Source: Escherichia phage Ec_Makalu_001
Sequence record: MN894885.1
Strand: one strand, 5' to 3'
Length of the DNA stretch: 64,000 nucleotides
The notes under the pieces were generated by a model. It did not search any database. It was not told where the DNA came from and saw only the letters and a list, made by a program, of their open reading frames with translations. How positions within the stretch are numbered: the stretch's first letter is position 1; each line of letters starts with the position of its first letter. This document shows positions 1-64,000 of the stretch, one piece after another. Position numbers and translations under genes: made by a program.

Positions 1-27
1 ATTAAGGCAAATACAGGATTCATAAAC

Positions 28-1269
28 ATGACTCATATTTTTACTGAACTGTTGCGGGAATCTACTTCCTCAGTAGCTAACCAGACAGCGCGACCGCAAC
101 TATTATCATTAACTCGCGCGGTAAACAACCTGATTTTCTCTGATCTGGTAGCAATCCAGCCAACGGATCAACCAGTATCTGCATTGTACGGCCTACGTTA
201 TCTTAATCGTGATGGACAGATGACTTTCCGAACTGCTGCAACCTACGGTGGTGCGGTTGGTGGTCGCACAGAGATTGAAGAGTTTTCAAAAGAAAAATCT
301 TATGACGAAGGCGCACTATTCAAATCAGGCGATGTTGTATACGAAGTTGTGACCGCTGGTACAGTCGGTGAAGATGCCGCAACTCCAGAAGCTGCGATCT
401 TTAAAGGCGTAATGACAAACAAAATTCGTTTCTATAGCGATTGTGCATCGGTAGAATACTTTGAAGATAAAAACACCGAAATTGCGTCTACCTCTATGCA
501 GTTTGACAAGTGGCAAGTTAATGTAGGTTCTCGTAAACTGAAAACCTCGTTCACCACTGAATTAATGCAGGATCTTGAGGCAAGCCAAATCAACTCTGAA
601 AACTCTGTAATTGATCTTCTGGCTACTGTTGCTTCCGAAGAGATCAACAAAGATATTATTCAGAAGTTGATCACTGTATCATCTCGCTATAAAATTAAAG
701 GGATCACCCCTGATGGCGTACTTTCTCTCGTTAGCGTTCAGGATGCACCAACACAAGCGCGTGAACTTTACCGCTATGCTTGCGAGATGAGCAATCAAAT
801 GTTGCGGACTTCCTCCTTTGCTGGTACATACGTTTTGGCGTCTTCTCGCGTGGTTGGCCTCCTGCAATCTTCCGGTTGGATGGAAGAAACCGACAATGCT
901 CTAAGCGAAGGTCGTCTACGTTGCGGTCTGGAAGTTTACGCAGACACGACAACACCTTTCGATTATATGCTCGTTGGTTGCAAGCACATGATCGGTGATA
1001 TGGAGAGTGTCGGTTCTCTGTTCTACTCCCCATATACAGAAGCCGACGGCGCTGGCGCGTATAAGAGCGTAATTGACCCTAATAGCTTCCAGCATCATGT
1101 AGCTATTATGAATCGTTATTCACTCTCTGTCAACCCATACACATCAAAAGTTGATCAGGAAGAACACCAGGTCATCAAGGGTGACGATTGGGGTAAAATG
1201 GCTGGACGTTCAGAAATGTCCTACATTTTAGGAATCGAACTGCCACCACTTGAGATTGACAACGCTTAA
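28..1269 (+). CDS. 24: Capsid vertex protein gp24
   Basis: 413 aa ORF; N-terminal region and overall length closely resemble remembered T4 gp24 (e.g. LLRESTxxxxN, LTRAxxxLIxSDxVAxQxTxQPVxAxYGxxYLN); position upstream of hoc/uvsW matches T4 synteny. Confidence 0.88.
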   Translation: MTHIFTELLRESTSSVANQTARPQLLSLTRAVNNLIFSDLVAIQPTDQPVSALYGLRYLNRDGQMTFRTAATYGGAVGGRTEIEEFSKEKSYDEGALFKSGDVVYEVVTAGTVGEDAATPEAAIFKGVMTNKIRFYSDCASVEYFEDKNTEIASTSMQFDKWQVNVGSRKLKTSFTTELMQDLEASQINSENSVIDLLATVASEEINKDIIQKLITVSSRYKIKGITPDGVLSLVSVQDAPTQARELYRYACEMSNQMLRTSSFAGTYVLASSRVVGLLQSSGWMEETDNALSEGRLRCGLEVYADTTTPFDYMLVGCKHMIGDMESVGSLFYSPYTEADGAGAYKSVIDPNSFQHHVAIMNRYSLSVNPYTSKVDQEEHQVIKGDDWGKMAGRSEMSYILGIELPPLEIDNA

Positions 1270-1857
1270 CTAAATATCTAACCAAGACAAGTCAGATCCG
1301 CCCAAGATTTTTTCGACGGCGGATCTATTTTCTTGATGATATAAGTTAAAACATGGTATCCCATGTCTACGGGCAACATAAACAGCAATTCGAGTTCCTC
1401 CCGAAACGATTCCATTAACTTCTTTAGCCCAGAATATCACACAATCTACAGGATCATCAAGTGTCTCACCTAAGACTTGAGCAACATTTCTAGAAAACAG
1501 ATTTTGCATGTATAACGGTATAGAACGAGGATTATCATAAACGTGTTCTAATTCATCCATCGCCAGATTTTTTTGTTCTAAGGTTTGCCATGCAATCACA
1601 TCATGACCGTTATGCTTGTGATCATAAAACTTCCAATTTGGAATGAAAATTTTTCTATAATCTGGATCGTAATACTTCATGAAAGCATTGTCCATACCGT
1701 AAGCCCCTCCAGAATGCGCTACAACGCGATTTTCTGACAATACCCTCCCAATGGTACTAGCCATTATCAAAATGTCGCTAGGCGCTTTTCTAGAGCCTAT
1801 TAAAGCACATCTACGAAGTGGTTTTACTCCAAATAGATCTTGTAACTGGTCAAACAT
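1270..1857 (-). CDS. DprA/Smf-like Rossmann-fold (SLOG superfamily) protein, function unknown
   Basis: 195 aa ORF with GGAGG RBS upstream; motif IGSRKA...VVAHSGGAYGMD resembles the DprA/Smf Rossmann domain signature; occupies the position where T4 carries rnlB but lacks a ligase KxDG motif. Confidence 0.45.
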   Translation of the reverse strand: MFDQLQDLFGVKPLRRCALIGSRKAPSDILIMASTIGRVLSENRVVAHSGGAYGMDNAFMKYYDPDYRKIFIPNWKFYDHKHNGHDVIAWQTLEQKNLAMDELEHVYDNPRSIPLYMQNLFSRNVAQVLGETLDDPVDCVIFWAKEVNGIVSGGTRIAVYVARRHGIPCFNLYHQENRSAVEKILGGSDLSWLDI

Positions 1858-2010
1858 AATATTTCCTCCATAGAAAGCAATATCATACTACAAGTTAATA
1901 ACAAATACAAGTATCCGCGTAGCGGAAGCGAGCACAGCGAGCAATAAAACACTTCCAATAATTGATTAATAAATGTTCGAAACAAATTTTTATTATTCTA
2001 TAAGATAAGT

Positions 2011-2180
2011 CTTCGTTTTGATCATAATTTAATCATACATGTAAAAACGACACAAAAGGATATCGCTTCGCGAACTCCTACGGAGTATAACATTTGTGTT
2101 ACATTATGTGGTGATTAATAATTAATCAAAGATACATTTTCTATGTTCTAAAGATCTTTCTTCGTTTTGATCATAATTTA
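2011..2180. repeat. 21-bp direct repeat pair (cttcgttttgatcataattta at 2011-2031 and 2160-2180) in long AT-rich intergenic region
   Basis: Exact 21-nt match read directly in the sequence, copies ~150 bp apart, inside the 410-bp non-coding gap 1858-2270. Confidence 0.6.
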
Positions 2181-2237
2181 GTCAAACAGTATTAATATTG
2201 TCCATATGTAAACTAAAATTATGTCAGTAATAGATAC

Positions 2238-2261
2238 AAAAAAGCCGCCCCGAAGGACGGC
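2238..2261 (-). terminator. Rho-independent terminator (minus strand)
   Basis: GC-rich hairpin gccgccc-cgaa-gggcggc on the minus strand followed by U-run (A-run 2238-2243 on plus), immediately downstream of the 2271..2708 gene. Confidence 0.6.
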
Positions 2262-2270
2262 TAATGTTAA

Positions 2271-2708
2271 TTATTTGTTGATAACGATCTGATTTCGGCG
2301 AATGGTAACATTACTCTTAGAGATGATCAGATCATCCGGCACTACGTTAGTTTTGTATGGTTGGAAGCGAACAAGCATCTGATTGCGTTTAGACCCTTCC
2401 TTAATCTTGATTTCCATCTGGATATTGTTGCCTACGTGAGCAACCGCAATTTCACCTTTATTCTCATAGACCCACTTGCTGGTAACGTCTCCCGCAAAAG
2501 CCTTAATAACTTGCAATGCTTCGTCGTATGCGGTAGAGCTGTGAACTTTCAGAAGGCCAGCCGTAGCAAGACGGGAGCAGGTGATCGCCGGAGATTGCCA
2601 AACATCAACATTAATTTGCTCAATCAGAGTAACACCGCCCTGATCAACTGCTTTGAATGCTTCGAACATTGCCTTTTTCATTGCTACGTGGTTTTTACGG
2701 AATTTCAT
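2271..2708 (-). CDS. Hypothetical protein (145 aa)
   Basis: ORF with RBS (GAGGTG) upstream and terminator downstream; no recognisable motif. Confidence 0.5.
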   Translation of the reverse strand: MKFRKNHVAMKKAMFEAFKAVDQGGVTLIEQINVDVWQSPAITCSRLATAGLLKVHSSTAYDEALQVIKAFAGDVTSKWVYENKGEIAVAHVGNNIQMEIKIKEGSKRNQMLVRFQPYKTNVVPDDLIISKSNVTIRRNQIVINK

Positions 2709-2754
2709 AATTAGTCACCTCTATTGATTAGTTATTCAGAATATTAATTACAAA

Positions 2755-3030
2755 TCAGGACATTGCCCGTTTGAATGCGTCCATTATAACAGTGTTATTT
2801 GGCTTGTCAACACGTTTTTGAACTTTATTTTTAAATTTTTTGTTTATGTGGTGTTTACGATAAACAACCTTTTCACGGCTGGCGTAAGCCTCGCGTGCAT
2901 CTTTTACCATCAACCATGCCTTAGCCGCATCTTGTCCGCTGATCCCGCCAATCTTCTTAGCAATATCAACAAAATTAAGACCGTGATCTTCGCGTAGCAT
3001 GTAAACCATTAACGCTGTTTTCTTGTCCAT
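2755..3030 (-). CDS. Hypothetical small basic protein, possible DNA-binding
   Basis: 91 aa ORF, lysine/arginine-rich C-terminus; start overlaps stop of upstream ORF 3030..3227 (coupled). Confidence 0.4.
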   Translation of the reverse strand: MDKKTALMVYMLREDHGLNFVDIAKKIGGISGQDAAKAWLMVKDAREAYASREKVVYRKHHINKKFKNKVQKRVDKPNNTVIMDAFKRAMS

Positions 3031-3227
3031 TACTTCGCCTCATTGACGATTAACAGGATAGTGATCAGTACCGGAAACTGGATCATGACAGTACCAATAA
3101 ACCGGATAAACGCATTTTCTGACTTCCACACATGACATGCGACTAGCTGATAGACCATTGTTGCAACCAAAGCCAGAAAATACATCTCGATTGGCGTTTC
3201 TTTGATCAATCGTACAATCTCATTCAT
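3030..3227 (-). CDS. Small hydrophobic membrane protein (65 aa)
   Basis: Two hydrophobic segments (LALVATMVYQLVA, VMIQFPVLITILLIV). Confidence 0.4.
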   Translation of the reverse strand: MNEIVRLIKETPIEMYFLALVATMVYQLVACHVWKSENAFIRFIGTVMIQFPVLITILLIVNEAK

Positions 3228-3391
3228 ACTTCACCTCATACATTCATAAACACAACAACGAATAGGACAGTAACAGTTATTAAAGCCATTTTCAACCCCA
3301 TATTCATAATATTTTCTTCGCCTCACGATGACAGTAGCATGTCGATGCGTGCCATTATAGGCATCTAAATCGCTCTGTCAAGCACAAAAAC

Positions 3392-3416
3392 AAAAAAGCC
3401 ACCCCGAAGGATGGCT
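3392..3416 (-). terminator. Rho-independent terminator (minus strand)
   Basis: Hairpin agccatcc-ttcg-gggtggct on minus strand followed by U-run; downstream of hoc stop. Confidence 0.6.
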
Positions 3417-3427
3417 GATAGATTTCA

Positions 3428-4630
3428 TTAATCACGAATGCGTAGAACTCGCTCTAACGTCTCTCGGTCCAGTTTATGTAACTCTTTGGAATGATACATG
3501 AAACCATTGCGAGATTCCATGCAAGTGCAATCACTATATTTTTCTTCCGCTGCCGCGATTGTCTCCAGATCTTTGGCGTACTTGCTGGTTGAATAAACTT
3601 CTCGGTTACGCCACTCTAACCCAGCCTCATTGAATTTAACAATCTCGTCAAATACCCACCATCCAATGTAGATAAATGAAGTTTTGCGCCACGGGATCGG
3701 GTGTACGTAACGAAACATTTTAACAACTTCCATTGAACATTTTCTACTTGTACTTGTTGCAACTTCTACTGTTTCATCTTCGATCTGTTGATATAGTTTA
3801 GCAACACACCAGAATTTGGCTGTGTCATCGTAAGTAGCACTCTCTTTGAACAGATGACCGTCTAGCATGATAGAAAATCCTTCCAGTGCTTCGCCGACCT
3901 CACTACCGATTAGAGTCGGTGACAGTTGTCCTTCGCGCTGCAAATACCAGTTATGTTTGATCGTCAATGTAGGCATACCGCTAGAATCGCCTACAATGTC
4001 CTCTGACACAACATAATTAAGTGAGATCTCATTACCTAGTGCCACGGTCTTTGATTCCACCACATCCTGTTCTACGTTCATTGTTGCCAGCATGATTTTA
4101 GTCGATGCGCTATCGGCTGAATCTTCCGACTCACCCCACACTTTTACAGTATACACGCCGTTTTTATCTGCTGTAAATTTTTGGATCGTAATATCCTGTG
4201 TTGTGTCTATAACTTCTTCGCCCTTACTCCAACTATAATGTAGTTCATAGTTGTCTGCTGGAGTCTTCCCACCCGAAAATTTTACTGTTGCATGTAATTC
4301 TACGTTTGTTTGTGATGATACGTAGAATTGCTGCGGTTCGGTGATATTTACGATTAATTCAGCTTCTTCCATGAGGAAAACTTCAGATTCTACTGATTCC
4401 ATCGTATCGGTATCTTGTACCGTTACTTTATAGCTACCCGCATTTTCACTTGTTGCGTCTGCTACAGTTAGCGTAGCTGTGCTATTTTCATGCGGTTGGT
4501 CGTCTTTTGTCCATGTATATGTCAAATTGCTGGGTAATGGTTCGTCACCCGCTACAGTCGCCGTTAAGGTGAAACCATCTCCAGCAAGAAAACATCTTTT
4601 GTTGGATTGTATTGATACTGTGAAAGCCAT
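3428..4630 (-). CDS. hoc: Hoc-like outer capsid decoration protein with Ig-like repeats
   Basis: 400 aa ORF; repeated beta-rich Ig-like segments (e.g. YTWTKDDQ...SYKVTVQD; YSWSKGEE...VYTVKVWG) and conserved C-terminal capsid-binding-like region; position between gene 24 and uvsW as in T4. Confidence 0.7.
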   Translation of the reverse strand: MAFTVSIQSNKRCFLAGDGFTLTATVAGDEPLPSNLTYTWTKDDQPHENSTATLTVADATSENAGSYKVTVQDTDTMESVESEVFLMEEAELIVNITEPQQFYVSSQTNVELHATVKFSGGKTPADNYELHYSWSKGEEVIDTTQDITIQKFTADKNGVYTVKVWGESEDSADSASTKIMLATMNVEQDVVESKTVALGNEISLNYVVSEDIVGDSSGMPTLTIKHNWYLQREGQLSPTLIGSEVGEALEGFSIMLDGHLFKESATYDDTAKFWCVAKLYQQIEDETVEVATSTSRKCSMEVVKMFRYVHPIPWRKTSFIYIGWWVFDEIVKFNEAGLEWRNREVYSTSKYAKDLETIAAAEEKYSDCTCMESRNGFMYHSKELHKLDRETLERVLRIRD

Positions 4631-4968
4631 ATAAAGCCACTCCCATAGAAAATCCGAATTTAATTAATTGAAATAGTTGATTGCCATCAACCAGATAACC
4701 ATTGCGAGATTCCAATACATGAGTATTAGAATAGTGATGTAACGAGGCCGAAATAGTATCGATCTCGTCTTGGTATTTGTTCTGTTATAAAGTCTGCTGT
4801 ACTAACAACAATCTTTAACAGAAGTGGATGACCAACGGAGCCATAAACCGGACCTTCTGTTTGATGTAATACATTGATTTTGTTAGACATGTAGTATCCT
4901 CTTTTAATTGCATAACGGAACTACAATTAAAATTATAACAAATATTTCACAACTTTTATCACCCAAAA

Positions 4969-5694
4969 TTACTTGAGTGTGTGGAATTGGCTATGTTTAG
5001 TCTCTCGCACCTTGACAGACCCATCGCGTTTGATATAATAGATCAGTGACTTGAGGGTGTCGTGTACATACGCGTGCGGGAAACGCTCTGGATACTTCTT
5101 CCAATCTGGAGTATTAACGATCCAGTCGAAAATCCACCACGGGCAGGAGTAGTAACCACGACCGCCACCGATCAAGCAAATGGTCGGACGGAAACCAGTA
5201 AGATCACAAAATGAATCAGTGTCATGTGCAGGAGAACGATGCTCTGCTTCGTCAGAGAAAATGTTTGCTACCGGAGATTCCACTTTAACTTCCGGTGCTT
5301 CTTCAACATCTGACTTAACTTCTTCGACCACTGGTTCAACTGCTGGAGATTCTTCTTTTGTTTCTTCAATGACGATCTCAGGTTCTTTCATTGCTTCAAC
5401 CAGAGACGGATCAACTTCGTCGAATACCACTTTATCATCTGCGGTATCTGCTGCCAGAATAAGGTCGTTAATACTGGTTCCTTCTGCCGGAGTTTCTTCT
5501 TCCATTTCGGAAGCCAGTTTAGTTAATTCGGTTTCTACGAACTCGATCATGTTCTCTAGTGATAAAGTCTTTTTGACCTTGATATCAAATTGTTTTGCAT
5601 AGTCTGCTAATTCTGTTTTAGCTGTTTTCTGTGCTTCTTTGTCGTCGGACGCCGCAATAGCGCGGAGTTCTTCGAAATATTCTTTATCAAACAT
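4969..5694 (-). CDS. Acidic protein, possibly Inh-like (prohead protease inhibitor); assignment by synteny only
   Basis: 241 aa ORF at the hoc-uvsW position where T4 has inh; long acidic E/D-rich central region; C-terminal Cys/Trp-rich segment. Confidence 0.35.
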   Translation of the reverse strand: MFDKEYFEELRAIAASDDKEAQKTAKTELADYAKQFDIKVKKTLSLENMIEFVETELTKLASEMEEETPAEGTSINDLILAADTADDKVVFDEVDPSLVEAMKEPEIVIEETKEESPAVEPVVEEVKSDVEEAPEVKVESPVANIFSDEAEHRSPAHDTDSFCDLTGFRPTICLIGGGRGYYSCPWWIFDWIVNTPDWKKYPERFPHAYVHDTLKSLIYYIKRDGSVKVRETKHSQFHTLK

Positions 5695-5720
5695 GCTATT
5701 CTCCTGATTGGGGGTGTTTG

Positions 5721-5728
5721 TATAAATA
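5721..5728 (+). promoter_or_regulatory. T4-type late promoter motif TATAAATA upstream of uvsW
   Basis: Exact TATAAATA ~22 bp upstream of the uvsW start; T4 late promoters are defined by this -10 element. Confidence 0.4.
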
Positions 5729-5749
5729 TTTGTATACTGTATTTATTGA

Positions 5750-7267
5750 GTGAGGCTATTCGCTATGCAAGATATTAAAATTCACTTTCTGAACTACTCC
5801 CACGTTCAAATTGAATGTAGCGATTCAATTTTATTAGAAATGCGAGATTATTTTAGTTTTGAAGTCGAGGGAGCGCGGTTTCAAAAAAGATTTAAGTATG
5901 GCGGATGGGATGGGCGTATTCGTCTTTTAGATTACAATGGAAAGTTGCCAATCGGACTAACTAAAACCGTTGGTATCTTCGCTAAAAATATGGGTTATTC
6001 TGTTTGGGTAGACCCTCGCTTATTCGAGAAAGAACAGGTTACAGAAGAAGAGATCACAAAATGGTGTAACGACTTAGAATTATATTCCGGTGCTAACAGG
6101 ATCACCCCGCATTGGTATCAATCAAAGGCTGTCTTTGAAGGTATTCATCATAAACGCCGTATGTTAGTTTTGCCTACGTCCGCTGGTAAATCTGCGATTG
6201 CTTGTATGTTGTCTCGCTGGTACTTAGAGAACTACGAAGGGAAAGTGCTGATCATCGTTCCTACCACGTCTCTAGTGCTGCAAATGCGAGATGACTTTGT
6301 TGATTATCGCCAGTTTCCTTATGAAGCAATTCATACTATCATGAGCGGTACTAGTAAACACGTAGGTGATCGCCTGATCGTTGTTAGTACGTGGCAATCT
6401 GCATGTAAACAACCTCGTGAGTGGTTCCAACAATTCGGGATGGTTATTGTTGACGAATGTCACAAGGCCACGGCTAAAAACCTGCTAAACATCGTTACTG
6501 ATATGGATCATTGCCAATTTAAGATCGGTATGACTGGTTCCCCTCGTGACGGGAAAGCTAACATGATGCAGTATGTCGGGCTTTTCGGTGATATTTCTAA
6601 GATCGTGAGTATTGACCGCCTGATGGAAGAAGGTCAAGTGACAAAACTGAAAATTAACTGTCTTTTTCTTCGTTATACCGATGAGGAATGTAGCGCGGTT
6701 AAGGGGAGAGAATATGCGGAAGAGATCAAGTATATTACATCTAACCCACGACGTAATAAGTTTGCTTGCAATTTGGCGCTAAAACTCGCTAAGAAGGGCG
6801 AAAACGTATTCCTGATGTTCCGCAACACTAAGCACGGAAAACTTATGTATGATGCGTTACAGAAGGTACATGACAAGGTTTATTATATTGACGGTGGAGT
6901 TAAGACAGAAGAACGTGATGAATTTAAGAAAATGGCGGAAGGTGACACCGGGATCATTTGTGTTGCGTCTTATGGTGTGTTCTCTACTGGTGTTTCCATC
7001 AAGAACTTGCATCATGTTATTTTCGGTCATCCAGTGAAGGAATCAACCATCGTTCGTCAGAGTATCGGTCGTGCATTGCGTAAACATGGTTCTAAGGATA
7101 TTGCTACCGTTTGGGATCTTATCGATCATTTGGCGGTGAAGACAAAGAGCAAGAATGCTAAGAAACAGTTTAGTCACCTTAATTATGCTCTTAAACACGC
7201 GCTTTTGAGGATACAGCTTTACAATACCGATAAATTTGAGTATGCCACGAAAACCATCGAGATTTAA
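5750..7267 (+). CDS. uvsW: UvsW DNA/RNA helicase (SF2)
   Basis: 505 aa; Walker A-like LVLPTSAGKS, DEAH-like VIVDECHKA, helicase C-terminal motifs (QSIGRALR); matches T4 UvsW by length and position. Confidence 0.85.
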   Translation: MRLFAMQDIKIHFLNYSHVQIECSDSILLEMRDYFSFEVEGARFQKRFKYGGWDGRIRLLDYNGKLPIGLTKTVGIFAKNMGYSVWVDPRLFEKEQVTEEEITKWCNDLELYSGANRITPHWYQSKAVFEGIHHKRRMLVLPTSAGKSAIACMLSRWYLENYEGKVLIIVPTTSLVLQMRDDFVDYRQFPYEAIHTIMSGTSKHVGDRLIVVSTWQSACKQPREWFQQFGMVIVDECHKATAKNLLNIVTDMDHCQFKIGMTGSPRDGKANMMQYVGLFGDISKIVSIDRLMEEGQVTKLKINCLFLRYTDEECSAVKGREYAEEIKYITSNPRRNKFACNLALKLAKKGENVFLMFRNTKHGKLMYDALQKVHDKVYYIDGGVKTEERDEFKKMAEGDTGIICVASYGVFSTGVSIKNLHHVIFGHPVKESTIVRQSIGRALRKHGSKDIATVWDLIDHLAVKTKSKNAKKQFSHLNYALKHALLRIQLYNTDKFEYATKTIEI

Positions 7268-7272
7268 TAAAT

Positions 7273-7295
7273 AGGGGCTTTAATGCCCCTTTATT
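7273..7295 (+). terminator. Rho-independent terminator after uvsW
   Basis: Hairpin aggggc-tttaat-gcccct followed by TTATT. Confidence 0.5.
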
Positions 7296-7310
7296 CTACG
7301 GAGATTAAAA

Positions 7311-7547
7311 ATGATTAGCTTTAAACGTTTTTTGGTTGAGGCCGCTATTGACGGTTTCATGAGTAAGATTTATTCTTGTAATACTATCGAGGGATTGAAT
7401 GAACTTGAGGCATATTATGAGAAGCGCAAGAAAGAAACAGAATTGAAACCTGCTGATGATATTTCGATCCGTGATGCCATCGCCGGACGCCGTAAGCAAC
7501 TGGAGGCCGACAACGAGCCAGAAGAGGAGCCGGAAGAGGATTTTTAA
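7311..7547 (+). CDS. UvsW.1-like small acidic protein
   Basis: 78 aa ORF directly downstream of uvsW with RBS; acidic C-terminus; synteny with T4 uvsW.1. Confidence 0.5.
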   Translation: MISFKRFLVEAAIDGFMSKIYSCNTIEGLNELEAYYEKRKKETELKPADDISIRDAIAGRRKQLEADNEPEEEPEEDF

Positions 7548-7552
7548 GATAT

Positions 7553-7577
7553 AAAAAAGCCCCATCAATGATGGGGC
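7553..7577 (-). terminator. Rho-independent terminator (minus strand)
   Basis: Hairpin gccccatcattgatggggc followed by UUUUUU on minus strand. Confidence 0.55.
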
Positions 7578-7610
7578 AAAATAAACCAATTAAAATCGGT
7601 TATCAACAAA

Positions 7611-7787
7611 TTACATTAACAGCATTGTTTGCTCTACGAGTTGTTCTTGTTCTTCGCCGTTCGCATCTTCACTAATCGAACGTTCTGTTACTAGCTGTAA
7701 GCAGTAGCCAGTGTGAACAACGCCGTTTTCTGTCTGGACGGCTAACGCATCCTCGACAGGTTGTTTACAACAAATACAGATTTTCAT
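7611..7787 (-). CDS. Small Cys-rich protein (58 aa), not in the supplied ORF track; possible uvsY.-2 equivalent
   Basis: Own translation: MKICICCKQPVEDALAVQTENGVVHTGYCLQLV...; AGGAGG RBS 7 nt upstream; sits between uvsY and the terminator. Confidence 0.4.
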   Translation of the reverse strand: MKICICCKQPVEDALAVQTENGVVHTGYCLQLVTERSISEDANGEEQEQLVEQTMLLM

Positions 7788-7807
7788 AAAATTCCTCCTG
7801 CATGTAT

Positions 7808-8215
7808 TTAGCGACCAGATTCCAGCATACGCAATTCTATTGCATTCTTGATCGCAAAGCCACGAGATTTAACGATATCAAGTGCGCGACCAGCGAAATC
7901 CATTACCATCTGGTAATATGCAATTTTCGTATCAAGTGGTAAGATCTCGTCATCTGCTGCCATGACAACTTTCAATTCTGATTTCTCATACTCAGCGCGA
8001 CACCAGTCATCACTACGGTTAGTGTAAAAGTCAAGACGATTTTTCATAGCCTTTTTCTTTTTAGCCTCAAGAGCAATCGTCTCTCGCTTCGCCTCGCTGT
8101 AAATCCTTAACCACTTTGAGTATACTACCGGATTATTCAGCGCCTCCCATTGCAACTTAGTCGCATCGATCTTCATGTCAGCTTCTAATTGTTCTTTCAA
8201 ATCGTTTAGGTCCAT
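7808..8215 (-). CDS. uvsY: UvsY recombination mediator
   Basis: 135 aa; strong similarity to remembered T4 UvsY (KLQxEAxNN...YSKWL, C-terminal DxxKSRGFAIK). Confidence 0.88.
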   Translation of the reverse strand: MDLNDLKEQLEADMKIDATKLQWEALNNPVVYSKWLRIYSEAKRETIALEAKKKKAMKNRLDFYTNRSDDWCRAEYEKSELKVVMAADDEILPLDTKIAYYQMVMDFAGRALDIVKSRGFAIKNAIELRMLESGR

Positions 8216-8262
8216 AATATCCCCTTATTCACACTAAGACCTATATCATATCACACGCAAAA

Positions 8263-8661
8263 TCATTTTGCAAGTCTTATGCGTAGTTGTTCAAGATCAT
8301 CTGGGTTATCTATTACTGAAAAGTAGATTGATACTATGATTGAATTATCGTCGTACTGCGGAGTTACTTCTACTGTCAGGTTTCGGACCCGTGGTTCATA
8401 GTTTCGGATTGCCTCATTAATGTTTTTTGATAAGGTATCCACTGTCAGTGGGTTCATGTTCTCAAACAGTGATTTATTGAGGTCACATCCAAACAGTGGA
8501 TCAAATGGACGAGATCCCTTGCGAGTAGTCACGATCAGTAGAATAGAATCCTTAACCGCTTTAATTCCTATGTTCTTTTTAACGTCGTTATTCCACGATC
8601 TGGATATATTGAGATCCAAATCAGTATACATCTGATTAATTGTTGCCATGTTATACCTCAA
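8263..8661 (-). CDS. 25: Baseplate wedge protein gp25 (lysozyme-like fold)
   Basis: 132 aa; TTRKGSRPFDPxFGCDL and FSVIDNPDDxEQ motifs as in T4 gp25. Confidence 0.88.
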   Translation of the reverse strand: MRYNMATINQMYTDLDLNISRSWNNDVKKNIGIKAVKDSILLIVTTRKGSRPFDPLFGCDLNKSLFENMNPLTVDTLSKNINEAIRNYEPRVRNLTVEVTPQYDDNSIIVSIYFSVIDNPDDLEQLRIRLAK

Positions 8662-9287
8662 AGAATTTTAAGGAAACTGGATAGACCTGATAATGAATAT
8701 ACACCAGATTCCCCGCATTCGCATTTGATCGGTACTGCCAGCGTGATTTGATTTCTTGTTAGCTCGTCGATCACTTCTTCCACTTTATCCGTGGTAAGCA
8801 TATCCAACACGCGGTCAAAGTCCTGCGCGTTCAGGTCGTCTATATTGAATTGCTGATCGCCGATCACGATATATTCGATACATGCAATTACCATCTGCAT
8901 AATATCAACATCTTCTGTAAACTTAGGTTGACGAAACTTGATTTTTACTTGTCCTAAGTCTAGAATATACGGTTCGACTTCTGGTATCTGTGTGCGTGAA
9001 ACATCAAGAGAATATACTTTCTCTTTATTGCATACACCACACACCCAAGTAGCATCAATTTTCATCTTATTGAGGCTGTGACACCATAAGAGAAGAAAAA
9101 TATATTCTGCTTCGCATTTCTCTAGCTCTAATGCATTGATCCCCGTACATTCGTATATAATCTCTATAACAACATCTGACAGCTTGCCAGTCTCTTTTGC
9201 TGCTACCAGTTTTTGAAATTCGCCGAAGGTGAAAGCACGGGCGTGTATCAACTTTTCGCCTATTTGGATCTTGAAAAAGTATTGCAT
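8658..9287 (-). CDS. 26: Baseplate hub protein gp26
   Basis: 209 aa ORF coupled to gene 25 (overlapping stop/start); starts MQYFF as T4 gp26; CxxC pairs; synteny. Confidence 0.55.
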   Translation of the reverse strand: MQYFFKIQIGEKLIHARAFTFGEFQKLVAAKETGKLSDVVIEIIYECTGINALELEKCEAEYIFLLLWCHSLNKMKIDATWVCGVCNKEKVYSLDVSRTQIPEVEPYILDLGQVKIKFRQPKFTEDVDIMQMVIACIEYIVIGDQQFNIDDLNAQDFDRVLDMLTTDKVEEVIDELTRNQITLAVPIKCECGESGVYSLSGLSSFLKIL

Positions 9288-9329
9288 AATAAAACACCCT
9301 TTATAAACACATAGAATTATTTAGTATTT

Positions 9330-9337
9330 TATAAATA
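9330..9337 (+). promoter_or_regulatory. T4-type late promoter motif TATAAATA upstream of gene 51
   Basis: Exact TATAAATA 21 bp upstream of the gene 51 ATG. Confidence 0.4.
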
Positions 9338-9357
9338 CCCGAAAGGGGGATTATACC

Positions 9358-10128
9358 ATGAATATTATCCGAATAAAACTACCGGAAGGTGTACAGCGAT
9401 TTAAACCATTCACGGTAAAAGATTATAGAGATTTCCTTCTGGTGTCAACTGAAATTAAGATGAATCCAGAAGAAGAACAAACTATACTGGATGAGCTACT
9501 AGAAGAAATATATCCAGACGTAGACCCTGCATTTCGTGAATATATTTTCCTGAACGTTTTTACTAGCTCAATAGGTAAAACAAAGATACCGCTTTGCTTT
9601 ACTTGCCCGACTTGCAACAAAGAAAGAAAAATGTTGCTCAACTTACAGGTCGAAGCACTAAAACCAATCGTTCTGGAGGCCGCAGGGCTTAAAATAACTT
9701 TCCGGTATGTGAAACCATCAACCGACTATGCAAAAACGTTTCTAGATGCGATAGAGCGTGTCTCTGATGGTGTTAATGATTATCTATGGACTGAATTACC
9801 GGAAGAAGTTAGAGATCAGGTTATCGATTCAATCTCATTTGCTGAATTTGAAGAAGTTGTTAAGCAGATGCACACGATCAAGATCGAACAAAAGATATCT
9901 TGCTGTGAAAGTCATGACCTGAAATACATAGGTCTTCTTCCATTATTCAAATTGTTGTTGAATCCAGATGAGTTATTCATCTTTTATCGAATAAACCATC
10001 TATTGGCAAAATCAAATTATTCTATCAGTGATCTTATGGACATGTTACCCGTCGAGAGAAACATTGCACTGACACTGGTCGAGAAAGACGTAAAAGAGGC
10101 AAACAATGCAAAGAACGGGGTTTCCTAA
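9358..10128 (+). CDS. 51: Baseplate hub assembly protein gp51
   Basis: 256 aa; divergently transcribed from gene 26 as in T4; CxxC...CxxC zinc-binding pairs; synteny. Confidence 0.55.
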   Translation: MNIIRIKLPEGVQRFKPFTVKDYRDFLLVSTEIKMNPEEEQTILDELLEEIYPDVDPAFREYIFLNVFTSSIGKTKIPLCFTCPTCNKERKMLLNLQVEALKPIVLEAAGLKITFRYVKPSTDYAKTFLDAIERVSDGVNDYLWTELPEEVRDQVIDSISFAEFEEVVKQMHTIKIEQKISCCESHDLKYIGLLPLFKLLLNPDELFIFYRINHLLAKSNYSISDLMDMLPVERNIALTLVEKDVKEANNAKNGVS

Positions 10129-11215
10129 TGTCTCAATAAAACTTTATCAGGATTATGAGGCATTTCTAAATCATCGCTTTATAGAATTGGGTGCTACCTT
10201 TGTTACAATGACTCTGCGTGATTCGATTCGTGGGGTGAACGAAGGATTGTTGCAATTCTATGATAATAAAGCGATGCATACAAAATTAAACGGGCGGGAG
10301 ATCATTCAGATTTCGTTATCTACTGCCAACACAGATGAAGTGTTCAACCGAATCTATGGGATCTCTCATAGTAATGTAACGATTGACCAAAAATCCGACA
10401 ACATTTTAACATTCCAGTTAAAGAGCTATCACGAAACACTAAACCTTAAATTTTCTCGCGCATTGACAAATAACGCTGTTAATAACGTAACCAGTATGAT
10501 TGATGCCATCTATAAGGAAGTCCCTTTATGGAAACCAGCTATAAAAGGTGATAACGTTGTTATTCCTCGTTGTCCGTGGGTTAGTACCATAAATGACTAT
10601 ATGGATTTTGTGAGGGCATACGGGCAAAGCGTAGAAACCGAGTCTTTCGTGTATTGTTGGGAAGATTTTGATGGTATAACTATAGCCGGACACGATACAA
10701 TATTAAAAAATGAGCCAATACCAGCTATAATCTGTGAGCCTAGACTCATGGGGCAATTTATTGATATGTCACCTAATCTGATGGTTTTTAATTTCGAGTG
10801 GCAGACTAAGAGCAATGCTAAAGTTAAAAATTCATTTAACAATGTGACATACACGACTATTGATTTTGTTACTAAGCAGTATAATAAAATTGTTGTTGGT
10901 AACGGGGATAACATTGCTCATTTTGCACATGGTGGCGCTTATGGGGAGTTGACTTATAAGAATGCATTTTTGGAAGGTTCTAAACTTGCCACAATAGAAC
11001 AGTATGATTCATATGCTACCGCCGTGTGTCATGGTAATTTTTCATTGCGTCCTGGTATGGTAATTCGATTCTTTGACGAGAAGCAACAAGCACGCAATGA
11101 TTTTATTGTTGACGAAGTGGTGCATGAAATTAGCCGAGAACAATCATTAACTCACCTGTATATGATCGGTAACAGCGAAGAATTACAGGAAGTCAAATTT
11201 GAAGGTAAGATATAA
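10106..11215 (+). CDS. 27: Baseplate hub protein gp27
   Basis: 369 aa; N-terminus (PNxSxKLxxxYxAxxNxRFxELxAT...TLRDS...NEGxLQFYD) matches T4 gp27. Confidence 0.85.
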   Translation: MQRTGFPNVSIKLYQDYEAFLNHRFIELGATFVTMTLRDSIRGVNEGLLQFYDNKAMHTKLNGREIIQISLSTANTDEVFNRIYGISHSNVTIDQKSDNILTFQLKSYHETLNLKFSRALTNNAVNNVTSMIDAIYKEVPLWKPAIKGDNVVIPRCPWVSTINDYMDFVRAYGQSVETESFVYCWEDFDGITIAGHDTILKNEPIPAIICEPRLMGQFIDMSPNLMVFNFEWQTKSNAKVKNSFNNVTYTTIDFVTKQYNKIVVGNGDNIAHFAHGGAYGELTYKNAFLEGSKLATIEQYDSYATAVCHGNFSLRPGMVIRFFDEKQQARNDFIVDEVVHEISREQSLTHLYMIGNSEELQEVKFEGKI

Positions 11216-11733
11216 TGACAGAAACTAAACCTATGTTAAAATTTGTTGTTCCTGTAAAAACTTTAGAGATAAACGGGAAACATATCAAGATCCCAAAAAT
11301 GGGTATTAAGCAACATCGATTATTAAAAGATGTTCGTAGCTGCGATGAAACATTAAAGATTCTTCTTGATTCAATCTGCCCTGGGTTAAACGCTGCTGAG
11401 TCTGAATTGGTTATGCTTAATCTTTGTGCGTTTAATGGTAAATGTCTGGAAGAAAAAGACGGTCTTAAACTATCTGATGTGTATATTTGTACAGAAACTG
11501 AATTTGATTTAAATGGCAAAACATTTAAATTTAAAAATCCGATGTATACTTCTGACCCCATTATCGATGACGCTGATTTCTTGAGTCATCATTATCACGA
11601 TCCTAGTGTAGACTTCCATGACTTCCCAGCTTTTATTATGGATTGGGCTACAGGATTAAGAAAAACTATTGCACTGGATACGCCGGAAGGTACTATCTAT
11701 GGTGGAATTAACATATTGGATCGCCTATCATGA
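11215..11733 (+). CDS. 28: Baseplate hub protein gp28
   Basis: 172 aa, coupled to gp27 stop; size and synteny as T4 gp28. Confidence 0.6.
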   Translation: MTETKPMLKFVVPVKTLEINGKHIKIPKMGIKQHRLLKDVRSCDETLKILLDSICPGLNAAESELVMLNLCAFNGKCLEEKDGLKLSDVYICTETEFDLNGKTFKFKNPMYTSDPIIDDADFLSHHYHDPSVDFHDFPAFIMDWATGLRKTIALDTPEGTIYGGINILDRLS

Positions 11734-13463
11734 ATGACGCATTAACATCATTTCGCGGGATGCGCAAGGAAGCGGAAGAAAATCCGATTGATAAACTTAA
11801 CAAATTAGATAAACTTGATTCTATTGATAATTTGCAAGCCGCTACCGAATTGGTGGCGGAGACAGTAGAACAAAAATCTAATGAAGTTGTTGGTGCGGTA
11901 GAGGATAACACCGCAGCCAATGAATTAACGGCAGAGAATACACAATCTACCGCTGGCAATACCCAAAAAACTTATGAAGAATTGCAAAAACTCAATAATT
12001 TCTCTTCTCAGATGAATGAGAAATTACGTGGTTTTGGCGTTATGATGGAACGTAGATTTGGTGTTGTCAGTAAAATGGCGAGCGGTATTGGTGCGATTGA
12101 AGAAGCACTGAAAAAACCGGAACAACCGCAAACAATGCCATCACCTCAGCCAGTTTTGCCTACTGTACCGGAACAGCCTAATAATGACAACTATCAAGGT
12201 CTTCCAAAGAAAAAACCAGATGTTGATGACCGAAAGAAAAAGAACGCCACAGATAAGCGTAATGCGGATTCTATGGAGAATCTTATTAAAGTTGTTCGTG
12301 GTGGATTTAAAGAAACCATAGGAATCTCTAATAAGGTCTTAGGGATGTTATTTAAGATCACCTTAACCGCAATGGCAGAAGCCGCAAAATGGGGTGCTAT
12401 TTTGATGGGTATTGTTTTCGTCATTGATACCCTGATGGTTCATTTCAGATATTGGAGCGATTTATTCGAAACAAAATTCGATGATTTTATGGATAAGGCC
12501 GGAGAATGGGCTGGACCAATTAGTGATATTCTAACAACTATTCGTCAAGTTCGAGATTATTGGTCTAAAGGCGAATATGGAGAATTAATTAAATCTCTTG
12601 TTATGGGTATTGGTGATGCATTCTATAAAACCTTTATCCAACTTGATCGAATTATCACTACTGGTATTGCTAAAATTCTTCGCATGATTCCTGGTATGGG
12701 TGATTATGCCGATAAGTTAGAATATGGTGCTTTAAAATCTGCTGTCGCTCAAGGATATACGCCAAATGAAAGAGAACTCGAATTAATGGATAAGGTCGAG
12801 TCTGAACACGAAAAAGACAAGTATGGAGAGCGCACAGGGTGGACCGGAAAAGCCCGTGATATTGGCGAAGCTATCGGGGATTCTATTAAGGATAAAGTTA
12901 ACGAAGGTCTTGTTAGTCTGGGTTGGCGAGATCAAAAGGATGTTGACGCAGAGAAGCGACAAGAAGAATTAAAGCGCGGAGAATATGAGTCTGTTTCTGC
13001 TGAACAACGATCTGCTAGTCGTAAACTTAGAATTAAAAGTGAGGGCGCGATCAACAATATTAATGAAGTTATGGAGAATTTGAGCGGTGACTATGACAAA
13101 GAAAGAATGGGAGAGTTGAAAAAGGATATTGATGTTTACCGTGAGAAAGTTCAAGATCCTACATTAGTTGAAAGTGATCGTTCTCAGTTAGAGCGTCTTA
13201 TTGAAAAATTTGATGAGATGTATGCTGATAAAACTAAGGGTGTTGTGCAAACACAGCCAGTTCCTGCAACTGAAACGGAAACAGCAAAACAAGCGGAACG
13301 TACTGAACAAATGCAGAAACAAGCTGCAATCCAGCAACAAACGACAAATCAGACCTCAAACGTAAATAATACACAAATTGTAACAAACAATAGAACTATT
13401 AAACAGGGTGCACCAACAACTAGAATTGATGCCCCAGGTACAATTAATATGGGGAACTTTTAA
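11730..13463 (+). CDS. 29: Baseplate hub / tail length determinator gp29
   Basis: 577 aa, coiled-coil-rich, internal hydrophobic segment; size and synteny as T4 gp29. Confidence 0.65.
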   Translation: MNDALTSFRGMRKEAEENPIDKLNKLDKLDSIDNLQAATELVAETVEQKSNEVVGAVEDNTAANELTAENTQSTAGNTQKTYEELQKLNNFSSQMNEKLRGFGVMMERRFGVVSKMASGIGAIEEALKKPEQPQTMPSPQPVLPTVPEQPNNDNYQGLPKKKPDVDDRKKKNATDKRNADSMENLIKVVRGGFKETIGISNKVLGMLFKITLTAMAEAAKWGAILMGIVFVIDTLMVHFRYWSDLFETKFDDFMDKAGEWAGPISDILTTIRQVRDYWSKGEYGELIKSLVMGIGDAFYKTFIQLDRIITTGIAKILRMIPGMGDYADKLEYGALKSAVAQGYTPNERELELMDKVESEHEKDKYGERTGWTGKARDIGEAIGDSIKDKVNEGLVSLGWRDQKDVDAEKRQEELKRGEYESVSAEQRSASRKLRIKSEGAINNINEVMENLSGDYDKERMGELKKDIDVYREKVQDPTLVESDRSQLERLIEKFDEMYADKTKGVVQTQPVPATETETAKQAERTEQMQKQAAIQQQTTNQTSNVNNTQIVTNNRTIKQGAPTTRIDAPGTINMGNF

Positions 13464-14521
13464 TGAAAATTAGTGTTATCAATGATGCCGTTGATAGCTT
13501 TAAAGCGGGGGTTAAAACCTCCGCTGGTTTTACCTCAAAAAATAAAGGGAAAACATTAACCGCTCAATTCCCCGCTGAACGTGCTAGCGGTAATGATGCT
13601 AGCGGTTATTATATCAACGACTTATATAATAATGGTCTGTTATTCACTGCATACGATTATACATCTCGTACTACCGGATCGTTGCGTGATTTCAGGAAAA
13701 AGAAAAATGTTGCTAGTGGTTTTGGTGGTAGCGTTAATATCGCTGGTTTTGATTTAAATTTGGGTGGGAGAAATGCTGCATTTGACCGAGAGGCAATTGC
13801 TAATATTCTTCTTCCTCGTAGTCAATCTGACGTTGACGCTGCTAGCCATAAGTTTAATGATGTTGGTGAATCTGTTATTTCTCGCGGTGGTGGTACTTTA
13901 GGAGGTGCTCTTTCTAATATGGCATCTACTGCCGTTTTTGGTGGTATCGAAAGTATTACTGGTGGATATCTTGCCGATCACGGTGAACAGATTTATAATA
14001 CTGCTCGAAGCATGTATGCTGGTGCTGACGCACGAACTAAAAACTACGTATGGCATCTAACCCCACGTAGTATTGAAGACCTTCGCAATATTCTAATCAT
14101 ATACGAAACGTTTTTAGAATTGTCTTATGGTTCTAGTGGTATTTCCAGCACCGCAAAAGAATTAAAAGCGGAAGTTGATGCGTGGTATAAAAATACACTA
14201 TTGAGAAAATCCACCCCAGAGGAAGCGAAGAGAAACGATACTCTGTTTGAAGGGATCACCGATTTTCTATCAAACGTAATTACTGTATCTAACCCGACAA
14301 TATGGATGATCTCTAACTTCGGCAAGCGTACATCGTTTGAAGGGCGTAGCGATGCATTTGGTCCCGCTCAGATCTCAAGTGTACGTCTGGACAAGTCGCC
14401 TGATGGTAAGTTTAATGGCCTTGCTATTTCTCCTAACTTGCCGAGTACCTTTGTTCTGGAAGTATCATTTAGAGAGATCTTGACACTTTCCCGTGGTACT
14501 ATATTTGGGAGTGCGGCATAA
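13463..14521 (+). CDS. 48: Baseplate tail tube cap gp48
   Basis: 352 aa; synteny and size as T4 gp48; coupled starts. Confidence 0.65.
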   Translation: MKISVINDAVDSFKAGVKTSAGFTSKNKGKTLTAQFPAERASGNDASGYYINDLYNNGLLFTAYDYTSRTTGSLRDFRKKKNVASGFGGSVNIAGFDLNLGGRNAAFDREAIANILLPRSQSDVDAASHKFNDVGESVISRGGGTLGGALSNMASTAVFGGIESITGGYLADHGEQIYNTARSMYAGADARTKNYVWHLTPRSIEDLRNILIIYETFLELSYGSSGISSTAKELKAEVDAWYKNTLLRKSTPEEAKRNDTLFEGITDFLSNVITVSNPTIWMISNFGKRTSFEGRSDAFGPAQISSVRLDKSPDGKFNGLAISPNLPSTFVLEVSFREILTLSRGTIFGSAA

Positions 14522-15453
14522 TGTTTGATTTAAATGACTTTAACGAACAAGCCGCTAACCTTGACTTTCAGCGATCTAACTTATTCAGCGTGGCATTTGC
14601 CACCACTCCAAGTAATAAGACACAAGCGATCCTAGAAAGTATGGGCGGTGCGGTATATGATATTATACCAAATGCATTAAATGACTATTTCGGGATTACT
14701 CGTGGTGATTATACTGACGCATTAACAAATCTTGCTGTACAGGGTGTTAGGCGTGCTGTTGATTCATCCGGTGTCAAAAAGTATCTTTTAGGTGCAATGT
14801 CATCCCGCGTAGTTCAATCTCTTCTGGGGCAATTTGATGTTGGTACATATGCGCTTGACTGGTTCAATATGGCATATAAGACAAGCGGTCTTCTGGTGTA
14901 TGCTGTTAAGGTTCCAGAAAACAGATTGAATTATGAAATAGACCGTAACCACAATGCGCCAAACATTCGAATTACCGGACGTGATTTTGATCCGCTTGTA
15001 TTGAGCTTTAGAATGGACTCTAGCGCATCAAACTATAGAGCAATGCAGGATTGGGTTAACTCAGTAGAAGACCCAGTTACAGGGCTTCGTGCGCTTCCTG
15101 TTGACGTTGAAGCAGATATTCAGGTTAACTTACATAACCGAATGGGAGTTCCTCACACGATCATGATGTTTAATGGTTGTGTTCCTGTTGGTGTGAGTGC
15201 ACCGGAATTAACCTATGAAAATAACAACGAAATTACAACATTCGATGTTACTTTTGCGTATAGGACTATGCAAACTGGTGCTGTAGGAGAGCAAGCCGCG
15301 CGAGAATGGATTGAGGATAAGGCAATAAACGCAATAACAAACACTTTCGGCAACAATTTACTTGATAGTGGGTTATCTGCTGCTGGTAATGCTTTATCGC
15401 GTCTAAATGGCGTCGGTGGGCGTGTGGTGAATACTGTCACTAACTGGTTCTGA
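14521..15453 (+). CDS. 54: Baseplate tail tube initiator gp54
   Basis: 310 aa; synteny and size as T4 gp54. Confidence 0.65.
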   Translation: MFDLNDFNEQAANLDFQRSNLFSVAFATTPSNKTQAILESMGGAVYDIIPNALNDYFGITRGDYTDALTNLAVQGVRRAVDSSGVKKYLLGAMSSRVVQSLLGQFDVGTYALDWFNMAYKTSGLLVYAVKVPENRLNYEIDRNHNAPNIRITGRDFDPLVLSFRMDSSASNYRAMQDWVNSVEDPVTGLRALPVDVEADIQVNLHNRMGVPHTIMMFNGCVPVGVSAPELTYENNNEITTFDVTFAYRTMQTGAVGEQAAREWIEDKAINAITNTFGNNLLDSGLSAAGNALSRLNGVGGRVVNTVTNWF

Positions 15454-15461
15454 TAAGCGAA

Positions 15462-15492
15462 AGGCGGGGACAATCACCCGCCTTTTTATTTT
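15462..15492 (+). terminator. Rho-independent terminator after gene 54
   Basis: Hairpin aggcggg...cccgcct followed by TTTTTATTTT. Confidence 0.6.
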
Positions 15493-15971
15493 GCTAAATC
15501 ATTGCAATATTTTAGTGCCTTAGTTTGAAACTCTGCGCTGTTAAGTTCTTCATAACGGTCATAATCACCGTTTAATGCTGCCTTTCTTGCTTCTTGTTCT
15601 ATCTGCATGTCAGACATGATAATACAACGATCCCGCGCTTTCATCTTCTCAAGTTGTATAGACTCTTCTTGTTGCTTGCGCAATTCTTCTTGATGCTTCT
15701 TTTCTTCTCGTGCTTTCTCTTCCCGCGCTTCTTTGATTGCATCTTTGAACATCTGCGTTTGTGGTGCTAAACCAACTTTAACGCGATCCACGTCTCGACG
15801 TTCCATTTTAGAAATAAAGCATGATTCGATCTGGTCATCGCTTGCATATGCTGCTTTACATTCACGAAGCAAGAAAACCGGATCTGATTTAGCATTCATC
15901 ATAGCTTCCATGTTAGTACAACCAGTAAGCATGAATGCAGCCGCAAGACCAATCAGTTTAATCATTTTCAT
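15486..15971 (-). CDS. Predicted lipoprotein with coiled-coil
   Basis: Signal peptide with lipobox LTGC (MKMIKLIGLAAAFMLTGC); charged coiled-coil middle; coupled to upstream Alt-like gene. Confidence 0.55.
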   Translation of the reverse strand: MKMIKLIGLAAAFMLTGCTNMEAMMNAKSDPVFLLRECKAAYASDDQIESCFISKMERRDVDRVKVGLAPQTQMFKDAIKEAREEKAREEKKHQEELRKQQEESIQLEKMKARDRCIIMSDMQIEQEARKAALNGDYDRYEELNSAEFQTKALKYCNDLAK

Positions 15972-16792
15972 TTAGTCACCTCACCGAAAATTGTAAATTG
16001 TCTACGATTCTCATCGCCGAAAGATTCTACTACGTCGTTTACCTTGATGCAAGTCCCGCGCGGTAAAATTACTTCACATTCGCAAGGATTCCATGCAATA
16101 GACCCAACAACAAAACCTTTATGATCTTTTACGTCAATTACCCATGATACATTACAAGAATGTTGCATCTTTCCGGTCATTGATTCATATCGATTCTCAC
16201 AATAAAGGCTAGTGCTGTTTGAAAGCCATCCTCCAAAGATGATCGGTGTCATGCTGGTCGATACAAAGTTTTTAAAGGTAAATTCCTTATCTTCAATAAT
16301 ACGCTCTATTGTCTGAATGTCAAGATGTTGACCGCGATAAAGAGTACCGTTTAACTTTTCGGTTTTATCCATGACACAATCCATCAAATCGACAATCTCT
16401 GATATCTCATCGGTCATGTCTTCTTCCCCTAAGAGAGCACCATTTACCCATTCGTATTGTTCAGACACATAATCGCAGATTGCATTATATTCTGCTGGGG
16501 TTATGTTGTTATGTTTGTAATGTTTGAATACATTATCTCCAAAATCTTCGGAATGTACTTCATACATCACATTAATGATTTTCTTGACAAATCCATAATC
16601 TTGCGTTTCTCGCTCAAGGAAACGGATAACTTTCACGTAATCATCAAAGTTAATATGATCGCTGATCATTTCAGTGATCATGTAACCATTAATCCCCTCA
16701 ATGCCATATGTTTCGATGTAATTATCCATACGTTCCATCATTGATTCGCGTGATTCTTCTGAAAGGCGAAAATCCTGTAATTTCTTGAACAT
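15968..16792 (-). CDS. ADP-ribosyltransferase, Alt/Mod-like paralogue
   Basis: 274 aa; ART catalytic signature: YRG (Arg), FVSTS (STS motif), ECEVILPRG (ExE) in correct order. Confidence 0.6.
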   Translation of the reverse strand: MFKKLQDFRLSEESRESMMERMDNYIETYGIEGINGYMITEMISDHINFDDYVKVIRFLERETQDYGFVKKIINVMYEVHSEDFGDNVFKHYKHNNITPAEYNAICDYVSEQYEWVNGALLGEEDMTDEISEIVDLMDCVMDKTEKLNGTLYRGQHLDIQTIERIIEDKEFTFKNFVSTSMTPIIFGGWLSNSTSLYCENRYESMTGKMQHSCNVSWVIDVKDHKGFVVGSIAWNPCECEVILPRGTCIKVNDVVESFGDENRRQFTIFGEVTK

Positions 16793-16816
16793 TTTAAACC
16801 TCCCATATAACAGAAA

Positions 16817-16843
16817 ACGGGGCTAGTATAAAACTAGTCCCCG
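16817..16843. other. Perfect 11-bp stem-loop between the two ADP-ribosyltransferase genes
   Basis: acggggctagt-ataaa-actagtccccgt read directly; weak U-run, so a processing site is as plausible as a terminator. Confidence 0.4.
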
Positions 16844-16871
16844 TTTGAGTCAACCATTATTTCTTAAAAAA

Positions 16872-18923
16872 TTACATTTTAAATTTATCCGGCATAGCGT
16901 CTACAGACACAAGATCAGCGATAAGCTGACGTAGAGTTGCCTTATCTGCTTTCTTACGTTCGGTTTTAGCTTCGGTAATGAAGCTGGAGAAAGACAGGTC
17001 AGAAGCAGGTTTAACAACACCTTCACGGATGAATGCATCACCGTCCGCGATCATCTCACCAGATTCTTGTAATGCTGCCAGTTCATTTTTGTTCATAATA
17101 TGTGCCTCGATGTAATAAGTTTCTTGTGAATCCGTCGATGCCGTAGCACGAGTTACCGTATCAAAGGATAACACAACACCGCGAGGAAGTAAAATCTCGC
17201 ATTCTTTGTAAGCAAATGCTTTGTTACCTACTGGCAATACAGGGATGTTTTCCGCGCCAGCAATGGAGAAAGCAACATTAGCGCCACCTTCACCGCGAGA
17301 TCCAGCCATAGAATCAACACCAGCAACGGCACTAGCCACGTTTGCATTCCATCCACCAAAAATATTAGGTGCAAGGGAAGTGCTCACATAGTTTTTAAAG
17401 TAAAACGCTTTTTGCTTACGTGCAGTTTCCCACATTTGAGAACGGAAGTCCATACCACGATACAAGATAGTACCTGGATCAAGTTTAACACCATAGTTAG
17501 CAAATGCGTTATCCAGTGCATCACACATCTTGACCAATTCTTCTGGGTCTGCGATGCCTTCAAACTCTTCCAGCTTACGGTCGGTTAGGAAGTTGTTCAT
17601 ATTGATGTATGCTGCATCCGCATATTCGCTCAACACAAAACCTTCCGCGCCAGGCAGATCAAGATCAATATCTGCCATCATTTCACCCATGTTGCTAGCA
17701 ATTGCTTCAAACATACCGGAAGCAACATTACGCAGGGCATCGGTTTTAATCTGCGTGATGTGACTACGCAGCATTTCAGCTTTTACATCTGCTGGCATAG
17801 ACTGGTCGACGCGATCCATTGCTAGGGCGGTGATCTTGTTTTCAAACACTTCTTCATTCATGATTTCTTTTAAGCGTTTGATTGATGCTGCGATAACTTC
17901 CGCAGACAACGGATCATATTGATCCTGAACTTTTACCAGTTCGCTTACTGCGTATTTTGCATCGGCTTCGCTTTCAAAAATAGTACGCATGAAACCATAG
18001 CGAGTGATAATATCACTTGTCCAGTCATTCAGAGAACGGGCGGTTGAACGTTCTAAGGCTTGACGGTCAATCAGAGTATTAAACTGTTTCTTAGGTTCTG
18101 CTTCGGTGATATCTTCTTCCGGTTTAAGATTAATTTTTTCTGGATGATTCACATAGTCGCTGTTATAGGTCGCTTGAGTTTTCAGCATTTCTTCTTTAGT
18201 CAAACGAGATTTAGCCGCTACGCGTTGTTCTGCTTCCGCGTTTCGTTCTTCTTCTGACACAAGACTAGCCGCATACGCCTCATCTTTAGTCAGAGATTCA
18301 CCAGTAGCCTTAGATACCCAGCGATCACCTAAATCACTTTCTACTTTAGTGAACAGGGATTCATCGAGTTTAATCCCTTTAATCTTATCAATCGCCATCC
18401 CGCGACGTTTGACAACAACTAAAGCGATCTTTTTGCTGGTCATTACTTCCTGCTGGAATACTTCAAACTTCGGTGTACGACGCACCAAACGCTCTATAAC
18501 GCGCTTAACCAGTTCGGTCTTACCTTTCATGCGGGATACGTTAAAACGGAACATAACAGCGTCTAATTGCGCTTTACGGGCTGTTTCCATAACCACATCA
18601 AAAGCACTTGACATAACTGCAATTGGGTTATCTCCTAGACCATTTTTAAGCTGTACAATACGACCGCTTTTGTTCATTTCGCACAGTACAACATGTGCGG
18701 TCTTGTCACCCATACGAATGATTTTAGGTGTTTTGTTGGTGAAGTTACAAAGACGGACAATCACATCTTTATCGCGTGTCTGTACTGCAAAAAGCTGTTT
18801 AGGATTCTGCTTAGGCTTTAAGCACTGTACCGGAGCAATACTGCCAAAGTTTTCTTCCTCTTCCGTCAACAGCCATTTCTCGAAAGATTCAATCATTAGA
18901 TCGTCGATTTCTAAGTTAAACAT
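16872..18923 (-). CDS. alt: Alt ADP-ribosyltransferase (head-packaged)
   Basis: 683 aa (T4 Alt is 682 aa); C-terminal ART signature ILYRG, YVSTS, ECEILLPRG; synteny after gene 54. Confidence 0.75.
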   Translation of the reverse strand: MFNLEIDDLMIESFEKWLLTEEEENFGSIAPVQCLKPKQNPKQLFAVQTRDKDVIVRLCNFTNKTPKIIRMGDKTAHVVLCEMNKSGRIVQLKNGLGDNPIAVMSSAFDVVMETARKAQLDAVMFRFNVSRMKGKTELVKRVIERLVRRTPKFEVFQQEVMTSKKIALVVVKRRGMAIDKIKGIKLDESLFTKVESDLGDRWVSKATGESLTKDEAYAASLVSEEERNAEAEQRVAAKSRLTKEEMLKTQATYNSDYVNHPEKINLKPEEDITEAEPKKQFNTLIDRQALERSTARSLNDWTSDIITRYGFMRTIFESEADAKYAVSELVKVQDQYDPLSAEVIAASIKRLKEIMNEEVFENKITALAMDRVDQSMPADVKAEMLRSHITQIKTDALRNVASGMFEAIASNMGEMMADIDLDLPGAEGFVLSEYADAAYINMNNFLTDRKLEEFEGIADPEELVKMCDALDNAFANYGVKLDPGTILYRGMDFRSQMWETARKQKAFYFKNYVSTSLAPNIFGGWNANVASAVAGVDSMAGSRGEGGANVAFSIAGAENIPVLPVGNKAFAYKECEILLPRGVVLSFDTVTRATASTDSQETYYIEAHIMNKNELAALQESGEMIADGDAFIREGVVKPASDLSFSSFITEAKTERKKADKATLRQLIADLVSVDAMPDKFKM

Positions 18924-18964
18924 TTTATATCCTCTAGTTGATAACCTATAAACCTATATTTATG

Positions 18965-18985
18965 AAAAAGGGGCTTAACGCCCCC
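18965..18985 (-). terminator. Rho-independent terminator (minus strand); same hairpin recurs at 22987-23006
   Basis: Hairpin ggggc-gttaa-gcccc followed by U-run on minus strand. Confidence 0.5.
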
Positions 18986-18990
18986 ATTTA

Positions 18991-19203
18991 TTATAATGCA
19001 CCATCGAGCAATTGCTCTAAGGTGTATCCTGAATAGTCTTTTTCAATCAGGATATATTTTCCTACTCGTTTAATACAACCGCGCATTTCAACGTATTCTG
19101 CGTAGTTGATGGTGCGAGTTGTTCCATCTTCTAGTAAAGCAGTACCGATTTCGTTAATGCGGTCATAAGTTACGTCGGTAATGATGATTTCGATGTTAGC
19201 CAT
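18991..19203 (-). CDS. Hypothetical small protein (70 aa)
   Basis: ORF preceded by cassette promoter and GGAG RBS. Confidence 0.45.
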   Translation of the reverse strand: MANIEIIITDVTYDRINEIGTALLEDGTTRTINYAEYVEMRGCIKRVGKYILIEKDYSGYTLEQLLDGAL

Positions 19204-19239
19204 TTGATACTCCTTAGTAGTTCGTTTCGGTATGGGTGT

Positions 19240-19268
19240 ATTATGATATACACCCTCTGTTATGTCAA
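19240..19268 (-). promoter_or_regulatory. Sigma70-like early promoter (PeSL-type cassette)
   Basis: Minus strand: TTGACA, 17-bp spacer, CATAAT; conserved leader with GGAG RBS follows. Confidence 0.55.
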
Positions 19269-19274
19269 CAACTT

Positions 19275-19453
19275 TTAGAACATTTTTGAAATTAATTCTG
19301 CTTTGATTTCGCAGAGAACATCTAAAGATTTCTCGTCACCCGCTTTTGCTGCTTCTGCTTGCATTTTTGAAATGGCTTCAATGTCAGTGCAATTATAAGC
19401 CGCTTGAACTTTAGCGATTGCGATGATTGCCGATTCGATGGTTAAGTGTTTCA
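19275..19453 (-). CDS. Small protein (58 aa), not in supplied ORF track
   Basis: Own translation MKHLTIESAIIAIAKVQAAYNCTDIEA...; preceded by cassette promoter and GGAGAATCAAAC leader. Confidence 0.4.
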
Positions 19454-19486
19454 TGTTTGATTCTCCTTTCGTTTCGGTATGTGTGC

Positions 19487-19515
19487 AGTACAGGGGATCG
19501 CCGATCCCCTGTCAA
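19487..19515 (-). promoter_or_regulatory. Sigma70-like early promoter with palindromic GATC-containing spacer
   Basis: Minus strand: TTGACA, spacer GGGGATCGGCGATCCCC (17 bp, inverted repeat, two GATC), -10-like hexamer. Confidence 0.5.
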
Positions 19516-19522
19516 CAACTTT

Positions 19523-20041
19523 TTAGTTATTTTTTAATTGCTCATCTTGCAATAGGGCAATCACATGCTGGCGATGTTCTTCCGATTGAGGAACACCGAA
19601 AAAGTTTGTTTTGTAGAAATACTCTAATCGGTCTTCTCGTGTGCTCTCTTCCATCATGATCGCGGGTAGTCCGAGATTTCGGAAACGTCGCTTTTCTGCT
19701 GGCGTAAAATCACTGTAATACAACATAGAATCATCATTACCAGCAATGCTAAACTCATCCTTCATAAAGGAGAATATTGCGTTTAAACGCTGTTTACCGT
19801 CCACGATTTCGATCTCATAGCGAGAGCCATCATCAATCTTAGCCATTGCGATAGCACCAACCGGAAAATCATTAATCAGGTTTTCGATAAACATACGTTT
19901 GTTTTCGGTGTCCCATACCAAAGGACGCTGATAATCTGGGTTCATGTTGATATAGCCATCTTCTAACCACGCCTCATAAACAGAGATGACAAAGTTTTTA
20001 GTATTGGTATAGTAACGGCGTTTAGGCGTTAAACGGTTCAT
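19523..20041 (-). CDS. DUF262 / ParB-like nuclease-domain protein
   Basis: About 172 aa from the internal ATG at 20041 (GGAG RBS; the longer track ORF to 20077 would overlap the upstream gene); motifs DYQRPLVWD and VDGKQRL match the DGQQR signature of the DUF262 ParB/Srx-fold domain; last gene of a coupled 5-gene operon. Confidence 0.5.
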   Translation of the reverse strand: MNRLTPKRRYYTNTKNFVISVYEAWLEDGYINMNPDYQRPLVWDTENKRMFIENLINDFPVGAIAMAKIDDGSRYEIEIVDGKQRLNAIFSFMKDEFSIAGNDDSMLYYSDFTPAEKRRFRNLGLPAIMMEESTREDRLEYFYKTNFFGVPQSEEHRQHVIALLQDEQLKNN

Positions 20042-20042
20042 G

Positions 20043-20375
20043 TTATAGTCTCCTGAATGGATCATCACGTAAATCAATATCTTTTAAGAACTCATCCCAT
20101 GAATGGCGGATATTGTTCTTAATTCTCCAGATAAGCGCAGGGATTGAACGCTCTCCCATCTGGAAGTAAGGATCATATGATCCATATGCCCAATATGCTA
20201 CTACAATTCCACAATCGGCGCAATAATATTCTATTTCACTTGCTGGCGACCAAAGTCCATCAATATGATCACGGATCTTGCTTTCGATGTTATGGCTATG
20301 GCAATCAGGGCAACGGATGCAATGACCTTGTTTATCGTAATTTGACGTTAGCGAATACTTAAACAATCTCATCAT
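20043..20375 (-). CDS. Zinc-ribbon protein
   Basis: 110 aa; CIRCPDCHSH and YYCADCG Cys clusters; ATGA overlap with upstream gene. Confidence 0.45.
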   Translation of the reverse strand: MMRLFKYSLTSNYDKQGHCIRCPDCHSHNIESKIRDHIDGLWSPASEIEYYCADCGIVVAYWAYGSYDPYFQMGERSIPALIWRIKNNIRHSWDEFLKDIDLRDDPFRRL

Positions 20376-21088
20376 AGATCCTTATTGGCTTCAAATACTG
20401 CCTTTGCGAATCCTCGCGGGGTAAGTGACCTGATAGTCTTTGTTCTGGTTCCTTTCCCGCCTAGCTTAGAATGCTGTTTACTGTACCCTTTATTAATCTG
20501 CAACGGTTTCTTTTCTGGCATTATAAAGCCTTGTCCGGTCCATAAGCAAGTCTTTTTCGGGTACATATCACGGGCGGCAATATACTCAGGAAACGTAGGA
20601 TGCTTATCATCTTCCGGCAAATAACCGCCATATTCCCACGGATGGAACATGTAATCAGGCTTACGCCACATGCTAGAGATAACGCTTACAGGATTCTCTA
20701 TCATGTAGGGAACTCCTAGCCATTCACCCAAATAAGCGGTTATTTTAGCTGCCCTTACATCATGAACTTGAATTAATGGTCCTTGTTCTCGTTTCTTTCG
20801 TTCAAAGTGCGCAGCGCCACTAACAGCTAAATTGGTGCATGGTGGGAATGCAAAGATAATATCCGGTTTCCCCCATTCAAGGTCCATTGCTCTTTCCAGC
20901 CAATTTAAATCAATCCATGTGTTTACATATGTAATGTTTGGATGTTCAAATCGGGTATTATATTTTTTGTATGTACCGTGGTCGCCATCGTCAGCATTAA
21001 AGCAGATCACCTTATGACCTGCTTTAGCCCATTCTAACCCCATTATCCCCGATCCGTCAAAGTTGCAGAATATTAATTTTTGTTTCAT
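20372..21088 (-). CDS. C5-cytosine methyltransferase-like protein (compact; PPC catalytic motif)
   Basis: 238 aa; motif I-like FCNFDGSGIMG (FxGxG), motif IV-like FAFPPCT (PC catalytic Cys), motif VI-like IENPV (ENV); no obvious target-recognition domain. Confidence 0.4.
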   Translation of the reverse strand: MKQKLIFCNFDGSGIMGLEWAKAGHKVICFNADDGDHGTYKKYNTRFEHPNITYVNTWIDLNWLERAMDLEWGKPDIIFAFPPCTNLAVSGAAHFERKKREQGPLIQVHDVRAAKITAYLGEWLGVPYMIENPVSVISSMWRKPDYMFHPWEYGGYLPEDDKHPTFPEYIAARDMYPKKTCLWTGQGFIMPEKKPLQINKGYSKQHSKLGGKGTRTKTIRSLTPRGFAKAVFEANKDL

Positions 21089-21330
21089 ATACGCCCCTTT
21101 AACCCAACACAGATTTTAGAAGGTTCTTTGCCGTGCCACATTAAGTAAATTCCGTTAATGCGTCCTTGTTTTGTATATGATTCTTTTCTGATCTTCTTAT
21201 AGTGTCGTGCTTCCTCAGCCGATTGTTTAGAATGTCGATCATAAAGGAAGAGGAACAAAGGCCAACCATTAGCGGCCTTAATGCAGTTATTCAAAAATTC
21301 CTTATTTCGTTTAATTAATTTTCTTTTCAC
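21085..21330 (-). CDS. Hypothetical protein (81 aa)
   Basis: ORF translationally coupled on both sides (ATGA overlaps). Confidence 0.4.
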   Translation of the reverse strand: MKRKLIKRNKEFLNNCIKAANGWPLFLFLYDRHSKQSAEEARHYKKIRKESYTKQGRINGIYLMWHGKEPSKICVGLKGRI

Positions 21331-21578
21331 GCTGCCCCCATTGGTTTGATAGTAACAGAATCTAAAAGACCTTTGTTAGCCAGTTCGCGGCAAGTTTTCA
21401 GATCCGCAACTTCCCAGCCAGCCGCAATAAGGTTATCAATGAGGCTGTTAGCAACTTCTTCGCTCATGAAAGAGCACTGTTTGCCGATGGTGTAGCGTAC
21501 ACGCTGTAATTTCAGTTTACGGAAGCCTTTAACGTTCAGGTCTTTAGCGATTTTCTTTGCGGTTTCGATGTTAGCCAT
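21327..21578 (-). CDS. Hypothetical protein (83 aa), first gene of the operon
   Basis: ORF with GGAGAATCAAAC leader and cassette promoter upstream. Confidence 0.45.
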   Translation of the reverse strand: MANIETAKKIAKDLNVKGFRKLKLQRVRYTIGKQCSFMSEEVANSLIDNLIAAGWEVADLKTCRELANKGLLDSVTIKPMGAA

Positions 21579-21618
21579 TGTTTGATTCTCCTAAGTGGTA
21601 TCTCGTCTTGATGGTTGT

Positions 21619-21647
21619 ATTGTAGGGGAGTTATCCTCCCCTGTCAA
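21619..21647 (-). promoter_or_regulatory. Sigma70-like early promoter with palindromic spacer (operon 21578->19523)
   Basis: Minus strand: TTGACA, spacer GGGGAGGATAACTCCCC (17 bp), TACAAT. Confidence 0.5.
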
Positions 21648-21661
21648 CACTTTTTATAAAA

Positions 21662-21829
21662 TTATTTGTTAATTTCTGGTGCGTTGCTAGGATAGTAACC
21701 TTCTTTAACTCCGAGGTATTTCGCAACCATCCCTACAATCTTCTGTGCTACTACAATGTCAAATTTCAGATAATCTTCGCCGTGGGTTTCAATGATATAT
21801 GCTTCACATGCTGCTTTAGTCTCGAACAT
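21662..21829 (-). CDS. Small protein (55 aa), paralogue of 24945..25112; not in supplied ORF track
   Basis: Own translation MFETKAACEAYIIETHGEDYLKFDIVVAQK...; nucleotide sequence ~85% identical to the 24945-25112 copy; cassette promoter upstream. Confidence 0.5.
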   Translation of the reverse strand: MFETKAACEAYIIETHGEDYLKFDIVVAQKIVGMVAKYLGVKEGYYPSNAPEINK

Positions 21830-21862
21830 TTTGATTCTCCTATTTCGTTTCGGTATGTGTGT

Positions 21863-21891
21863 ATTATAGGGGATCTCCCGATCCCCGTCAA
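21863..21891 (-). promoter_or_regulatory. Sigma70-like early promoter with palindromic GATC-containing spacer
   Basis: Minus strand: TTGACG, spacer GGGATCGGGAGATCCCC, TATAAT. Confidence 0.55.
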
Positions 21892-21905
21892 CAACTTTTT
21901 TAAAA

Positions 21906-22187
21906 TTATTCGTGATTAGTTTCGATATTGTGCATTTTGCACCAGTTCAGCCAATCGCCAAGATCTTGATAGTTGATGCTTTTATCTGCTGCCATCGTTT
22001 TTGTCTTGATACCCATATGTGCGTTATGAGTAAGCATTTTTACAGTGAACTCAATTTTATCGCCTTTAGCTTTAACATCAACCAGTTTGGTCCACTGGCT
22101 ACCAGCACCGCGAATGTTCATACCAACGATGTTTCCGATGTATGCTTCTTTGTTGTTCAGGATTTCGGTTGCTTTGATGAATTTCAT
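21906..22187 (-). CDS. Hypothetical protein (93 aa)
   Basis: ORF with cassette promoter and leader. Confidence 0.45.
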   Translation of the reverse strand: MKFIKATEILNNKEAYIGNIVGMNIRGAGSQWTKLVDVKAKGDKIEFTVKMLTHNAHMGIKTKTMAADKSINYQDLGDWLNWCKMHNIETNHE

Positions 22188-22220
22188 TTTTGATTCTCCA
22201 GTTCGTTTCGGTATGGGTGT

Positions 22221-22249
22221 ATTATGCTATGTTCTTACTTTGGTGTCAA
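22221..22249 (-). promoter_or_regulatory. Sigma70-like early promoter (cassette)
   Basis: Minus strand: TTGACA, 17 bp, CATAAT. Confidence 0.5.
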
Positions 22250-22257
22250 CAACTTTT

Positions 22258-22527
22258 TTAGATATTTTCAGAAATAAATTTTAAAACTTGACGTAAATGT
22301 TTCTCATCTTTGATAGTCGCCGGAAGTTCTTCTTTTACTTCCTGTGCAAGATAGATATTTCCGTTCCAAGTGAAAGACCCGTCTTCGTTTACGCGATAGC
22401 TGAACATCCATTCGCAATCATTTTCGATTTCATATACACACAGAAGGGTGTAATCTTCAAAGCTATTGATTTCAAGGTCGAAGCCGTGGCGTTTTGCAAA
22501 GTTGGTAGTGGTTTTAGTCAGTGCCAT
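22258..22527 (-). CDS. Hypothetical protein (89 aa)
   Basis: ORF with cassette promoter and leader. Confidence 0.45.
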   Translation of the reverse strand: MALTKTTTNFAKRHGFDLEINSFEDYTLLCVYEIENDCEWMFSYRVNEDGSFTWNGNIYLAQEVKEELPATIKDEKHLRQVLKFISENI

Positions 22528-22567
22528 TGTTTGATTCTCCTAAGTGGTATCTCGTTTCGATGGGTGT

Positions 22568-22596
22568 ATTATGCTATAGGCGTGATCAGGTGTCAA
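22568..22596 (-). promoter_or_regulatory. Sigma70-like early promoter (cassette)
   Basis: Minus strand: TTGACA, 17 bp, CATAAT. Confidence 0.5.
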
Positions 22597-22621
22597 TGCC
22601 TTTTTTAAAATTTTATGCAAT

Positions 22622-22645
22622 AAAAAAGCCGACACTAAGGTCGGC
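22622..22645 (-). terminator. Rho-independent terminator (minus strand)
   Basis: Hairpin gccgacc-ttagt-gtcggc followed by UUUUUU on the minus strand. Confidence 0.55.
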
Positions 22646-22653
22646 TAATAAAA

Positions 22654-22962
22654 TCATTTAGGCAAATAATCATTCAGTGCAATCCGGTCGGCATGTTCCG
22701 GCGTTACATCAATCGCAATCACTTTAACGCGTGCTTTCTTGCGACCTGGGTTTTCTCGTAACCAGTGCTCATGACCGTGAACATTTTTATACTGCGATGC
22801 TTCTTCGAAGGTACGGATCGGACCAGGGTAATCAGCGTAAAGGATCTCTAGGTCATCGGTGATGTAAAAATATACGTTGTAATTACTGTTCTCTAGCTTA
22901 AGCAGAGACTTTCGGAACATTGGGAGATTTTCGCGGGTAAATTCAAAAGTAATATCTTTCAT
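22654..22962 (-). CDS. Paralogue family A member 1 (HxHW...AIDV motif protein)
   Basis: About 102 aa from the internal ATG at 22962 (GAGGA RBS); motifs YFYITDDLEILYADY, HGHEHW, KVIAIDV shared with five neighbouring ORFs. Confidence 0.5.
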   Translation of the reverse strand: MKDITFEFTRENLPMFRKSLLKLENSNYNVYFYITDDLEILYADYPGPIRTFEEASQYKNVHGHEHWLRENPGRKKARVKVIAIDVTPEHADRIALNDYLPK

Positions 22963-22986
22963 AGTATTATCCTCAATAGTTGGATG

Positions 22987-23006
22987 AAAAGGGGGCTTAA
23001 CGCCCC
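22987..23006 (-). terminator. Rho-independent terminator (minus strand), duplicate of the 18965-18985 hairpin
   Basis: Same ggggcgttaagcccc hairpin plus U-run. Confidence 0.45.
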
Positions 23007-23011
23007 ATATA

Positions 23012-23299
23012 TTAAAACAGTCCTTCCTGTACACCGTAGTAGAGTTCGTCGCTGATAATTTCATTAATGCGACGGTGTGCATATTCCTGATTTGCGAAGT
23101 TGTCAGCAAGTTCTACTTTAGTTTCACCGTCATGAGTCCATTTAGTGATAACTTTACCATCTGCAAATTTGAAGTTGAACTCTTTAGCTACTGCATCGCG
23201 TACCAGACGTGCGAACTTGTTGTTACGGATTGCATTATCGGTTTCGTGTGCAGCGTGAGCAAATTTGTTAACTTTCAGAGTGATAGTGATGTATGCCAT
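23012..23299 (-). CDS. Paralogue family B member 1
   Basis: 95 aa; region NAIRNNKFARLVRDAVAKEF shared with 26330..26641 (NAILIREVRKALAKEF). Confidence 0.45.
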   Translation of the reverse strand: MAYITITLKVNKFAHAAHETDNAIRNNKFARLVRDAVAKEFNFKFADGKVITKWTHDGETKVELADNFANQEYAHRRINEIISDELYYGVQEGLF

Positions 23300-23344
23300 A
23301 ATTTGATTCTCCTAGTTAGAAAGTGTATCTCGTTTCGATGGGTG

Positions 23345-23373
23345 TATTATGCTATACACCCGATCTTATGTCA
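23345..23373 (-). promoter_or_regulatory. Sigma70-like early promoter (cassette; palindrome GGGTGTAT/ATACACCC flanks -10)
   Basis: Minus strand: TTGACA, 17 bp, CATAAT. Confidence 0.5.
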
Positions 23374-23382
23374 ACACTTTTT

Positions 23383-23676
23383 TTATAAAATAATTTTTTG
23401 ATATTTTTCTATGATGTTTGTGTAATCCACATCAACCGCTATCACCGTTGCTTCGAATCCACCGTTTAGCCAATGGCTATGGTCATGATCGTGAAAGAAA
23501 CCAAGACCAGTACGAAGACCTTCTTTATATTCGGCGCGTACATTTAGATCATCATCGATAAACAGATAAAACCATGAATTTTTACTAGGATTGATGATAC
23601 AACCTTTCAGATTAGGGAGAATATCACGACTAAGAATAAACTTATCACCTACTTTGAACATAATATTAGTCCTCAC
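23383..23676 (-). CDS. Paralogue family A member 2
   Basis: 97 aa; FYLFIDDDLNVRAEY, HDHDHSHW, VIAVDV. Confidence 0.5.
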   Translation of the reverse strand: MRTNIMFKVGDKFILSRDILPNLKGCIINPSKNSWFYLFIDDDLNVRAEYKEGLRTGLGFFHDHDHSHWLNGGFEATVIAVDVDYTNIIEKYQKIIL

Positions 23677-23989
23677 TTATAAGGTCAAACCAATTGTTTT
23701 TCGCATAATGCTTAATGCGTGCTTGATCTGCTTCCGCTGGTGATAGATTCCATGCAACCACTACAACTTCTGACGCGTCGTCATCCGTTTCTGATACCCA
23801 ATGATTGTGATTCATACAGTTATTTGCGATCGAGTGAGCAAATGATTTCATCACTGGAGACGTATAATCATAGTAACGGATTTTCAGATTTTCATCAACA
23901 TACAAGTAGATCGTATAAGGTTTATATTCAGTAACCAGTAACAGACAGTTACGCAATTCTGGGAAAATCTTTTTAGTTAATTTCATTTT
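23666..23989 (-). CDS. Paralogue family A member 3
   Basis: About 107 aa from the internal ATG at 23989 (GAGGA RBS); YLYVDENLKIRYYDY, NHNHW, VVVVAWN. Confidence 0.45.
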   Translation of the reverse strand, partial: KMKLTKKIFPELRNCLLLVTEYKPYTIYLYVDENLKIRYYDYTSPVMKSFAHSIANNCMNHNHWVSETDDDASEVVVVAWNLSPAEADQARIKHYAKNNWFDLISED

Positions 23990-24206
23990 ATAATCCTCGG
24001 TCGCGGCTATAGTACACGGTACGCCATACAATTTCATGTTTCGTGTCGCTCCAGCACACGATCTCATTTACTCTTAAATCTTTGTTATCAACAAAAGATG
24101 AACATTGTGACGCTTCTTTCATCATTTTATCTGCTGTTTTCTCATCAAATACAGCACAGATTTCTTTATACACTCGATAATCTTTGAATTGACTCTGGAT
24201 ACCCAT
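23988..24206 (-). CDS. Paralogue family C member 2
   Basis: QSQFKDYRVYKEICAVFDEKTADKMMKEASQCSSF shared with 24166..24423; start uncertain (overlaps neighbour). Confidence 0.35.
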   Translation of the reverse strand: MGIQSQFKDYRVYKEICAVFDEKTADKMMKEASQCSSFVDNKDLRVNEIVCWSDTKHEIVWRTVYYSRDRGL

Positions 24207-24423
24207 AATTAACACCATTCCAACCAATTGTTTTTGAGAAAACGTTTATCCACTGTTGAGTGTAGCATGTTTCTTTCCATGATACAATACGAGTAGAATA
24301 ATGGTTTTTGTTTCCAGAAAAGGACGGGCATTTTGATGCATCTTCCATCATCTTTTCGGCGAACTCCGCGTCATATACCCGCAGGATCTGTTGATATGCT
24401 TTATAATCTTTAAATTTGCTCAT
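24166..24423 (-). CDS. Paralogue family C member 1
   Basis: 85 aa; SKFKDYKAYQQILRVYDAEFAEKMMEDASKCPSF. Confidence 0.4.
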   Translation of the reverse strand: MSKFKDYKAYQQILRVYDAEFAEKMMEDASKCPSFSGNKNHYSTRIVSWKETCYTQQWINVFSKTIGWNGVNYGYPESIQRLSSV

Positions 24424-24688
24424 AATTGTTAACTACCTTATCAGCTTCTTTTATTGTTTTTACATCAACTGCGATAATCCGTAAAGGTTCGTCGAAGGTC
24501 CACCAGTGGTCATGAATATCAGCTTGTGATTTATCACCAAAGGAATCACGAATATCATTTTTACATTTATAGCTAATATGGCCTTCATAGTCAACATAAA
24601 GGTAATTATCGAAAATCGGCGTTTTTAAGATCATACCGAAAAATCTTTCTTTGTGTGTCTTATCCAGTGTTGCAGTAATTCGCATCAT
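24410..24688 (-). CDS. Paralogue family A member 4
   Basis: 92 aa; YLYVDYEGHISY, HDHWW, IIAVDV. Confidence 0.5.
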   Translation of the reverse strand: MMRITATLDKTHKERFFGMILKTPIFDNYLYVDYEGHISYKCKNDIRDSFGDKSQADIHDHWWTFDEPLRIIAVDVKTIKEADKVVNNYEQI

Positions 24689-24700
24689 AATATATTCCTC

Positions 24701-24880
24701 TTAGAAAGGGATGGTCATTTCTTGAGCTTGTACATTCTCGTTAGGATTAAACTTCATCCAACCGATATTGTCTACCAGCATATGTACATTTTTATCATAT
24801 CCTACGTGAGTAGTCAACACTAAATGTGCTTTGCCTTCAACGATGATTTCCATGTACTTCTGAACTTCGATAGCTTTCAT
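24701..24880 (-). CDS. Small protein (59 aa), not in supplied ORF track
   Basis: Own translation MKAIEVQKYMEIIVEGKAHLVLTTHVGYDKNVHMLV...; GGAGAATCAAA leader and cassette promoter upstream. Confidence 0.4.
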   Translation of the reverse strand: MKAIEVQKYMEIIVEGKAHLVLTTHVGYDKNVHMLVDNIGWMKFNPNENVQAQEMTIPF

Positions 24881-24912
24881 TTTGATTCTCCGTTTGTTTT
24901 CTTGATGGGAGT

Positions 24913-24941
24913 ATCTTACTACTCCCTTTAATCATTGTCAA
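24913..24941 (-). promoter_or_regulatory. Sigma70-like early promoter (cassette; 20-bp palindrome GGGAGTAGTAAGATACTCCC spans -10)
   Basis: Minus strand: TTGACA, 17 bp, TAAGAT. Confidence 0.45.
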
Positions 24942-24944
24942 CTA

Positions 24945-25112
24945 TTATTTGTTAATTTCTGGTGCGTTGCTCGGATAGTAACCTTCTTTAACACCCAGAT
25001 ATTTTGCAACCATTCCGGTGATCTTCTGTGCTACTACGATATCGAATTTCAGGTAGTCTTCACCGTGGTTTGCTACAATGTATGCTTCGCATTCTGCTTT
25101 AGTCTCGAACAT
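24945..25112 (-). CDS. Small protein (55 aa), paralogue of 21662..21829
   Basis: Track ORF 24945..25178 trimmed to the ATG at 25112, which follows the cassette promoter and RBS; MFETKAECEAYIVANHGEDYLKFDIVVAQK... Confidence 0.5.
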   Translation of the reverse strand: MFETKAECEAYIVANHGEDYLKFDIVVAQKITGMVAKYLGVKEGYYPSNAPEINK

Positions 25113-25146
25113 TTTTGATTCTCCTATATCTCGTTGGTATGTGTGT

Positions 25147-25175
25147 AGTATAGGGGATCTGCGATCCCCTGTCAA
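25147..25175 (-). promoter_or_regulatory. Sigma70-like early promoter with palindromic GATC-containing spacer
   Basis: Minus strand: TTGACA, spacer GGGGATCGCAGATCCCC, TATACT. Confidence 0.55.
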
Positions 25176-25180
25176 CAACT

Positions 25181-25474
25181 TTATAATGCTTTATACGCGT
25201 ATTTCATAAATTTGTCTGCCACTTCATTGGCATGTTCAGATTCTACGCCTGATTCGAGAACAATAGCTAGGTCGGTTTCGTCATTCCCGCCGTACCAATG
25301 ATTTGATGTTCGATTTTTTTCAATTGGAAATTGGTCACTTTTATCTGTGCGACAAAATACATCTAAATGCTCGTCGATGTAAAAGATCCAATCTTCATAA
25401 AGAATAACGGTATTAGCAAGATTTTTATTGCCTTCAACGAAAGGTTCCGCGACAAATAGCTTAGTTTGTTCCAT
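25181..25474 (-). CDS. Paralogue family A member 5
   Basis: About 97 aa from the internal ATG at 25474 (GAGGA RBS); ILYEDWIFYIDEHLDVF, SNHWYGG, AIVLESG. Confidence 0.45.
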   Translation of the reverse strand: MEQTKLFVAEPFVEGNKNLANTVILYEDWIFYIDEHLDVFCRTDKSDQFPIEKNRTSNHWYGGNDETDLAIVLESGVESEHANEVADKFMKYAYKAL

Positions 25475-25490
25475 AGTAATTTCCTCAAAA

Positions 25491-25682
25491 TTATACAGTT
25501 TCGTAAACTTCCCAATGTTCAGCGCCAACACGCTTAACGAAAAGGTTTTCTTTGATGTTATTCATAAACGTCTGGATGGATTTAATGCGGTTTGAAGGTT
25601 TCCATTCTTCGTTGGCATTGCGTCGATACATCATAACATTACCAGTTCGCTTATATTCAGCAACCATTTTAAGACCACACAT
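25491..25682 (-). CDS. Hypothetical small basic protein (63 aa)
   Basis: ORF with GAGGA RBS. Confidence 0.4.
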   Translation of the reverse strand: MCGLKMVAEYKRTGNVMMYRRNANEEWKPSNRIKSIQTFMNNIKENLFVKRVGAEHWEVYETV

Positions 25683-25739
25683 AATATTATCCTCAATTTG
25701 TGGGAGAGTATTACCCCTCCCAATGATTGTTATGTTATA

Positions 25740-26060
25740 TCACACAAAATGGCGTGTCAATGCTTCTTTTGCGGTTCCGCTAAGACTTTCAATCTCGCCT
25801 GGCATAACATCAACCGCCAGAACTTCTACAACATCTTCGGACCCTAACCAGTGAGTATGGCCTTTGTAGAACTTGATAACCAGACCACCTTCCTCGTCCC
25901 ATTTAACGCTATCGCTAGCCCACCACACATCACCGTCGATAAAGTTGATGTAAAGCACACTACGCCACATTGAATTAATTACTTTCAATACTGCGCCTTT
26001 CATCTCTTCCACGGTATGGTCTTCCATTTTGAAGACCTCACCTACCTGAACTTTTGCCAT
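25740..26060 (-). CDS. Paralogue family A member 6
   Basis: 106 aa; LYINFIDGDVWW, KGHTHW, VLAVDV. Confidence 0.5.
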   Translation of the reverse strand: MAKVQVGEVFKMEDHTVEEMKGAVLKVINSMWRSVLYINFIDGDVWWASDSVKWDEEGGLVIKFYKGHTHWLGSEDVVEVLAVDVMPGEIESLSGTAKEALTRHFV

Positions 26061-26077
26061 TTAGTCACCTCTCTTTA

Positions 26078-26257
26078 TTACATAACAATCACGCCAGCCG
26101 TTGAAAGTTGATGTTTCAACTGAGCATTTTCTGCTACCGTCAAATCAATGATTTCTTGTGACGCTGCAATCATATATCCATTGGTGATATTGTTTTGCAT
26201 CAGTTCAATGGTCTCTTCGTTGTAGCGGATTTTAGCGATGATTTCGTTGAAGTTCAT
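26078..26257 (-). CDS. Small protein (59 aa), not in supplied ORF track
   Basis: Own translation MNFNEIIAKIRYNEETIELMQNNITNGYMIAASQ...; cassette promoter and GGAGAATCAAAC leader. Confidence 0.4.
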   Translation of the reverse strand: MNFNEIIAKIRYNEETIELMQNNITNGYMIAASQEIIDLTVAENAQLKHQLSTAGVIVM

Positions 26258-26291
26258 GTTTGATTCTCCTAGTTCGTTTCGGTATGTGTGT

Positions 26292-26321
26292 ATTATAGGG
26301 GAGTTTAACCTCCCCTGTCAA
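26292..26321 (-). promoter_or_regulatory. Sigma70-like early promoter with palindromic spacer
   Basis: Minus strand: TTGACA, spacer GGGGAGGTTAAACTCCCC (18 bp), TATAAT. Confidence 0.5.
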
Positions 26322-26329
26322 CAACTTTT

Positions 26330-26641
26330 TTAAAGTTTTTCCATGATAACGGTCATAATTACATCTTCTGCGCGAGCGGTCAGATTATCAGCGTCAGTAT
26401 GTGGGCGGTTGGTTGTTACAGAGATAACACCGTTGCGCACTGGTTTGATATTGATATCAAGATGATCCGCGAAACGTTCGCCAGTTACAGAATGAATTTT
26501 GGTGTTAAATTCTTTTGCCAGTGCCTTGCGAACTTCACGAATCAGGATAGCGTTTTTCAGTTGGTTCTCCGCGCTCATGGTCTTCTGAGTGTTCATGGTT
26601 CCGTCGAAGTCAATCATTGGCAGCGTTACGATGTATTTCAT
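26330..26641 (-). CDS. Paralogue family B member 2
   Basis: 103 aa; shares NAILIREVRKALAKEFN region with 23012..23299. Confidence 0.45.
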   Translation of the reverse strand: MKYIVTLPMIDFDGTMNTQKTMSAENQLKNAILIREVRKALAKEFNTKIHSVTGERFADHLDINIKPVRNGVISVTTNRPHTDADNLTARAEDVIMTVIMEKL

Positions 26642-26686
26642 TTTTGATTCTCCGTTTAAGAAAGTGTGTTTCGTTTTGATGTGTGT

Positions 26687-26715
26687 AGTATAGGGGATAC
26701 GTGATCCCCTGTCAA
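26687..26715 (-). promoter_or_regulatory. Sigma70-like early promoter with palindromic GATC-containing spacer
   Basis: Minus strand: TTGACA, spacer GGGGATCACGTATCCCC, TATACT. Confidence 0.55.
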
Positions 26716-26728
26716 CAACTTTTTTGAA

Positions 26729-27205
26729 TTATTTTTCTTGATGCTCGCGCTCGTACTTTTCGAAATAAAATTCTACTGGCTGGTCATGAATTGACAGCAA
26801 GCCAAAGCGTTTAGCCGCTCGCAATCCCATATTGCGCTGAATGTACTTCTGGAAGTTCTCGCGTATACACTTACGCCAGTATTCTAAGCCCATACAGCTT
26901 TTATAAAGATTGCATTGCACACACGCCGGATTCATGTTATCAAGTATATCATGCTCCGGTTTATGCATTCCTACAACCTTATACTTCCACGATCCATCAT
27001 CGTTACGGGCAATGCGACCATTTTCATCATAGACTACTTTTGAGCGTCGTAATACTGGTTTGATGTGGTCTGCGTGCCAGCGATCCCCTAGTTCCTCACC
27101 ACAATAGGCACAACGTCCACCGTATTTCATTTTCAGGATCTGGCGTTGCTCTTTCTTTGACAATTTTTTAGGTTTAGGGGCTTTCGCCCCTTCATTATCA
27201 CACAT
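26729..27205 (-). CDS. HNH endonuclease
   Basis: 158 aa; CAYCGEEL...HADHIKP...N...CVQCN fits the HNH zinc-finger nuclease signature; start overlaps the stop of the DNA ligase gene. Confidence 0.6.
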   Translation of the reverse strand: MCDNEGAKAPKPKKLSKKEQRQILKMKYGGRCAYCGEELGDRWHADHIKPVLRRSKVVYDENGRIARNDDGSWKYKVVGMHKPEHDILDNMNPACVQCNLYKSCMGLEYWRKCIRENFQKYIQRNMGLRAAKRFGLLSIHDQPVEFYFEKYEREHQEK

Positions 27206-28700
27206 CGAATACCTCTTTTACTGTATTTGCAGTGGTCTTGTCGTAGCGAATACGTTTGATGATTGGGAGAAATAAAGAGAACTCCGGTTCATCTTCTTTA
27301 CGTGATTTGCTGCGAATGTACCCGTTGCATGTCATCTCAATGACTTTTCCAATCAGGTTATGACGGTCAGCCCATAACATTTCTCGGTCGAGTTCATTTC
27401 GACGATCGAACGGAATTACACGTTCAATACCATCATCATCTTTTTCGGTTGTGGTGTCGGTCAATCCCGATCCGGTGTTAGTCGTCATTCGTCCGCACGC
27501 ACTACGGACAGTAAAACCGCCTACCTTGTTAGGATCTTTACTATGCGGATATACATCAACAATTTCCGCGTCGAAGTCAATCACTTCTTTAAATTTAACC
27601 TGATCTTTACTGCGACGATCTTCAAATACACCATGTAAATTTTTAAGGATAATACCTTCCAATCCCATGTTTACATAGCGATGATATACTTCGCGAGCTT
27701 CATCGATATTGTTAACTACAGTGTTTTCGATTATCTGAACACGAGGATCGTTAAGTTCTTCAACAATCTGTTTTAGTTCTTCGAATCGATCTTTATATTG
27801 CTTCGTTGCTTTCTCGTTTCCGTAATACACATCACGGTCGATAACATCCCAGACAGTGTAAACAATACATTGGGCTTCTTCTTTTGGAATAGTTCCTTTC
27901 AGTGATTTGTTGAGGATACCATTTCCGGTCTGACGGTCTGCAACAACGGATTCTTTCACTGCTTCCGCTACTGGCGTTAATGGCATTTCCTCTTCTTCAA
28001 ATATCCATGATAGAGTACCATCATAAACGCTCTCAACGAAGTTCTGCGCTGGTGTTTGAGAAAGGGTAGGCATATATACCAACTCACCATCTAAAACAAT
28101 TCCACGGCCTCGTAGACGCTCTAAAACAGCAAACAAATCATCCAGCCCCTGATAGGTATTACCTGAACGGGTATAGATTGCTAATGTTTCTCCGTCAATA
28201 TCAGCCATACCACGAGCGCCATCGCTTTTAAGTTGTGCATACGCCGGATATTTGATATTGGCAATAGTCTTATCAGAACATGACGATGCAAGGTGGCAAG
28301 GTTGCTGAGGAATCAGCTTCTTCCATACCTTGTTTGCGGTGGTAGCGGAACAACCGCATTCCAGATCACGATTCAGGACCATCATTGCAACTTTAGCATC
28401 ATCTTCTGACAAGCAAGTCAGAGTATCGGTAACTAGCTGTAATGCAGCATTACCAGTTACTTGACGCGTGGCAAGTTTATTTTTAAAGACCTGTAATGCA
28501 CCGGATAAAGACAATACAGACGAATAGCGAGACGGTTTATCGTATTTCTTTACGCCAAACGTAACCTGCTTGCAATATGCCAGATAAAAGCATTCTTTCA
28601 GCGTTTCATTGCTTGCAGATTCTTTCAGGATCTTTTCTTTCAGCGATGTTTTGTCAGTGGCTGCAAGCTGATTAATGATATTAAGAATTGACATTTTCAC
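27198..28700 (-). CDS. 30: ATP-dependent DNA ligase gp30
   Basis: 500 aa; adenylation motif KSDGARG (KxDG), IILKN, DAEIVDVYPHSKDPNKVGGF; close to remembered T4 ligase. Confidence 0.88.
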   Translation of the reverse strand: MKMSILNIINQLAATDKTSLKEKILKESASNETLKECFYLAYCKQVTFGVKKYDKPSRYSSVLSLSGALQVFKNKLATRQVTGNAALQLVTDTLTCLSEDDAKVAMMVLNRDLECGCSATTANKVWKKLIPQQPCHLASSCSDKTIANIKYPAYAQLKSDGARGMADIDGETLAIYTRSGNTYQGLDDLFAVLERLRGRGIVLDGELVYMPTLSQTPAQNFVESVYDGTLSWIFEEEEMPLTPVAEAVKESVVADRQTGNGILNKSLKGTIPKEEAQCIVYTVWDVIDRDVYYGNEKATKQYKDRFEELKQIVEELNDPRVQIIENTVVNNIDEAREVYHRYVNMGLEGIILKNLHGVFEDRRSKDQVKFKEVIDFDAEIVDVYPHSKDPNKVGGFTVRSACGRMTTNTGSGLTDTTTEKDDDGIERVIPFDRRNELDREMLWADRHNLIGKVIEMTCNGYIRSKSRKEDEPEFSLFLPIIKRIRYDKTTANTVKEVFDV

Positions 28701-29160
28701 CTCGTTTTGTTAAACGTTCACGAATATCGTTTAGGATACTACAAAATTCCGATTCGGTCAATATGGTCTTTAACGGATCAGTTCCACCTATGCTATGACG
28801 CAATTTCTTATTTCCGGTAGCGAGCAATGCTTTACAAAAATCTGGGTTATTTCGTGCCATCGTAACAAATGCCAGATGTACCAGTCTGTAATAATGCTCA
28901 CTCATTCGATGAATCGGGCGACCCTGAAAATATAGCATGTGATTCTCTATCTTTTCAGTCCTTCCGGTTCTTTTTGCTTTGCAGCCGTGCATCAAAAAGA
29001 TTTCTCTTTGTCTCTGAGGGTTCTTAAATCTTAGCCCCTGTAAAAATCCTTCTGTGCTGTTAATATCGCAACCAAATAGACGGAATGGCCTTTTATTGAA
29101 ATTACTCAACTCGCCAGATGGATAAGGTCCACCCGCATAGATATCAATTTCAGAAGTCAT
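28681..29160 (-). CDS. Hypothetical protein (30.x position)
   Basis: 159 aa ORF coupled to the ligase start; no recognised motif. Confidence 0.45.
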   Translation of the reverse strand: MTSEIDIYAGGPYPSGELSNFNKRPFRLFGCDINSTEGFLQGLRFKNPQRQREIFLMHGCKAKRTGRTEKIENHMLYFQGRPIHRMSEHYYRLVHLAFVTMARNNPDFCKALLATGNKKLRHSIGGTDPLKTILTESEFCSILNDIRERLTKRGENVNS

Positions 29161-29359
29161 TGAAACTAATCTCGCTAATCAGAGAGAACGGATCATAATC
29201 GTCATGAGGAATATCGATAGTAATCGAGTGAGGATTTACCCATACACCAAACTGGTCTTCTTCGGTGAATACTTCGGTATGGATTTCGTGGATGTTTACA
29301 TTCATAGTTTTCATAATAAAAATTCCTTAATAATCAATAACTTACAAAATCATATAGCC

Positions 29360-29386
29360 AAAATATAGGCGGGATTATTTCCCGCC
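29360..29386 (-). terminator. Putative terminator (minus strand) after gene 31
   Basis: Hairpin ggcgggaaataatcccgcc followed by a T-rich run on the minus strand. Confidence 0.4.
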
Positions 29387-29397
29387 GTTTAAACTCA

Positions 29398-29721
29398 TTA
29401 ACCGTAAACTACCACAATATTCTGTTTGTGTGTTACAGTCCATTTCAGGTCGATCTCTTCTTCCTTCTTAACGCCGTTAATAACGTCTGGATGAGGAACT
29501 TTATTCATCTTGCCGTGTGGCAGTAGAACAGTTTTACCCAGCAATTCTTTATCTACAGTTTCACCAATATCAATAATCTTACCTACCAGCGGAATCTCGC
29601 CCATAGTGCGCTTTTGCTCAATAATGATCCCCATAGAGCTTTTTACTTCGGTTCCTGCGCTTTCTGCTTTAGCTTCGATAATTACATAATCACCAAGTGC
29701 TTTAGGAGTTTTAACGGTCAT
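29398..29721 (-). CDS. 31: Co-chaperonin gp31 (GroES-like)
   Basis: 107 aa; GDYVII...GIII...VPHP pattern resembles T4 gp31; synteny. Confidence 0.7.
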   Translation of the reverse strand: MTVKTPKALGDYVIIEAKAESAGTEVKSSMGIIIEQKRTMGEIPLVGKIIDIGETVDKELLGKTVLLPHGKMNKVPHPDVINGVKKEEEIDLKWTVTHKQNIVVVYG

Positions 29722-29761
29722 AATTTCTTACCTCTTCAAATCAATACAGTTTAATGATGAA

Positions 29762-30082
29762 TTATTTATAAATTTCGACGATCTGCGCTGGAGTCAGCCC
29801 GTCTACATTAATCAGACTATCAAGCCCAAAACTACGGAAACCTTCAACTGCAATTTCATATACTGGCAAAGATGTTTCTGATTCTTTACGCGGTTTTTCT
29901 ACATTAGGAACTAACCATTTTTCGTATGTTTCAAAAGGCATCAGTACCGGATCTCGCGTGGCGATCATCTCGCGGACAGTACCATCTTTCTTAGTAAACT
30001 GCAAAGAGTGAGTACCGACCGAAAACATTTTCTTTAGTGCTTCACGAAGTGCGATAATATCAATTTGTTCAGTCATTATCAA
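29762..30082 (-). CDS. Hypothetical protein (106 aa)
   Basis: ORF coupled to cd upstream. Confidence 0.4.
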   Translation of the reverse strand: MIMTEQIDIIALREALKKMFSVGTHSLQFTKKDGTVREMIATRDPVLMPFETYEKWLVPNVEKPRKESETSLPVYEIAVEGFRSFGLDSLINVDGLTPAQIVEIYK

Positions 30083-30596
30083 TACCCTTCAAATCAGTCA
30101 GTAATGCTTTTGGAATACGCGTAACCGTAATGTCAGCTTTATCCAAAATATCAGCCCAATCACGCCCACCATTTCGATCATATGTGTCGCAATAGTATAG
30201 ATGTTTAATTCCACTGTTTGCAATTGCTTTAGCGCAATCTGGACACGGTGAAGCCGTACACCACATACTAGCTCCTTCAATCGATACACCGCTACGGGCA
30301 GCAAACAAAATAGCATTTAATTCAGCATGGATCTCGTTTTTCTGTGACCATGCACTATGCTCTGGTCGTTTTTCTGGGATCATTTTACCTTCATCATCCA
30401 GCCAACCGCTTTTATGTGCATGACAGCTACAGTTTTCTTGTCCTGCTGGAGTACCATTAAATCCAGTAGAAATGATTCGCCCGTCTTTTTCAATTAGTGC
30501 GCCTACCTTCCACGAAACACATTTAGAGTTCTTTGCGATCAGGTAGGCGATCTGCATGTAAGTTTGTGATAACATAATATAATCCTCACATATCAA
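30069..30596 (-). CDS. cd: dCMP deaminase
   Basis: 175 aa; zinc-binding HAELNAI and SPCPDCAKAIAxSGIK motifs; close to remembered T4 Cd. Confidence 0.85.
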   Translation of the reverse strand: MICEDYIMLSQTYMQIAYLIAKNSKCVSWKVGALIEKDGRIISTGFNGTPAGQENCSCHAHKSGWLDDEGKMIPEKRPEHSAWSQKNEIHAELNAILFAARSGVSIEGASMWCTASPCPDCAKAIANSGIKHLYYCDTYDRNGGRDWADILDKADITVTRIPKALLTDLKGIDND

Positions 30597-30800
30597 TTAA
30601 CCGTATACGCGAAAGTATTCTACTGACCCGTCGCTATACTGTTTTACATTGAATGTATTCACACCATGATTATTTCTCATGATGACATATAAACTACGAC
30701 GTTCATCGCTAAACGGCATAACTGGTGCTGGTTCAATGTCAACATTAAAACCACGTTTAGCAAGTGCTTCGCCTAATTTCTTGATTTTATCGGTAAACAT
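30597..30800 (-). CDS. Hypothetical small protein (67 aa)
   Basis: ORF coupled between pseT and cd. Confidence 0.4.
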   Translation of the reverse strand: MFTDKIKKLGEALAKRGFNVDIEPAPVMPFSDERRSLYVIMRNNHGVNTFNVKQYSDGSVEYFRVYG

Positions 30801-31678
30801 TAAAAGTCTCCGTAGTTAACCTGAAAACATTCTACACCGATTGTGCGGTACATGTCAACCACTTGGTCACGGTCATCCACTGCCAAAACAACATGATAAC
30901 GTGGTGCAATTTCCGAGAAAAAGATCTCTTTCTTCACTTCATGATCTGGACGTCGATCATTAGTTTCACGCTGGAAGTGATCGCTAGGTTCAATACCCTG
31001 TTCACGCAACCATTGCAGCGTATCTTCTTCGCAAACATCCTCACGCCCTGAGCATGTAATGATACGATAACCATTATCACGATACAGTTTAAGCATTTCG
31101 ATCACTTGCGGACGCGGTTTATCTTCTTTGACCTTTGTCCAGTCAAACGGATGACGACCGCCCTTATCCGCTAATGTTCCATCAATATCAAAGATCACTG
31201 CCTTTGGCAGCATGGTATTCGGTTTGTATACTTCTTGACCCATATATTCCTGCATCAGATAAAATTGGTTACGCAAATGAGATAGCGGAATTGCTTTCTC
31301 GCCGCGATAGAAATTACGTTTCTTTAGTGTCTCAAACGGTTCATTGAACACTTGTTCAGTATACACCGCATTAAATTCTTTTGCAAGTTCTTTGTAGAAT
31401 ACACGATGTTTTTCTTTCAGGTTGGTATCAGAGATAATGATACTCAATCCGCGTGATAGAGTCTCGCGAGCAATCATTCTCTGAACAGACTCTACCAGCT
31501 TTTCCTTTTCCTTAGTATATTTGTATTTCAAAGGTGAGTCAACACCAAACAACATAAGACGAAGATCATCACGATTCACATTACGATAATTACTAAACCG
31601 TTTACACGTTTCCATAGCCCATGTAGTTTTACCGGACCCAGAACAACCAACGGTTAAAATCACTTCACATTTCGGCAT
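30800..31678 (-). CDS. pseT: Polynucleotide 5'-kinase / 3'-phosphatase
   Basis: 292 aa; P-loop GCSGSGKTTWA, HAD phosphatase motif VIFDIDGTLA, C-terminal VDDRxQVVxMWRxIGVECxQV as in T4 PseT. Confidence 0.88.
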   Translation of the reverse strand: MPKCEVILTVGCSGSGKTTWAMETCKRFSNYRNVNRDDLRLMLFGVDSPLKYKYTKEKEKLVESVQRMIARETLSRGLSIIISDTNLKEKHRVFYKELAKEFNAVYTEQVFNEPFETLKKRNFYRGEKAIPLSHLRNQFYLMQEYMGQEVYKPNTMLPKAVIFDIDGTLADKGGRHPFDWTKVKEDKPRPQVIEMLKLYRDNGYRIITCSGREDVCEEDTLQWLREQGIEPSDHFQRETNDRRPDHEVKKEIFFSEIAPRYHVVLAVDDRDQVVDMYRTIGVECFQVNYGDF

Positions 31679-32130
31679 TATTTCTCCTTCGGTTTACACC
31701 GTTCCTCATTGAGTTCTTTGCGATAATAACACATGATCAACTTACTTTCAAGTGTATATCTCTTAATATCAGCCAACCAGACTCTAAATTTTTGGGAGTC
31801 CTCCCATGACATAGAAACTCTAGGCTTACCGTCTATTGTATCCACATTCAGGTCAATGTCAACTTTTTCTATTGGTGCTGGTAGTGGTGGATGTAATTTC
31901 GGTTCCTGTGAATAATGGTCCAGTGTACACGAAGAAAGAGCAAATACAATAGGCACAGCGAAGACATGGATTATGGCGGTCTGAAAATTCTTATGTGTTT
32001 TCTTAAATATCCAGTGTATCACGAAAATTGAAAACACCATCAGGATAATAATGCTTGCACCTATCCACAGATAATCAACCAGATTAAAATTGCTTATCTG
32101 CTCTTGCGTAGGCAATATTTCTATGCTCAT
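31678..32130 (-). CDS. Putative o-spanin lipoprotein (PseT.2-like); start uncertain
   Basis: Internal signal-like segment ending in lipobox ALSSC; Pro-rich periplasmic region; position matches the T4 spanin pair next to pseT. Confidence 0.4.
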   Translation of the reverse strand: MSIEILPTQEQISNFNLVDYLWIGASIIILMVFSIFVIHWIFKKTHKNFQTAIIHVFAVPIVFALSSCTLDHYSQEPKLHPPLPAPIEKVDIDLNVDTIDGKPRVSMSWEDSQKFRVWLADIKRYTLESKLIMCYYRKELNEERCKPKEK

Positions 32131-32501
32131 TTAGTAGCCTCCTTTAATTCTTCGGTAAACTCCTTAAATGAGTCATTAAGCTGTTTCTCTACCAACTTGG
32201 GTTTTTGTGCTACTACATAGCCTCGTGTAGCGTCTTTCATTGCTTTGTTTTGTTCTTCTGCAAACTTAGTTCTTATTCCGTACATATCCTTTTGTAGTGA
32301 GTCTACGACCTTCATCTTTTCATCTGTCTTTTTCTTATACTCTGTAAATTCCTGATTCAGTCGATCTACCTCCTTTTTATTTTCCCACCACATATTGCCA
32401 CCTACCCCCAGCAACACAGATATGATAACAATGTATATCAGCTTTGACATATTACCCCCAACGACAAAAGGCGGGGAACTAGCCCCGCTTATTATTACCA
32501 A
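32127..32501 (-). CDS. Putative i-spanin (PseT.3-like)
   Basis: N-terminal TM segment (LIYIVIISVLLGVGG) followed by charged coiled-coil; ATGA overlap with the downstream lipoprotein gene. Confidence 0.4.
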   Translation of the reverse strand: MVIISGASSPPFVVGGNMSKLIYIVIISVLLGVGGNMWWENKKEVDRLNQEFTEYKKKTDEKMKVVDSLQKDMYGIRTKFAEEQNKAMKDATRGYVVAQKPKLVEKQLNDSFKEFTEELKEATK

Positions 32502-33664
32502 TCAATCTTATCAGCCGGAATAAGTTTCTTATAATTCCGTAGATAGTAAGTTTTCATTGAATCCAGAATACGGTCATAATCAAGGCCATCAAATGCAATC
32601 ATCAGACACATGAAAATATATGCTTGTGCATCACCATGTTTACGTGATTCGATAGTCGCATTTGATGCATATGTCTTTCTGTCTTCTCCAGCGTGTGCGT
32701 TATAAAATTCTGTTGCTGTCGTGAAGGCATTGCGAAGAATAGACCTGAATGCTTCCTCGAATAGCTCGATTCGTTCCAGTGCTCCCGGTTCGCCTTCATA
32801 TGCAGCACGCAAATCATCGGTTTCGCTTTCTACGACATAGTAGATCAAGTTATTAGGAAACATCGATGTATTTTTAATGTTATGCACACCAATATACCAT
32901 TCACTTTTCACCTTGAACATCTGTCCGTCTTTGGTTCGTGCAACAATTCCTTCGATACCTTCTGCGGTCCGAACTTCGTCAAGAATATTGCCAAAACGCG
33001 CTGAATCAACCTGTAACGCATTTACCAGATGAGGACGTAGGATTGCGTCAGCAAATAGCATTTGATGCGGTACGTACTCTCCTGTGACGTTATGGCGTAC
33101 ATTCAGAAGTGTTAGCGACGGTTCAGAATATTCTACAACAATTCGGTTGCTGGGTGCTGTATATTCAAAGTTGAAAGTATAATCAGATCCAATATCGGCG
33201 ATCTTAGCACGTAGTTCCGCATACTTCTCTGAATACAGAAGACCGTTTGCTCTCTCTGCCTGGCTTGAGTACAAGGCCGCTTTAGACTTCAACTGAACAT
33301 AGCCGTTATCAATGTATGTGCTTACTAGACTACCGTCCATTTTGTCCATGACCATTTCCACATCTTCCGGCTTAAAGCGAGCGCGATCATTCTCGCCTAA
33401 ATTAAAAAACTTCTCCATAGGACGAGATGCAATGCGGACCGGACGACCTTTATCGTCAATTTCAAACATGATCCCGCGACACTCTAACGCATCTGGTTTA
33501 TTCCACATTTCCGGTTTGCTCAAGTACAGATAGCTAAAAATGCGCATACGGGTTTGCATCGCCGTAATTTCATCTTTGTAATAGAACGTATCAGATCCGT
33601 CACATAGTGCCATCAGATTTTTGAACAATGCTAAAACTTTTTTGTTGTTTTCTTTTGTTGACAT
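32495..33664 (-). CDS. rnlA: RNA ligase 1
   Basis: 389 aa; KMDGSLVSTY (KxDG), ALECRGIMFE, RIASRPMEKFFNL essentially as in T4 RnlA (gp63). Confidence 0.88.
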   Translation of the reverse strand: MSTKENNKKVLALFKNLMALCDGSDTFYYKDEITAMQTRMRIFSYLYLSKPEMWNKPDALECRGIMFEIDDKGRPVRIASRPMEKFFNLGENDRARFKPEDVEMVMDKMDGSLVSTYIDNGYVQLKSKAALYSSQAERANGLLYSEKYAELRAKIADIGSDYTFNFEYTAPSNRIVVEYSEPSLTLLNVRHNVTGEYVPHQMLFADAILRPHLVNALQVDSARFGNILDEVRTAEGIEGIVARTKDGQMFKVKSEWYIGVHNIKNTSMFPNNLIYYVVESETDDLRAAYEGEPGALERIELFEEAFRSILRNAFTTATEFYNAHAGEDRKTYASNATIESRKHGDAQAYIFMCLMIAFDGLDYDRILDSMKTYYLRNYKKLIPADKIDW

Positions 33665-34061
33665 AATTTGTGTTCCATTCTGGTTTAAATTTGGTGATCA
33701 AAACAGGTTCTTCGATATCGGCAGTGCTTATAATATCCTTACCCGTTGGATTCTCAATATATAACTCAAAGCACTGGCGGTAATAGAATGTTACTGTCTT
33801 ACCTTCCTCTAGCGCCTTATGAATATTCTTACTCTTGCGAGTATCCGCTGTTGGTGTTTGTCTGTTAATGCTAGTCCGATAATAATTGATCCTCTTTCTG
33901 AGATTGACAGTCTGACCAATGTATACCAGTTCATCATCAACCGCAATAGCGTAAAGAACGTTTAAACGGTTCTTCTGAGGAGGCAGAATCACATCACCAT
34001 CTTTACACTCTAAACATGAATATTTAACGAATCCATAGTTTTCTATTAGCTCATTAACCAT
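33600..34061 (-). CDS. denA: Endonuclease II (GIY-YIG family)
   Basis: 153 aa; NVLYAIAVDDELVYIGQTVNLRKRINYYRT matches remembered T4 DenA; 3' end overlaps the rnlA start by ~65 nt. Confidence 0.8.
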   Translation of the reverse strand: MVNELIENYGFVKYSCLECKDGDVILPPQKNRLNVLYAIAVDDELVYIGQTVNLRKRINYYRTSINRQTPTADTRKSKNIHKALEEGKTVTFYYRQCFELYIENPTGKDIISTADIEEPVLITKFKPEWNTNYVNKRKQQKSFSIVQKSDGTM

Positions 34062-34111
34062 TATCCTTTCCTCACGTCACAACAAAGGCGGGATTTCTCC
34101 CGCCCACCTTA

Positions 34112-34510
34112 TTAACTTTCCAGAATATCGCGAGCTTCGTTACGCTCCTTGATGATTTTCAGGACAAATTCCAGTTTTTCTTTGTTTAGTGTTCCGTTTT
34201 CCATTGCTTCTTTGACGGTAAACACTCCGCCACCTTGCCCGTATACAGTGACAGTGATTTCACCTAACATCGTGGTATGAAAACCTCCAATTTTCGGTGA
34301 TTCGAAAGAAACAATTACCTCGCGGACAGTATTACCGTCGTTGATTTCTGAGAGGGTAATGTCGTTTTTGTAGGCGGTTGCTTTAACCATACGGATCAAC
34401 ATAGTCTGATCTGGGGAGATGGTCATTTTGTCCATTGCATGTTGCAATGCAGCGTAACCGAAAACTTTAACGAAGTCCAGAACGTCTTTGCGAGTTTGAA
34501 ATTTAATCAT
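34112..34510 (-). CDS. Hypothetical protein (132 aa)
   Basis: ORF with cassette promoter and leader upstream. Confidence 0.45.
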   Translation of the reverse strand: MIKFQTRKDVLDFVKVFGYAALQHAMDKMTISPDQTMLIRMVKATAYKNDITLSEINDGNTVREVIVSFESPKIGGFHTTMLGEITVTVYGQGGGVFTVKEAMENGTLNKEKLEFVLKIIKERNEARDILES

Positions 34511-34797
34511 CTTGATACTCCTTAGTTGTTTTGGGATGGGAGTATCTTACTACTCCCGTGATATGCTGTCAACTGCTTTTTTATGCAACCGCAAACATCA
34601 ACATTTGAACATTCTTGGCTGTCTGGCTTTCAAAGTTCTGACATTCTTTGATAATGTCCTCTACTTTCTCGCCGGAGATCTCCGCGTAAGTTTCGATTGC
34701 CATTTTCAGTACCGCGTCAAAGTTGTTCATTTGATTCTCCTTAAAGTGTATTTCGTTTCGATGGGGGTATATTACTACCCCCGTTTCATGCTGTCAA

Positions 34798-35016
34798 CTA
34801 CTTTTTAATGACAAGTTCGAATTTTGCTACCTTGCGTCCTCGTTTATTGAAAGCAACCCACGGACGGTTTTCAATGTAGAACAATTCTTCGCCAATAATG
34901 AATACTGGCTGATTGTAAAGGCGACCCATCAGGTCACGCTGGCGAATGGTATTAGATTCGTATACTTCGCCTACTACAAAGTGCTTGCTGATAGAGTCGG
35001 TGCAAGTAAATTTCAT
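34798..35016 (-). CDS. Paralogue family D member
   Basis: 72 aa; MKFTCTD...FVVGEVYE...VAKFELVIKK shared with 37394..37561 and 63252..63458. Confidence 0.45.
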   Translation of the reverse strand: MKFTCTDSISKHFVVGEVYESNTIRQRDLMGRLYNQPVFIIGEELFYIENRPWVAFNKRGRKVAKFELVIKK

Positions 35017-35085
35017 TTTGATTCTCCTTTGTTTCGTTTCGATGGGAGTATCTTACAACTCCCAATATTCAGTGTCAACTGCTTT

Positions 35086-35304
35086 TTACTTGTTGTATTC
35101 ATTCCACCAACGAGTAAGTTTATCGATTATTTTTGTGTTTCTATCCAATTTCTCCCACCGTTTACGCGGGTTTATAAGCCGGAATAGGTAGGGTGTACTT
35201 GTTAAGTGAACTCGGTCAAAATAATGGTTGATAAGCTGGCATTCAATTCTCAATTTCATCTTTTTACGATGAAAATATGCAATTACTTGTTCTTCTGTTT
35301 CCAT
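35086..35304 (-). CDS. Hypothetical small protein (72 aa)
   Basis: ORF with cassette promoter upstream. Confidence 0.4.
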   Translation of the reverse strand: METEEQVIAYFHRKKMKLRIECQLINHYFDRVHLTSTPYLFRLINPRKRWEKLDRNTKIIDKLTRWWNEYNK

Positions 35305-35404
35305 ATGTTCCTCCGTTTCGATGCGTGCATTATGCTATGGCAAGATCCGATTGTCAACACCCAATAACAAAAAAGTCGCCACTATGGGCGACTTAGGTTA
35401 AACA

Positions 35405-35881
35405 TTAATCATGACCGTGGTTGGCAAGATCCGCTCGTGTCTTATCTTTGTGATTTCCTACGTCAAAGACACGATAGCCGTTTTCTCGGAGAACTTTAAT
35501 CACTTCTGGGTTATCCTCAAAGACTCCCACCACTTCATCTTTATCAAATGATTTAATTACCTCTAATTTGATGTGATAGTCTTTACGGGAATCGGTACGG
35601 CCTCTCATAAAGATTTTATCAAAACGCACCCCGTTAGAAATTAACCAATCAATTGTTTCCATGTAAGCATGTGAACTTCGTCCGGTGAGGATGTAAATCA
35701 AATGACCGTTGTCCGAAAGAGCATTGATAACACGAATTACATCGTAAATGGGGGAATCTCCCCCACATGCCTTGTTATATTCGATCCATGACTCGACTTT
35801 ATCAAGATTTTCGGTTGGCATCTTTGCTAGTCGATGCGTTGGATCTGTGATCGTAAAATCTAAATCGACAAAATATATCAT
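35405..35881 (-). CDS. HAD-superfamily phosphatase-like protein
   Basis: 158 aa; N-terminal DxD-type motif FVDLDFT, later ILTGRS and GVFEDNP segments in HAD order; coupled to nrdB. Confidence 0.5.
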   Translation of the reverse strand: MIYFVDLDFTITDPTHRLAKMPTENLDKVESWIEYNKACGGDSPIYDVIRVINALSDNGHLIYILTGRSSHAYMETIDWLISNGVRFDKIFMRGRTDSRKDYHIKLEVIKSFDKDEVVGVFEDNPEVIKVLRENGYRVFDVGNHKDKTRADLANHGHD

Positions 35882-37038
35882 AGATATTTCCCGAATCGGT
35901 TGTAGTCGTCGTCTGTTAAATCGGTATTAACCTGAGATACCAGATACATAATCTCTACTTCTTGCGCCGCGTTTTGAACTTCGTCAGAGTTTAACCACTT
36001 ACGCATCCACGGTAAAGGATGACGACGAACACTAAACGGGCTTTTCAGTCCGGCAGCACGCATACGGGAATCTGCCAGGTATTCTACATAGGTTTTCAGA
36101 ATTTCCGGTGACAGGTTAGGAATTGCCCCCATTGCGAATAAGTGATCTACCCATTCTTTTTCTTGCTCGACAACATCCAGAAAGATTTTCGTTGCTTCGT
36201 CTTCAAGTTCTTCCGCAATCTGTTTCCACTCATCACCATCAGCCCCCGTTTGCCATTGACGAATAATGTATTGTGTTCCTTTTAAGTGAAGTTGTTCATC
36301 ACGCGCAATAAATTTCATGATCTTCGCGTTACCTTCCAGTAAACCACGTTCGGCAAAGCTGAAAGTACATGCAAAGGACACATAAAAACGGATTGCTTCC
36401 AAAGCATTAACGCAGTGTGCACACAGATAAATCGACGCCATCAGATCTCGTTTTGTATCTTCAAAAACTCTTCTTGCATCATCTAATGCTGTCTGGTCGT
36501 CTCGTTCTTCCCAATAGCGGAGATCTTCTTTTGCGTTCTCATACTTACGAATCCAATAAAGAACATCATCATAATATTGCCCGATAGATTCCGCTCGCTT
36601 CATGATAGCAGGGTTATCGATGATCTGGTCAAACTCACTAGCCGGATCAATGAAACAGTTACGCATAATGTGAGTATAACTGCGGCTATGAATTGTCTCG
36701 CTGAATGTCCAGGTTTGTAACCATGTATCGAGAGTTGGATCAGATACAATTGGACCAAATGCTGCGGACGGTGCGCGACCTTGAATAGAATCAAGTAATG
36801 TCTGATACTTCAAGTTTTCTGTAAAGAAACGTTTTTCAACATCGCCCATATTCAGATATTGAATGCGGTCGGTTGCAAGTGAAATCTCTTCTGGACGCCA
36901 GAAAAATGACAGAGATTTTTCAATTAATTCTTCAAATACTTGATGACGCTGAATGTCATAGCGAGCAATCCCTAAATCACTACCCAGAAACATTGGTTCG
37001 TTCATAATATCAACATGTTCGCGGTTAAATACGCTCAT
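35878..37038 (-). CDS. nrdB: Ribonucleotide reductase small subunit
   Basis: 386 aa; di-iron/tyrosyl radical motifs in the expected order; contiguous ORF with no intron. Confidence 0.85.
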   Translation of the reverse strand: MSVFNREHVDIMNEPMFLGSDLGIARYDIQRHQVFEELIEKSLSFFWRPEEISLATDRIQYLNMGDVEKRFFTENLKYQTLLDSIQGRAPSAAFGPIVSDPTLDTWLQTWTFSETIHSRSYTHIMRNCFIDPASEFDQIIDNPAIMKRAESIGQYYDDVLYWIRKYENAKEDLRYWEERDDQTALDDARRVFEDTKRDLMASIYLCAHCVNALEAIRFYVSFACTFSFAERGLLEGNAKIMKFIARDEQLHLKGTQYIIRQWQTGADGDEWKQIAEELEDEATKIFLDVVEQEKEWVDHLFAMGAIPNLSPEILKTYVEYLADSRMRAAGLKSPFSVRRHPLPWMRKWLNSDEVQNAAQEVEIMYLVSQVNTDLTDDDYNRFGKYL

Positions 37039-37393
37039 TAATTCACCTCACTATCACTTTTTAATACAAAAGAACTTAGTATTTCTGTTTATGTCTCTAT
37101 CCTGTTGCAATTCCTGCATGGCTTCAAAACAACTTTGATGTGATGAAAACTCTACGCTGGTAACAGTTCCTTTATTATATACCCCGACACTAACGGAAAG
37201 CAATAACCATAATGTAGCCATTAGTTCACCTTCTGCTTTTCAATGCAATACAGATTCATAAAGCGTTTATTGTCTTCGCGGATAATCTCGCGAGCTTTAA
37301 CGCAATCCTGCTTTGTTGCAAACTCAATGCTTGACATATTTCCGTAATTATACATTGAATTGCTTATTGCAATCAATAACCATACAGTAGCCA

Positions 37394-37561
37394 TTATCCG
37401 ACAACCTCAAAACATTTATCATCAGGAAGAATAGCCCATTCTACGCCGTATTCATCCTTAACGTAGTAGCAAGTCCCATCATGTCGAGCATCATATTCAT
37501 CACCGACAACAAAGCTATCAGCTAGCTCAAAATCTACAGCAACACATTTTAATTTTGCCAT
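37394..37561 (-). CDS. Paralogue family D member (55 aa)
   Basis: Track ORF trimmed to the ATG at 37561, which follows promoter and RBS; MAKLKCVAVDFELADSFVVGDEYD... . Confidence 0.45.
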   Translation of the reverse strand: MAKLKCVAVDFELADSFVVGDEYDARHDGTCYYVKDEYGVEWAILPDDKCFEVVG

Positions 37562-37592
37562 AATAAAATCCTCATTTGTTTTTGATGGTTGC

Positions 37593-37621
37593 ATTATAGC
37601 GGGGATTTCTCCCCGCGTCAA
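37593..37621 (-). promoter_or_regulatory. Sigma70-like early promoter with palindromic spacer
   Basis: Minus strand: TTGACG, spacer CGGGGAGAAATCCCCGC (17 bp), TATAAT. Confidence 0.55.
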
Positions 37622-37629
37622 CACTTATT

Positions 37630-39873
37630 TTACAGTTTGCAAGATGAACATTCGCTAGCGTCTTCCGTACCATCAGCACCATCACGCACGTTAGCGTAAT
37701 ACAGTGTCTTGAGGCCGTAATATTGAGCAAACAGCATATCATCTAACACATCAGCAATATCGACTTTACCAGTCTTATAAGTGCTTGGATCGTAGGATGT
37801 ATTGGAACTAATCGCCTGATCTACAAACTTCTGCATGATCGCTGCCAGTGTCAGATAAGGTTTGTTACCTTTCTTGATCAGTGTCCAAAGCAGGTCAATA
37901 ACATCAGCATTATTCTCTACGTTCGGAATAACCTGATTAAATTGTCCTTCCTTTGATCCTTTAACCGATACAATCCCGCGAGGCGGTTCTATTCCATTGG
38001 TGCTATTAGATACCTGAGAAGACGACTCACAAGGCATCAGCGCCGATAGTGTACTGTTACGAATGCCATATTTTTTCAGGTCTTCGCGCAGTTCTTCCCA
38101 ATCCATCTCATACACCGGGTCAACCAGTTCATCTACTGTCTTTTTGTACCAGTCAATAGGAAGTTCACCGCGACCATAACGTGTTTCGTGCATCAGTTCG
38201 CAAGCGCCCTTCTCTTTTGCTAGCTGCACACTAGCTTTAATCAGAGCATATTGCAAGCGTTCAAACGTTTTATGCGTAAACTCGTTAGCGTCTTCATATG
38301 TGAAGAAATTATCCGCCAGATATGATGCAAAGTTAGTCACACCAACACCCAGAGAGCGACGTTTCTTAGCTGTCAGTGCTTGTTTTACAGGATAATCCTG
38401 ATAATCTAACAGGTTATCAAGTGCACGCACCATAACCATAGCGATCCGCTCTACTTCTTCCATGTTTTCGATATCGAAATTACCTAAAACATATGCTGCC
38501 AAAGTGCATAGGCTGATCTCTGAATCATCACGACCCATCGGTTTTGTCGGCAGAGCGATTTCACAACACAGGTTAGATTGTTTAATCGGTGCTACATTAC
38601 GAATAAACGCCCCGTGATTGTTCATGTTGTCTGTGAACGCTGGATAGATTCGACCAGTGTTAAAACGTTCAATTGCCACCGCTAAAAACAGGTCTTCGGC
38701 TTTAACACGAGTTTTACGAACACTCGGATCTTTTTCCAGTTTTTCATAAAGCTGGCGGAATCCTTCCTCATCTCGGAAGTACAGATCCCACAACAAGCCA
38801 CCCGCAACATCTGGACTAAACAGAGTAATGTAATCACGTTTAAGGAATCGCTCTACCATCAGGTTATTAATCTGTACGCCGTAATCAAGATGACGAATGC
38901 GGTTATCTTCTACCCCTTTGTTGTTCTTCAACACAATAAGACTTTCAAACTCTAAATGCCACATTGGGTAATAGAGAGTCGCCGCCCCGCCACGAATACC
39001 GCCTTGTGAGCATGACTTAACGGCAGTCTGAAAATGTTTCCAGAATGGGATAACGCCAGTATGACGAACTTCACCATGCCCGATCTTAGATCCTTCCGCT
39101 CGAATCATACCAGCATTGATACCGATACCAGCACGCTTACTAATATACTTGATGATTGCATTTGCTGTTTCGTTGATGCCCTGCAATGAGTCATCACTTT
39201 CAATCACCACACACGAACTAAATTGTCGTGTTGGAGTACGCACACCAGCCATAATCGGAGTAGGCAGAGAAATTTGCTTATTCGCAACAGCATTATAAAA
39301 ATCAATCACATGTTCAAGTCGATTTTCTGTCTCTTCTTGATGTAAGCACATACCGATCAGCATATAAGCAAATTGCGGTGTTTCAATGATTTTCTTAGTG
39401 CTGCGATCCTGAACAAGATATTTCTCTTTTAACTGCATTGCACCAGCATAGGTCATTTTAAAGTCAAGTTTATGGTCGATGAATTTCTCCAGATATTCCA
39501 CTTCTTCACGGGAATACTTTTGCAGAATTTCGCGATCATATTTTCCGGTTGCAATATTACGCTCAATATGGCTGTAAAAATCAATTGGTTGGAATTGACC
39601 GTATACTGATTTACGAAGCGCGAACATTGCAAGGTTACTTGCTACATATTGATAATCAGGTGTTTCTACAGTAATGTTATCTGCGGCGACCTTAATCAAT
39701 ACTTTCTGGATATCGTTAGTAGACATACCTTCTGTCAGAAGTGGTTCAACCATATCAAACAATTCATATGGATCAACGTTATGACCTTCGGCTGCCGCTT
39801 CCAGAATTTTCATTACTTTTTCTCTTTCAAACGGAACAGTCAGACCGGAAGACTTAACAACATTTTTAATCAT
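37630..39873 (-). CDS. nrdA: Ribonucleotide reductase large subunit
   Basis: 747 aa; class Ia RNR active-site region (NLCCEIALP; C-terminal CESSS...CSSCKL redox Cys pairs). Confidence 0.88.
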   Translation of the reverse strand: MIKNVVKSSGLTVPFEREKVMKILEAAAEGHNVDPYELFDMVEPLLTEGMSTNDIQKVLIKVAADNITVETPDYQYVASNLAMFALRKSVYGQFQPIDFYSHIERNIATGKYDREILQKYSREEVEYLEKFIDHKLDFKMTYAGAMQLKEKYLVQDRSTKKIIETPQFAYMLIGMCLHQEETENRLEHVIDFYNAVANKQISLPTPIMAGVRTPTRQFSSCVVIESDDSLQGINETANAIIKYISKRAGIGINAGMIRAEGSKIGHGEVRHTGVIPFWKHFQTAVKSCSQGGIRGGAATLYYPMWHLEFESLIVLKNNKGVEDNRIRHLDYGVQINNLMVERFLKRDYITLFSPDVAGGLLWDLYFRDEEGFRQLYEKLEKDPSVRKTRVKAEDLFLAVAIERFNTGRIYPAFTDNMNNHGAFIRNVAPIKQSNLCCEIALPTKPMGRDDSEISLCTLAAYVLGNFDIENMEEVERIAMVMVRALDNLLDYQDYPVKQALTAKKRRSLGVGVTNFASYLADNFFTYEDANEFTHKTFERLQYALIKASVQLAKEKGACELMHETRYGRGELPIDWYKKTVDELVDPVYEMDWEELREDLKKYGIRNSTLSALMPCESSSQVSNSTNGIEPPRGIVSVKGSKEGQFNQVIPNVENNADVIDLLWTLIKKGNKPYLTLAAIMQKFVDQAISSNTSYDPSTYKTGKVDIADVLDDMLFAQYYGLKTLYYANVRDGADGTEDASECSSCKL

Positions 39874-39884
39874 ATTACCTCACT

Positions 39885-40187
39885 TCATATATCAAGCGTA
39901 TTTTCTGGAGTATCGCCGAAAACTCTATTAACGAGATCCGCCAATACTTCACCGTGGCATTTCTTAGGGTAGCAAGTACAACCTAAGCGCATATGTCTTA
40001 ATACTTCTAAATGCGCCCGTGTTATCTCACCATTTCGAATCTTATTATACAACCACTCTTTGTATAATGCAATAGCTTTCTCTCGTCCGTATTCTTTGGC
40101 GGTGTATGGATTTCCCCACATAGTACCACGCTGAATATTAACATCAAAATCGCTATTGTATTTGTTTACAACGCGGCATATTTTCAT
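39885..40187 (-). CDS. DUF4326-like small protein
   Basis: 100 aa; GNPY...LGCTCYPKKCHG pattern; GC palindrome and AAGGAG RBS upstream. Confidence 0.4.
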   Translation of the reverse strand: MKICRVVNKYNSDFDVNIQRGTMWGNPYTAKEYGREKAIALYKEWLYNKIRNGEITRAHLEVLRHMRLGCTCYPKKCHGEVLADLVNRVFGDTPENTLDI

Positions 40188-40223
40188 TTGATACTCCTTG
40201 CGGGGATTCCTCCCCGCATTTGT

Positions 40224-41456
40224 TTATACTGCCATTTGAGCGGTGATTGCCGGATGGCTTTGATAGTTGTGAATTTTAAAGTCTTTCGGAGTTTTTGTCA
40301 ATACCTCATCTAAAGATTTAAATTCCGGCAACTCAATTGTTGGTTTATCAAACGGAACACGGCTTAACTGTTCCATCACTTGGTCAAAGTGATTTTTGTA
40401 AATGTGAGTATCTCCGCCGGAGAAAATCAGTTCTCCTACTTCGAGATCACACATTTTCGCTATGATGTGAGTTAACAGCGCATAGCTGGCGACGTTAAAG
40501 GGCAAGCCCAAAAAGCTGTCTACGCTTCGCTGAAACCACATACAAGACAGTTTACCCTCATTGACATAGAATTGCACGAACGGATGACATACACCTAATA
40601 CAGCATTATGTGTTCCTTGTACGTTCCATGAGTCAATGATGATACGTCGATCCGTTGGATTGTTTTTAATTTGTTCAATCACGTTTTGTAACTGGTCTTC
40701 CCAAATCTTCGGGCGATAGACATATTCTTCATCGTCTTTAGTGCTCGATGTGTCTATGTCCATACTAGCAAAGATCGTGGTATCTGGCGCTAAAATATCC
40801 CCGCCTAGATAATCACTATCAAGCAGATAACCGAAATAACCATCATCTACCCATTCCTGGAATCCCCACAAGCAATATGCATCATTAACAAAATTAGATT
40901 GAGTCTTCCAGTGGTCTGCTACTAAGAATTGATTATATTCAGAATCAAACTCTTCATAACGCATACCACGCCAGATAGCACATAAACGGTCTTCTGTGTC
41001 GTTGGTTGGCGTAAAGTCTTCTACCCACGGGTGTTTAAATGTATGTGTATATTTGCTCTTAACGCGCTTAATTTTGATTTCACCGTGTGGATGAATCGGT
41101 TTGCGTCGCCACGCCATACCATACATATTGCCGACATTATAACCATTGAATCGCAAGGGATTCTTTTCTTTCATATCAAGACAGTTGCCGCGCCAAATAT
41201 CAAATGCTTCCTCGTCAAACTTTCCGCGTGTAATTTCCTGTAAGCGACGGCGGTCAAGTGATCCCTCCATAAACCATAGCAATTCGCCAATTACAGAGGC
41301 TGTAGCCATCTTTTTAGTGGTCAGTAATGGGAAACCCTTGCTTAAATCAATTCGCATCTCTGTGCCGAATTTAGAGAGCGTACCTACCCCCGTTCGGTCT
41401 TCACGAGGCCAGCCATTATCAAGAACATCACGCAATAGTTTCAAATATTCTTTCAT
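40224..41456 (-). CDS. td: Thymidylate synthase with ~115-aa internal insertion
   Basis: 410 aa; TS motifs DRTGVGT, catalytic LGVCHPFVQFYV, QRSVDSFLGLPFNVASYALL (Asn = dUMP specificity), C-terminal AV; ~115 extra residues between the YGxxWR segment and the DRRIIxxSWN segment relative to E. coli and T4 TS. Confidence 0.8.
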   Translation of the reverse strand: MKEYLKLLRDVLDNGWPREDRTGVGTLSKFGTEMRIDLSKGFPLLTTKKMATASVIGELLWFMEGSLDRRRLQEITRGKFDEEAFDIWRGNCLDMKEKNPLRFNGYNVGNMYGMAWRRKPIHPHGEIKIKRVKSKYTHTFKHPWVEDFTPTNDTEDRLCAIWRGMRYEEFDSEYNQFLVADHWKTQSNFVNDAYCLWGFQEWVDDGYFGYLLDSDYLGGDILAPDTTIFASMDIDTSSTKDDEEYVYRPKIWEDQLQNVIEQIKNNPTDRRIIIDSWNVQGTHNAVLGVCHPFVQFYVNEGKLSCMWFQRSVDSFLGLPFNVASYALLTHIIAKMCDLEVGELIFSGGDTHIYKNHFDQVMEQLSRVPFDKPTIELPEFKSLDEVLTKTPKDFKIHNYQSHPAITAQMAV

Positions 41457-41724
41457 CCCACATCACCTTTTTCTTATTGATTGCTTTCTTACGCAGTTTT
41501 GCTACTGTCTCGTCAATATCGATAAAGACAACGCCACGGTCGAATATAGTAGCAGGTCTTGAGATATCGCTATTTTCTTGCACAGGAAGCCATGATGCGC
41601 TCGCTTCATCATAGAGATATTGTAAACCGTAATAATCTACGGCTACTGCGTAGTTTTCACTGGTAGCCGTCCATAATTGAATAATACCGACTTTCATTAT
41701 TGTTCCCGTCCGCAATGTAAACAC
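41428..41724 (-). CDS. Hypothetical protein (about 89-98 aa; start uncertain)
   Basis: ORF coupled to the td start. Confidence 0.35.
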   Translation of the reverse strand: MFTLRTGTIMKVGIIQLWTATSENYAVAVDYYGLQYLYDEASASWLPVQENSDISRPATIFDRGVVFIDIDETVAKLRKKAINKKKVMWDERIFETIA

Positions 41725-41790
41725 CGACTACCAGCAAACATCAAAGATTCACCACAATGTTTGCACTCATAATCTGTAAGAATTTTCATG

Positions 41791-42360
41791 TTACGCCTTC
41801 TTACGTTCTAAAATTTGTTCGCTGATCAGGTAATTATCAAGGAAGTAATTATGTTCTTCTTTGGTTACAAAGTCAAAATACAATTCCTGAATCATTTCCT
41901 TAGAGATACCAACATCATATTCAAATGGATCGTTGATCCCTGAACGCTGAACATACGTTAACACAATACGGTCCGCAAAGTCAACCGCTTTTTCAATCAG
42001 GGAAGGTCCTCCGATAACACTTACCAAACCTTGCGTTTTCTCCAGGACTTTTAACAGATCCTTTAATTCAATTCCAGTATACACATTAGGCTGGTCGCCG
42101 TTTTTGGCTTTCGGTGTCGGCTTGCTGGCATCGGTACTAATAACCACATTAAGACGACCTTCCAGTGCTTTAGGGAGACTTTCAAAGGTATTACGTCCCA
42201 TTACAACCGCCGCAAGATCAACATCTCCCATAGTGCGCATTTTAAAGTTTTCCATGTCCTTTTTGATTGGACGACCCCACGGTAAACCGCCTTTAAAACC
42301 AAAAGCCCAATTTTCATCTGACATTTTAGTGTCACCAATCGCAAATACACATTGAATCAT
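41791..42360 (-). CDS. frd: Dihydrofolate reductase
   Basis: 189 aa; GLPW motif region (GFKGGLPWGRP), VIGGPSL; synteny after td. Confidence 0.8.
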   Translation of the reverse strand: MIQCVFAIGDTKMSDENWAFGFKGGLPWGRPIKKDMENFKMRTMGDVDLAAVVMGRNTFESLPKALEGRLNVVISTDASKPTPKAKNGDQPNVYTGIELKDLLKVLEKTQGLVSVIGGPSLIEKAVDFADRIVLTYVQRSGINDPFEYDVGISKEMIQELYFDFVTKEEHNYFLDNYLISEQILERKKA

Positions 42361-42375
42361 AATATAAATCTCCCA

Positions 42376-42705
42376 TCAAATCAGTTTGAAATAGTTTTCG
42401 TTTACATTTTCTTCTGTGATTGCTGTCTTAAATTCTTGACCGTTATCCGGTGTGATGAAATAACGGTCAGAATAATCACGAAAACGTTTTAAGTGAGATA
42501 CCCCAACATTAACACCATTTTCCCAAAAACGAAAGGTAATCATTTTTGGTTCATATCGATAGTCGCTGGTTAACACAGTGCCATCACCGCGACGGGCTTC
42601 ATAAACCATAATACATTCACGGTTAGCGGCTTTAATACATTCTTCAATAGTGCCACATGCGATAATACTTACTGTTTCATCTACGATTTGTTCTACAGTC
42701 CACAT
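42376..42705 (-). CDS. Hypothetical protein (109 aa)
   Basis: ORF with cassette promoter upstream. Confidence 0.45.
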   Translation of the reverse strand: MWTVEQIVDETVSIIACGTIEECIKAANRECIMVYEARRGDGTVLTSDYRYEPKMITFRFWENGVNVGVSHLKRFRDYSDRYFITPDNGQEFKTAITEENVNENYFKLI

Positions 42706-42760
42706 AATATAATCCTCACTTTGTTTCGATGTTTGTATTATACATCATCTGTGTTCGGCG

Positions 42761-43090
42761 TCAACCTTTTTGTTCCATGAAAAGCGGTGCTGTTTCTTCT
42801 TTCAGTTTAATAACTAGCGCGGAAACTTCATCAAGAAAATCTTTTTCCATATGAGCAAGCAATGATTTAGAATCTTTGATAACTTTCAAAGAATATTCAC
42901 TTAGATTTCCTTTTCCTAACAATAATGCAGGGTACACACTATGCGGTATCTCGATTTCATGATATTCACTCATAGTATAATATTTGTGAATTTTTAAATC
43001 TATATTTCTTCGTTGTACGTCTACATCAGCAATGACATACAGAAGTTCGATTTTATCACTTTTCTGGGAAAGGGTAGCATTCAAAAACAT
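42761..43090 (-). CDS. Hypothetical protein (109 aa)
   Basis: ORF with cassette promoter upstream. Confidence 0.45.
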   Translation of the reverse strand: MFLNATLSQKSDKIELLYVIADVDVQRRNIDLKIHKYYTMSEYHEIEIPHSVYPALLLGKGNLSEYSLKVIKDSKSLLAHMEKDFLDEVSALVIKLKEETAPLFMEQKG

Positions 43091-43135
43091 TGTTAATCCT
43101 CCGTTGTTTCGATGAGTTCATTATACACTATTGGG

Positions 43136-44314
43136 TTACGCTGTCAACTCTTTTTCAAAAGATTTTACGATATACATGATAGTGCTCAATTCAGACGGCG
43201 CTACTGTTTCGGTGTAGCCATCCGGCATATCTTCTTTCGAGATATAGGAAGTCTTGCCTTTCATCGCTTCCTTGATCTTGTTCTCTAATTCTAAGATCTT
43301 TTGACCGTCTTGTAAAGTCAATTCATAAAAGATCTCGTGACCGAACTTTGAAACACGAGATTGGTTTCTCATGCGCTCATGTGTTTCTTTGTTTGTTATT
43401 CCAAATTTCACGCCAACAAAGGAATCATTGTTGGTTAATTTCTGTATATAAAGAGTTCCTGTCTTTAATGCCTGATAACCATGCTTAGAACACAACGGGC
43501 AGCGTGTTCCGCGATTAACAAAATTATCAATAGTTACATCCCATTCATGGTTACGTTCGCATGTCAGAAGTATTCTTGTTAATGCACCTTTCCACTTTCC
43601 TGAAATCCCAATAAATTTTAGTCTGTTGGTTTCGCATATTTTTTCAATTTGTTTTAATCGGTCACTTTTTGTTATTGGTGCTGTTCCGCTACATTTGCGA
43701 CACCGACGACCTAGTTTGAACTTATCATAACTTTGTTCGTAAATGTGATTATTAGGACACTCAAATTTAAGTTTAGTTTTTGTTCCTCTCCATTCCCCAA
43801 TTATACCCAAAAATTTATAATCTCCTTTATTTTCATTTATATAAGATAAGGAATCTTCTTTATCATGCATCTTGCCCCCGTTACATAAAGGACATCTTGT
43901 TTTTTGATGAATGAAATCTGTATATGTTGGTTGGTATGTGTGTCCGTTTGTACAGTTCATAATGAGTCTTGTTCTGCTATTTTTATACTCCCCACCAACA
44001 AAACCAACAAATACATCGTTTGTTTCTTGTTTTATTCTTTCTATCACATTGTTTGGGTTTAATCTTTGAGAATCAACCACACATTTCTTACACGAAACTT
44101 TTTTCCTGATATTTGCTAGAGTTGATGTGTATTCATGCTTGTTATTACATAATATAAGAGCTTTTGTTTTGAGACCAGACCATTCTCCAACAAACCCCAT
44201 GAAAGAATAACCAACTTCCAAACATGAATTTTTTACAACATTTTCCCAATAGAAGGGAGTTTTCGTGTTTCCTTTTATTTCTATACGAATCTCATGTGCT
44301 TGACGTACTAACAT
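43136..44314 (-). CDS. Four-repeat zinc-ribbon protein with C-terminal GIY-YIG-like region
   Basis: Four ~45-aa repeats of pattern F(V/I)G(F/I)xGxWxGxxTxLxxxCxxxHxYxxxxxxFxxxxxC(x2)C; C-terminal LYIQKL...VKFGIT...R...E loosely GIY-YIG-like; start taken at the ATG at 44314 after promoter and RBS. Confidence 0.45.
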   Translation of the reverse strand: MLVRQAHEIRIEIKGNTKTPFYWENVVKNSCLEVGYSFMGFVGEWSGLKTKALILCNNKHEYTSTLANIRKKVSCKKCVVDSQRLNPNNVIERIKQETNDVFVGFVGGEYKNSRTRLIMNCTNGHTYQPTYTDFIHQKTRCPLCNGGKMHDKEDSLSYINENKGDYKFLGIIGEWRGTKTKLKFECPNNHIYEQSYDKFKLGRRCRKCSGTAPITKSDRLKQIEKICETNRLKFIGISGKWKGALTRILLTCERNHEWDVTIDNFVNRGTRCPLCSKHGYQALKTGTLYIQKLTNNDSFVGVKFGITNKETHERMRNQSRVSKFGHEIFYELTLQDGQKILELENKIKEAMKGKTSYISKEDMPDGYTETVAPSELSTIMYIVKSFEKELTA

Positions 44315-44398
44315 ATTTTTATCCTCCGTTGTTTCGATGTGTGTATTATACATTACCACATCAGCACGTCAACACCTTTTTCATAAAATTTTAGGCAA

Positions 44399-44423
44399 TA
44401 AAAAAGCCTCCCCGAAGGGAGGC
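44399..44423 (-). terminator. Rho-independent terminator after gene 32 (minus strand)
   Basis: Hairpin gcctccc-ttcg-gggaggc followed by U-run. Confidence 0.6.
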
Positions 44424-44434
44424 TTTAAAATTCA

Positions 44435-45382
44435 TTACATCGCTAACAGAGAATCCAGGTCATCCAGATCAGAAGCGGAGGAAGTACCGCCACTCAGGTC
44501 CAGAGATGCCATCAGGTCATCAGCGGAAGAATCTAACGCCGTGCTAGCGGCGGTAGTACCAGCGTCGAATGCATTCATCTGTGCGTCAAAATCGTCAAGC
44601 TGGCTGTTAATCGCTGCCGCAGCACTGGAAGCCGCAGCACCAGCTACCATAGACACGCCCATAGTTTTCTTAAATTTGGTTTCCAGTTCGTCAAACGGTT
44701 TAAACTGGCTAGGTGCTACAATCTCACCCAAATCAACCATGTTTTCCATCAGATATTTCTGGTATGCTTCGTCTTCAATTTTCGGAAGCTGTGATTGCTG
44801 CATGAAACGAGAATCATCATAGTTCTGGTGTTTATCAACCTTCTTAGCTTTCAGGAGGAAGTTAGCGCCAGAGAACACACAAGTTACATCTACCGGAACT
44901 TCGCCCATGTCGGTATTCACGTTCACCATCGCAACGATCTTATCATAAATTTTCTGACCGAAGCGGAATTTAAATACCTTGCCTTCGTTTTCTGGTGCTT
45001 GAGGATCTTTCAGTACCAGAATGTTTGCGTAGTAAGACGCTTTACGCTTAATCAGTTGCCATTCGGTTTTATCGGTATTGTACAAATCTTTTTCGTTAAT
45101 ATATTTGCACACAGGGCAAGAATCAAAATCACCGTGGGTGCTGGAGCAGTTTTCCCAATACCATTTTCCATTAACTTTGAAGGAATGGTTTACCAGTTTC
45201 ACAATCGGCAGACCGTCTTCTGTCTTAGACGGCAGGAAGCGAATCAGGGCTTCACCGTTACCTGCTGCATCAGTCTTAATCTTCCACTCTTTCGGGTCTT
45301 CTTTGGAGAAACCGTTGCCACCTTTCAGTGCGGCCAGTTGAGCTTGCAGTTTGGAAGAATCTTGGCGTTTAAACATATTCAC
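44435..45382 (-). CDS. 32: Single-stranded DNA-binding protein gp32
   Basis: 315 aa; LIRFLPSK, HxFxxNGKWY, zinc-binding Cys/His, [12 protein letters not shown], acidic C-terminal tail; as T4 gp32. Confidence 0.9.
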
Positions 45383-45436
45383 TATTCCTTCTTTTGATTA
45401 ATTTACGAGACTATTATACAGATTTAAATTTACTTG

Positions 45437-46117
45437 TCAACTATTTGTTTCGGCTTTTAATTGAGATATTTCTTTACACTCTTTAACGACTTTAACAAAT
45501 AATGCTCTTGCTTTTGCGGCGTCAATAACAAGTAGTTTCTTGTACGCCTTCATTTTAACACTATAAGTTTGCCAAATCAAGTCTTTGGCTACCTTGTCGT
45601 GTTCGTCGATTATATTTAGAAAGCTATCTAACAACATAAACGACTCAAACGATATAATCCGATTTTGCAGTAGTTTAAAGATACCGCTAGTTTCGGTTGC
45701 GGGATTGTATGTAATTAGCTCTTTAAGAGTAACCCCGCGTTTCTCGGAGAAGTATACCAGACTTTTAATGTCATCGTCAAATCGTGTTGCCGCATCGGTT
45801 ATCTTTCCTATGTATTCCATATAAAAGCCGTATGCGTCAACATCAGTGATTTCACCTACCCATGCATCGGTATTAGCTACCAGATTGCTTAGGAATAGGA
45901 AGTATAATTCTCTTAGATTGTACTTTTCCGCTAATTTCGCGAAATAATACTTATCTCTGCGTTTATTGAATGCGGCATCAGATAACCGCATCCTCCAATT
46001 GTATTTTACGCAATCATAACGCCCGTTCATATGAGCTTTCATCATGCAATATAACATATACACAGATTTAGCATTAATTCGCATATCTGGATCTGGAGGA
46101 AGACGGTTTCTGATCAT
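45437..46117 (-). CDS. 59: Helicase loader gp59
   Basis: 226 aa; KSVYxLYxMxKxHMNGxYD, SNLVAN, IISFExFxLLDSFLNIIDxHD as T4 gp59. Confidence 0.88.
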   Translation of the reverse strand: MIRNRLPPDPDMRINAKSVYMLYCMMKAHMNGRYDCVKYNWRMRLSDAAFNKRRDKYYFAKLAEKYNLRELYFLFLSNLVANTDAWVGEITDVDAYGFYMEYIGKITDAATRFDDDIKSLVYFSEKRGVTLKELITYNPATETSGIFKLLQNRIISFESFMLLDSFLNIIDEHDKVAKDLIWQTYSVKMKAYKKLLVIDAAKARALFVKVVKECKEISQLKAETNS

Positions 46118-46126
46118 ACATACCCC

Positions 46127-46396
46127 TTAAATATCGAGAGTGTTGGTCGGTTCGTCGATCACTCCCTTCCTGAGCGTTCTATTTACTATACATTCTTGTG
46201 TGATCTTGTCAATAATGGACACCGGAATATACTTCTGATAGTGACCATATTCGATAGAGTTTTCCTCTACAAACTGCGTTGTCGCTTCAAGATAAGTCAA
46301 TCCCTCTTCAACAACCAGTTTTTCGATTGCAAGACCGTTTGCTGTTTTGTTCGCGGCTTTTACCGCATGTTCATTAAGCATTGAACACCCGATCAT
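46127..46396 (-). CDS. 33: Late transcription co-activator gp33
   Basis: 89 aa; YLEATTxFxEENSI and C-terminal NTLD as T4 gp33. Confidence 0.75.
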   Translation of the reverse strand: MIGCSMLNEHAVKAANKTANGLAIEKLVVEEGLTYLEATTQFVEENSIEYGHYQKYIPVSIIDKITQECIVNRTLRKGVIDEPTNTLDI

Positions 46397-46649
46397 AGAG
46401 TTCTACCGCTTCGTCGCGTTCTGCTTCGAAGGTTTCGCGCTGTTGCTGGTGATATAGTTTAAACAGAATACCCCACATTTTACCATCTACGCCTAATTCT
46501 TCTTTAGCACGCTGTTTGATCTCTTTGATCTTATCGCCGTATGCTTCTTGAATGGTTTTCTGATCGCTGGCTTCTTTAATCAGTTGTGCCAGGGTATTTC
46601 CGTGCACTGCTTCGTCAAATACTACTTTTTCTTTTTTCTGTTCAGTCAT
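46374..46649 (-). CDS. dsbA: dsDNA-binding protein DsbA
   Basis: 91 aa; ELGVDGKM...LYH...FEAE...VELYDxVF as T4 DsbA. Confidence 0.8.
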   Translation of the reverse strand: MTEQKKEKVVFDEAVHGNTLAQLIKEASDQKTIQEAYGDKIKEIKQRAKEELGVDGKMWGILFKLYHQQQRETFEAERDEAVELYDRVFNA

Positions 46650-46653
46650 AATA

Positions 46654-47253
46654 TTAACCCTCTTTAGTCATTAATTGAAAACCACGTTCAGCTTTTGAGA
46701 TTTCGCTAGGACGTAAATCATCATCTACATATTCTAGCATCATTTCTCTGATAATGTCAAGTGCTTTTTCATCACCTGATTTTAACTCGAACTCAAGTTC
46801 ATAATGAGCAGTGTCGCCCAATCCTTCGCCTACTTTGCCATAATAGAAAGTGTCTTTGCACATTTCCACTATACCACAACCCATATCTAGAGTCAATGAC
46901 TTGCGATATGTCATTACTTGCATTATTGTAGTGATATAGTCTGAGTTTACCCCTAGACTATCAATAAAATGGACGAACTCATCCCAATTTGAAAATGTCA
47001 TTTCCTCGCGGTTGAATAGTCCAGATTCATTATCACCCATTTTGACCATGATCTCTGATTTTCTACAGTCAAGTCGTGCATAAATTCCTTTTTGACGTAG
47101 CGCATGGTCTTCGGTATCATAATAAAATTCGTGTTTTAATATGTTATCTCGATCTACGATATTATAACCGTCATACATTGCCACCCACAAATCACAGATG
47201 GTTTCGACGCCAATTTGTGAGTGTGCATAGTATTTTAACTCAAGTTCTTTCAT
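46654..47253 (-). CDS. CYTH-domain (triphosphate tunnel metalloenzyme-like) protein
   Basis: 199 aa; N-terminal ExExK signature (MKELELKY) and C-terminal ExExE-like HYELEFELK, CYTH-like spacing; inserted between dsbA and rnh. Confidence 0.5.
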   Translation of the reverse strand: MKELELKYYAHSQIGVETICDLWVAMYDGYNIVDRDNILKHEFYYDTEDHALRQKGIYARLDCRKSEIMVKMGDNESGLFNREEMTFSNWDEFVHFIDSLGVNSDYITTIMQVMTYRKSLTLDMGCGIVEMCKDTFYYGKVGEGLGDTAHYELEFELKSGDEKALDIIREMMLEYVDDDLRPSEISKAERGFQLMTKEG

Positions 47254-47263
47254 GTGTCAACCC

Positions 47264-48211
47264 TTAGAACTCACCAATTTTCTGCAACATTTTAACTAGC
47301 GCATTTGTTACAAAATAGTTATAAATTTTACCGCGTGGTGCTGGTTTAGATTTTTCCCATGCTAACAAAATTTCATATTCGATGTTATCAGGAATAAATT
47401 CAAAATCAATAAGTTCGCGGTTTTCGTCAAAGCGTCGTGCTTCTTCCTCTGTCATCAAAGACTTTGGATCTTCGGCATCGAAAATTTGCTCTAACCATTT
47501 GGTTGCAATTGGTTTAGCTCGTTCCCCTTCCAGCCGTGAGATAATGAAATCACTACGGCACTTGATAGAAGCTACACCGTCTTTTGCGTCACCCTTAACA
47601 CATTTTACCATAAGGTCTTTGTAAGGACTACCATATTTGCATTTCTTCCATGCTTTCTGTACTGGTGCCCACTGTTTCACATTTTTGTATTTGTGCAACT
47701 GTGTGTAGTCACCATCGCCGGAGTTGATTAGCACCTGGCGACCTTCTACAGAAAACTTTTTAGTTAACACAGCGATTATATCATCTGCCTCAACTTTGTC
47801 AACCTTAATAACGTGATAAGGCATGTTCTCTTTAAACTCTTCGGTGATCTTATTGATTGCAGCAAAGATCATCTCCCAATCACGCGGATCTGCGTCTCGC
47901 TTTTCCTTACGGTTACGCTTGTAATAAGGTGCGATATCACGTCGCCAGTAACCTTTGCTAGAGTCAAAGGCAAGTACCGTAATCGGGTATTGCTCTTTGA
48001 ATTTTGTCATATTATAACGCATGGTGTCAAGGATAAGATGACGAATCATACCTTCGCTAATCGGATCTTCCGGCTTAAATGTATGAGAGATAGTAGCAAT
48101 CATAAGCTGCGACATATCAATCAAATGCACACCTTCCGGCAGTTTATCTTCTGGATCGTCGAAGAAATCATTAAGTGTAGCGGTAGTTTTTGTAAACGGG
48201 TTATACGTCAT
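47264..48211 (-). CDS. rnh: RNase H / 5'-3' exonuclease (FEN family)
   Basis: 315 aa; YWRRDxAxYYKxNR, EADDxIAVL, SxDGDxTQLHKYxNVKQW, PPRGKIYxYF as T4 RNase H. Confidence 0.88.
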   Translation of the reverse strand: MTYNPFTKTTATLNDFFDDPEDKLPEGVHLIDMSQLMIATISHTFKPEDPISEGMIRHLILDTMRYNMTKFKEQYPITVLAFDSSKGYWRRDIAPYYKRNRKEKRDADPRDWEMIFAAINKITEEFKENMPYHVIKVDKVEADDIIAVLTKKFSVEGRQVLINSGDGDYTQLHKYKNVKQWAPVQKAWKKCKYGSPYKDLMVKCVKGDAKDGVASIKCRSDFIISRLEGERAKPIATKWLEQIFDAEDPKSLMTEEEARRFDENRELIDFEFIPDNIEYEILLAWEKSKPAPRGKIYNYFVTNALVKMLQKIGEF

Positions 48212-48213
48212 AA

Positions 48214-48426
48214 TTAAGTTCTCTCCACTCTCACAACAACATATTCGCCAAACGAGTTAGATACTTCACGGTCATACCCGTATTTCTCCATAACTCGCAG
48301 AATTGCATTGTTTAATTCAGCACGGAAATAATTGTAATCCTTATCTGGGATTCTGTCAACTATCCATTTTGCACCGTCTGACAAATCAACTTTAACCATA
48401 ATATCATCCTCTTTTGTTTCTATCAA
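48214..48426 (-). CDS. Hypothetical small protein (70 aa)
   Basis: ORF coupled to the rnh start. Confidence 0.4.
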   Translation of the reverse strand: MIETKEDDIMVKVDLSDGAKWIVDRIPDKDYNYFRAELNNAILRVMEKYGYDREVSNSFGEYVVVRVERT

Positions 48427-48435
48427 GCCTCATTT

Positions 48436-48443
48436 TATAAATA
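48436..48443 (+). promoter_or_regulatory. T4-type late promoter motif TATAAATA upstream of gene 34
   Basis: Exact TATAAATA ~29 bp upstream of the gene 34 ATG, followed by AAGGAG RBS. Confidence 0.45.
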
Positions 48444-48471
48444 TGAACATACTATAAAAGGAGACCCAATA

Positions 48472-51400
48472 ATGGCAGATTTTTCTCAACATTTCAAGGC
48501 CACATTTGGCTTTGACGCTGGTAATGAAAAGGTCGTCAATGTAGCATTGGCTGATAAGAATGTCAACACCGATGCGGTCAACGTTGAATTTTTCAATTAC
48601 CATAATGGTATTACTCAGTATGACACAACTCGCGGTTATGATCAATACGGAACTACAATCTATCAAAACCGTCCGTATTATGCAAAAGAAGATATCACAA
48701 AGCCAGCAGGTGATTTTGACCCGACTAAATGGCAAGCACTGCGCACGGACCCACGTTGGGATTATATTGCAGCAACTTCCGGTGATACTCCTTTAAAGTC
48801 TGGTGATTATATCGCAGCAGATGGTCAATTTGCAAACTTGACTTTCTCTATGCCAACTAAACCAGCAGAGGGAGACACTATAACAGTAAAAGATATCGGT
48901 GGCAAGTGTGGTGTTAACGAATTATCGTTCTTGAGTTCAGGACATGAGTTTTACCATAACGGTAATGTGTATAACCGAAAATGGTATTGCACTACCCCGT
49001 ATGCAATGAACTATTTCATCTTTGTTCGTAATCGTTGGCATGTTTATCAGACAGGAACAGAGCCACGCGGTGTGTACGCACAGCCAGCGATTGATGCTAT
49101 TCAAATGCAGAATGGTGACCAGGTATTTCGTCGTAGTTCGTTGGGTAATATTACCTTAGTGCTTCCTAAGTTTGCCAACAATGGCGACATGATCCAGACT
49201 ACAGACCTTGACGGATTAACCGCAACCAACCACGTTACGGTTAAAGTTCATGAGCACGCAGAAGAACAATCAATTGGCACGTCCGGTCTAAAAGAGATTA
49301 TCGGTAAGCGTAGCGGTCATGGTGTATTCATCTTTGACAAGACGGAAAACTTATGGCGTTTGTGGGATGGTGATCAGTCTGTTCGTCTTAAACCGATCAT
49401 CGATGACACTCGCTTGCAACCTAATAGCTATGTTGCTGTATTTGGTGATCGTGATGTTACTCTGACGCTGCCGACCAATGTCGAGCCGGGTGATCGTATT
49501 CAAGTTTCTATGCAGTATATGAACGGAAACCAGAATTGCCGTATTATCACCGCCACAGAGGATACAAAAATCCTTATGCAGAAAAACATGGTTCAGTTTC
49601 CTAAGCGTAGCGAGTACCCATTCAATGGGACCGATACATGGACGGGAGTATCTGAATTGTCTTTCAACGCTGCAAATGATTATGTACCTTATCTGGAGTT
49701 CTCTTATTCAGAAGGTGATGATGGTAAGAAATACTGGTTGGTGGCACATGCTCACCCGATTGTAGAACGAGTAGATCCGACTCGTAAAGATCGTGTTGGT
49801 GTAATTGCACTGGCTACCCAGACTGAAACGAATAAAAACCATGAAGAGAATCCTAGCGACGAAGTTGCGGTGACTCCAAAGGTTCTGGCTAATAAAACAG
49901 CCAACGAAACTAGACGCGGTATTGCTCGCATTGCGACTCAAGCGGAAACGCATCAAGATACTGGTTCTATCTTCCTGGATGATGTTATCGTTACGCCTAA
50001 AAAGTTAAATGATTGTGTTGCTACCGAAGCCCGTCGTGGCGTGATGGAAATTGCAACCCAGCACGAAACAAATGAAGGTTTAGACGATACCCGCGCTATT
50101 ACTCCTAAGAAATTAGAAGAACGTCGCGCTTCCGAAGATCTCGCTGGTATTGCTGAAATTGTTCAGGCTGGCGGTAGTGCTGCCGCTCGACGTGGCGAAG
50201 CTGGTACAGGGATCTATAACATCAACGACCATGTTAAAATTGTTACGCCACAAAACATCAACGAAGTCAAGGCGACCGAAACTTCCCGTGGTGTTGGCTA
50301 TCTGGCAACTGACGCGGAAGTGCAAGGGGCTACAGAATCAACCCCGCAAGATGCTTTACTAATCACGACTCGCACGCTAACGAAACGTACTGCTACCGAA
50401 TCGCGCACTGGTATCGCTGAAATTGCAACTCAGGAAGAAACAAACTTAGGTCAAAGTGATAACCATATCATCACGCCTAAAAAGCTGCATACTCGCCGCG
50501 CAACGGAAACTTTACATGGTTTAGCAGAAATTGCAACTCAGCCGGAATTTGACGCAGGTCTTGACGATGCTCGCATTTCTACCCCATTGAAGATTAAAAC
50601 CTTCTTTGAGAATGCACAGCGTTTGAAAGTAGATCCGACTCAGGGGCTTAACCTTACTGGTGATTTGTGGCAAGGTATCATGATTCGCGGTCTGGATGCA
50701 ACAGAAGACACAAAAGGTGTCGCTAAAGTTGCTACTACTCAGCTTACTGACGCTGGTCAAGATGATACTACAATCATCACTCCTAAAAAGCTGCAAGGCA
50801 AAAAGGCCACCGAAGGTAAAGAAGGTATTATCCGAGTTGGTACTCAAGCCGAAACCGTGGCTGGTACACTGGCTAATGTAGCAATTTCTCCGAAGAACTT
50901 CAAATATGTTGTTCAGACAGAGGATACATGGAAAGCAACCGAAGCTCGTCGTGGTTTCTTGAAAGTTGCTACTCAGGAAAACTGTTTTGTTGGTGACAAT
51001 CTGCAAGGTTCTACTCAAGAACTAGGAAACTACCAGCATGACGGAATTGCTGTTACTCCGAAAGGATTAAACTACGCACTTGCTAATTTCTTGCCTAAGA
51101 TGGCAACCGCTCAGAATAGTTTGAAATTGGGTAACGTAGAGGCCGCTAAATGGGCGCGTAGAGACATTGACCAGACCATAGAGAGCAATTACACGTTTAA
51201 TAAAAACGTTAACGTGAAGGGCGATTTAGAGTGCTTAAAATCAGGTTCCTTTGAAACTCTGTATGTGACTAAGAACTCTACTGATGATCCGAGTAATGGT
51301 CATCTGGTGTTGGGTGAGCGTGGAGTTGACGGTCACACCGGAATTACTCTGCATGGCACAACCGCATCGGAAGGCATGAAAAACTCCTGGTCTATTATCG

Positions 51401-52212
51401 TTGGTGGTACTGGAACGGCGCAAGCAGTTAATAGTGGCGCTATCGCTTTCGGTCAAATCAATGATGGTGGAGTCGTCGAGCATTACGCCTTTGCTATGGA
51501 ACACAATGGCGACGCGACAGCATATAGAGACTTTATTGCAGGTCGTAACCTGTATGCGAAACAAGGCGGTTTATACATTGTTGACCAGTCTAATCCGGCA
51601 ATGACTCGTTCCCCAGATGGTATGCTGAATATCGGTCACGGTGGAAGTGTTAACATCAAGGCAGGTTCTCAAACGTTAACTACAGAGATCGCCGGACAGA
51701 AATATCAGATCGTACACGCAGGAAACGCCGACGAAGTTCTTAACCGTCGGTTTGTTAAGAATGCTGGCGATACAATGGTCGGTAAGCTGACTATGGATAA
51801 TGCGCCTATTGTTTCTGTTAAACATGAAGCTAGCGCGGCAACCGCTCCGGCAATTGGTAACATCGGTTTCTGGAATATGCGAGTTACTACCCAGAACATC
51901 AAAGAAACTTATCCAGAGAAGAAAAACGGTACTCTGATGCAATGGGGTACTGACGCGGACGGGCTTACCCAGCTTTGGTCCCCTGATGGTACTCATAAAC
52001 ATTATATCCGTTCCGGTACTGGTGGTCAATGGACCGCATGGGGTGAAATTTACACCAAACAGAATAAGCCTACCGCTCAGGAAATCGGGGCGGTAGTTGC
52101 AGAAGGTGGTTTAATGAACTCTATGACGGTTCGTGATTGGATTAAAGTTGGTAATGTTAAAATCATCGCCAATAATCTGACTCGTACCGTAGACTTTATC
52201 TGGGAAGACTAA
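48472..52212 (+). CDS. 34: Long tail fibre proximal subunit gp34
   Basis: 1246 aa (T4 gp34 is 1289 aa); repeated ATExRRG(V/I)AxIATQ fibre motifs; synteny and late promoter. Confidence 0.8.
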   Translation: MADFSQHFKATFGFDAGNEKVVNVALADKNVNTDAVNVEFFNYHNGITQYDTTRGYDQYGTTIYQNRPYYAKEDITKPAGDFDPTKWQALRTDPRWDYIAATSGDTPLKSGDYIAADGQFANLTFSMPTKPAEGDTITVKDIGGKCGVNELSFLSSGHEFYHNGNVYNRKWYCTTPYAMNYFIFVRNRWHVYQTGTEPRGVYAQPAIDAIQMQNGDQVFRRSSLGNITLVLPKFANNGDMIQTTDLDGLTATNHVTVKVHEHAEEQSIGTSGLKEIIGKRSGHGVFIFDKTENLWRLWDGDQSVRLKPIIDDTRLQPNSYVAVFGDRDVTLTLPTNVEPGDRIQVSMQYMNGNQNCRIITATEDTKILMQKNMVQFPKRSEYPFNGTDTWTGVSELSFNAANDYVPYLEFSYSEGDDGKKYWLVAHAHPIVERVDPTRKDRVGVIALATQTETNKNHEENPSDEVAVTPKVLANKTANETRRGIARIATQAETHQDTGSIFLDDVIVTPKKLNDCVATEARRGVMEIATQHETNEGLDDTRAITPKKLEERRASEDLAGIAEIVQAGGSAAARRGEAGTGIYNINDHVKIVTPQNINEVKATETSRGVGYLATDAEVQGATESTPQDALLITTRTLTKRTATESRTGIAEIATQEETNLGQSDNHIITPKKLHTRRATETLHGLAEIATQPEFDAGLDDARISTPLKIKTFFENAQRLKVDPTQGLNLTGDLWQGIMIRGLDATEDTKGVAKVATTQLTDAGQDDTTIITPKKLQGKKATEGKEGIIRVGTQAETVAGTLANVAISPKNFKYVVQTEDTWKATEARRGFLKVATQENCFVGDNLQGSTQELGNYQHDGIAVTPKGLNYALANFLPKMATAQNSLKLGNVEAAKWARRDIDQTIESNYTFNKNVNVKGDLECLKSGSFETLYVTKNSTDDPSNGHLVLGERGVDGHTGITLHGTTASEGMKNSWSIIVGGTGTAQAVNSGAIAFGQINDGGVVEHYAFAMEHNGDATAYRDFIAGRNLYAKQGGLYIVDQSNPAMTRSPDGMLNIGHGGSVNIKAGSQTLTTEIAGQKYQIVHAGNADEVLNRRFVKNAGDTMVGKLTMDNAPIVSVKHEASAATAPAIGNIGFWNMRVTTQNIKETYPEKKNGTLMQWGTDADGLTQLWSPDGTHKHYIRSGTGGQWTAWGEIYTKQNKPTAQEIGAVVAEGGLMNSMTVRDWIKVGNVKIIANNLTRTVDFIWED

Positions 52213-52245
52213 TTAAAGGGGGCGAAAGCCCCCTATGGGGTTATT

Positions 52246-53385
52246 ATGACACAAGAGATAGAATTACGCAACACTGGAATTAGGTTTGCGCATTTCGATG
52301 AGGACTCCGCGACATTTACCAGCATTTCAGAAAACAACTCTGTGATGTATAAGCTGGAAGTGCGCGGATCTAATGCGGATTCTACCAAACCAGCAAGGAT
52401 TAGATTTAATGGAGTGGAGATCGTTGGTACTGGCTATGAAAATGGCCTAAATTTTAAAGTTCTTACTCCAACTGGACAACTACACGAAGAAAAGGTATTC
52501 TATGGTCGCGGTGCTGTTTTGGCAATGCGTGATTATCTTTCTTTGCTGAAAGGTGACTATATCATTGCGATGGCAACGCATGGAGAATTGTTTGCAGATC
52601 CGGTAAGTGATGTTGTATTTTCTAAGCTGGGATCTGTATCATTCCCGAATCACATTTTGTTACAGCAAATGCCTCGTGTATCCTATGCAGCAATTTATTC
52701 TACGAAAATGGGTAAAATTGTGTGCGAAGGTATGCAAGCGACCCACGGGGAAGGACAAGATTCATCTATACAAATTGAGAAAGTCTATGATACTATAGAT
52801 GATCTTGCTATAACAGGAACACCACAACGATTTTTAGATTATCCGGTTGAGTATGTTAGCGAAGATGCCGAACATTTCGAGCTAATACAATGGCCTCACG
52901 ATGAGATCAGCGCCCCACTTGAGGATTTTAACATAAAGGCAGGTGACAAACTATCAATATCCTTTGAATTGTTCCGTGATAGTGCCGCAGCCGCAGCCAA
53001 CGTAACAGCGCGTTTCTATCACAACTACTTCACCGATGGACAATATAAAACTGGTGTTCGATACAATGCCAGCAAAAAAGATCAATGGGAAAAGTTTGAA
53101 GCCGTCTATACCGTACCGGAAGGAGTTGATAGTGTAGTAACTGGTTGTATCAGATATCCAACCAACTCAAATGAAGGTATTGTTAAAATTAGAAACATAC
53201 TAATAACGCCGATCAGTGGAGTCGTCAAAACTACTGGTCCTACTTCATTTGGTGTTAATGGTGTTAGAACAACTCATATTCAGGATAACGGTGATTTTAC
53301 TAACCCTGTAATGAGTCTTCTTAAGCTGCCTAGAGACAATAAACATATCACATCCAACAACTTTAAAGAGTTCGATGTTGATTAA
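52246..53385 (+). CDS. 35: Long tail fibre hinge connector gp35
   Basis: 379 aa; synteny between 34 and 36, size similar to T4 gp35. Confidence 0.6.
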   Translation: MTQEIELRNTGIRFAHFDEDSATFTSISENNSVMYKLEVRGSNADSTKPARIRFNGVEIVGTGYENGLNFKVLTPTGQLHEEKVFYGRGAVLAMRDYLSLLKGDYIIAMATHGELFADPVSDVVFSKLGSVSFPNHILLQQMPRVSYAAIYSTKMGKIVCEGMQATHGEGQDSSIQIEKVYDTIDDLAITGTPQRFLDYPVEYVSEDAEHFELIQWPHDEISAPLEDFNIKAGDKLSISFELFRDSAAAAANVTARFYHNYFTDGQYKTGVRYNASKKDQWEKFEAVYTVPEGVDSVVTGCIRYPTNSNEGIVKIRNILITPISGVVKTTGPTSFGVNGVRTTHIQDNGDFTNPVMSLLKLPRDNKHITSNNFKEFDVD

Positions 53386-53546
53386 CATTTTTTACAAGCC
53401 GATCCATGTGGTCGGCTTTATTTTTATACAGTTGGTTAAAATGTAACCAAAACGAAGAAAGATCTTTAGAATAATAGAAAATTTGTTTCGGTTAAAAATT
53501 AGTCAGTGCCTACGGCACGTCGCGAAGCGATATTTTGTTAACATTC

Positions 53547-53554
53547 TATAAATA
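53547..53554 (+). promoter_or_regulatory. T4-type late promoter motif TATAAATA upstream of gene 36
   Basis: Exact TATAAATA 34 bp upstream of the ATG. Confidence 0.4.
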
Positions 53555-53587
53555 CTCGGAACTATAACTAATTTTTGAGGTTACTTT

Positions 53588-55078
53588 ATGGCAGATTTGA
53601 AATATGGATCTACTGTAGGTGGATCTCCCATTTGGACGCAAGGAAACTTGACGATCCAGCCAGCGGGGGATCAGCTTTTCTACAAAGGTCATAAAATCTA
53701 TACCGCTTTTGATAGACCTTCGGCTACCGATTTTGATGCTGTTAGTGCATCCGAAGGTGGCACATTTCAAAAGCAAGTTCATTTCGAGGAAGGTTTAAGC
53801 GTAGGTAGCGCATCGGCTGGAGAAACCAAAAAGAATGGTATCTTTAAAGGTCAGAGTGACGCTGCTAATTTTGACGGTGTAAGCTGGGGTTTGCATTCAT
53901 GGAAGTCAATCGGCTTTGTTAATGCCCGTGATGGCGTTATCATGGCTTATATTGACACCACAACGGGCGAATTTAAGTCTAAAGGGACTATCGAAGGGAC
54001 AACCATTAAAGACACAGGTCAACGCGTCTATAGCCCTGTTAATAAACCAACGAATAATGATTTAGATTTGGTGTCTCGTCGCGGTGATACCCTCACAGGA
54101 ACATATAATTTAAACACTGTCACTGTTAAACTATCGGTTGATTCGAAATTAATTGCAAGGGAACGTGATTTAATTAATTTTGATGCGACTAAGATCTATT
54201 ATGGTAACGTTCTTGATACGTTGGTATTCCGAAGTAAAGATGAGCCTACCATTTTTGTTAATGGCAAAGAAGGTCGTTTTTATCACACCAACAATAAACC
54301 AACTAAAGCCGATGTGGGACTAGGCAATGTCACCAATGATGCACAGGTTAAACGTGCTGGTGATATTATGGAAGGTAACTTGCAAGCGCCTAGAATGTTG
54401 GCGACAAACGATCCTGCTGGTCCGAATGAATTGGTTCGTTTGAGCTACTTTGAGAGAAAATCAATGGTAGCAAATCCAACCATCATAGGAAACGTTGATT
54501 GGAACACTCTTATTAATCGCGGTATCTATCGTGTGGAAAATGCGGGATCAGGTACTAATAAACCGTCTGATAGCTATTATAACGGCGTTTTGATGGTATA
54601 CCGACCAGAAGATGCGGTCGGTACTCGTCGAATTGTTCAGGTGTATTATCCTGAATCTATTGACCATCCGATGTGCTGGCGTTCTTGTTCTAATGAATCG
54701 TGGACTGCATGGAACTATGTGGATCACCGTAAATTAGCCGATATTCGCTATGTTAACGTAACTGGAGATACCATGACAGGGCCGTTAACTGTTCCGGCTG
54801 CAAATGGCGTTAGAACGGCTAGAGGTGCATATAATGGTGATAACTACTATGCTGGGTTAAATAGTGCCGATGGCACGGCTATGATTCACCGTATCAGCGA
54901 TATTAAAGCCACCGAAAAATTGGGGATCACCCACGACTCAAAGGTCGTGTTTTTCCGTTCTAGAAACAATACTCAAACCGTGGATCGCTATCAGCTTTAT
55001 CATGAAGGTAATAAACCTACTCCGGCTGATGTTGGTGCGGTTCCACTTAATGCGGTGATTGATTTTGGTACTTTCTAA
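53588..55078 (+). CDS. 36: Long tail fibre distal connector gp36 (enlarged)
   Basis: 496 aa; N-terminus MADLKYGSTVGGSPIWTQGN...PAGDxLxYKxxKIY matches T4 gp36, but the protein is about twice the T4 length; contains HxxNKPTxADVG fibre repeats. Confidence 0.75.
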   Translation: MADLKYGSTVGGSPIWTQGNLTIQPAGDQLFYKGHKIYTAFDRPSATDFDAVSASEGGTFQKQVHFEEGLSVGSASAGETKKNGIFKGQSDAANFDGVSWGLHSWKSIGFVNARDGVIMAYIDTTTGEFKSKGTIEGTTIKDTGQRVYSPVNKPTNNDLDLVSRRGDTLTGTYNLNTVTVKLSVDSKLIARERDLINFDATKIYYGNVLDTLVFRSKDEPTIFVNGKEGRFYHTNNKPTKADVGLGNVTNDAQVKRAGDIMEGNLQAPRMLATNDPAGPNELVRLSYFERKSMVANPTIIGNVDWNTLINRGIYRVENAGSGTNKPSDSYYNGVLMVYRPEDAVGTRRIVQVYYPESIDHPMCWRSCSNESWTAWNYVDHRKLADIRYVNVTGDTMTGPLTVPAANGVRTARGAYNGDNYYAGLNSADGTAMIHRISDIKATEKLGITHDSKVVFFRSRNNTQTVDRYQLYHEGNKPTPADVGAVPLNAVIDFGTF

Positions 55079-55082
55079 TTTT

Positions 55083-55107
55083 AGCGGGGATTCTCTCCCC
55101 GCTTTTC
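55083..55107 (+). terminator. Rho-independent terminator after gene 36
   Basis: Hairpin agcgggga-ttctc-tccccgct followed by TTTTCT. Confidence 0.55.
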
Positions 55108-55148
55108 TAAATAATATTATTCTAATAACCGTTTAAGGATTTTATAAA

Positions 55149-58091
55149 ATGGCAGATTTAAGCAGAATCCAATTTAAACGTACTAGCACTAAAGGCCGTC
55201 GACCTGATGCTGGTACGATGAATCCGGGGGAATTGGCAATCAACCTTGCGGATCAATATCTTCTTACTAAAAATGATTCCGGCGCTATTATCAATTTAAG
55301 TTGTCCTCCGGTTTATGACCGTGATGTTACAATGGCGGGTAAGGTTAAAGGAAATAATTATATTTTAAGTAAAACCGCCAATTATCTGGAAGACCAGACA
55401 GCGAGAGATCTTAACTACTTTGGTGCTTTCCGTACCAATAGTCTAGATGGACTCATGGATCTAACCCTTAACGTTCCTCACTCTTCCGGTAAAGCGCATG
55501 GTCGAGGATTTACTTTCCGTTATGGGACTGGCGGATCTCGTGTTGAAACCTATGGTTTTGATGTTCAGGGACAAAAAGCATTTAGTTATAAAATGTATCA
55601 TGAAGGGGATAAACCGACTCCCTCAGAATTGAACGTTTATAGCAAACAAGAAGTTGACCGTATGTTTGTTAAAACCGTTAAACTTGCTACAGTTCCTGTT
55701 GATATCGTTGACGGTTATTTTAAATTAGCAACTGCATTGATTCCGCAAAACGGTCGTAGTGTATTTTTCCGTATTCATGGTGGTAACGGATATAACGTTA
55801 CTGCATACGATCAAGTTGATATTGTAGAAATTGTTATTCGCAGTGGAAATAATCGTCCTAAAGGTGTTAACGTTATTGCATACCGCCGAAATACAAACAA
55901 AGCATTTGATGTTTTGGCTGTTAATACTTCTGGTGATAACTATGATATCTACGTGAAATATCAGCGTTACACTGATAACGTTATTGTTGAATTTGGTAAA
56001 AGTGTTGATGTTGATCTGGTGGTTCATGACGTTCCAGACTTTGTTGTTGATCGTCCTGTTGGTGATAATGTTATTGGCGGTCGCGCGGTAACTCTTTTTA
56101 ACACCGAAAACAAACGAGGTGTGTTGAGTTTTGACGATAACACACAAAATAGTTATGATATTGTTCACTTGAGTAATGATAAAGGTACTGGAAGGAAATA
56201 TATTCGTAAATTCCGTAGTAACTATAATGAAATGATCTGGCATGAGACGGTTCAAGGTTCCAGTTATCGACTCGCCACGGGTAGTACAGATGCTCAGGAA
56301 ATTATAACTATTGAATCTAGTAGCTCAATTGCTGGAACTCATAAAGGTAATATTATTTCTGGTCGTATGCTGTTAAATGGCGGATCTAATGCCATTACAC
56401 TACGCCGACCTGCTGGTCAGTCTAATCATATCGCTTTTCAGGATAACCGCACCGGAGATATTACTCGTCAAGGATGGATCGGTTATGCAAACGCTGATAC
56501 TAACGTTTTTGAATGGTATAGTGATGTAGGCGGTAGTTCTATTCGTCAACATATTGACGGCCAGATAGAACTTCAAACTGGCAATATGAAGCGAGTTTAT
56601 ACTAACGCTCAATTCATCTCAATGAATAGCGACGCCTACCGTATGCTCTATGGTAATTATGGTGCATTCTGGCGTAATGACGGCGTTAAAGTTTATCTTC
56701 TTTCTACTGCCGAAAATGATAAATTGGGCGGATGGAATACTTATCGTCCATTCATTTATGATTTAACTTCCGGTAACGTTCAATTAGGTGGTGATGGTAA
56801 CGAAGATGCATTAACTTTAGAATGTGCTTCTCGTGCCGCTCGCTTTAGTAATGACGTTTACATTAAGAAAGGGCTTTTGACTTTCGACGCTGGGCGCGCT
56901 GGGTCTCGCGATTATATTCGATTTAATCATTGGGGTGATAGCAATAATGCTCGTGATAACGTTTTGTACATAGAAGATAGTCAAGGCCGACATTTTAGCA
57001 CAGAACGTGCGATGGGTACTGGTGCTCTTAAAGCATACTTCTTAGGCGATCTTGAAGTCGGTGGTAAGTTTACTTGGGGTAAAAATACAGCTACATCTAG
57101 CTTTAATATTCGTGCATGGGGTAGTGATTCTCGTAAGCAAGTATTAGAATGCGCGGATGAAAGTGGTTGGCATTGGTATACCCAGCGACCGGGCGGTCCG
57201 GGTACTTCGGCAATTGAGTTTGCCATCAACGGTACTGTTAAGCCTCAAGCAATTCATACTGGCGGCAATATTCTTTTGAACGGTGCCGATATTGAATTTC
57301 GTCGCACCGGTAATAAGCATTTGTGGTTTAGAGATCCAGACGGTTTAGAGTTAGGCTTGATGTACTGCGATGATGCTGGTGCTATTCGCTTCCGTGGTCA
57401 GAAACAAGCCCAGACGTGGAAATTTGCAGATAAAATGATCCAGTTGGAATCTGGTACTGTATCTGGTGGCGGTAATGGCCTGATTCGTGGTGAAGTTGCT
57501 GGCGGTAGTTGGGCTAGCTGGCGTGACCGTCCTGCTGGTCTTATGGTTGGGTGTCCTCAATCCGTTGACTCGGCACATAACGTATGGAAAGCGACGCATT
57601 GGGGTAAATATCATATCGCAGCAATGGGTGTACATGTTCCTAGTGGTACTATTACCAATGCTTTAGCTCGCCTAAACGTTCATGACGCCAACTTTGACTT
57701 TAGCGCCTCCGGTGACCTGTCGGTAGGTCGTAATGGTTCGTTTAACGATGTTTATATTCGTTCTGATGCTCGCCTTAAAATCAACAAAGAAGAGTATAAA
57801 GAGAATGCCACCGATAAAGTTAATCGCTTGACGGTATACACCTATGACAAGGTTAAATCTTTAACCGACCGTACTGTCATTGCTCATGAAGTTGGTATTA
57901 TTGCTCAGGAACTTGAAAAAGAATTGCCGGAAGCAGTAACAACTTCTAAGGTCGGCGATCCTGATAAGCCAGAAGAGATCTTAACAATTTCTAACTCTGC
58001 TGTCAACGCTCTTTTAATTAAGGCGTTTCAGGAAATGAGCGAAGAATTGAAAGCCGTTAAAGCTGAACTAGCGGAACTTAAAAAGAATTAA
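55149..58091 (+). CDS. 37: Long tail fibre distal subunit gp37 with C-terminal intramolecular-chaperone-like module
   Basis: 980 aa; N-terminus IQFKRTxxxGxRPxAxxxxxGELAINLxD...DSGxII(N/D)L matches T4 gp37; C-terminal ~110 aa begins at RS-DARLK and is coiled-coil-rich, resembling self-cleaving tail-fibre chaperone domains. Confidence 0.8.
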   Translation: MADLSRIQFKRTSTKGRRPDAGTMNPGELAINLADQYLLTKNDSGAIINLSCPPVYDRDVTMAGKVKGNNYILSKTANYLEDQTARDLNYFGAFRTNSLDGLMDLTLNVPHSSGKAHGRGFTFRYGTGGSRVETYGFDVQGQKAFSYKMYHEGDKPTPSELNVYSKQEVDRMFVKTVKLATVPVDIVDGYFKLATALIPQNGRSVFFRIHGGNGYNVTAYDQVDIVEIVIRSGNNRPKGVNVIAYRRNTNKAFDVLAVNTSGDNYDIYVKYQRYTDNVIVEFGKSVDVDLVVHDVPDFVVDRPVGDNVIGGRAVTLFNTENKRGVLSFDDNTQNSYDIVHLSNDKGTGRKYIRKFRSNYNEMIWHETVQGSSYRLATGSTDAQEIITIESSSSIAGTHKGNIISGRMLLNGGSNAITLRRPAGQSNHIAFQDNRTGDITRQGWIGYANADTNVFEWYSDVGGSSIRQHIDGQIELQTGNMKRVYTNAQFISMNSDAYRMLYGNYGAFWRNDGVKVYLLSTAENDKLGGWNTYRPFIYDLTSGNVQLGGDGNEDALTLECASRAARFSNDVYIKKGLLTFDAGRAGSRDYIRFNHWGDSNNARDNVLYIEDSQGRHFSTERAMGTGALKAYFLGDLEVGGKFTWGKNTATSSFNIRAWGSDSRKQVLECADESGWHWYTQRPGGPGTSAIEFAINGTVKPQAIHTGGNILLNGADIEFRRTGNKHLWFRDPDGLELGLMYCDDAGAIRFRGQKQAQTWKFADKMIQLESGTVSGGGNGLIRGEVAGGSWASWRDRPAGLMVGCPQSVDSAHNVWKATHWGKYHIAAMGVHVPSGTITNALARLNVHDANFDFSASGDLSVGRNGSFNDVYIRSDARLKINKEEYKENATDKVNRLTVYTYDKVKSLTDRTVIAHEVGIIAQELEKELPEAVTTSKVGDPDKPEEILTISNSAVNALLIKAFQEMSEELKAVKAELAELKKN

Positions 58092-58131
58092 GGAAACTCC
58101 CAGGGAAGGGAACTACTAAGGAGAAACGGCT

Positions 58132-58371
58132 ATGGTCTATAATATCGTCATTGGTGCTTTGTCTAATTTCGGAATGAAATTATTGTCAAAGTTAATTAGT
58201 GAAAAGATGCTCACTAAAATTTTCTTCTATTGCGCTCGTCGTCTTGCGGCTTATACCAATACGCCAATTGATGATCGTTTTGTGGAAGAACTTTATAAGG
58301 AGTTTAATAAAGATCAGTCGGAAGATAGTAACGAGCAAGATAAACCTAGTGATAGTCAACTACCTAAATAA
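58132..58371 (+). CDS. Hypothetical small protein (79 aa) between gene 37 and t
   Basis: ORF with AAGGAG RBS; hydrophobic N-terminus, acidic C-terminus; too short to be a gp38 adhesin. Confidence 0.4.
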   Translation: MVYNIVIGALSNFGMKLLSKLISEKMLTKIFFYCARRLAAYTNTPIDDRFVEELYKEFNKDQSEDSNEQDKPSDSQLPK

Positions 58372-58404
58372 GAGTACACTGTCATAGTTATCTTAGGGCA
58401 TTAT

Positions 58405-59061
58405 ATGCAAGTTTCTGAAAAAGGGAAAGACTTTGCTATCTCAAATGTCCTGCGCGCTATTTTCACAACTAAAAGCACGGAGTTGCTCGTACTTCGTGTT
58501 TTTGCTGCCGTCGTGTTGTCCATATTAGCATTTGTCGTTTATAGTAAAAACGAGTTATTCGCGCTTTATAAAGAGACTCGTTATGAGACTTATGCTCACA
58601 TTCTCCAGGTAGAGAAAGACCGCAATTTTGATAATGCAGCACAGGAGCAGTTACAGATAGTTCATGTATCGGCTGATGCCGATTTTTCTGCTGTTTTTAG
58701 TTTTCGTCCGAAAAACCTAAACTATTTTGTTGATTTGGTGGCATATGAAGGAAAGCTACCGCATACAATCGATGAAAAAAATTTAGGCGGATTCCCTATC
58801 AATAAAACGAGTGAAGAATATCGTAGGCATCTTTTAGGTAAATCCTATTTTACCGATAAAGATTTCCAGTATATTCCATCGAGGGAGAAAAAATTAGAGA
58901 ATATTGATATAGGGTTTATGTATTCTTGTCCTATATTCAATCTCGATAATGTCTATTCTGGTAGTATTGCCATTTCATGGAAGAATAAACCAGATATTGA
59001 TATCGAGAATTTAGATACTCTTTGTAATCAATCTGCCAGAATCCTCGGAAGGATTAGATAA
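58405..59061 (+). CDS. t: Holin
   Basis: 218 aa (same as T4 T); single TM; YKxxxYETYxxIxxxExxxxFxxxAxEQLQIVHxSxxADFSAVxSFRPKNLNYFVDxxAYEGKLP and C-terminal ARILGR as T4 holin T. Confidence 0.9.
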   Translation: MQVSEKGKDFAISNVLRAIFTTKSTELLVLRVFAAVVLSILAFVVYSKNELFALYKETRYETYAHILQVEKDRNFDNAAQEQLQIVHVSADADFSAVFSFRPKNLNYFVDLVAYEGKLPHTIDEKNLGGFPINKTSEEYRRHLLGKSYFTDKDFQYIPSREKKLENIDIGFMYSCPIFNLDNVYSGSIAISWKNKPDIDIENLDTLCNQSARILGRIR

Positions 59062-59065
59062 CTTA

Positions 59066-59099
59066 AAGGGGAAGCCTTTCGGCCTCCCCTTCTTTTTTA
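59066..59099 (+). terminator. Rho-independent terminator after t
   Basis: Hairpin aggggaagcc-tttc-ggcctcccct followed by TTCTTTTTT. Confidence 0.6.
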
Positions 59100-59345
59100 T
59101 TGGCGCATAGAATCCCCTGAATCACATTTTGACGCTGTATGATGAAAACAGGTAGCGTACCAGTCATCGGCTTGTTTGTCTTCGTCAGAAAACGCGTAAT
59201 TTCGTTGTATGCCGTTTTCTACTTTGACCAGTGCAATAGCTGTTTCTGGAAGATCGATCAATCGGACAAAATCACCATCTTCCCACTCTACACGAGCAAT
59301 ATCATAGCCCATCTCAAAGTATACAATCGCTTGTTCTAGTTTCAT
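59097..59345 (-). CDS. Hypothetical protein (82 aa)
   Basis: ORF in the minus-strand early cluster. Confidence 0.4.
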   Translation of the reverse strand: MKLEQAIVYFEMGYDIARVEWEDGDFVRLIDLPETAIALVKVENGIQRNYAFSDEDKQADDWYATCFHHTASKCDSGDSMRQ

Positions 59346-59674
59346 TTTGGAAACTTCCCGTAAATGTTTTCTGCCAGCTTACGTGCATCGATGATAATGT
59401 CATTCATGCTATGCCCGTAGTGTTCAGCCATTGACATAATACAATCAACAAAGAAATTATATCGGCAACGATTCAAGATTTGCTCTTTGCTGTAAACTTC
59501 ATACTTGACGGTCGCGTGTACTTTCTCGATTGCCTTAATCGCTGTATTGACTTCACTGATAATGGTTTTCGCATTGTATGCACCACGACGGATCAGGATT
59601 TGAGTCAATTCTCTTGCAATATCTTGCATTTCTTCATATTCATGTTCAAGCATAATTAACCTCTCAAAATACAA
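59342..59674 (-). CDS. Hypothetical protein (110 aa)
   Basis: ORF coupled to neighbours. Confidence 0.4.
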   Translation of the reverse strand: MYFERLIMLEHEYEEMQDIARELTQILIRRGAYNAKTIISEVNTAIKAIEKVHATVKYEVYSKEQILNRCRYNFFVDCIMSMAEHYGHSMNDIIIDARKLAENIYGKFPK

Positions 59675-59677
59675 TAA

Positions 59678-60010
59678 TTACAGATGAAACCCTGTTACGA
59701 TCACCGCGTCGATCATACCGCTAGGGATAAACGGTTCACCCTCTTTTATCTCAACTTTGAATTGATGCCATTTCGCTAATACTTCTTCCGGTACACCCAG
59801 CGATTCGGCATCTGCTTTAGTTTCATCCATAATCCAGCTAGGCTGCATGAGAGCATAGTTTACATAGTCCATTTCTGGGGTCATGTCATCAATGTTAATA
59901 TATTTGCAGTTGACGCGTTTCAGAATTTCAAATTCTTTTTCATCAACCTGTATCATGTATAATTCAGTAGTTTCTGGAATCAGTTCCCACACAATCAGTA
60001 CATTTTTCAT
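59678..60010 (-). CDS. Hypothetical protein (110 aa), possible distant family A relative
   Basis: LYMIQVDEKEFEIL...KWHQF...IDAVIVTG loosely echoes the family A pattern. Confidence 0.35.
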   Translation of the reverse strand: MKNVLIVWELIPETTELYMIQVDEKEFEILKRVNCKYINIDDMTPEMDYVNYALMQPSWIMDETKADAESLGVPEEVLAKWHQFKVEIKEGEPFIPSGMIDAVIVTGFHL

Positions 60011-60018
60011 AGTTCACC

Positions 60019-60387
60019 TCACTTAACAAAGATTTTCTTTAATGCTTTCAGGATCGTTGCTTCCGGCGCTTCTTCCGGTGGAGGAAGCAATTCTACCACT
60101 TCCTCTTCCAACTCGATATAGTCTACCAGATATTCTACATAGAATGCAAGTGCTTCCATGAAATTAGATGCTACATCCGATTCACCACAAGCGCCTACAT
60201 GCATTGTATAAACGTCACTGCGATCAAGTTTGTGGATGCTTCCCAGATAGTTCCGGTTATACCAGACTTCCCACACTTTCAGTTTTCCGGTTTTGGTTGC
60301 TGTCTTATAATCTGTTTCGTAGTGGTGCAGTTGACGTTGCAGATCATTGATAATAACACATTTTTCGTAATTGTTTTGAATTTCCAT
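60019..60387 (-). CDS. Hypothetical protein (122 aa)
   Basis: ORF with RBS. Confidence 0.4.
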   Translation of the reverse strand: MEIQNNYEKCVIINDLQRQLHHYETDYKTATKTGKLKVWEVWYNRNYLGSIHKLDRSDVYTMHVGACGESDVASNFMEALAFYVEYLVDYIELEEEVVELLPPPEEAPEATILKALKKIFVK

Positions 60388-60397
60388 GATGTAATCC

Positions 60398-60589
60398 TCA
60401 CTTATCGTTAAGAAGTTCTAAAACTTTCTGTCGTACTTTGTCAATATTAGTTGACTCAAATACTGTACGGTATCCACAACTTTGACCGTATGATCGAGAG
60501 CAATCCCCGTATCCCCATTGTTCAACCTGATAGTATTCAAGGAATGGGTGTTGCCGAACTATGATACCATCGCGATTAAAAATTACCAT
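60398..60589 (-). CDS. Hypothetical small protein (63 aa)
   Basis: ORF with GAGGA RBS. Confidence 0.35.
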   Translation of the reverse strand: MVIFNRDGIIVRQHPFLEYYQVEQWGYGDCSRSYGQSCGYRTVFESTNIDKVRQKVLELLNDK

Positions 60590-60612
60590 AATATAATCCT
60601 CACGTCAACAAA

Positions 60613-60891
60613 CTATTTTCGGTTATACTTCTGCCACTTTCGGTAATACTGCTTGTAATGTTGTTTAATGTTTGGCGGTTCGTCACTATACATGTTATCA
60701 ACCATCATGTCAATAAGACCCTCCGGTGTTTGATAGCTCCCCGCTCGAATAAGTTCCTTAATTAAAAGATCTTGCGTCGCTTTATACTCTACAATAACAA
60801 CTGTCTTTTCTGCCTTTCCAATTCCGATCCGGTCGTTAGCTCTCATAGCATCCCACCAGTCTTTTTTAAACTTCATGTTATTGAATTGCAT
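60613..60891 (-). CDS. Hypothetical protein (92 aa)
   Basis: ORF with RBS. Confidence 0.4.
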   Translation of the reverse strand: MQFNNMKFKKDWWDAMRANDRIGIGKAEKTVVIVEYKATQDLLIKELIRAGSYQTPEGLIDMMVDNMYSDEPPNIKQHYKQYYRKWQKYNRK

Positions 60892-60902
60892 AATTTAACC
60901 TC

Positions 60903-61661
60903 TTACTTGCAAACGTATTGATCTACATCAATTGCGCCACCGAATGTAGGATGACGTTTTTCAAATCGAATCGTTCCGTCGTTTGGTTCGAAAACGGAGT
61001 ATTCATATAGATCTTTCTTGCCAACATTCTTATAAAACCCGCCTTTAGTCATAACGGTTTCTTGTACGTTTGCTTTGTGTACATTGTATTCATCAATGTA
61101 CACAAAATCAACCATCTTCCCATTTTTAATAGTTACTTTAAGATCCCCTGGCTGGTTTCCATATTTTGCATACAGTGGAGATTCTTTAATTTTGGTGGAA
61201 ATTCCATCTTTCATACTCCACTCATAACGAACGGTGCATTGATAGGTAAAAGTTTCGACCTTCGGTTCTTCCACCACTTTTTCTTCCTGTTTCGGTTGTT
61301 CTTCTTCAATCTTCGCAGAAGTCTCTGAATCGCTTTCTGACGCGGTTTCTTCTTTAGGTAATACATTCATTAAGTTTTGGATTTGAGCGTTATATACAGC
61401 CTCCAGTGGCTGAATCTGCCCGATATTGATCATTGTATCACGAACAGTTTTATTCCAGTTGCGTTGCTCTTGTTTCAGAGACGGATCAATCTTAACAGCC
61501 TTAACATATACTTCATGAAGTTTAGAATCAAGTGCGGAGATTGACTCGTTAGCACAAATAAACTTCTCTGATTTGGTAGTAGCCTTAGTGCAATCAAAGG
61601 ACGCAGCATTAGCACCGATGGCAGTAGCAGAAAGAAAGATAGCAGCGATAATGTTTTTCAT
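60903..61661 (-). CDS. Secreted protein with LprI/DUF1311-like N-terminal domain
   Basis: 252 aa; signal peptide (MKNIIAAIFLSATAIGANA-AS); motif FDCTKATTKSEKFICANESISALDSKLHEVY matches the Cys-x-Cys-containing DUF1311 pattern; acidic linker and beta-rich C-terminal domain with a second Cys pair. Confidence 0.5.
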   Translation of the reverse strand: MKNIIAAIFLSATAIGANAASFDCTKATTKSEKFICANESISALDSKLHEVYVKAVKIDPSLKQEQRNWNKTVRDTMINIGQIQPLEAVYNAQIQNLMNVLPKEETASESDSETSAKIEEEQPKQEEKVVEEPKVETFTYQCTVRYEWSMKDGISTKIKESPLYAKYGNQPGDLKVTIKNGKMVDFVYIDEYNVHKANVQETVMTKGGFYKNVGKKDLYEYSVFEPNDGTIRFEKRHPTFGGAIDVDQYVCK

Positions 61662-61731
61662 AATATATTCCTCAATGTCTTGTCTTGATGGGAGTATCTT
61701 ACTACTCCCTTAATCCGGTGTCAACTACTTT

Positions 61732-61887
61732 TTAAATTTCTTCTACAGTAAAGTCTTCAATGTTGTTGTGCTCGGAGAACGTTGCCAGACCAGCATTCCA
61801 TGCATCATCCTCAGAGAAGAATACACCGTAACGTTCATATCCTTTAGCGCCTTCAAATTTAATCATTAATTTGTGAGTATGTTTCAT
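61732..61887 (-). CDS. Small protein (51 aa), not in supplied ORF track
   Basis: Own translation MKHTHKLMIKFEGAKGYERYGVFFSEDDAWNAG...; GGAGAATCAAA leader and cassette promoter upstream. Confidence 0.35.
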   Translation of the reverse strand: MKHTHKLMIKFEGAKGYERYGVFFSEDDAWNAGLATFSEHNNIEDFTVEEI

Positions 61888-61919
61888 TTTGATTCTCCAT
61901 CGTTGTCTTGATGAGTTTA

Positions 61920-61948
61920 GTATAGGGGATCACCGATCCCCTGTCAAC
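61920..61948 (-). promoter_or_regulatory. Sigma70-like early promoter with palindromic GATC-containing spacer
   Basis: Minus strand: TTGACA, spacer GGGGATCGGTGATCCCC, TATACT. Confidence 0.5.
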
Positions 61949-61956
61949 AACTATTT

Positions 61957-62169
61957 TTAATTTTTACCCACGCGTAAATTAATGCGCATTTTCTGCATAG
62001 CCATGATCTGGTTTACTGCTTCTTCTTTACGCTCTTTCGTGATAATGTGACCAGATTCCGCAAACGCTTCCGCAACTTCTTCTACGATCTCGCGAACTTG
62101 AGAACGTCCAAAGATGCGATTTCCTTCGTAGCTCATAAACTCTGTTACTACTTGCTCAATAGATTTCAT
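61957..62169 (-). CDS. Hypothetical small protein (70 aa)
   Basis: ORF with cassette leader. Confidence 0.4.
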   Translation of the reverse strand: MKSIEQVVTEFMSYEGNRIFGRSQVREIVEEVAEAFAESGHIITKERKEEAVNQIMAMQKMRINLRVGKN

Positions 62170-62234
62170 GTGATTCTCCTTTCGTTTGGTATGGGAGTAT
62201 CTTACTACTCCCTTTTCTTTACGTCAACTGGTTT

Positions 62235-62477
62235 TTAGAAATTTTTCGCTTCTTCTTCGGTCATCATAACCGAGCATTCGTGCATAACTTTGAAAACCGG
62301 GTCAATCATGTCGAATGCTTCGCGGGACAGTTTACGAGAAGCGATTTTGATTGCTTCTACGTCTTCTACTACAGGAACAAAAACAGTTTTCAGTTCATCG
62401 AGCACAGCAGCTTCTTTTTCATTCAGGAAGATCCCAGCGTCGTACAGTGCAACTTCGATAACATTAACTTTAACCAT
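62235..62477 (-). CDS. Hypothetical protein (about 80 aa)
   Basis: Track ORF trimmed to the ATG at 62477, which follows the GGAGG RBS and cassette. Confidence 0.4.
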   Translation of the reverse strand: MVKVNVIEVALYDAGIFLNEKEAAVLDELKTVFVPVVEDVEAIKIASRKLSREAFDMIDPVFKVMHECSVMMTEEEAKNF

Positions 62478-62540
62478 TTTTATTTCCTCCAGTTCGTTTC
62501 GGTATGGGAGTATAATACTACCGATGACCTTTGGCGTCAA

Positions 62541-62741
62541 CTAGTTTTTATTATTTTCGTGAAAATTTTTCGTCGCCTCATGTGCTTTTCGCTGGGCTTC
62601 TTGTTGTGCTTGCTGGCGTGCTGCCTCTTGTGAAGCCATAACGGAAGCATTTGCAGCAGTTACAGCCGCTACCATCGCTGCGGTATTAGCATTTACAGTA
62701 CATGCACTAGCCAGCAAAGCAATTGCAATCATTTTCTTCAT
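62541..62741 (-). CDS. Small secreted/lipoprotein-like protein (66 aa)
   Basis: Signal peptide MKKMIAIALLASAC with lipobox-like ASAC; Ala/Gln-rich mature part. Confidence 0.4.
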   Translation of the reverse strand: MKKMIAIALLASACTVNANTAAMVAAVTAANASVMASQEAARQQAQQEAQRKAHEATKNFHENNKN

Positions 62742-62923
62742 AGTTTCCCCTTTAGGTTATCTTCGACCTTCATCCATTCCGAGTATTCTTGCGCAGCTAC
62801 TTTCGGATTTAGTCCGTCTTCGTACATTGCATCGAGTAATTCTTCGTCGGTGGGCTTATACCCTAGATAAGCCTCCACCTGATTTTTCCAAATTTTATAC
62901 CAGTTCATATTATCACCAATCAA
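62738..62923 (-). CDS. Hypothetical small protein (61 aa)
   Basis: ORF coupled by ATGA overlap. Confidence 0.35.
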   Translation of the reverse strand: MIGDNMNWYKIWKNQVEAYLGYKPTDEELLDAMYEDGLNPKVAAQEYSEWMKVEDNLKGKL

Positions 62924-63188
62924 GAGCGCGTGTCTCTGCGTCTTCCCATGCTTGATCCATTACAGCCTTAAAAACATACTCTAAGGTATCATCTTTAGAG
63001 AATCCGAAGACTTTAGACGGAATATCTTCGATTGCCACTCCCGCAACTTCTGCATTACGCGCTTGGCAATAATGCAACTCTAAGTTATCGAGATAGCGAC
63101 CGCCTAATTTCTCCATATCGTCCCAGCATTTCCAATAACCGACTTTATCGGCAATTGCTAACACTTTGCTGTTTTTGTTGCTCATCTT
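62913..63188 (-). CDS. Hypothetical protein (about 91 aa)
   Basis: Track ORF trimmed to the ATG at 63188, which follows the GGAGAATCAAAG leader. Confidence 0.4.
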   Translation of the reverse strand, partial: KMSNKNSKVLAIADKVGYWKCWDDMEKLGGRYLDNLELHYCQARNAEVAGVAIEDIPSKVFGFSKDDTLEYVFKAVMDQAWEDAETRALDW

Positions 63189-63251
63189 TGATTCTCCTTT
63201 TGTTTGGTGTGGGAGTATTTTACTACTCCCTTGTTCTGGTGTCAATAGACT

Positions 63252-63458
63252 TTATTTGATTATTTCAAATTTTGCTACCGGGTCGCCGTTTCTTTTGTTG
63301 GCAGTAAGTTGTTGCTTGTCAAAGTAAAACCAAATATAGTCACCATGAACTACATCAAATGTATTTCCGCTATTGTCCGTGAATACATCAACATCATAAT
63401 CACACCCGACACTAAAGCTATAATTGATGTGGTCGGTTTCAATGCAACGTACTTTCAT
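63252..63458 (-). CDS. Paralogue family D member (68 aa)
   Basis: MKVRCIETDHINYSFSVGCDYD...YIWFYFDK...VAKFEIIK; start at the ATG after promoter and RBS. Confidence 0.45.
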   Translation of the reverse strand: MKVRCIETDHINYSFSVGCDYDVDVFTDNSGNTFDVVHGDYIWFYFDKQQLTANKRNGDPVAKFEIIK

Positions 63459-63491
63459 TTTTTGATTCTCCTGTTGTTTCAGTTTGGGTGT

Positions 63492-63520
63492 ATTATGCAA
63501 TGTTTGATTATGGGAGTCAA
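63492..63520 (-). promoter_or_regulatory. Sigma70-like early promoter (cassette)
   Basis: Minus strand: TTGACT, 17 bp, CATAAT. Confidence 0.5.
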
Positions 63521-63533
63521 CAACTTTTCAAAT

Positions 63534-63560
63534 AAAAAAGCCGACCACAAGGATCGGCTT
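63534..63560 (-). terminator. Putative terminator (minus strand)
   Basis: Hairpin agccgatcc-ttgt-ggtcggct followed by U-run on the minus strand. Confidence 0.4.
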
Positions 63561-63569
63561 AATAATCAA

Positions 63570-63965
63570 TTACTTACTAAATTTCTTTTTGGCTTCGTCT
63601 ACTGCATGAGATGCTAGTACCGCTGCCGCATGTGCACTTTTATCTGTGTTACAGAGAACACCCAGATAAACATCACGCCAAAGTTTAATCATCTCGTAGA
63701 TCATATCAATATCATTTTCTTGTTTGTTGGCGATGCTATTCGTCGTTATCTGGTAAGGCAACGGCTTGATCTGTACTGGTTCCGCCATCGGGCTAATCGG
63801 TTTCGGATCGGTCATAATAGGTGCTGTTGTCGGTGATGTTTTCCATACGCCATTATCCCACGGTTTAATCGTTGTATCGTACAGTTTATAAGGATTTTTG
63901 TCTGGATTAACCATCCATGCATGATGATTACCCAAACCATTTGCAGTGATGCGTCGTTCAGTCAT
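63570..63965 (-). CDS. Hypothetical protein (131 aa)
   Basis: ORF with GAGGAAATAAATT-ATG context. Confidence 0.45.
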   Translation of the reverse strand: MTERRITANGLGNHHAWMVNPDKNPYKLYDTTIKPWDNGVWKTSPTTAPIMTDPKPISPMAEPVQIKPLPYQITTNSIANKQENDIDMIYEMIKLWRDVYLGVLCNTDKSAHAAAVLASHAVDEAKKKFSK

Positions 63966-64000
63966 AATTTATTTCCTCTCTGATAATTCTTTCATCAAGC

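Follow-up and report, generated by a model that had tools for sequence, protein, structure and literature searches.

Repeated early-promoter cassettes of Escherichia phage Ec_Makalu_001 as probable RB49-type PeSLs

The repeated cassettes that precede many small genes of Escherichia phage Ec_Makalu_001 (MN894885.1) are very probably promoter-early stem-loops (PeSLs), the regulatory cassettes of RB49-type T4-like phages, and the same confidence extends to the mechanism proposed for them. The 64,000-nt stretch analyzed here (the window) belongs to a Krischvirus, an RB49-like T4-type coliphage, and megablast returned 63 phage records at 96–99.5% identity. Positions 18951–27200 correspond to ORF185c–ORF212c of RB49 and ORF185–212 of phi1, between alt and gene 30 (DNA ligase). 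This hyperplastic region is where PeSLs were defined, and where PeSL206/205 and PeSL211/210 were assayed (Arbiol, Comeau, Kutateladze, Adamia, Krisch 2010, Genome Biol Evol 2:140; PMC2839356). The finding is therefore correct but ordinary, and was already known, because PeSLs have been published in the region of the genome in which they were first described.

Orthology supports the identification. The cassette at 26639–26730 is identical to RB49 PeSL211/210 at 87/87 positions, and that at 21827–21906 matches RB49 PeSL192/191 at 74/75. The cassette at 25110–25190 is the orthologue of phi1 PeSL206/205, with 65/68 window bases matching the 70-nt phi1 sequence; across promoter, stem, and leader, the hairpin loop is the sole difference. 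The original prediction had already read the repeats as PeSLs, which orthology bears out, but it missed the stem-loop that supplies the "SL" of the name. Likeness to the RB49 and phi1 PeSLs extends from genus and genome region (ORF185–212) to the whole architecture, in which an AT-rich block precedes TTGACA-N17-TATAAT, a stem-loop of the form Gn-loop-Cn occupies the spacer or overlies the −10, and a Shine-Dalgarno site with its ATG closes the unit. It extends also to the indels between relatives, which are bounded by cassettes. The ORFan210 module, the source of published mini-circles, is likewise present in the window at 26255–26730. There is no difference in kind: the arrangement in the window is phi1-type, both ORF192 and ORF211 being absent, and a few bases set its hairpin loops apart. 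The PeSLs of T4/PST and KVP40/nt-1 also combine promoter with terminator and are associated with hyperplastic regions, but their promoters follow other consensus sequences (TTTACW...TAYWAT and TTGYVH...TAWWAT), and their stems (AGNA/TCNT and A3-4G3/C3T3-4) are likewise unlike those of the window (Comeau, Arbiol, Krisch 2014; PMC4122927), where near-perfect sigma-70 hexamers and G-run/C-run stems mark the cassettes as RB49-type.

Number and anatomy of the cassettes

An nhmmer profile built from clear cassette copies, iterated once and run on the window, found exactly 25 full-length cassettes at E ≤ 6e-9, every one of them on the minus strand; the next match had E = 0.008 (Table 1). This agrees with the minimum of 25 minus-strand copies that had been predicted, and all 25 fall in the zones named beforehand: 11 at 19.2–26.7 kb, 4 at 34.5–35.4 kb, 1 at 37.6 kb, 3 at 42.7–44.4 kb, and 6 at 61.7–63.5 kb. 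The leader/RBS string TTGATTCTCC, for which about 16 plus-strand copies had been claimed, has 15; its enrichment is clear, with 0.13 copies expected and 0/100 shuffles reaching 15. The exact sequence GGAGAATCAA is found in 15/25 cassettes.

Each unit separates a small gene, whose stop codon is ~5–20 nt away in the cassettes read, from the start codon of the gene that follows, and each has its elements in the same order. An A-rich stretch leads into a near-consensus sigma-70 promoter, after which come a conserved leader rich in A and C, a ribosome-binding site (GGAG), and ATG. The −35 is TTGAC followed by A (18 cassettes), G (6), or T (1), and in most copies it is immediately preceded by an A-run and (A)GTTG. 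All 25 have a 16- to 18-nt spacer, 17 nt in most, leading to a TATAAT-like −10, and all have a GGAG or GAGG site 3–11 nt 5′ of the ATG of an ORF 49–392 aa long. Although the span from −35 to ATG is 56–78 nt (median 65), conservation runs ~15–20 nt farther upstream through the A-rich block, making the repeat a unit of ~75–100 bp and not the ~60 bp first given. Subfamilies are evident in the long leader common to 23297–23389 and 26639–26730 and in a GAGGAT subtype with three members. Within 18951–27200, 9/11 cassettes match the sigma-70 consensus at 11–12/12 positions, and matches of this quality in the whole window number 31 on the minus strand vs 1 on the plus strand.

This arrangement would allow the A-rich block and near-consensus hexamers to recruit host sigma-70 RNA polymerase directly after infection, giving each downstream ORFan its own strong early promoter, and the conserved, G-poor, unstructured leader with its strong GGAG site may then favor efficient translation. 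For promoter strength, as for terminator activity, we draw on published assays of orthologous copies, among which the PeSL206/205 promoter reached about 13,000 Miller units (PMC2839356). The searchable literature yielded no transcript 5′-end mapping for the genus Krischvirus.

Table 1. Cassettes of the window, all on the minus strand, with the gene 3′ to each
Cassette	Downstream gene	Stem-loop or terminator	Remarks
19201–19283	70 aa, 18991–19203	GGGTGTAT/ATACACCC straddling −10 (CATAAT)	
19452–19530	59 aa, 19275–19454 (RB49 ORF186-like)	spacer, GGGGATC-ggc-GATCCCC	
21576–21662	83 aa, 21327–21578	spacer, GGGGAG/CTCCCC	
21827–21906	55 aa, 21662–21829 (ORF191-like)	spacer, GGGGATC/GATCCCC	insertions at upstream edge in RB49 (ORF192) and JSE
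22185–22264	93 aa, 21906–22187	no hairpin; only 3′ arm ATACACCC left	
22525–22611	89 aa, 22258–22527	no internal hairpin; canonical terminator just upstream, 22646–22627	406-nt insertion in four relatives
23297–23389	95 aa, 23012–23299	GGGTGTAT/ATACACCC straddling −10	long leader variant
24878–24956	59 aa, 24701–24880	GGGAGTA-gtaaga-TACTCCC, −10 (TAAGAT) in loop	
25110–25190	55 aa, 24945–25112 (ORF205-like)	spacer, GGGGATC-gca-GATCCCC	one end of a 1.5-kb deletion in phage G5211
26255–26336	59 aa, 26078–26257 (ORF209-like)	spacer, GGGGAG/CTCCCC	perfect TTGACA-18-TATAAT; downstream boundary of ORF210 module
26639–26730	103 aa, 26330–26641 (ORFan210)	as in RB49 PeSL211/210, where assayed as a terminator	long leader variant; ORF211 insertion at upstream edge in four relatives
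34508–34587	132 aa, 34112–34510	GGGAGTA/TACTCCC straddling −10	
34728–34812	49 aa, 34581–34730 (ORF226-like)	GGGGGTA/TACCCCC	gene missing from JSE
35014–35093	72 aa, 34798–35016	GGGAGT/ACTCCC straddling −10	
35302–35372	72 aa, 35086–35304	no internal hairpin; canonical terminator 15 nt upstream of −35	shortest, most divergent
37559–37636	55 aa, 37394–37561	spacer, GCGGGGA-gaaa-TCCCCGC	RBS GAGGA
42703–42779	109 aa, 42376–42705	no stem-loop	GAGGAT subtype
43088–43162	109 aa, 42761–43090	no stem-loop	GAGGAT subtype
44312–44387	392 aa, 43136–44314	canonical terminator 30 nt upstream of −35	GAGGAT subtype
61659–61739	252 aa, 60903–61661	GGGAGTA/TACTCCC straddling −10	
61885–61962	51 aa, 61732–61887	spacer, GGGGATC-ggt-GATCCCC	
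62167–62242	70 aa, 61957–62169	GGGAGTA/TACTCCC straddling −10	
62475–62555	80 aa, 62235–62477	decayed; 3′ arm TACTCCC retained, 5′ arm gone	
63183–63260	90 aa, 62913–63185	GGGAGTA-gtaaaa-TACTCCC straddling −10	
63456–63535	68 aa, 63252–63458	no internal hairpin; terminator-like hairpin, then T-run, just upstream of −35	

Stem-loops and termination

A PeSL is defined by a stable Gn-loop-Cn stem-loop, which may take any of five positions around the promoter (PMC2839356). The 25 cassettes are the subset that also has the conserved leader, and the definition by promoter and stem-loop would add a few more, e.g., at 25732–25760 and 16790–16853. Internal G/C-rich hairpins of 6–8 bp occur in 17/25, 8 in the spacer and 9 across the −10; in four others a canonical terminator close upstream of the −35 takes the place of the hairpin, and the remaining four have neither. 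Promoter segments fold at z < −2 relative to dinucleotide shuffles in 18/25, including 44315–44386, which was nevertheless not classed as a discrete hairpin. The window and 12 relatives together hold 161 cassettes with 85 unique promoter segments, of which 58 form a perfect stem of 6 bp or more. Several arm variants differ from one another while remaining self-complementary, and one arm carries five different loops; the GGGGGTA/TACCCCC stem at 34728–34812 differs from GGGAGTA/TACTCCC by a compensated change.

The internal hairpins are not canonical intrinsic terminators, as no U-tract directly follows them; the next bases are UAUA(A/C)U or AUC/AUA. A terminator consensus scan of the gene strand flagged three canonical terminators nearby and none of the internal hairpins, and the whole window has no Rfam match at gathering score. 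Because of the missing U-tract and scan signal, the case for termination by the internal hairpins comes from a single published reporter assay, which examined one hairpin of the spacer type. The PeSL211/210 stem-loop gave rrnB-T1-like termination (PMC2839356).

The same missing U-tracts would suit a hairpin that works mainly in DNA, as a cruciform modulating promoter use, as a site cut by the phage's junction-resolving endonuclease to start recombination, or as the operator of a dimeric regulator. So would its occupation of the promoter core (spacer or −10), the palindrome GGGGATC...GATCCCC in many cassettes, and the published placement of one RB49 mini-circle crossover inside the loop (Arbiol 2010, PMC2839356). 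We nonetheless consider a mainly DNA-level role unlikely. The arms diverge widely with pairing kept and the loops are free to vary, which argues for structure and against a protein-recognition sequence; the switch within chimeric junctions falls in the −10/leader block, not at a fixed point of the stem; and the reporter assay did detect termination. Moreover, upstream canonical terminators accompany 0/17 cassettes with an internal hairpin vs 4/8 without one (Fisher p = 0.0055). Such replacement of a missing hairpin by an RNA terminator points to a role in RNA, and the mutual exclusivity fits action on read-through transcripts. The hairpin lies upstream of the cassette's own transcription start and would thus be transcribed only by read-through polymerases, so that it may attenuate or terminate transcripts arriving from upstream.

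Recombination between cassettes

We compared the structure of the window with that of 12 relatives, setting cassette positions against breakpoints, in light of the earlier proposal that recombination between cassettes shuffles genes. In the alt–ligase region, 8/11 structural differences touch a cassette, as does a 12th event elsewhere, giving 9/12 overall; three or four events fall at junctions without one. Five of six simple gene-sized deletions have a cassette at either end, with an overlap of 42–107 nt at the junction and one chimeric cassette left behind. All six junction cassettes examined are chimeric, combining the upstream part of the upstream copy with the leader of the downstream one. 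At the level of sequence comparison, these observations support the published recombination model. Tested against a per-base null, breakpoints are strongly enriched at cassettes (p ~ 3e-4); with any gene junction as the null, the enrichment is marginal (8/11 vs 11/25, p = 0.053).

The marginal second value would be expected if each gene had been selected independently for a strong sigma-70 promoter and ribosome-binding site, without shared descent, the cassettes merely marking gene boundaries and the nearby indels being coincidental. Conservation is indeed best in the functional parts (−35, −10, and GGAG). We regard this account as very improbable, since similarity extends to positions for which no consensus requirement is known: AAAAAGTTG ahead of the −35, ACACACATACCGAAACGAAC in the leader, and AATCAA following GGAG are among them. 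Against it stand also the clear subfamilies, such as that defined by the long leader, the clean two-parent chimeras at the junctions of relatives, the duplication of gene-plus-cassette modules, and the RB49 and phi1 mini-circles demonstrated by inverse PCR (PMC2839356).

Such circles, formed by single-gene modules bounded by a foldable, hairpin-bearing repeat, recall integron cassettes, and site-specific recombination was left open by Comeau 2014 (PMC4122927). However, integron cassettes are promoterless, and an integrase moves them by crossover at a fixed site (attC). The modules of the window do not match that description: each has its own strong promoter, crossovers fall at varying positions, and nothing implicates a dedicated recombinase. 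More generally, it is extremely improbable that the repeats are sites of a dedicated site-specific recombinase, whether attC-like or belonging to a small transposable element, in place of general homologous recombination. They have neither terminal inverted repeats nor target duplications, and crossovers, reported and observed, map variously to the loop, the AT-rich side, and the −10/leader block. No member of the family occurs in 5,426 complete E. coli genomes or in 72,556 plasmids, and beyond the GenBank Krischvirus records the family appears in only two IMG/VR contigs. Homologous recombination remains the favored route: near-identical repeats of 60–100 bp, in one orientation and every few hundred bases, would permit crossover by the phage homologous recombination machinery, which would delete, insert, or duplicate promoter-plus-gene modules and leave one chimeric cassette.

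Genes downstream of the cassettes

The claim that cassettes flank nearly every small early gene was overstated, because a cassette is present at 11 of ~25 genes in 18951–27200 and the others sit in runs of 2–5 genes without one. The ten proteins encoded downstream of cassettes that were searched are all ORFans without a Pfam family. Real genes shorter than 60 aa had also been predicted. Eight such genes in the window are cassette-driven, and the five in 18951–27200 are annotated coding sequences in relatives, intact in all alleles examined, with mostly synonymous changes at variable codons. A 55-aa gene is duplicated, its two copies sharing 91% amino acid identity and each being flanked by cassettes.

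The cassette family and its identity with PeSLs

Repeated intergenic units are evident by eye on the minus strand at 18900-27250, and a repeat finder grouped them into families of 70-83 nt. An nhmmer profile built on 18 clear cassette copies, iterated once and run over the 64-kb window, recovered exactly 25 full-length cassettes, all on the minus strand (E ≤ 6e-9), the next-best match (E = 0.008) being a mere promoter-like fragment. In each of the 25, TTGAC(A/G/T) and a −10 hexamer, separated by a 16- to 18-nt spacer, are followed by an A/C-rich leader, GGAG or GAGG, and an ATG that starts an ORF (49-392 aa). From −35 to ATG the cassettes span 56-78 nt, with a median of 65, and an upstream A-rich stretch of about 15-20 nt is also conserved. 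The string TTGATTCTCC occurs 15 times in the window, always on the plus strand, against 0.13 occurrences expected from dinucleotide shuffles. The promoter-leader repeat of the original prediction is thus real, and its copies fall in the places that had been listed for it (see table). The claim that nearly every small early gene is flanked by one was too strong, since only 11 of the ~25 genes in the 18951-27200 range carry a cassette. A strict regular expression for promoter, RBS, and ATG, for which the profile was substituted, had captured only 18 of the 25 cassettes, together with unrelated promoters.

Consensus promoters counted over the whole region are not above expectation (34 vs. 27.3 by shuffles), and only the top-scoring matches carry information for the region. 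Sigma-70 matches at ≥11 of 12 positions number 31 on the minus strand and 1 on the plus strand of the whole window; about 14 of the minus-strand sites fall outside the cassette family. Two further strong sigma-70-like promoters on the minus strand lack the conserved leader, one with a GGGAG...CTCCC hairpin 3′ of the −10 (~25700-25720) and one with a hairpin over the −10 (~16810-16835); both would count as PeSLs by the broader published definition, outside the 25 counted here.

PeSLs (promoter-early stem-loops) were defined in this hyperplastic region by Arbiol et al. 2010 (PMC2839356) as an AT-rich region, a near-consensus sigma-70 promoter, a stem-loop, a Shine-Dalgarno site, and a start codon. 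The stem-loop has five possible positions, most commonly in the promoter spacer or over the −10, and each genome holds ~51-52 PeSLs, mostly 5′ of ORFans (PMC2839356). The RB49 type has been summarized as TTGACA-N17-TATAAT with Gn-loop-Cn stems (Comeau et al. 2014). The 18951-27200 range matches 63 phage records, all RB49-like and of the genus Krischvirus; several of them are 96-97% identical over the full length, and Ec_Makalu_003 is 99.5% identical over 90%. By the annotation of relatives, the range is bordered by alt on one side and gene 30 (DNA ligase) on the other and is the counterpart of RB49 ORF185c-ORF212c and phi1 ORF185-212. Cassette 26639-26730 is identical at 87/87 positions to RB49 PeSL211/210, whose stem-loop lowered lacZ expression as rrnB T1 does (PMC2839356). 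Over promoter, stem, and leader, cassette 25110-25190 differs solely in its hairpin loop from phi1 PeSL206/205, which has a promoter output of ~13,000 Miller units (PMC2839356). The repeats are PeSLs, as had been proposed, in the lineage and region of the original description; nothing found here departs from that description, which was already known. Their anatomy had been recognized in part: promoter, leader, and RBS were seen, but the stem-loop, present as a hairpin in 17 copies, was overlooked. Because the 2010 description of PeSLs already covers this genus and region, no new biology is added, and the value of the present comparison is confirmatory.

At blastn sensitivity, a phage collection yielded the cassette in Krischvirus records only (58 records, ~9 places each), and the GEC-3S record already annotates the sites as promoters. 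Searches of 5,426 complete E. coli genomes and 72,556 plasmids turned up neither the cassette nor the ORF210 module, and the hairpin-promoter pattern was found in only two IMG/VR contigs, one of 150 kb. Spread of the modules beyond Krischvirus therefore has no support from these searches. Scans of the whole window for Rfam families (gathering thresholds) and tRNAs found nothing.

Positions of cassettes, related sequence elements, structural differences from relatives, and neighboring genes
Feature	Position	Strand	Detail
Cassettes	19.2-26.7 kb	minus	11 copies
Cassettes	34.5-35.4 kb	minus	4 copies
Cassette	37.6 kb	minus	1 copy
Cassettes	42.7-44.4 kb	minus	3 copies
Cassettes	61.7-63.5 kb	minus	6 copies
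Hairpin-less cassette	22185-22264	minus	3′ arm kept
Hairpin-less cassette	22525-22611	minus	3′ arm kept
Hairpin-less cassette	35302-35372	minus	3′ arm kept
Hairpin-less cassette	62475-62555	minus	3′ arm kept
Hairpin-less cassette	63456-63535	minus	3′ arm kept
Intrinsic terminator	18969-18985	minus	GC hairpin, T-run
Intrinsic terminator	22627-22646	minus	GC hairpin, T-run
Intrinsic terminator	22992-23006	minus	GC hairpin, T-run
Sigma-70-like promoter with hairpin	25732-25760	minus	without conserved leader
Sigma-70-like promoter with hairpin	16790-16853	minus	without conserved leader
Non-cassette sigma-70 sites (examples)	60713, 48359, 47802, 46212, 40301	minus	
Non-cassette sigma-70 sites (further examples)	31862, 30858, 16323, 3381, 1133	minus	
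Deletion, ORF186			PHB13, JK32
Deletion, ORF191			Brandy, JK32
Deletion, ORF210			Makalu_003, Makalu_002, AV108, Brandy, JK32
Deletion, ORF206-210			G5211
Insertion	21906		ORF192 in RB49; different insert in JSE
Insertion	22549-22645		406 nt, four phages
Insertion	26736		ORF211, four phages
Replacement			JSE; one end 31 nt from cassette
Event at cassette-less gene junction	21087/21314		
Event at cassette-less gene junction	25489/25680		
Event at cassette-less gene junction	26058		
~100-aa paralogue	22654-22962		
~100-aa paralogue	23383-23661		
~100-aa paralogue	23666-23986		
~100-aa paralogue	25740-26060		
Tandem pair	23988-24206 / 24166-24423		43% identity
DUF262-domain protein	19523-20041		
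DNA (cytosine-5) methyltransferase	20372-21088		
HNH endonuclease	26729-27205		

Recombination between cassettes

We aligned positions 16000-29500 to the homologous stretch in 12 relatives and chained the alignments, which gave 11 distinct structural differences. A cassette is touched in 8 of these. Enrichment of breakpoints is strong against a per-base null (p ~ 3e-4, with 20.5% of bases lying ≤35 nt from a cassette) and marginal (p = 0.053) if all gene junctions are equally likely. Four of the differences are simple cassette-to-cassette deletions whose junctions share 42-107 nt of overlapping homology, and three are insertion sites at cassette edges. An extra deletion, the loss in JSE of a 49-aa ORF226-like gene, also ran from cassette to cassette, with a 94-nt overlap. 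The remaining cassette was chimeric in 6/6 junctions examined, matching the upstream window copy in the A-rich block, −35, and hairpin and the downstream copy in the leader and RBS. At most junctions a single change of source falls in the shared −10/leader block; the PHB13 ORF186 junction is less clean, with two −10 positions already agreeing with the downstream copy. The module from 26255 to 26730 is ORFan210, the unit demonstrated to form mini-circles (Arbiol et al. 2010), and it is naturally absent from 5/12 relatives, a single chimeric cassette remaining. Cassette-to-cassette deletion and chimeric junctions thus hold with 12 genomes instead of 2, extending the description of PeSLs without changing it: they are regulatory repeats that double as recombination substrates for the shuffling of accessory genes in T4-type phages.

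Cassettes are not used by all gene-sized indels of the region. Three events lie at cassette-less gene junctions, among them the loss from JSE and JK32 of an 81-aa gene at 21085-21330 (RB49 ORF189.1-like), where the junction overlap is only 16 nt.

Forms and possible roles of the internal hairpin

The hairpin takes two forms. In 8/25 cassettes a G/C-rich stem of 6-8 bp lies in the spacer between −35 and −10 (e.g., GGGGATC-nnn-GATCCCC), and in 9/25 the stem straddles the −10, with the hexamer in the loop (GGGAGTA-gtaaga-TACTCCC or GGGTGTAT-agcata-ATACACCC). Promoter segments fold with z < −2 relative to shuffles in 18/25 cassettes, all but one of which are the 17 hairpin copies. In the window and 12 relatives together (161 cassettes, 85 unique promoter segments), a perfect stem of ≥6 bp is present in 58/85 unique segments; the arms exist in several distinct versions, each self-complementary, and arm AGGGGATC is found with five different loops. 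Such variation is the pattern expected if pairing, not sequence, were under selection. Arm and loop variants were tabulated, and a single column-wise covariation alignment was dropped because the hairpin subtypes occupy different registers. In five hairpin-less copies the 5′ arm is lost but the 3′ arm (ATACACCC or TACTCCC) persists, overlapping the −10/discriminator; the impression is of hairpin decay, not of copies that were always hairpin-less.

Because the internal hairpins lack a U-tract and none was flagged by a terminator scan that did flag three canonical terminators nearby, terminator function is attested by a single published assay of a spacer-type hairpin. (Two of the three canonical terminators share the stem-loop GGGGCGTTAAGCCCC.) Among the 8 cassettes without an internal hairpin, 4 have a canonical terminator 10-30 nt 5′ of the −35 and 4 have nothing, so that internal hairpin and upstream terminator are mutually exclusive (0/17 vs. 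4/8, Fisher p = 0.0055). The hairpin lies 5′ of the cassette's own start site and is therefore transcribed only from upstream, which, with the mutual exclusivity, is consistent with a role on read-through transcripts. The exclusivity lends modest new support to an RNA-level role. There is a slim chance that the promoter-core hairpins, above all those with the −10 in the loop and no U-tract, are instead DNA-level elements; these could, for example, form a cruciform that gates promoter use or be cut to initiate recombination. If so, cassettes would be active recombination hot spots, not passive homology. Apart from the hairpin, the conserved A/C-rich leader and GGAG could be a target of phage post-transcriptional control, such as RegB-type cleavage of early mRNA. 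We found no usable transcript 5′-end mapping for RB49 or Krischvirus in the literature.

Cassette-driven genes and their neighbors

The expectation of real genes shorter than 60 aa was borne out: 8 in the window are cassette-driven, and the 5 in the 18951-27200 range are annotated CDSs in relatives. In all of the 7-11 distinct alleles found, these five genes remain intact, and most of their variable codons change only synonymously (52 vs. 22 for the five together), a count in which the ORF191 matches are partly its paralogue. No Pfam family was assigned to any of 10 cassette-driven proteins scanned. A 55-aa ORFan occurs twice, at 21662-21829 and 24945-25112 (RB49 ORF191/ORF205-like), with 91% identity in amino acids and, over 172 nt, 86% in nucleotides. 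These copies lie 3.3 kb apart, each flanked by two cassettes, and look like a duplicated promoter-plus-gene module; a text search of the 2010 paper (ORF191, ORF205, paralog) found no mention of the pair. The cassette-driven genes 34798-35016 and 63252-63458, which lie 28 kb apart in different hyperplastic regions, are distant paralogues (about 30-31% identity, E = 2e-4) and form a second case of a gene-plus-cassette module duplicated within the genome.

The range also holds a diverged paralogous family of ~100-aa proteins (25-29% identity, E 1e-12 to 2e-4) and a tandem pair, none with known function. The genes annotated in relatives as a DUF262-domain protein, a DNA (cytosine-5) methyltransferase, and an HNH endonuclease have no cassette of their own, and the HNH endonuclease gene overlaps the start of DNA ligase.

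Follow-up and report, generated by a model that had tools for sequence, protein, structure and literature searches.

We propose that a five-gene block of Escherichia phage Ec_Makalu_001 (MN894885.1) is probably a single early transcription unit in a Krischvirus hyperplastic region, bounded by two promoter-early stem-loop (PeSL) cassettes and made up of five accessory genes, here called A to E, that are independently distributed among phages. In this interpretation gene C encodes a phage 'Dcm' methylase and gene E a bare ParB/DUF262 domain. The genes stand side by side in Krischvirus only and are not a conserved machine, and the finding is largely ordinary. All coordinates refer to the window, the 64,000-nucleotide stretch of DNA that was analysed.

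The window belongs to an RB49-like Krischvirus and shares 99.8% identity with Ec_Makalu_002. Its block consists of five minus-strand ORFs running from 21578 to 19523 between the two cassettes: gene A (21327..21578, 83 aa), gene B (21085..21330, 81 aa, its GTG start overlapping the stop codon of A), gene C (20372..21088, 238 aa, a minimal C5-cytosine DNA methyltransferase of the phage 'Dcm' type), gene D (20043..20375, 110 aa, a putative four-cysteine zinc-ribbon protein) and gene E (19523..20041, 172 aa counted from the ATG, a single-domain ParB/DUF262 protein). Inspection of the sequence revealed 4-nt GTGA/ATGA stop/start overlaps at the A/B, B/C and C/D junctions, a 1-nt spacer at D/E and a Shine-Dalgarno-like purine run before every start, so that the five ORFs and the coupled starts and stops described in the first-pass annotation are all present. 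The block occurs in 55 Krischvirus records at 97-99.8% nucleotide identity, and phage GEC-3S carries the same annotation of it, promoters included. Relative to GEC-3S, pN/pS ranges from 0.04 to 0.28 across the five genes, although the underlying counts are small. Structured RNAs matching Rfam were absent from positions 18500-23200.

The upstream cassette (21599..21656, minus strand) combines an early sigma-70 promoter with a hairpin in the promoter spacer. The promoter (21647..21619) comprises TTGACA at 21647-21642, a 17-nt spacer and TACAAT at 21624-21619, and a promoter scan matched 11 of 12 consensus positions, in agreement with the strong promoter noted earlier at 21619-21647; GEC-3S carries an annotation for this promoter too. 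Its spacer forms the G/C hairpin GGGGAGGATAACTCCCC (-19.4 kcal/mol, z -5.5). The downstream cassette (19467..19524, minus strand), the reference copy of repeat family D1, likewise has a hairpin in its promoter spacer (GGGGATCGGCGATCCCC, at about 19490-19508, -19.7 kcal/mol, z -4.0), which is likely to attenuate or terminate transcription of the five-gene unit, together with a weaker promoter (TTGACA-17-TGTACT) serving the next gene (59 aa). A promoter is annotated at this place in GEC-3S as well. Both cassettes belong to a direct-repeat family of five copies, of which those at 19467-19524 and 21599-21656 flank the block. Repeated sigma-70 consensus promoters with an adjacent or embedded stem-loop beside accessory ORFs are what defines the PeSL elements of the hyperplastic regions of RB49 and phi1 (PMC2839356), and both cassettes show this arrangement. 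Unlike most PeSL units of the window, which hold one small ORF each, the present unit holds five coupled genes, and the spacing across it (2132 nt) is the largest in the local PeSL array.

Homologues of A, B, C, D and E were detected in 56, 172, 1524, 338 and 305 phage records, respectively, and in differing phage groups. These separate distributions point to independent acquisition of the genes and not to a co-evolved system. All 56 records of A (phrog_14908), obtained by tblastn, are from Krischvirus, to which this ORFan is restricted; its pN/pS of 0.15 derives from 3 differences only, and its product weakly matches the C-terminal part of the DRT protein RT_UG35 in PADLOC (E 2.6e-5). Gene B (phrog_7065), likewise classed as a small ORFan, encodes a small basic protein also present in Dhakavirus and Seunavirus. 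It evolves fastest of the five genes (89-93% amino acid identity, pN/pS 0.28) and is dispensable; the Krischvirus-like contig L094 is without it. Gene D (phrog_2993, pN/pS 0.19) has the cysteines C19xxC22xxC25 and C52xxC55, in line with the zinc ribbon noted earlier between C and E; its zinc-ribbon Pfam matches are all sub-threshold (best, Zn_Ribbon_TF, 20.3 bits; cut-off 29). A word-indexed homologue search returned D's own cluster only. The records of D include Nonagvirus 9g/JenP2, BRET, Felixounavirus and GAP227-like phages, in none of which it adjoins a methylase. Two candidate gene pairs were considered and rejected. The ORF of about 108 aa that overlaps and precedes the E homologue in Slopekvirus and Karamvirus-type phages has neither similarity to D nor cysteine knuckles, and the extra 59-aa ORF following D in Krischvirus kaaroe bears no similarity to the 59-aa ORF following the D homologue of 9g.

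C, D and E had been suggested to form a DNA-modification or inter-phage-competition module; in such a module a zinc-ribbon-guided methyltransferase would act together with a DUF262 sensor. We regard this as improbable. It would account for the stop/start overlaps, the single promoter and the retention of the block in 55 Krischvirus genomes; C is almost devoid of a target-recognition domain and could in principle require a partner, and fusions of ParB-fold domains to DNA methyltransferases are frequent in phages (PMC12704722). That C, D and E are so tightly coupled in translation would also fit some functional link within Krischvirus that is invisible to comparative data. However, 97-99% identity within one genus says little about function, and outside this genus the association disappears: A, B, D and E are all missing within 6 kb of the C homologue at each of 79 loci, and A, B, C and D are missing from every one of the 78 loci that encode an E homologue. 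The operon is thus conserved in related phages only as far as Krischvirus extends. The same counts leave the methyltransferase without a conserved cognate partner outside Krischvirus, contrary to a restriction-modification or defence operon. Elsewhere, homologues of D and E sit among unrelated small early genes; within the genus, an additional ORF separates D from E in kaaroe, and B has been lost from L094. Furthermore, the Dcm of phage K42, a relative of C, is reported in a preprint to be active on its own in E. coli. Judged by where their homologues occur, C and E need none of A, B or D in other phages, and we continue with the reading of independent accessory genes in a common early unit.

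The product of gene C carries the hallmarks of a C5-cytosine methyltransferase in the expected order, as the first-pass annotation had described. The SAM-binding FxGxG of motif I (F10-D-G12-S13-G14), the P82-P83-C84-T85 of motif IV, in which Thr replaces the Gln of PCQ, and the E131-N132-P133 of motif VI are each invariant in 50 family members. The QxRxR of motif VIII is absent, and K178-K179-T180 lies on the corresponding strand instead. Motifs VIII and IX also enclose no target-recognition domain of appreciable size; only about 28 residues (about 186-213) separate the strand at 180-185 from the motif IX/X helices, whereas a conserved insert of roughly 47 residues lies between motifs VI and VIII. 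The protein is about 90 residues shorter than M.HhaI, and its PPCT, ENP and KKT distinguish it from canonical enzymes such as M.HhaI, M.HaeIII, E. coli Dcm and DNMT3A/B, which have PCQ, ENV and QxRxR. Profile searches upheld the earlier assignment in part: C scores below the gathering cut-off of the Pfam family DNA_methylase (PF00145; 13.9 bits against 22, residues 10-100 only), for which a few members of its family carry a precomputed hit, and matches phrog_757 over its full length (residues 1-237, E 2e-90). Searching the PDB with the single sequence and with a profile of 50 family sequences gave zero matches. Because the PF00145 cut-off is missed and the PDB offers no match, membership of C rests on its motifs, on its fold, which is that of the catalytic domain of C5-cytosine DNA methyltransferases, and on an experimentally studied relative.

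That relative places C in a known family. C is 56% identical over 235 aa to bas06_0055 of phage KarlJaspers (Bas06), and shares with the Dcm proteins of KarlJaspers and K42, both Drexlerviridae, the family phrog_757 and the length class (236 aa in the relative, 238 aa in C). Based on these similarities, C appears to be a new member of the already studied phage 'Dcm' methylase family, which has more than 7000 clusters, occurs in about 1500 sequenced phages of many unrelated families and is found mainly in phages of Escherichia, Klebsiella, Salmonella and Shigella. The K42 dcm gene (711 bp) is reported to trigger retron Ec86 and to raise 5mC in msDNA as measured by LC-MS (preprint). Four mutations of PPC, ENP and KK residues are reported to inactivate the K42 enzyme (preprint), and C shares all of these residues: C84 corresponds in the alignment to KarlJaspers C82, where K42 Dcm was mutated, E131 aligns with E128 of K42 Dcm, and K178/K179 are equivalent to K175/K176, treated in the preprint as substrate-binding residues. 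Unlike its Drexlerviridae relatives, C is encoded by a T4-type myovirus, inside a PeSL-bounded five-gene unit.

We infer that C would be transcribed early in infection from the host sigma-70 promoter and would use SAM and Cys84/Glu131 chemistry to produce 5-methylcytosine at short DNA sites. These sites probably resemble CCWGG, the specificity assumed for the Drexlerviridae relative from its name and from msDNA mutants (preprint). The most likely benefit would lie in shielding the phage's DNA against restriction of the EcoRII type in enterobacterial hosts, and a known cost is that the family can trigger retron Ec86. This retron is native to E. coli B (preprint), on which Krischviruses are routinely grown (PMC2839356), so that either the retron is not triggered by the Krischvirus Dcm or these phages evade it. 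In the window CCWGG shows a depletion of about 2- to 3-fold, which would not be expected if self-methylation protected completely, and which is ambiguous. Methylation-driven decay of CCWGG was considered and rejected as its source; CTWGG/CCWAG is not enriched (ratio 0.55), and there is thus no deamination signature. Krischvirus TB34, which has an intact gene C, is reported to have no detectable modified nucleosides (PMC13390438). This is weak evidence against activity of C, since full CCWGG methylation would touch only about 0.19% of cytosines.

A different role had been raised for the methylase, namely that it guards the phage's own cytosine DNA against endonuclease II (denA) and replaces the hydroxymethylcytosine protection of T4. 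Its sole basis in the window is the first-pass remark on the presence of denA and the absence of alc; in addition, RB49-type phages are described as having no hmC pathway (PMC13390438). We consider this role highly improbable. Members of the methylase family occur in more than 1500 phages from unrelated families, an enzyme confined to specific sites has no means of covering every cytosine (about 0.2% would be marked if the site is CCWGG), and the DNA of TB34 is reported to be unmodified.

Phages are known to have pathways in which a methyltransferase, a TET enzyme and a glycosyltransferase act in succession. C could by analogy catalyse the entry step of the 5hmdC/glucosyl-5hmdC hypermodification of Krischvirus SAP, its 5mC then being oxidised and glycosylated, and SAP is reported to contain modified cytosines without known pathway genes (PMC13390438). 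However, genes A to E are identical in SAP and in its unmodified twin TB34, which locally differ only by a PeSL duplication of 79 bp downstream of E. The surroundings of the block showed neither a TET enzyme nor a glycosyltransferase, and a site-specific enzyme would not account for the 'full complement' of modified cytosines that SAP is reported to have. We give this pathway hardly any credence.

Gene E was confirmed as a DUF262/ParB-like protein. It matches Pfam GmrSD_N/DUF262 (PF03235) with E 4e-20 (73.2 bits; cut-off 33.2), has the ParB/Srx fold and retains the three motifs defined for DUF262 (PMC12065111): QRxxxW in motif I (Q38R39PLVW43), DGxQR in motif II (D81G82K83Q84R85) and FxxxN in motif III (F142YKTN146), whose residues vary little or not at all across 52 standalone relatives. 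A word-indexed search gave only 7 relatives of E, and an exhaustive search of representatives was used instead; standalone relatives are common in phages and in prophage accessory regions. In fold and motifs E resembles GmrSD, BrxU and SspE, the last two being among its best structural and profile matches. However, E (172 aa) consists of DUF262 alone, with neither the middle DNA-binding domain nor the DUF1524/HNH nuclease of these proteins and no ParBDB domain, and its neighbouring genes encode no nuclease domain. Since E lacks nuclease and DNA-binding domains, it cannot alone be a GmrSD-type restriction enzyme. The best PADLOC profiles, NsnA (E 1e-20) and PD-T4-2_A (E 5e-12), both match over the DUF262 part, and for NsnA the matched profile positions (47-188 of 385) are confined to it. 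NsnA of the Menshen system carries a ParBDB domain at its C-terminus and acts together with NsnB and NsnC (PMC12065111), whereas E has no such domain and no gene for an NsnB-type ATPase or NsnC-type effector nearby. E also resembles in form the single-domain ParB-CTPase-fold proteins of phages, Osa and sulfiredoxin, being short, almost solely ParB/Srx fold and encoded on a mobile element. Single-domain ParB-fold proteins are a recognised phage class in a 2025 survey, although that survey was built on PF02195 and not on DUF262 (PMC12704722); Osa and DndB are named as examples of NTPases with the ParB/Srx fold (PMC12065111). As a bare NTP-binding domain with no effector, E may function as a lone NTP-dependent switch that binds DNA or protein.

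Alternatively, E, alone or with D, could be a counter-defence or inter-phage factor that titrates or poisons host DUF262 sensors (GmrSD/BrxU, SspE, Menshen NsnA, PD-T4-2) or binds the modified DNA of competing T-even phages. Such a factor would be in keeping with NsnA and PD-T4-2_A as the closest defence profiles, with BrxU and SspE as nearest in fold and profile, with the frequency of standalone relatives in phages and prophage accessory regions, with the position of E as an early gene in an accessory region and with the retention of all three NTP-site motifs. However, these intact catalytic-type motifs would suit an enzyme or a switch better than an inert decoy, neither an effector domain nor a conserved partner turned up, and a literature search yielded no experimental precedent. 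We consider a counter-defence role unlikely. Less likely again is its most developed form, in which E, possibly helped by D, would be a new phage factor derived from a defence-type sensor domain, serving as a decoy or poison subunit for GmrSD/BrxU, SspE, Menshen or PD-T4-2, or as an NTP-gated binder of modified DNA against co-infecting T-even phages, and co-expressed with a Dcm that changes the epigenetic marking of the DNA inside infected cells. We favour the lone switch for E.

For annotation, the block illustrates that operon structure in PeSL-rich hyperplastic regions does not equate to a functional module without evidence of co-occurrence. The importance of the methylase is modest: C belongs to a very large family whose proteins are unusually small for C5-methyltransferases and have no normal target-recognition domain. 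A T4-type phage with cytosine DNA and a Dcm is a convenient system for mapping the specificity of this family, as well as for studying tolerance of retron Ec86 in E. coli B. Uncharacterised single-domain ParB-fold proteins are numerous in phages; E is among them, and its activity would reveal the role of a lone defence sensor domain encoded by a virus.

The five minus-strand ORFs called in the first-pass annotation were confirmed at their coordinates by an ORF check of the window: gene A (21327..21578, 83 aa), gene B (21085..21330, 81 aa, GTG start), gene C (20372..21088, 238 aa, the methylase), gene D (20043..20375, 110 aa, the zinc-ribbon protein) and gene E (19523..20041, 172 aa counted from the ATG, the DUF262 protein). 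Their starts and stops are indeed coupled, by 4-nt overlaps of GTGA (A/B), ATGA (B/C) and ATGA (C/D) and a one-base D/E spacer, and sequence inspection identified a purine-rich ribosome-binding stretch ahead of every start. A promoter scan recovered the proposed cassette promoter at 21647..21619 (TTGACA-17-TACAAT), which matches 11/12 consensus positions, while scanning the block interior revealed no comparable promoter and no convincing terminator. The block is an early, sigma-70-driven unit. Relative to GEC-3S, pN/pS values are 0.15 (A), 0.28 (B), 0.04 (C), 0.19 (D) and 0.08 (E); they fit coding regions that evolve under purifying selection, although A and E differ at few sites only. Genes of the block are already publicly annotated as 'DNA methyltransferase', 'Dcm' and 'DUF262 domain protein'.

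The window derives from a Krischvirus, an RB49-like T4-type myovirus. Positions 19300-21800 are 99.8% identical to Ec_Makalu_002, and at least 80% of this stretch occurs in 55 phage records at 97-99.8% identity; the GEC-3S annotation contains the same five CDS and promoters, with an Alt ADP-ribosyltransferase gene ~600 nt downstream. The ORFs on either side of the block are small ORFans, none with a Pfam domain, and the block region has no Rfam family match. The block promoter belongs to a direct-repeat family (19220-19277, 19467-19524, 21599-21656, 21843-21900, 22201-22258), and in both block-flanking copies the 17-nt promoter spacer folds into a stable G/C hairpin, at -19.7 kcal/mol (z -4.0) in one copy and -19.4 kcal/mol (z -5.5) in the other. 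These elements are promoter-early stem-loop (PeSL) cassettes of the kind known since 2010 from RB49 and phi1, where they border non-essential ORFans of hyperplastic regions and bring about modular shuffling (PMC2839356). A further 79-nt repeat with 77% identity (21543-21621 and 22492-22570) takes in the 5'UTR, ribosome-binding site and opening ~12 codons of gene A, along with the corresponding segments of ORF 22258..22527; PeSL-associated homology therefore runs into coding starts.

Translational coupling of A-E shows co-expression, not co-function. For the earlier proposal that C, D and E form one functional DNA-modification or competition module, comparative data gave no support: not one of A, B, D and E was found within ±6 kb of the C homologue at any of 79 IMG/VR loci from outside Krischvirus, and at 78 non-Krischvirus loci with an E homologue, A, B and D were detected by tblastn in 0/78 and C by tblastn or family profile in 0/78. 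Together with variable content within Krischvirus, this indicates that the five genes are juxtaposed only in Krischvirus, as expected from PeSL-mediated shuffling. An apparent D-E pair in Slopekvirus/Karamvirus-type phages was rejected, the ~108-aa ORF overlapping the start of the E homologue being unrelated to D. In phage kaaroe (L087 1042-1221), D and E are separated by an additional 59-aa ORF, itself translationally coupled, which is unrelated to the 59-aa ORF following the D homologue in phage 9g. In a Krischvirus-like metagenomic contig from IMG/VR (L094 4727-5670), gene B is missing and A is chimeric, its N-terminal third being different. The start codon of C in this contig is a GTG that equals B's GTG in the window and overlaps the stop of A; the start regions of B and C resemble each other, and the variant has the look of an exact deletion between them.

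Gene C encodes a protein with a C5-methyltransferase fold and catalytic Cys/Glu. Pfam DNA_methylase gives a weak match confined to the N-terminal third, its 13.9 bits falling short of the cut-off of 22, and PHROG family 757 ('DNA methyltransferase') covers the whole protein (E 2e-90). At E ≤ 0.001 this very large family has 7317 clusters, and its members are of uniform length, the best 120 listed spanning 219-259 aa. It occurs in 1524 phage records, including Dhillonvirus, Drexlerviridae and Vequintavirinae, with hosts mostly Escherichia, Klebsiella, Salmonella and Shigella. An alignment of 50 members bore out the motif assignment: the invariant F10-x-G12-S13-G14, P82-P83-C84-T85, E131-N132-P133, K178/T180/W183 and T216-K217-x-I219-R220-S221-L222-x-x-R225-G226 match motifs I, IV and VI, the position of VIII, and IX/X, arranged in the canonical order. 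As suspected, the target-recognition domain is nearly absent, with ~28 residues (186-213) at its expected place. The AlphaFold model is confident (pLDDT 89.8), and Foldseek returned generic Rossmann matches only. Since neither the sequence nor the family profile matched any PDB sequence, C represents a divergent branch that can be recognised from its motifs and its fold.

Relatives of C have already been studied experimentally. One is the 'Dcm-like C5 cytosine methyltransferase' from a 711-bp gene of the BASEL phage KarlJaspers (Bas06), which is 56% identical to C over its full length, its C82, E128 and K175/K176 aligning with C84, E131 and K178/K179 of C. A preprint on phage K42, which shares 95.4% genome identity with Bas06, reports that mutants escaping retron Ec86 map to the 711-bp dcm, Dcm expression is toxic when Ec86 is present, 5mC in msDNA is raised by Dcm (LC-MS), a C82A/E128A/K175A/K176A mutant is inactive, and 34/35 Ec86-sensitive phages encode Dcm; the CCWGG specificity was assumed from the name and msDNA CCTGG mutants rather than mapped (10.1101/2023.08.16.553469). 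C is a further member of this family, which in the K42 setting acts without D or E. Ec86 is native to E. coli B (10.1101/2023.08.16.553469), on which Krischviruses are routinely propagated according to host records and literature. Krischviruses thus grow on an Ec86-bearing host, yet encode a Dcm of the family reported to trigger this retron, which suggests that their Dcm does not trigger Ec86 or that the phage escapes.

The assignment of E to DUF262 held (Pfam GmrSD_N, E 4e-20), with PADLOC matches of its DUF262 part to NsnA (1e-20) and PD-T4-2_A (5e-12). An exhaustive search recovered 6168 relatives, many of the closest being standalone proteins of 155-190 aa. Many other relatives, of ~260-290 aa (e.g. 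P0145, P0152, P0157, P0163), carry DUF262 in the C-terminal half, and their N-terminal ~120-140 aa have no Pfam match; this architecture appears to be uncharacterised. The three DUF262 motifs (PMC12065111) are conserved in 52 standalone relatives and in E (Q38R39xxxW43, D81G82K83Q84R85, F142xxxN146), which carries a complete DUF262 NTP-site. The structure model of E is very confident (pLDDT 95.3). Sequence matches of its family profile include BrxU (3.8e-9) and SspE; E lacks DUF1524/HNH and ParBDB DNA-binding domains, and its neighbours supply none. A 2025 survey recognised short single-domain ParB-fold phage proteins as a class of their own and suggested that this fold is able to function as an independent unit (PMC12704722). 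We hypothesise that E is an autonomous NTP-dependent switch or binder.

Gene D encodes cysteines in the pattern C19xxC22xxC25 ... C52xxC55, with sub-threshold Pfam zinc-ribbon matches only. Its relatives, in Nonagvirus 9g and JenP2 and in BRET (42-44% identity), with more remote ones in Felixounavirus and GAP227-like phages, sit among small early genes, not beside methylases. Gene A is confined to Krischvirus (56 records); residues 12-75 weakly match positions 722-785 of the 938-position PADLOC profile RT_UG35 (DRT, a defence reverse transcriptase; E 2.6e-5), which could reflect chance or a common small domain. Gene B is present in 172 records, Dhakavirus and Seunavirus among them, and is far more variable among Krischviruses than its neighbours (89-95% versus 97-100% amino acid identity), with the highest pN/pS of the block.

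Krischvirus SAP reportedly carries 5hmdC and glucosyl-5hmdC with no known pathway, whereas its twin TB34, with an intact gene C, was reported to show no detectable modified nucleosides by HPLC/MS (PMC13390438). The two genomes are 99.96% identical and their genes A-E identical. Within a 5.5-kb region they differ by four single-base indels outside A-E and by a 79-bp tandem PeSL duplication in SAP (L003 1707-1785, window ~19467-19545), just downstream of E and comprising the 3' end of E, promoter/hairpin and 5'UTR. Of the 112 bp by which the genomes differ in length, 79 are due to this duplication, which, we suspect, a SNP-oriented comparison could miss; it offers no obvious explanation for the difference in modification.

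CCWGG is depleted 2- to 3-fold in the window (1-64000; 24 sites versus 52 ± 6.7 in shuffles, Markov-model ratio 0.35); of 32 pentamer palindromes, it and CCSGG (0.31) and GGSCC (0.11) show the strongest depletion. Because CTWGG shows no excess in the window, this looks like restriction-site avoidance rather than decay by 5mC deamination, which is odd for a phage encoding a Dcm-type methylase. Complete CCWGG methylation would affect ~0.19% of cytosines (computed), and the TB34 measurement therefore does not settle the activity of C. The earlier idea that the methylase shields phage DNA from its own endonuclease II (denA) is unlikely, given that the C family spans unrelated phages, that its methylation would be sparse and limited to specific sites, and that DNA of TB34 was reported unmodified (PMC13390438). 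We propose that C methylates short, probably CCWGG-like sites in phage DNA during replication and possibly also in that of the host. The main benefit would be protection from EcoRII-type restriction, a role that is compatible with the tolerance of Dcm sites by E. coli McrBC and fits the strong bias of the family to phages of Escherichia, Klebsiella, Salmonella and Shigella.

Follow-up and report, generated by a model that had tools for sequence, protein, structure and literature searches.

The stretch of DNA analyzed here (the window, 64,000 nt of Escherichia phage Ec_Makalu_001, MN894885.1) is best explained as a whole as the variable ("hyperplastic") early region of a Krischvirus, a reading to which we assign a probability of roughly 0.8. 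Judged by its sequence, the window is from an RB49-like, T4-type coliphage of this genus, with 95-99.5% nucleotide identity to many records and, in a comparison over 8 kb, 96-99.5% to Krischvirus phages. The interval from the DNA ligase/HNH genes to dcm/alt contains 17 small early ORFs, 12 of which fall into four paralogue families: A, B and C with two members each, and E with six (Table 1). RB49 locus tags were transferred onto the window by mapping; RB49 ORF192, ORF195/196 and ORF211 are missing from it, and it carries D3 and two adjoining ORFs, all three of which RB49 lacks. The products are presumably small early accessory factors for host takeover or counter-defence, a putative role read solely from their small size, the early promoters of their genes and their patchy occurrence. 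Pfam, PDB and fold searches with the small-gene proteins gave no Pfam, no PDB and no convincing fold match.

Table 1. Genes and promoter/stem-loop cassettes discussed in the text (positions in the window).
Feature	Position	Strand	Description
PeSL downstream of A1	21579..21661	(-)	Just downstream; drives ORF190 homologue; 3' boundary of A1 cassette
A1	21662..21829	(-)	55-aa early gene; orthologue of RB49 ORF191 (RB49p191); phrog_8009
PeSL driving A1	21830..21898	(-)	TTGACG, 17-nt spacer with stem-loop GGGGATC..GATCCCC (-12.8 kcal/mol), TATAAT, leader, GGAGAATCAAA-ATG
Block between A genes	21830..24944	(-)	11 small ORFs including E1-E4, B1, C1, C2 and ORF193, ORF194, ORF204 homologues; A1-upstream PeSL
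E1	22654..22962	(-)	RB49p197; H-x-H-W family
B1	23012..23299	(-)	95 aa; RB49p198; own cassette promoter at 23300-23384
E2	23383..23661	(-)	RB49p199; AlphaFold2 model pLDDT 74
E3	23666..23986	(-)	RB49p200
C1	23988..24206	(-)	72 aa; RB49p201; lacks its own promoter
C2	24166..24423	(-)	85 aa; RB49p202; tandem with C1
E4	24410..24688	(-)	RB49p203
PeSL-type cassette downstream of A2	24881..24944	(-)	Stem-loop around -10 element; drives 59-aa ORF204 homologue
A2	24945..25112	(-)	55-aa early gene; orthologue of RB49 ORF205 (RB49p205)
PeSL driving A2	25113..25182	(-)	83%, closest among PeSL copies aligned to the A1-upstream PeSL
E5	25181..25474	(-)	RB49p206
E6	25740..26060	(-)	RB49p208
B2	26330..26641	(-)	103 aa; RB49 ORF210; PeSLs at 26642-26725 and 26258-26329
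D1	34798..35016	(-)	72 aa; single-gene cassette between PeSLs 35013-35087 and 34732-34806
F1 + F2	37054..37394	(-)	Tandem, 55 and 57 aa, 38% identical; both match phrog_5579
D2	37394..37561	(-)	55 aa; behind PeSL 37562-37641, between nrdA and nrdB; candidate family D member
D3	63252..63458	(-)	68 aa; single-gene cassette between PeSLs 63458-63527 and 63180-63254

Promoter/stem-loop cassettes

Many ORFs of the window are preceded by repeated cassettes of about 70-90 nt of the PeSL (promoter-early stem-loop) type, known from the ORFan cassettes of coliphages RB49 and phi1 (Arbiol et al. 2010, Genome Biol Evol 2:140; PMC2839356). An AT-rich tract is combined in them with a sigma-70 -35/-10 promoter, with a GC stem-loop that would double as a terminator, and with a conserved leader that includes a Shine-Dalgarno sequence (...CGAAACGA..GGAGAATCAAA-ATG). 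Between 19.0 and 27.5 kb, nine promoters agree with the consensus in at least 11 of 12 positions; every one is on the gene strand and precedes an ORF. The stem-loops within promoter spacers range from -8 to -14 kcal/mol. [quoted passage not shown] The original prediction had placed the family D members each behind a cassette promoter; a PeSL indeed lies directly upstream of D1, D2 and D3, as well as of A1, A2, B1 and B2, and each A, B or D gene forms a unit of its own between PeSL cassettes.

An old gene pair

A1 and A2 lie in a direct repeat of 172 nt with 86% identity, spaced 3283 nt. Over the 168-nt ORF they share 85.7% nucleotide identity, and their proteins are 91% identical across 55/55 residues (BLASTP E 3.6e-35; Smith-Waterman z = 52 against shuffles), which confirms the proposed duplicated small gene of about 85% nucleotide identity. 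Its description as near-identical at the DNA level was too strong, as 24 of 168 bases differ. The similarity begins in the upstream promoter cassette and ends at the stop codon; however, since PeSLs are alike genome-wide, the 83% similarity of the A-linked PeSLs is no proof of a joint duplication with the ORF.

The pair had also been taken for a recent duplication, in which A was copied to its other site shortly before the genome was sampled. While the level of identity and the exact end of the similarity at the ORF boundary would fit such an event, the synonymous sites do not: in three genomes A1 and A2 are separated by a dS of about 0.93 (dN 0.047, dN/dS 0.05), with 18 synonymous differences in about 34 synonymous sites and thus near saturation, compared with a dS of 0.06-0.29 for A orthologues between genomes. 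In RB49, in ECD7, in the window and in 51 of 58 Krischvirus records, the two copies are found at the same loci and have diverged from each other to the same extent. By nucleotide identity they form separate clades (A1, 97-100%; A2, 94.6-100%; between clades, 84.5-89.9%). The other seven records have a single copy, of either type, and at least one copy is present in every region-matching record named Escherichia, Shigella, Enterobacteria or Krischvirus. A recent duplication, to which we give almost no credence, is refuted by the synonymous divergence and the genus-wide presence of both copies. On the substitution data, the pair is an old duplication whose similarity has been kept by strong purifying selection on the 55-aa protein; its high DNA identity reflects that selection on a very short gene, not youth. 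The outgroup proteins from Skatevirus and Sashavirus, compared to see which copy is ancestral, have diagnostic residues in common with both A1 and A2.

Alternatively, A2 could be a diverged allele gained independently rather than a copy of A1 made within the lineage. One of the two would then have reached an ancestral Krischvirus in a PeSL cassette, as an already diverged allele from another phage, and the same would apply to D3 relative to D1. Family A relatives occur in unrelated siphoviruses (Skatevirus SeSz-2, 70% amino-acid identity; Sashavirus, 40%), and only about four genuine family A clusters were found among 1.84 billion representatives. Only 13 Krischvirus records have D3, compared with about 56 for D1, and its protein shares 60% identity with Tunavirus proteins and 40% with those of Webervirus; moreover, mini-circles have been reported within virions. 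We nevertheless consider this origin unlikely: searches outside Krischvirus gave no A allele as near as 91% amino-acid identity, and the PeSLs and leaders of both copies are of the Krischvirus type. The cassette-insertion step is common to this scenario and to duplication within the lineage, the donor being the sole difference.

It is possible, although we hold it to be clearly less than an even chance, that the two copies are retained for function, for dosage or two specificities, and that the cassette context is incidental. The dN/dS of 0.05 in both copies is consistent with this, as are the predicted strong early promoter of each and the location of four of the five amino-acid differences within residues 7-15, inside predicted helix 1 (residues 5-16). 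However, the single-copy records cope with one gene of either type, and functional retention would account for why copies stay rather than for their origin, so that it is compatible with the variable-region reading.

Further gene families

Families B, C and D had been listed as further paralogue sets, and they fared differently. C1 and C2 are sound paralogues, with 43% amino-acid identity over 61 residues (E 5e-15) and a match of each to phrog_8471; the 3' end of C2 runs into C1 through a 5-nt indel, and the two overlap by 41 nt. The additional tandem pair F (Table 1) was absent from the original list.

For B1 and B2, BLASTP gave no alignment. Their Smith-Waterman z of 6.0-6.1 exceeds the value of about 4 that noise reaches among 465 small-ORF pairs, reciprocal HMM searches made each the best non-self match of the other (E ~6e-4; next ORF 0.14-0.65), hhalign gave a probability of 74% with a 26-residue core at 46% identity, and both match phrog_7474 full length. 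Family B is thus supported by these protein comparisons as a genuine pair, but only a remote one.

Family D was proposed with three members, of which two hold together. D1 and D3 are probably related by sequence, being 31% identical over their full length (pairwise E 4e-6, z = 9.2-9.6) and matching each other's PHROG full length (E 0.0033 and 0.056). For D2 against D1 and D3, BLASTP gave E 0.14 or nothing, z was 2.7 and 4.0, within the noise of 465 pairwise comparisons, hhalign probability with the other members was 1-17%, and PHROG and Pfam searches found no match in common. D2 was the top non-member match of an HMM built from D1 and D3, at E = 1.1.

Six genes interleaved with A, B and C share an invariant H-x-H-W motif and make up family E, which was overlooked in the original prediction although it lies inside the same coordinates. 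An HMM built without E5 recovered E5 at E 3e-5, the next ORF being at 0.4.

One may ask whether B, D and E5 belong to real families at all, or whether chance, or only the shared cassette, leader and start context, accounts for the similarities. The empty BLASTP results for B1-B2 and D2, the D2 scores inside the noise, and an E of only 0.19 for D1 with the D3-family HMM would be in line with this. Yet all comparisons were made on proteins, which excludes the cassette, and the B1-B2 z, reciprocal HMM and PHROG results, the D1-D3 full-length alignment and PHROG cross-matches, and the recovery of E5 all argue against it; we regard it as quite improbable.

Gain and loss of cassettes in relatives

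Relatives of the phage differ by exact cassettes. The A1 and B2 cassettes are gone from Brandy and JK32, B2 is missing from an IMG/VR contig and the D3 cassette from RB49, in each case with a single PeSL remaining at the junction; MIZ4 lacks window positions 21829..19245, a gap bordered by PeSLs. In RB49 and phi1, inverse PCR and sequencing detected mini-circles with ORF191-194, and with ORF210 as monomer and dimer, and the crossovers were located inside PeSLs (PMC2839356). The -35 to -35 distance of 394 nt between the PeSLs around B2 agrees with the published mini-circle band of about 400 bp (PMC2839356). These differences and circles bear out the suggestion that cassettes move gene modules around the genome.

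In the deposited assemblies of FL04 and Cognac, the block between the A genes is absent together with one A repeat unit, and each has one A copy with the upstream context of A2 and the downstream context of A1. The FL04 crossover is inside the PeSL stem-loop, and the Cognac copy is a mosaic. As read from these assemblies, both phages lost 3.3 kb by A2-A1 exchange. In the Brandy copy of A2, six consecutive diagnostic sites (positions 51-75) have the base typical of A1; such a pattern points to occasional short gene-conversion patches between the A copies.

Proposed mechanism

The mechanism that we infer draws on the RB49 and phi1 experiments for mini-circle, promoter and terminator activity. 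Repeated PeSLs would offer short homology patches to the phage homologous-recombination machinery, and exchange between two of them would excise the ORF or ORFs in between as a mini-circle, or delete them. The reverse reaction or unequal exchange may insert or duplicate a cassette at another PeSL. PeSL exchange would thus yield dispersed copies each with its own promoter (A, B, D1/D3), while C, E2/E3 and F, which have none of their own, may be simple tandem duplications within operons. The A repeat itself would serve as a recombination substrate, the A2-A1 exchange having removed the 3.3 kb in FL04 and Cognac.

Comparison with known systems

Family E resembles Tad2 (DUF2829) and AcrIIA7 in size (about 90-100 aa), early expression and a predicted small alpha/beta fold. 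However, its BFVD matches to DUF2829 proteins are weak (E 0.13-0.69), no better than unrelated small folds would give, 0 of 54 members match DUF2829 or any Pfam family, and Foldseek against the PDB gave no match at E <= 0.001. These small phage counter-defence proteins are a lead for family E only.

The closest system is that of RB49 and phi1, which are of the same genus and have the same genes as the window (A1 = ORF191, A2 = ORF205, B2 = ORF210). Their PeSLs share with those of the window the AT-rich tract, TTGACA-N17-TATAAT, the GGGG..CCCC stem-loop and the conserved leader, in both cases close relatives differ by cassette-level indels, and crossovers are located within the PeSL, as they are in the published mini-circles. 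Experiments published in 2010 had already demonstrated the shuffling of cassettes at this locus, so that the finding on the two 55-codon genes is largely ordinary; the description of PeSL cassettes has since been extended to other T4-like phages (PMC4122927). Neither paper contains the words "paralog" or gene "duplication", and families A, B, C, E and F are undescribed there. What goes beyond them is the duplicated cassette plus ORF as a longer substrate (about 240 nt) that removed 3.3 kb in FL04 and Cognac.

Integron gene cassettes and PeSL cassettes both form arrays of small ORFs of mostly unknown function, are excised as small circles and reinserted at a repeated boundary element, and show single-cassette presence/absence polymorphism. 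Unlike integrons, the PeSL system has no known integrase or attC/attI, exchange being put down to general homologous recombination between short repeats, and each cassette has its own promoter and terminator, whereas integron cassettes rely on one Pc promoter. The hyperplastic-region deletions of T4 at short GGGC/GCCC repeats and the T-even internal-protein (IP) loci (PMC2839356) are similar in that small non-essential early ORFs are lost or exchanged via short repeated promoter or stem-loop elements. However, the T4 elements have T4-type early promoters and weaker, AT-rich stem-loops, while the PeSLs here are of sigma-70 consensus, and they are thus analogues rather than homologues of PeSLs.

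Genomic context of the paralogous genes

By its high nucleotide identity to, and synteny with, RB49, phi1 and JSE, the window is assigned to a Krischvirus genome. Sixty-three phage records match positions 20000-28000 at 94-99.5% identity; 18 of them cover at least 80% of this query at 94-97% identity, and Ec_Makalu_003 is 99.5% identical over 79% of it. The named relatives of the window are all RB49-like T4-type coliphages of this genus. The minus strand carries every gene from ~19.5 to 47 kb, and the gene order of the region matches RB49p189-p213 of the RefSeq RB49 genome one to one. We also noted a minus-strand gene (19523-20041) for a 172-aa protein with a GmrSD_N domain (DUF262, ParB-like nuclease; E 4e-20), two genes downstream of a gene annotated as Dcm or C-5 cytosine methyltransferase in relatives, from which a zinc-ribbon ORF separates it; the window copy of the Dcm-annotated gene has no Pfam match. 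The GmrSD_N gene lies in a block (19245-21829) that MIZ4 lacks entirely.

Paralogous genes of the window, with counterparts in RefSeq RB49
Gene	Position	Strand	RB49	Description
A1	21662-21829	minus	RB49p191 (ORF191)	55-aa pair
A2	24945-25112	minus	p205 (ORF205)	55-aa pair
B1	23012-23299	minus	p198	family B
B2	26330-26641	minus	p210 (ORF210)	family B
C1	23988-24206	minus	p201	family C
C2	24166-24423	minus	p202	family C
D1	34798-35016	minus		family D
D2	37394-37561	minus		proposed for family D
D3	63252-63458			family D
E1	22654-22962	minus		H-x-H-W family
E2	23383-23661	minus		H-x-H-W family
E3	23666-23986	minus		H-x-H-W family
E4	24410-24688	minus		H-x-H-W family
E5	25181-25474	minus		H-x-H-W family
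E6	25740-26060	minus		H-x-H-W family
F1	37054-37221	minus		55 aa, tandem with F2
F2	37221-37394	minus		57 aa, tandem with F1
Interleaved ORFs			p193, p194, p197, p199, p200, p203, p204, p206-p209	

Age of the A duplication

The two A genes form a 172-nt direct repeat, 86% identical and 3283 nt apart, in which similarity begins in the upstream promoter cassette and ends at the stop codon. Their proteins are 91% identical (E 3.6e-35; Smith-Waterman z 52) and both match phrog_8009 at 1e-38. The pair is real, as in the original prediction, but its description of the copies as near-identical was an overstatement and its view of the duplication as recent did not hold. Of the 24 differences between the copies, 18 are synonymous, against ~34 synonymous sites; dS is ~0.93, dN 0.047 and dN/dS 0.05, with the same values from RB49 and ECD7. 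Overall, dS between copies is 0.93-1.02, whereas dS between A orthologues is 0.06-0.29. Across phages, A1 copies form one group (97-100% nucleotide identity) and A2 copies another (94.6-100%), with 84.5-89.9% between groups, and both gene places are found in 51 of the 58 phage records having A, a count in which some phages are entered twice (GenBank and RefSeq). Taken together, the synonymous divergence, the separate groups and the presence of both copies in most records indicate that the duplication is older than the sampled genus, while the high DNA identity of A1 and A2 is due to purifying selection acting on so short a gene. In a gene of this size, high DNA identity can mask an old duplication.

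Signs of short, putative gene-conversion tracts were also seen: six consecutive diagnostic sites (positions 51-75) of the Brandy A2 gene carry A1-type bases, and the Cognac A copy is A2-type at positions 114-141 and A1-type in the rest of the ORF. Relatives of A outside the genus occur in Skatevirus SeSz-2 (70% identity) and Sashavirus (40%), and only ~4 genuine A clusters were found among 1.84 billion representatives. When SeSz-2 and Sasha proteins were used to root A1 versus A2, the diagnostic residues were mixed. In the literature library searched, RB49 ORF191 and ORF205 were not mentioned by tag or accession.

Extent of paralogy

The family B pair is genuine but remote, and stood out in three tests: z is 6.0-6.1 against a noise ceiling of ~4 (465 pairs of small variable-region ORFs), reciprocal HMM searches of all 434 window ORFs gave E ~6e-4 (0.14-0.65 for the ORF ranked next), and hhalign gave 74% probability with the signal limited to a 26-residue core. 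Both proteins match phrog_7474 over their full length. BLASTP gave no match between B1 and B2. The PseT homologue also contains a B-like motif, the third in the window (31371-31406); it was judged to be due to chance, since the B1 HMM matches that ORF only at E 1.1. Family C is likewise real, its tandem members sharing 43% identity (E 5e-15) and the same PHROG. Relative to MIZ4, JK32 and Brandy, the window and RB49 carry 5 additional nt close to the C2 end (24166-24227); this insertion removes the stop codon, lengthening C2 from 69 to 85 aa and making it overlap C1. In the same comparison C1 has a 9-nt insertion after the start, and its alleles are strongly diverged between these two sets of phages.

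Family D, proposed with three members, stood only in part. D1 and D3 are probably related, aligning over their whole length at 31% identity (pairwise E 4e-6; z 9.2-9.6), and each cross-matches the other's PHROG over its full length. D2, in contrast, showed no significant link in any test, whether BLASTP, Smith-Waterman shuffles, hhalign, PHROG and Pfam cross-matches or a D3-family HMM that included Tunavirus and Webervirus homologues. It was the best non-member match of the D1 plus D3 HMM, only at E 1.1, and three short collinear motifs in it (MxK.KC; FVVGDEYD; CFEVV) are suggestive only. Deep homologue searches with D2 and D3 returned only near-identical Krischvirus proteins and thus no useful profiles. 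D3 is found in only 13 Krischvirus records and D1 in ~56; outside the genus, D3 has relatives in Tunavirus Sfin/Shfl1 (60% aa) and Webervirus KP36 (40%), both genera being T1-like siphoviruses. The rarity of D3, together with its closest outside relatives being in these phages, points to horizontal exchange of a small ORF between unrelated phage families. At the edge of the hyperplastic region that holds D3, the product of a minus-strand gene (60903-61661) is 252 aa long; its N-terminus resembles a signal peptide, and it has an LprI (lysozyme inhibitor) domain (E 9e-6).

The largest family, the six-member family E, lies within the region originally described and had been missed there. Its members align collinearly, with an invariant H-x-H-W motif, of which H and W are invariant across 54 sequences, and a V-I-A-V-D-V strand. 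In leave-one-out searches with an HMM of the other five groups every member was recovered (E 2e-15 to 3e-5), and no unrelated ORF scored better than 0.2. An AlphaFold2 model of E2 from the 54 family sequences (pLDDT 74, pTM 0.67) has four short strands, one long strand and two helices, and can be superposed on BFVD models of other family members at TM 0.6-0.7. We considered whether family E could be a Tad2 (DUF2829) anti-Thoeris sponge; it gave neither a DUF2829 profile match nor a confident structural match. A further tandem pair, F1 and F2 (38% identity, E 5e-13), was found immediately after D2, between nrdA and nrdB; both proteins have a hydrophobic N-terminus (MATxWLL...) and match phrog_5579.

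Four paralogue families make up 12 of the 17 ORFs between the HNH gene and the ORF190 homologue, which indicates that cassette and tandem duplication, beyond gain and loss, shape such hyperplastic regions. A single segmental duplication of a block running from B through E to A was considered, since in the window B1-A1 and B2-A2 are separated by 1350 and 1385 nt, and the offset between copies is 3283 nt for A and 3330 nt for B. We rejected it because extra cassettes in RB49 make the two distances 2515 and 1547 nt there, because the intervening ORFs have no pairwise similarity, and because divergence is much greater in B than in A.

Other repeats and similarities were observed elsewhere in the window. 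Two divergently oriented paralogues, 8658-9287 (minus) and 9358-10128 (plus), share 24.5% identity (E 2e-12) and are both Pfam T4_baseplate; the Alt ADP-ribosyltransferase and a short paralogue resemble each other (15968-16792 and 16872-18923), alt-related duplications being the only ones noted in RB49 by Nolan et al. (2006); and a stand-alone HAD/PNKP-type phosphatase resembles the phosphatase domain of polynucleotide kinase, PseT (35405-35881 and 30800-31678). A 44-nt in-frame repeat (GGTATTGCTGAAATTGCAACTCAGGAAGAAAC...) occurs four times within a large plus-strand gene (49917-50560) and probably gives a recurring peptide motif in a fibre or structural protein. A 77-nt direct repeat (1963-2039 and 2112-2188; 71% identity, 149 nt apart) is rich in TGATTAATAA and TTGATCATAATTTAATCA motifs.

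Promoter cassettes upstream of the paralogues

An element of 70-90 nt lies upstream of A1, A2, B1, B2, D1, D2 and D3, and of the ORF190, 193, 194, 204 and 209 homologues. It comprises an AT-rich tract, TTGAC(A/G), 17-18 nt, TAnnnT and a conserved leader ending in GGAGAATCAAA(A)ATG, and the context AAAAAGTTGTTGAC precedes all the listed A, B and D genes. Each of these genes thus lies directly downstream of a predicted promoter, in agreement with the earlier proposal of cassette promoters. An independent scan of 19.0-27.5 kb with the sigma-70 consensus (TTGACA, ~17 nt, TATAAT) gave nine promoters in which 11 or more of the 12 positions match; every one is on the gene strand. Spacer hairpins (GGGG..CCCC; -7.9 to -14.0 kcal/mol) occur upstream of A1, A2, B2, D2 and the ORF190 and ORF209 homologues, and a variant hairpin, either spanning the -10 region or weaker, upstream of B1, D1, D3 and the ORF204 homologue, which is downstream of A2. 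No element of this type was found upstream of C1, C2, E1-E6, F1 or F2, which occupy positions inside operons.

The elements occupy intergenic sites of the hyperplastic regions, each just before an ORFan, and no Pfam domain was found in the ORFs that they flank. On sequence and position, they are identified as promoter-early stem-loops (PeSLs) as described for RB49 and phi1, where PeSLs are strong sigma-70-like promoters with stem-loops that are effective terminators (Arbiol et al., 2010; PMC2839356). By analogy with those orthologous cassettes, the PeSLs of the window would have promoter and terminator activity and would give rise to mini-circles. Near-identical terminator-like hairpins, AAAAAAGCCnnCCCGAAGGnnGGCT followed by a T run, were also noted at 2222-2265, 3376-3419, 22606-22649, 44384-44427 and 63531-63568, and several of these AAAAAAGCCnnCCCGAAGGnnGGCT intrinsic-terminator-like hairpins directly adjoin a PeSL promoter.

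Probable cassette mobility among relatives

Using inverse PCR and sequencing of RB49- and phi1-infected cells and virions, Arbiol et al. (2010) described mini-circles containing ORF191-194, the first of which is A1, and mini-circles of ORF210 (B2) as monomer (~400 bp) and dimer, with crossovers within the flanking PeSLs. In the window, the -35 to -35 spacing at B2 is 394 nt. Neither that study nor its 2014 sequel (PMC4122927) mentions paralogues or gene duplication.

Comparison with related genomes revealed cassette-level differences. In both Brandy and JK32 exactly the A1 cassette (window 21830..21669) is missing, the flanks overlapping on one PeSL; exactly the B2 cassette is missing there too, and it is absent from an IMG/VR contig as well. 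In RB49 the absent DNA is exactly the D3 cassette (window 63461..63219) plus an adjoining two-gene block; at PeSL sites RB49 carries ORF192, ORF195/196 and ORF211, three insertions that the window does not have. In MIZ4, 2.6 kb (window 21829..19245) is absent, with a PeSL at both borders. Flank alignments overlap by 33-97 nt at the PeSL for A1, B2, D3, the ORF192 and ORF195/196 sites and the MIZ4 deletion; judged from these alignments, close relatives are distinguished by PeSL-associated indels with breakpoints placed within the PeSL. The suggestion of cassette-mediated transfer is therefore well founded, as relatives differ by whole PeSL-bounded cassettes and the mechanism has been published for the same genes.

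Recombination between the A copies

FL04 and Cognac each have a single A copy, preceded by the A2 neighborhood (E5) and followed by the A1 neighborhood (ORF190), and lack the 3.3 kb and 11 ORFs otherwise found between A2 and A1. The FL04 sequence changes from A2-type to A1-type inside the PeSL stem-loop and its ORF is 100% A1-type, while Cognac has an A2-type promoter and leader and a mosaic ORF. Because the junctions differ, the two deletions are independent events, and because the FL04 copy is identical to A1 rather than equally distant from A1 and A2, carrying one copy is the derived condition, not the ancestral one. Two independent A-by-A deletions in public genomes suggest that the 11 intervening genes are dispensable and that duplicated cassettes destabilize the region. 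These indels are not taken up in the publication on Brandy and Cognac.

Possible functions and relation to known systems

No Pfam domain or PDB sequence relative was found for any of the small paralogous proteins. The model of A is a two-helix hairpin of low confidence (pLDDT 62), too weak for a fold search. From the early promoters, small size, strong purifying selection and variable presence, we infer that these proteins may be early accessory, host-takeover or counter-defense factors. A bolder but unlikely reading is that the 5 kb block at 21.6-26.7 kb is a paralogue-rich counter-defense or host-takeover island. The six E genes and the A, B and C pairs would be diversified inhibitors of different host targets, with new specificities made and reassorted by promoter-carrying cassettes in an integron-like manner without an integrase. 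The conserved A repeats would serve as handles by which a population turns the 11 accessory genes off, the state seen in FL04 and Cognac, and later on again.

In most points the original prediction was correct. These findings leave the understanding of T4-type genome plasticity unchanged. For the main part they recover from raw sequence the already known PeSL cassette system of RB49-like phages, and the locus is the same as that of its first experimental proof; what our analysis adds is modest, namely how much of the region is paralogous, how old the A pair is, and that FL04 and Cognac have undergone A-by-A deletions.
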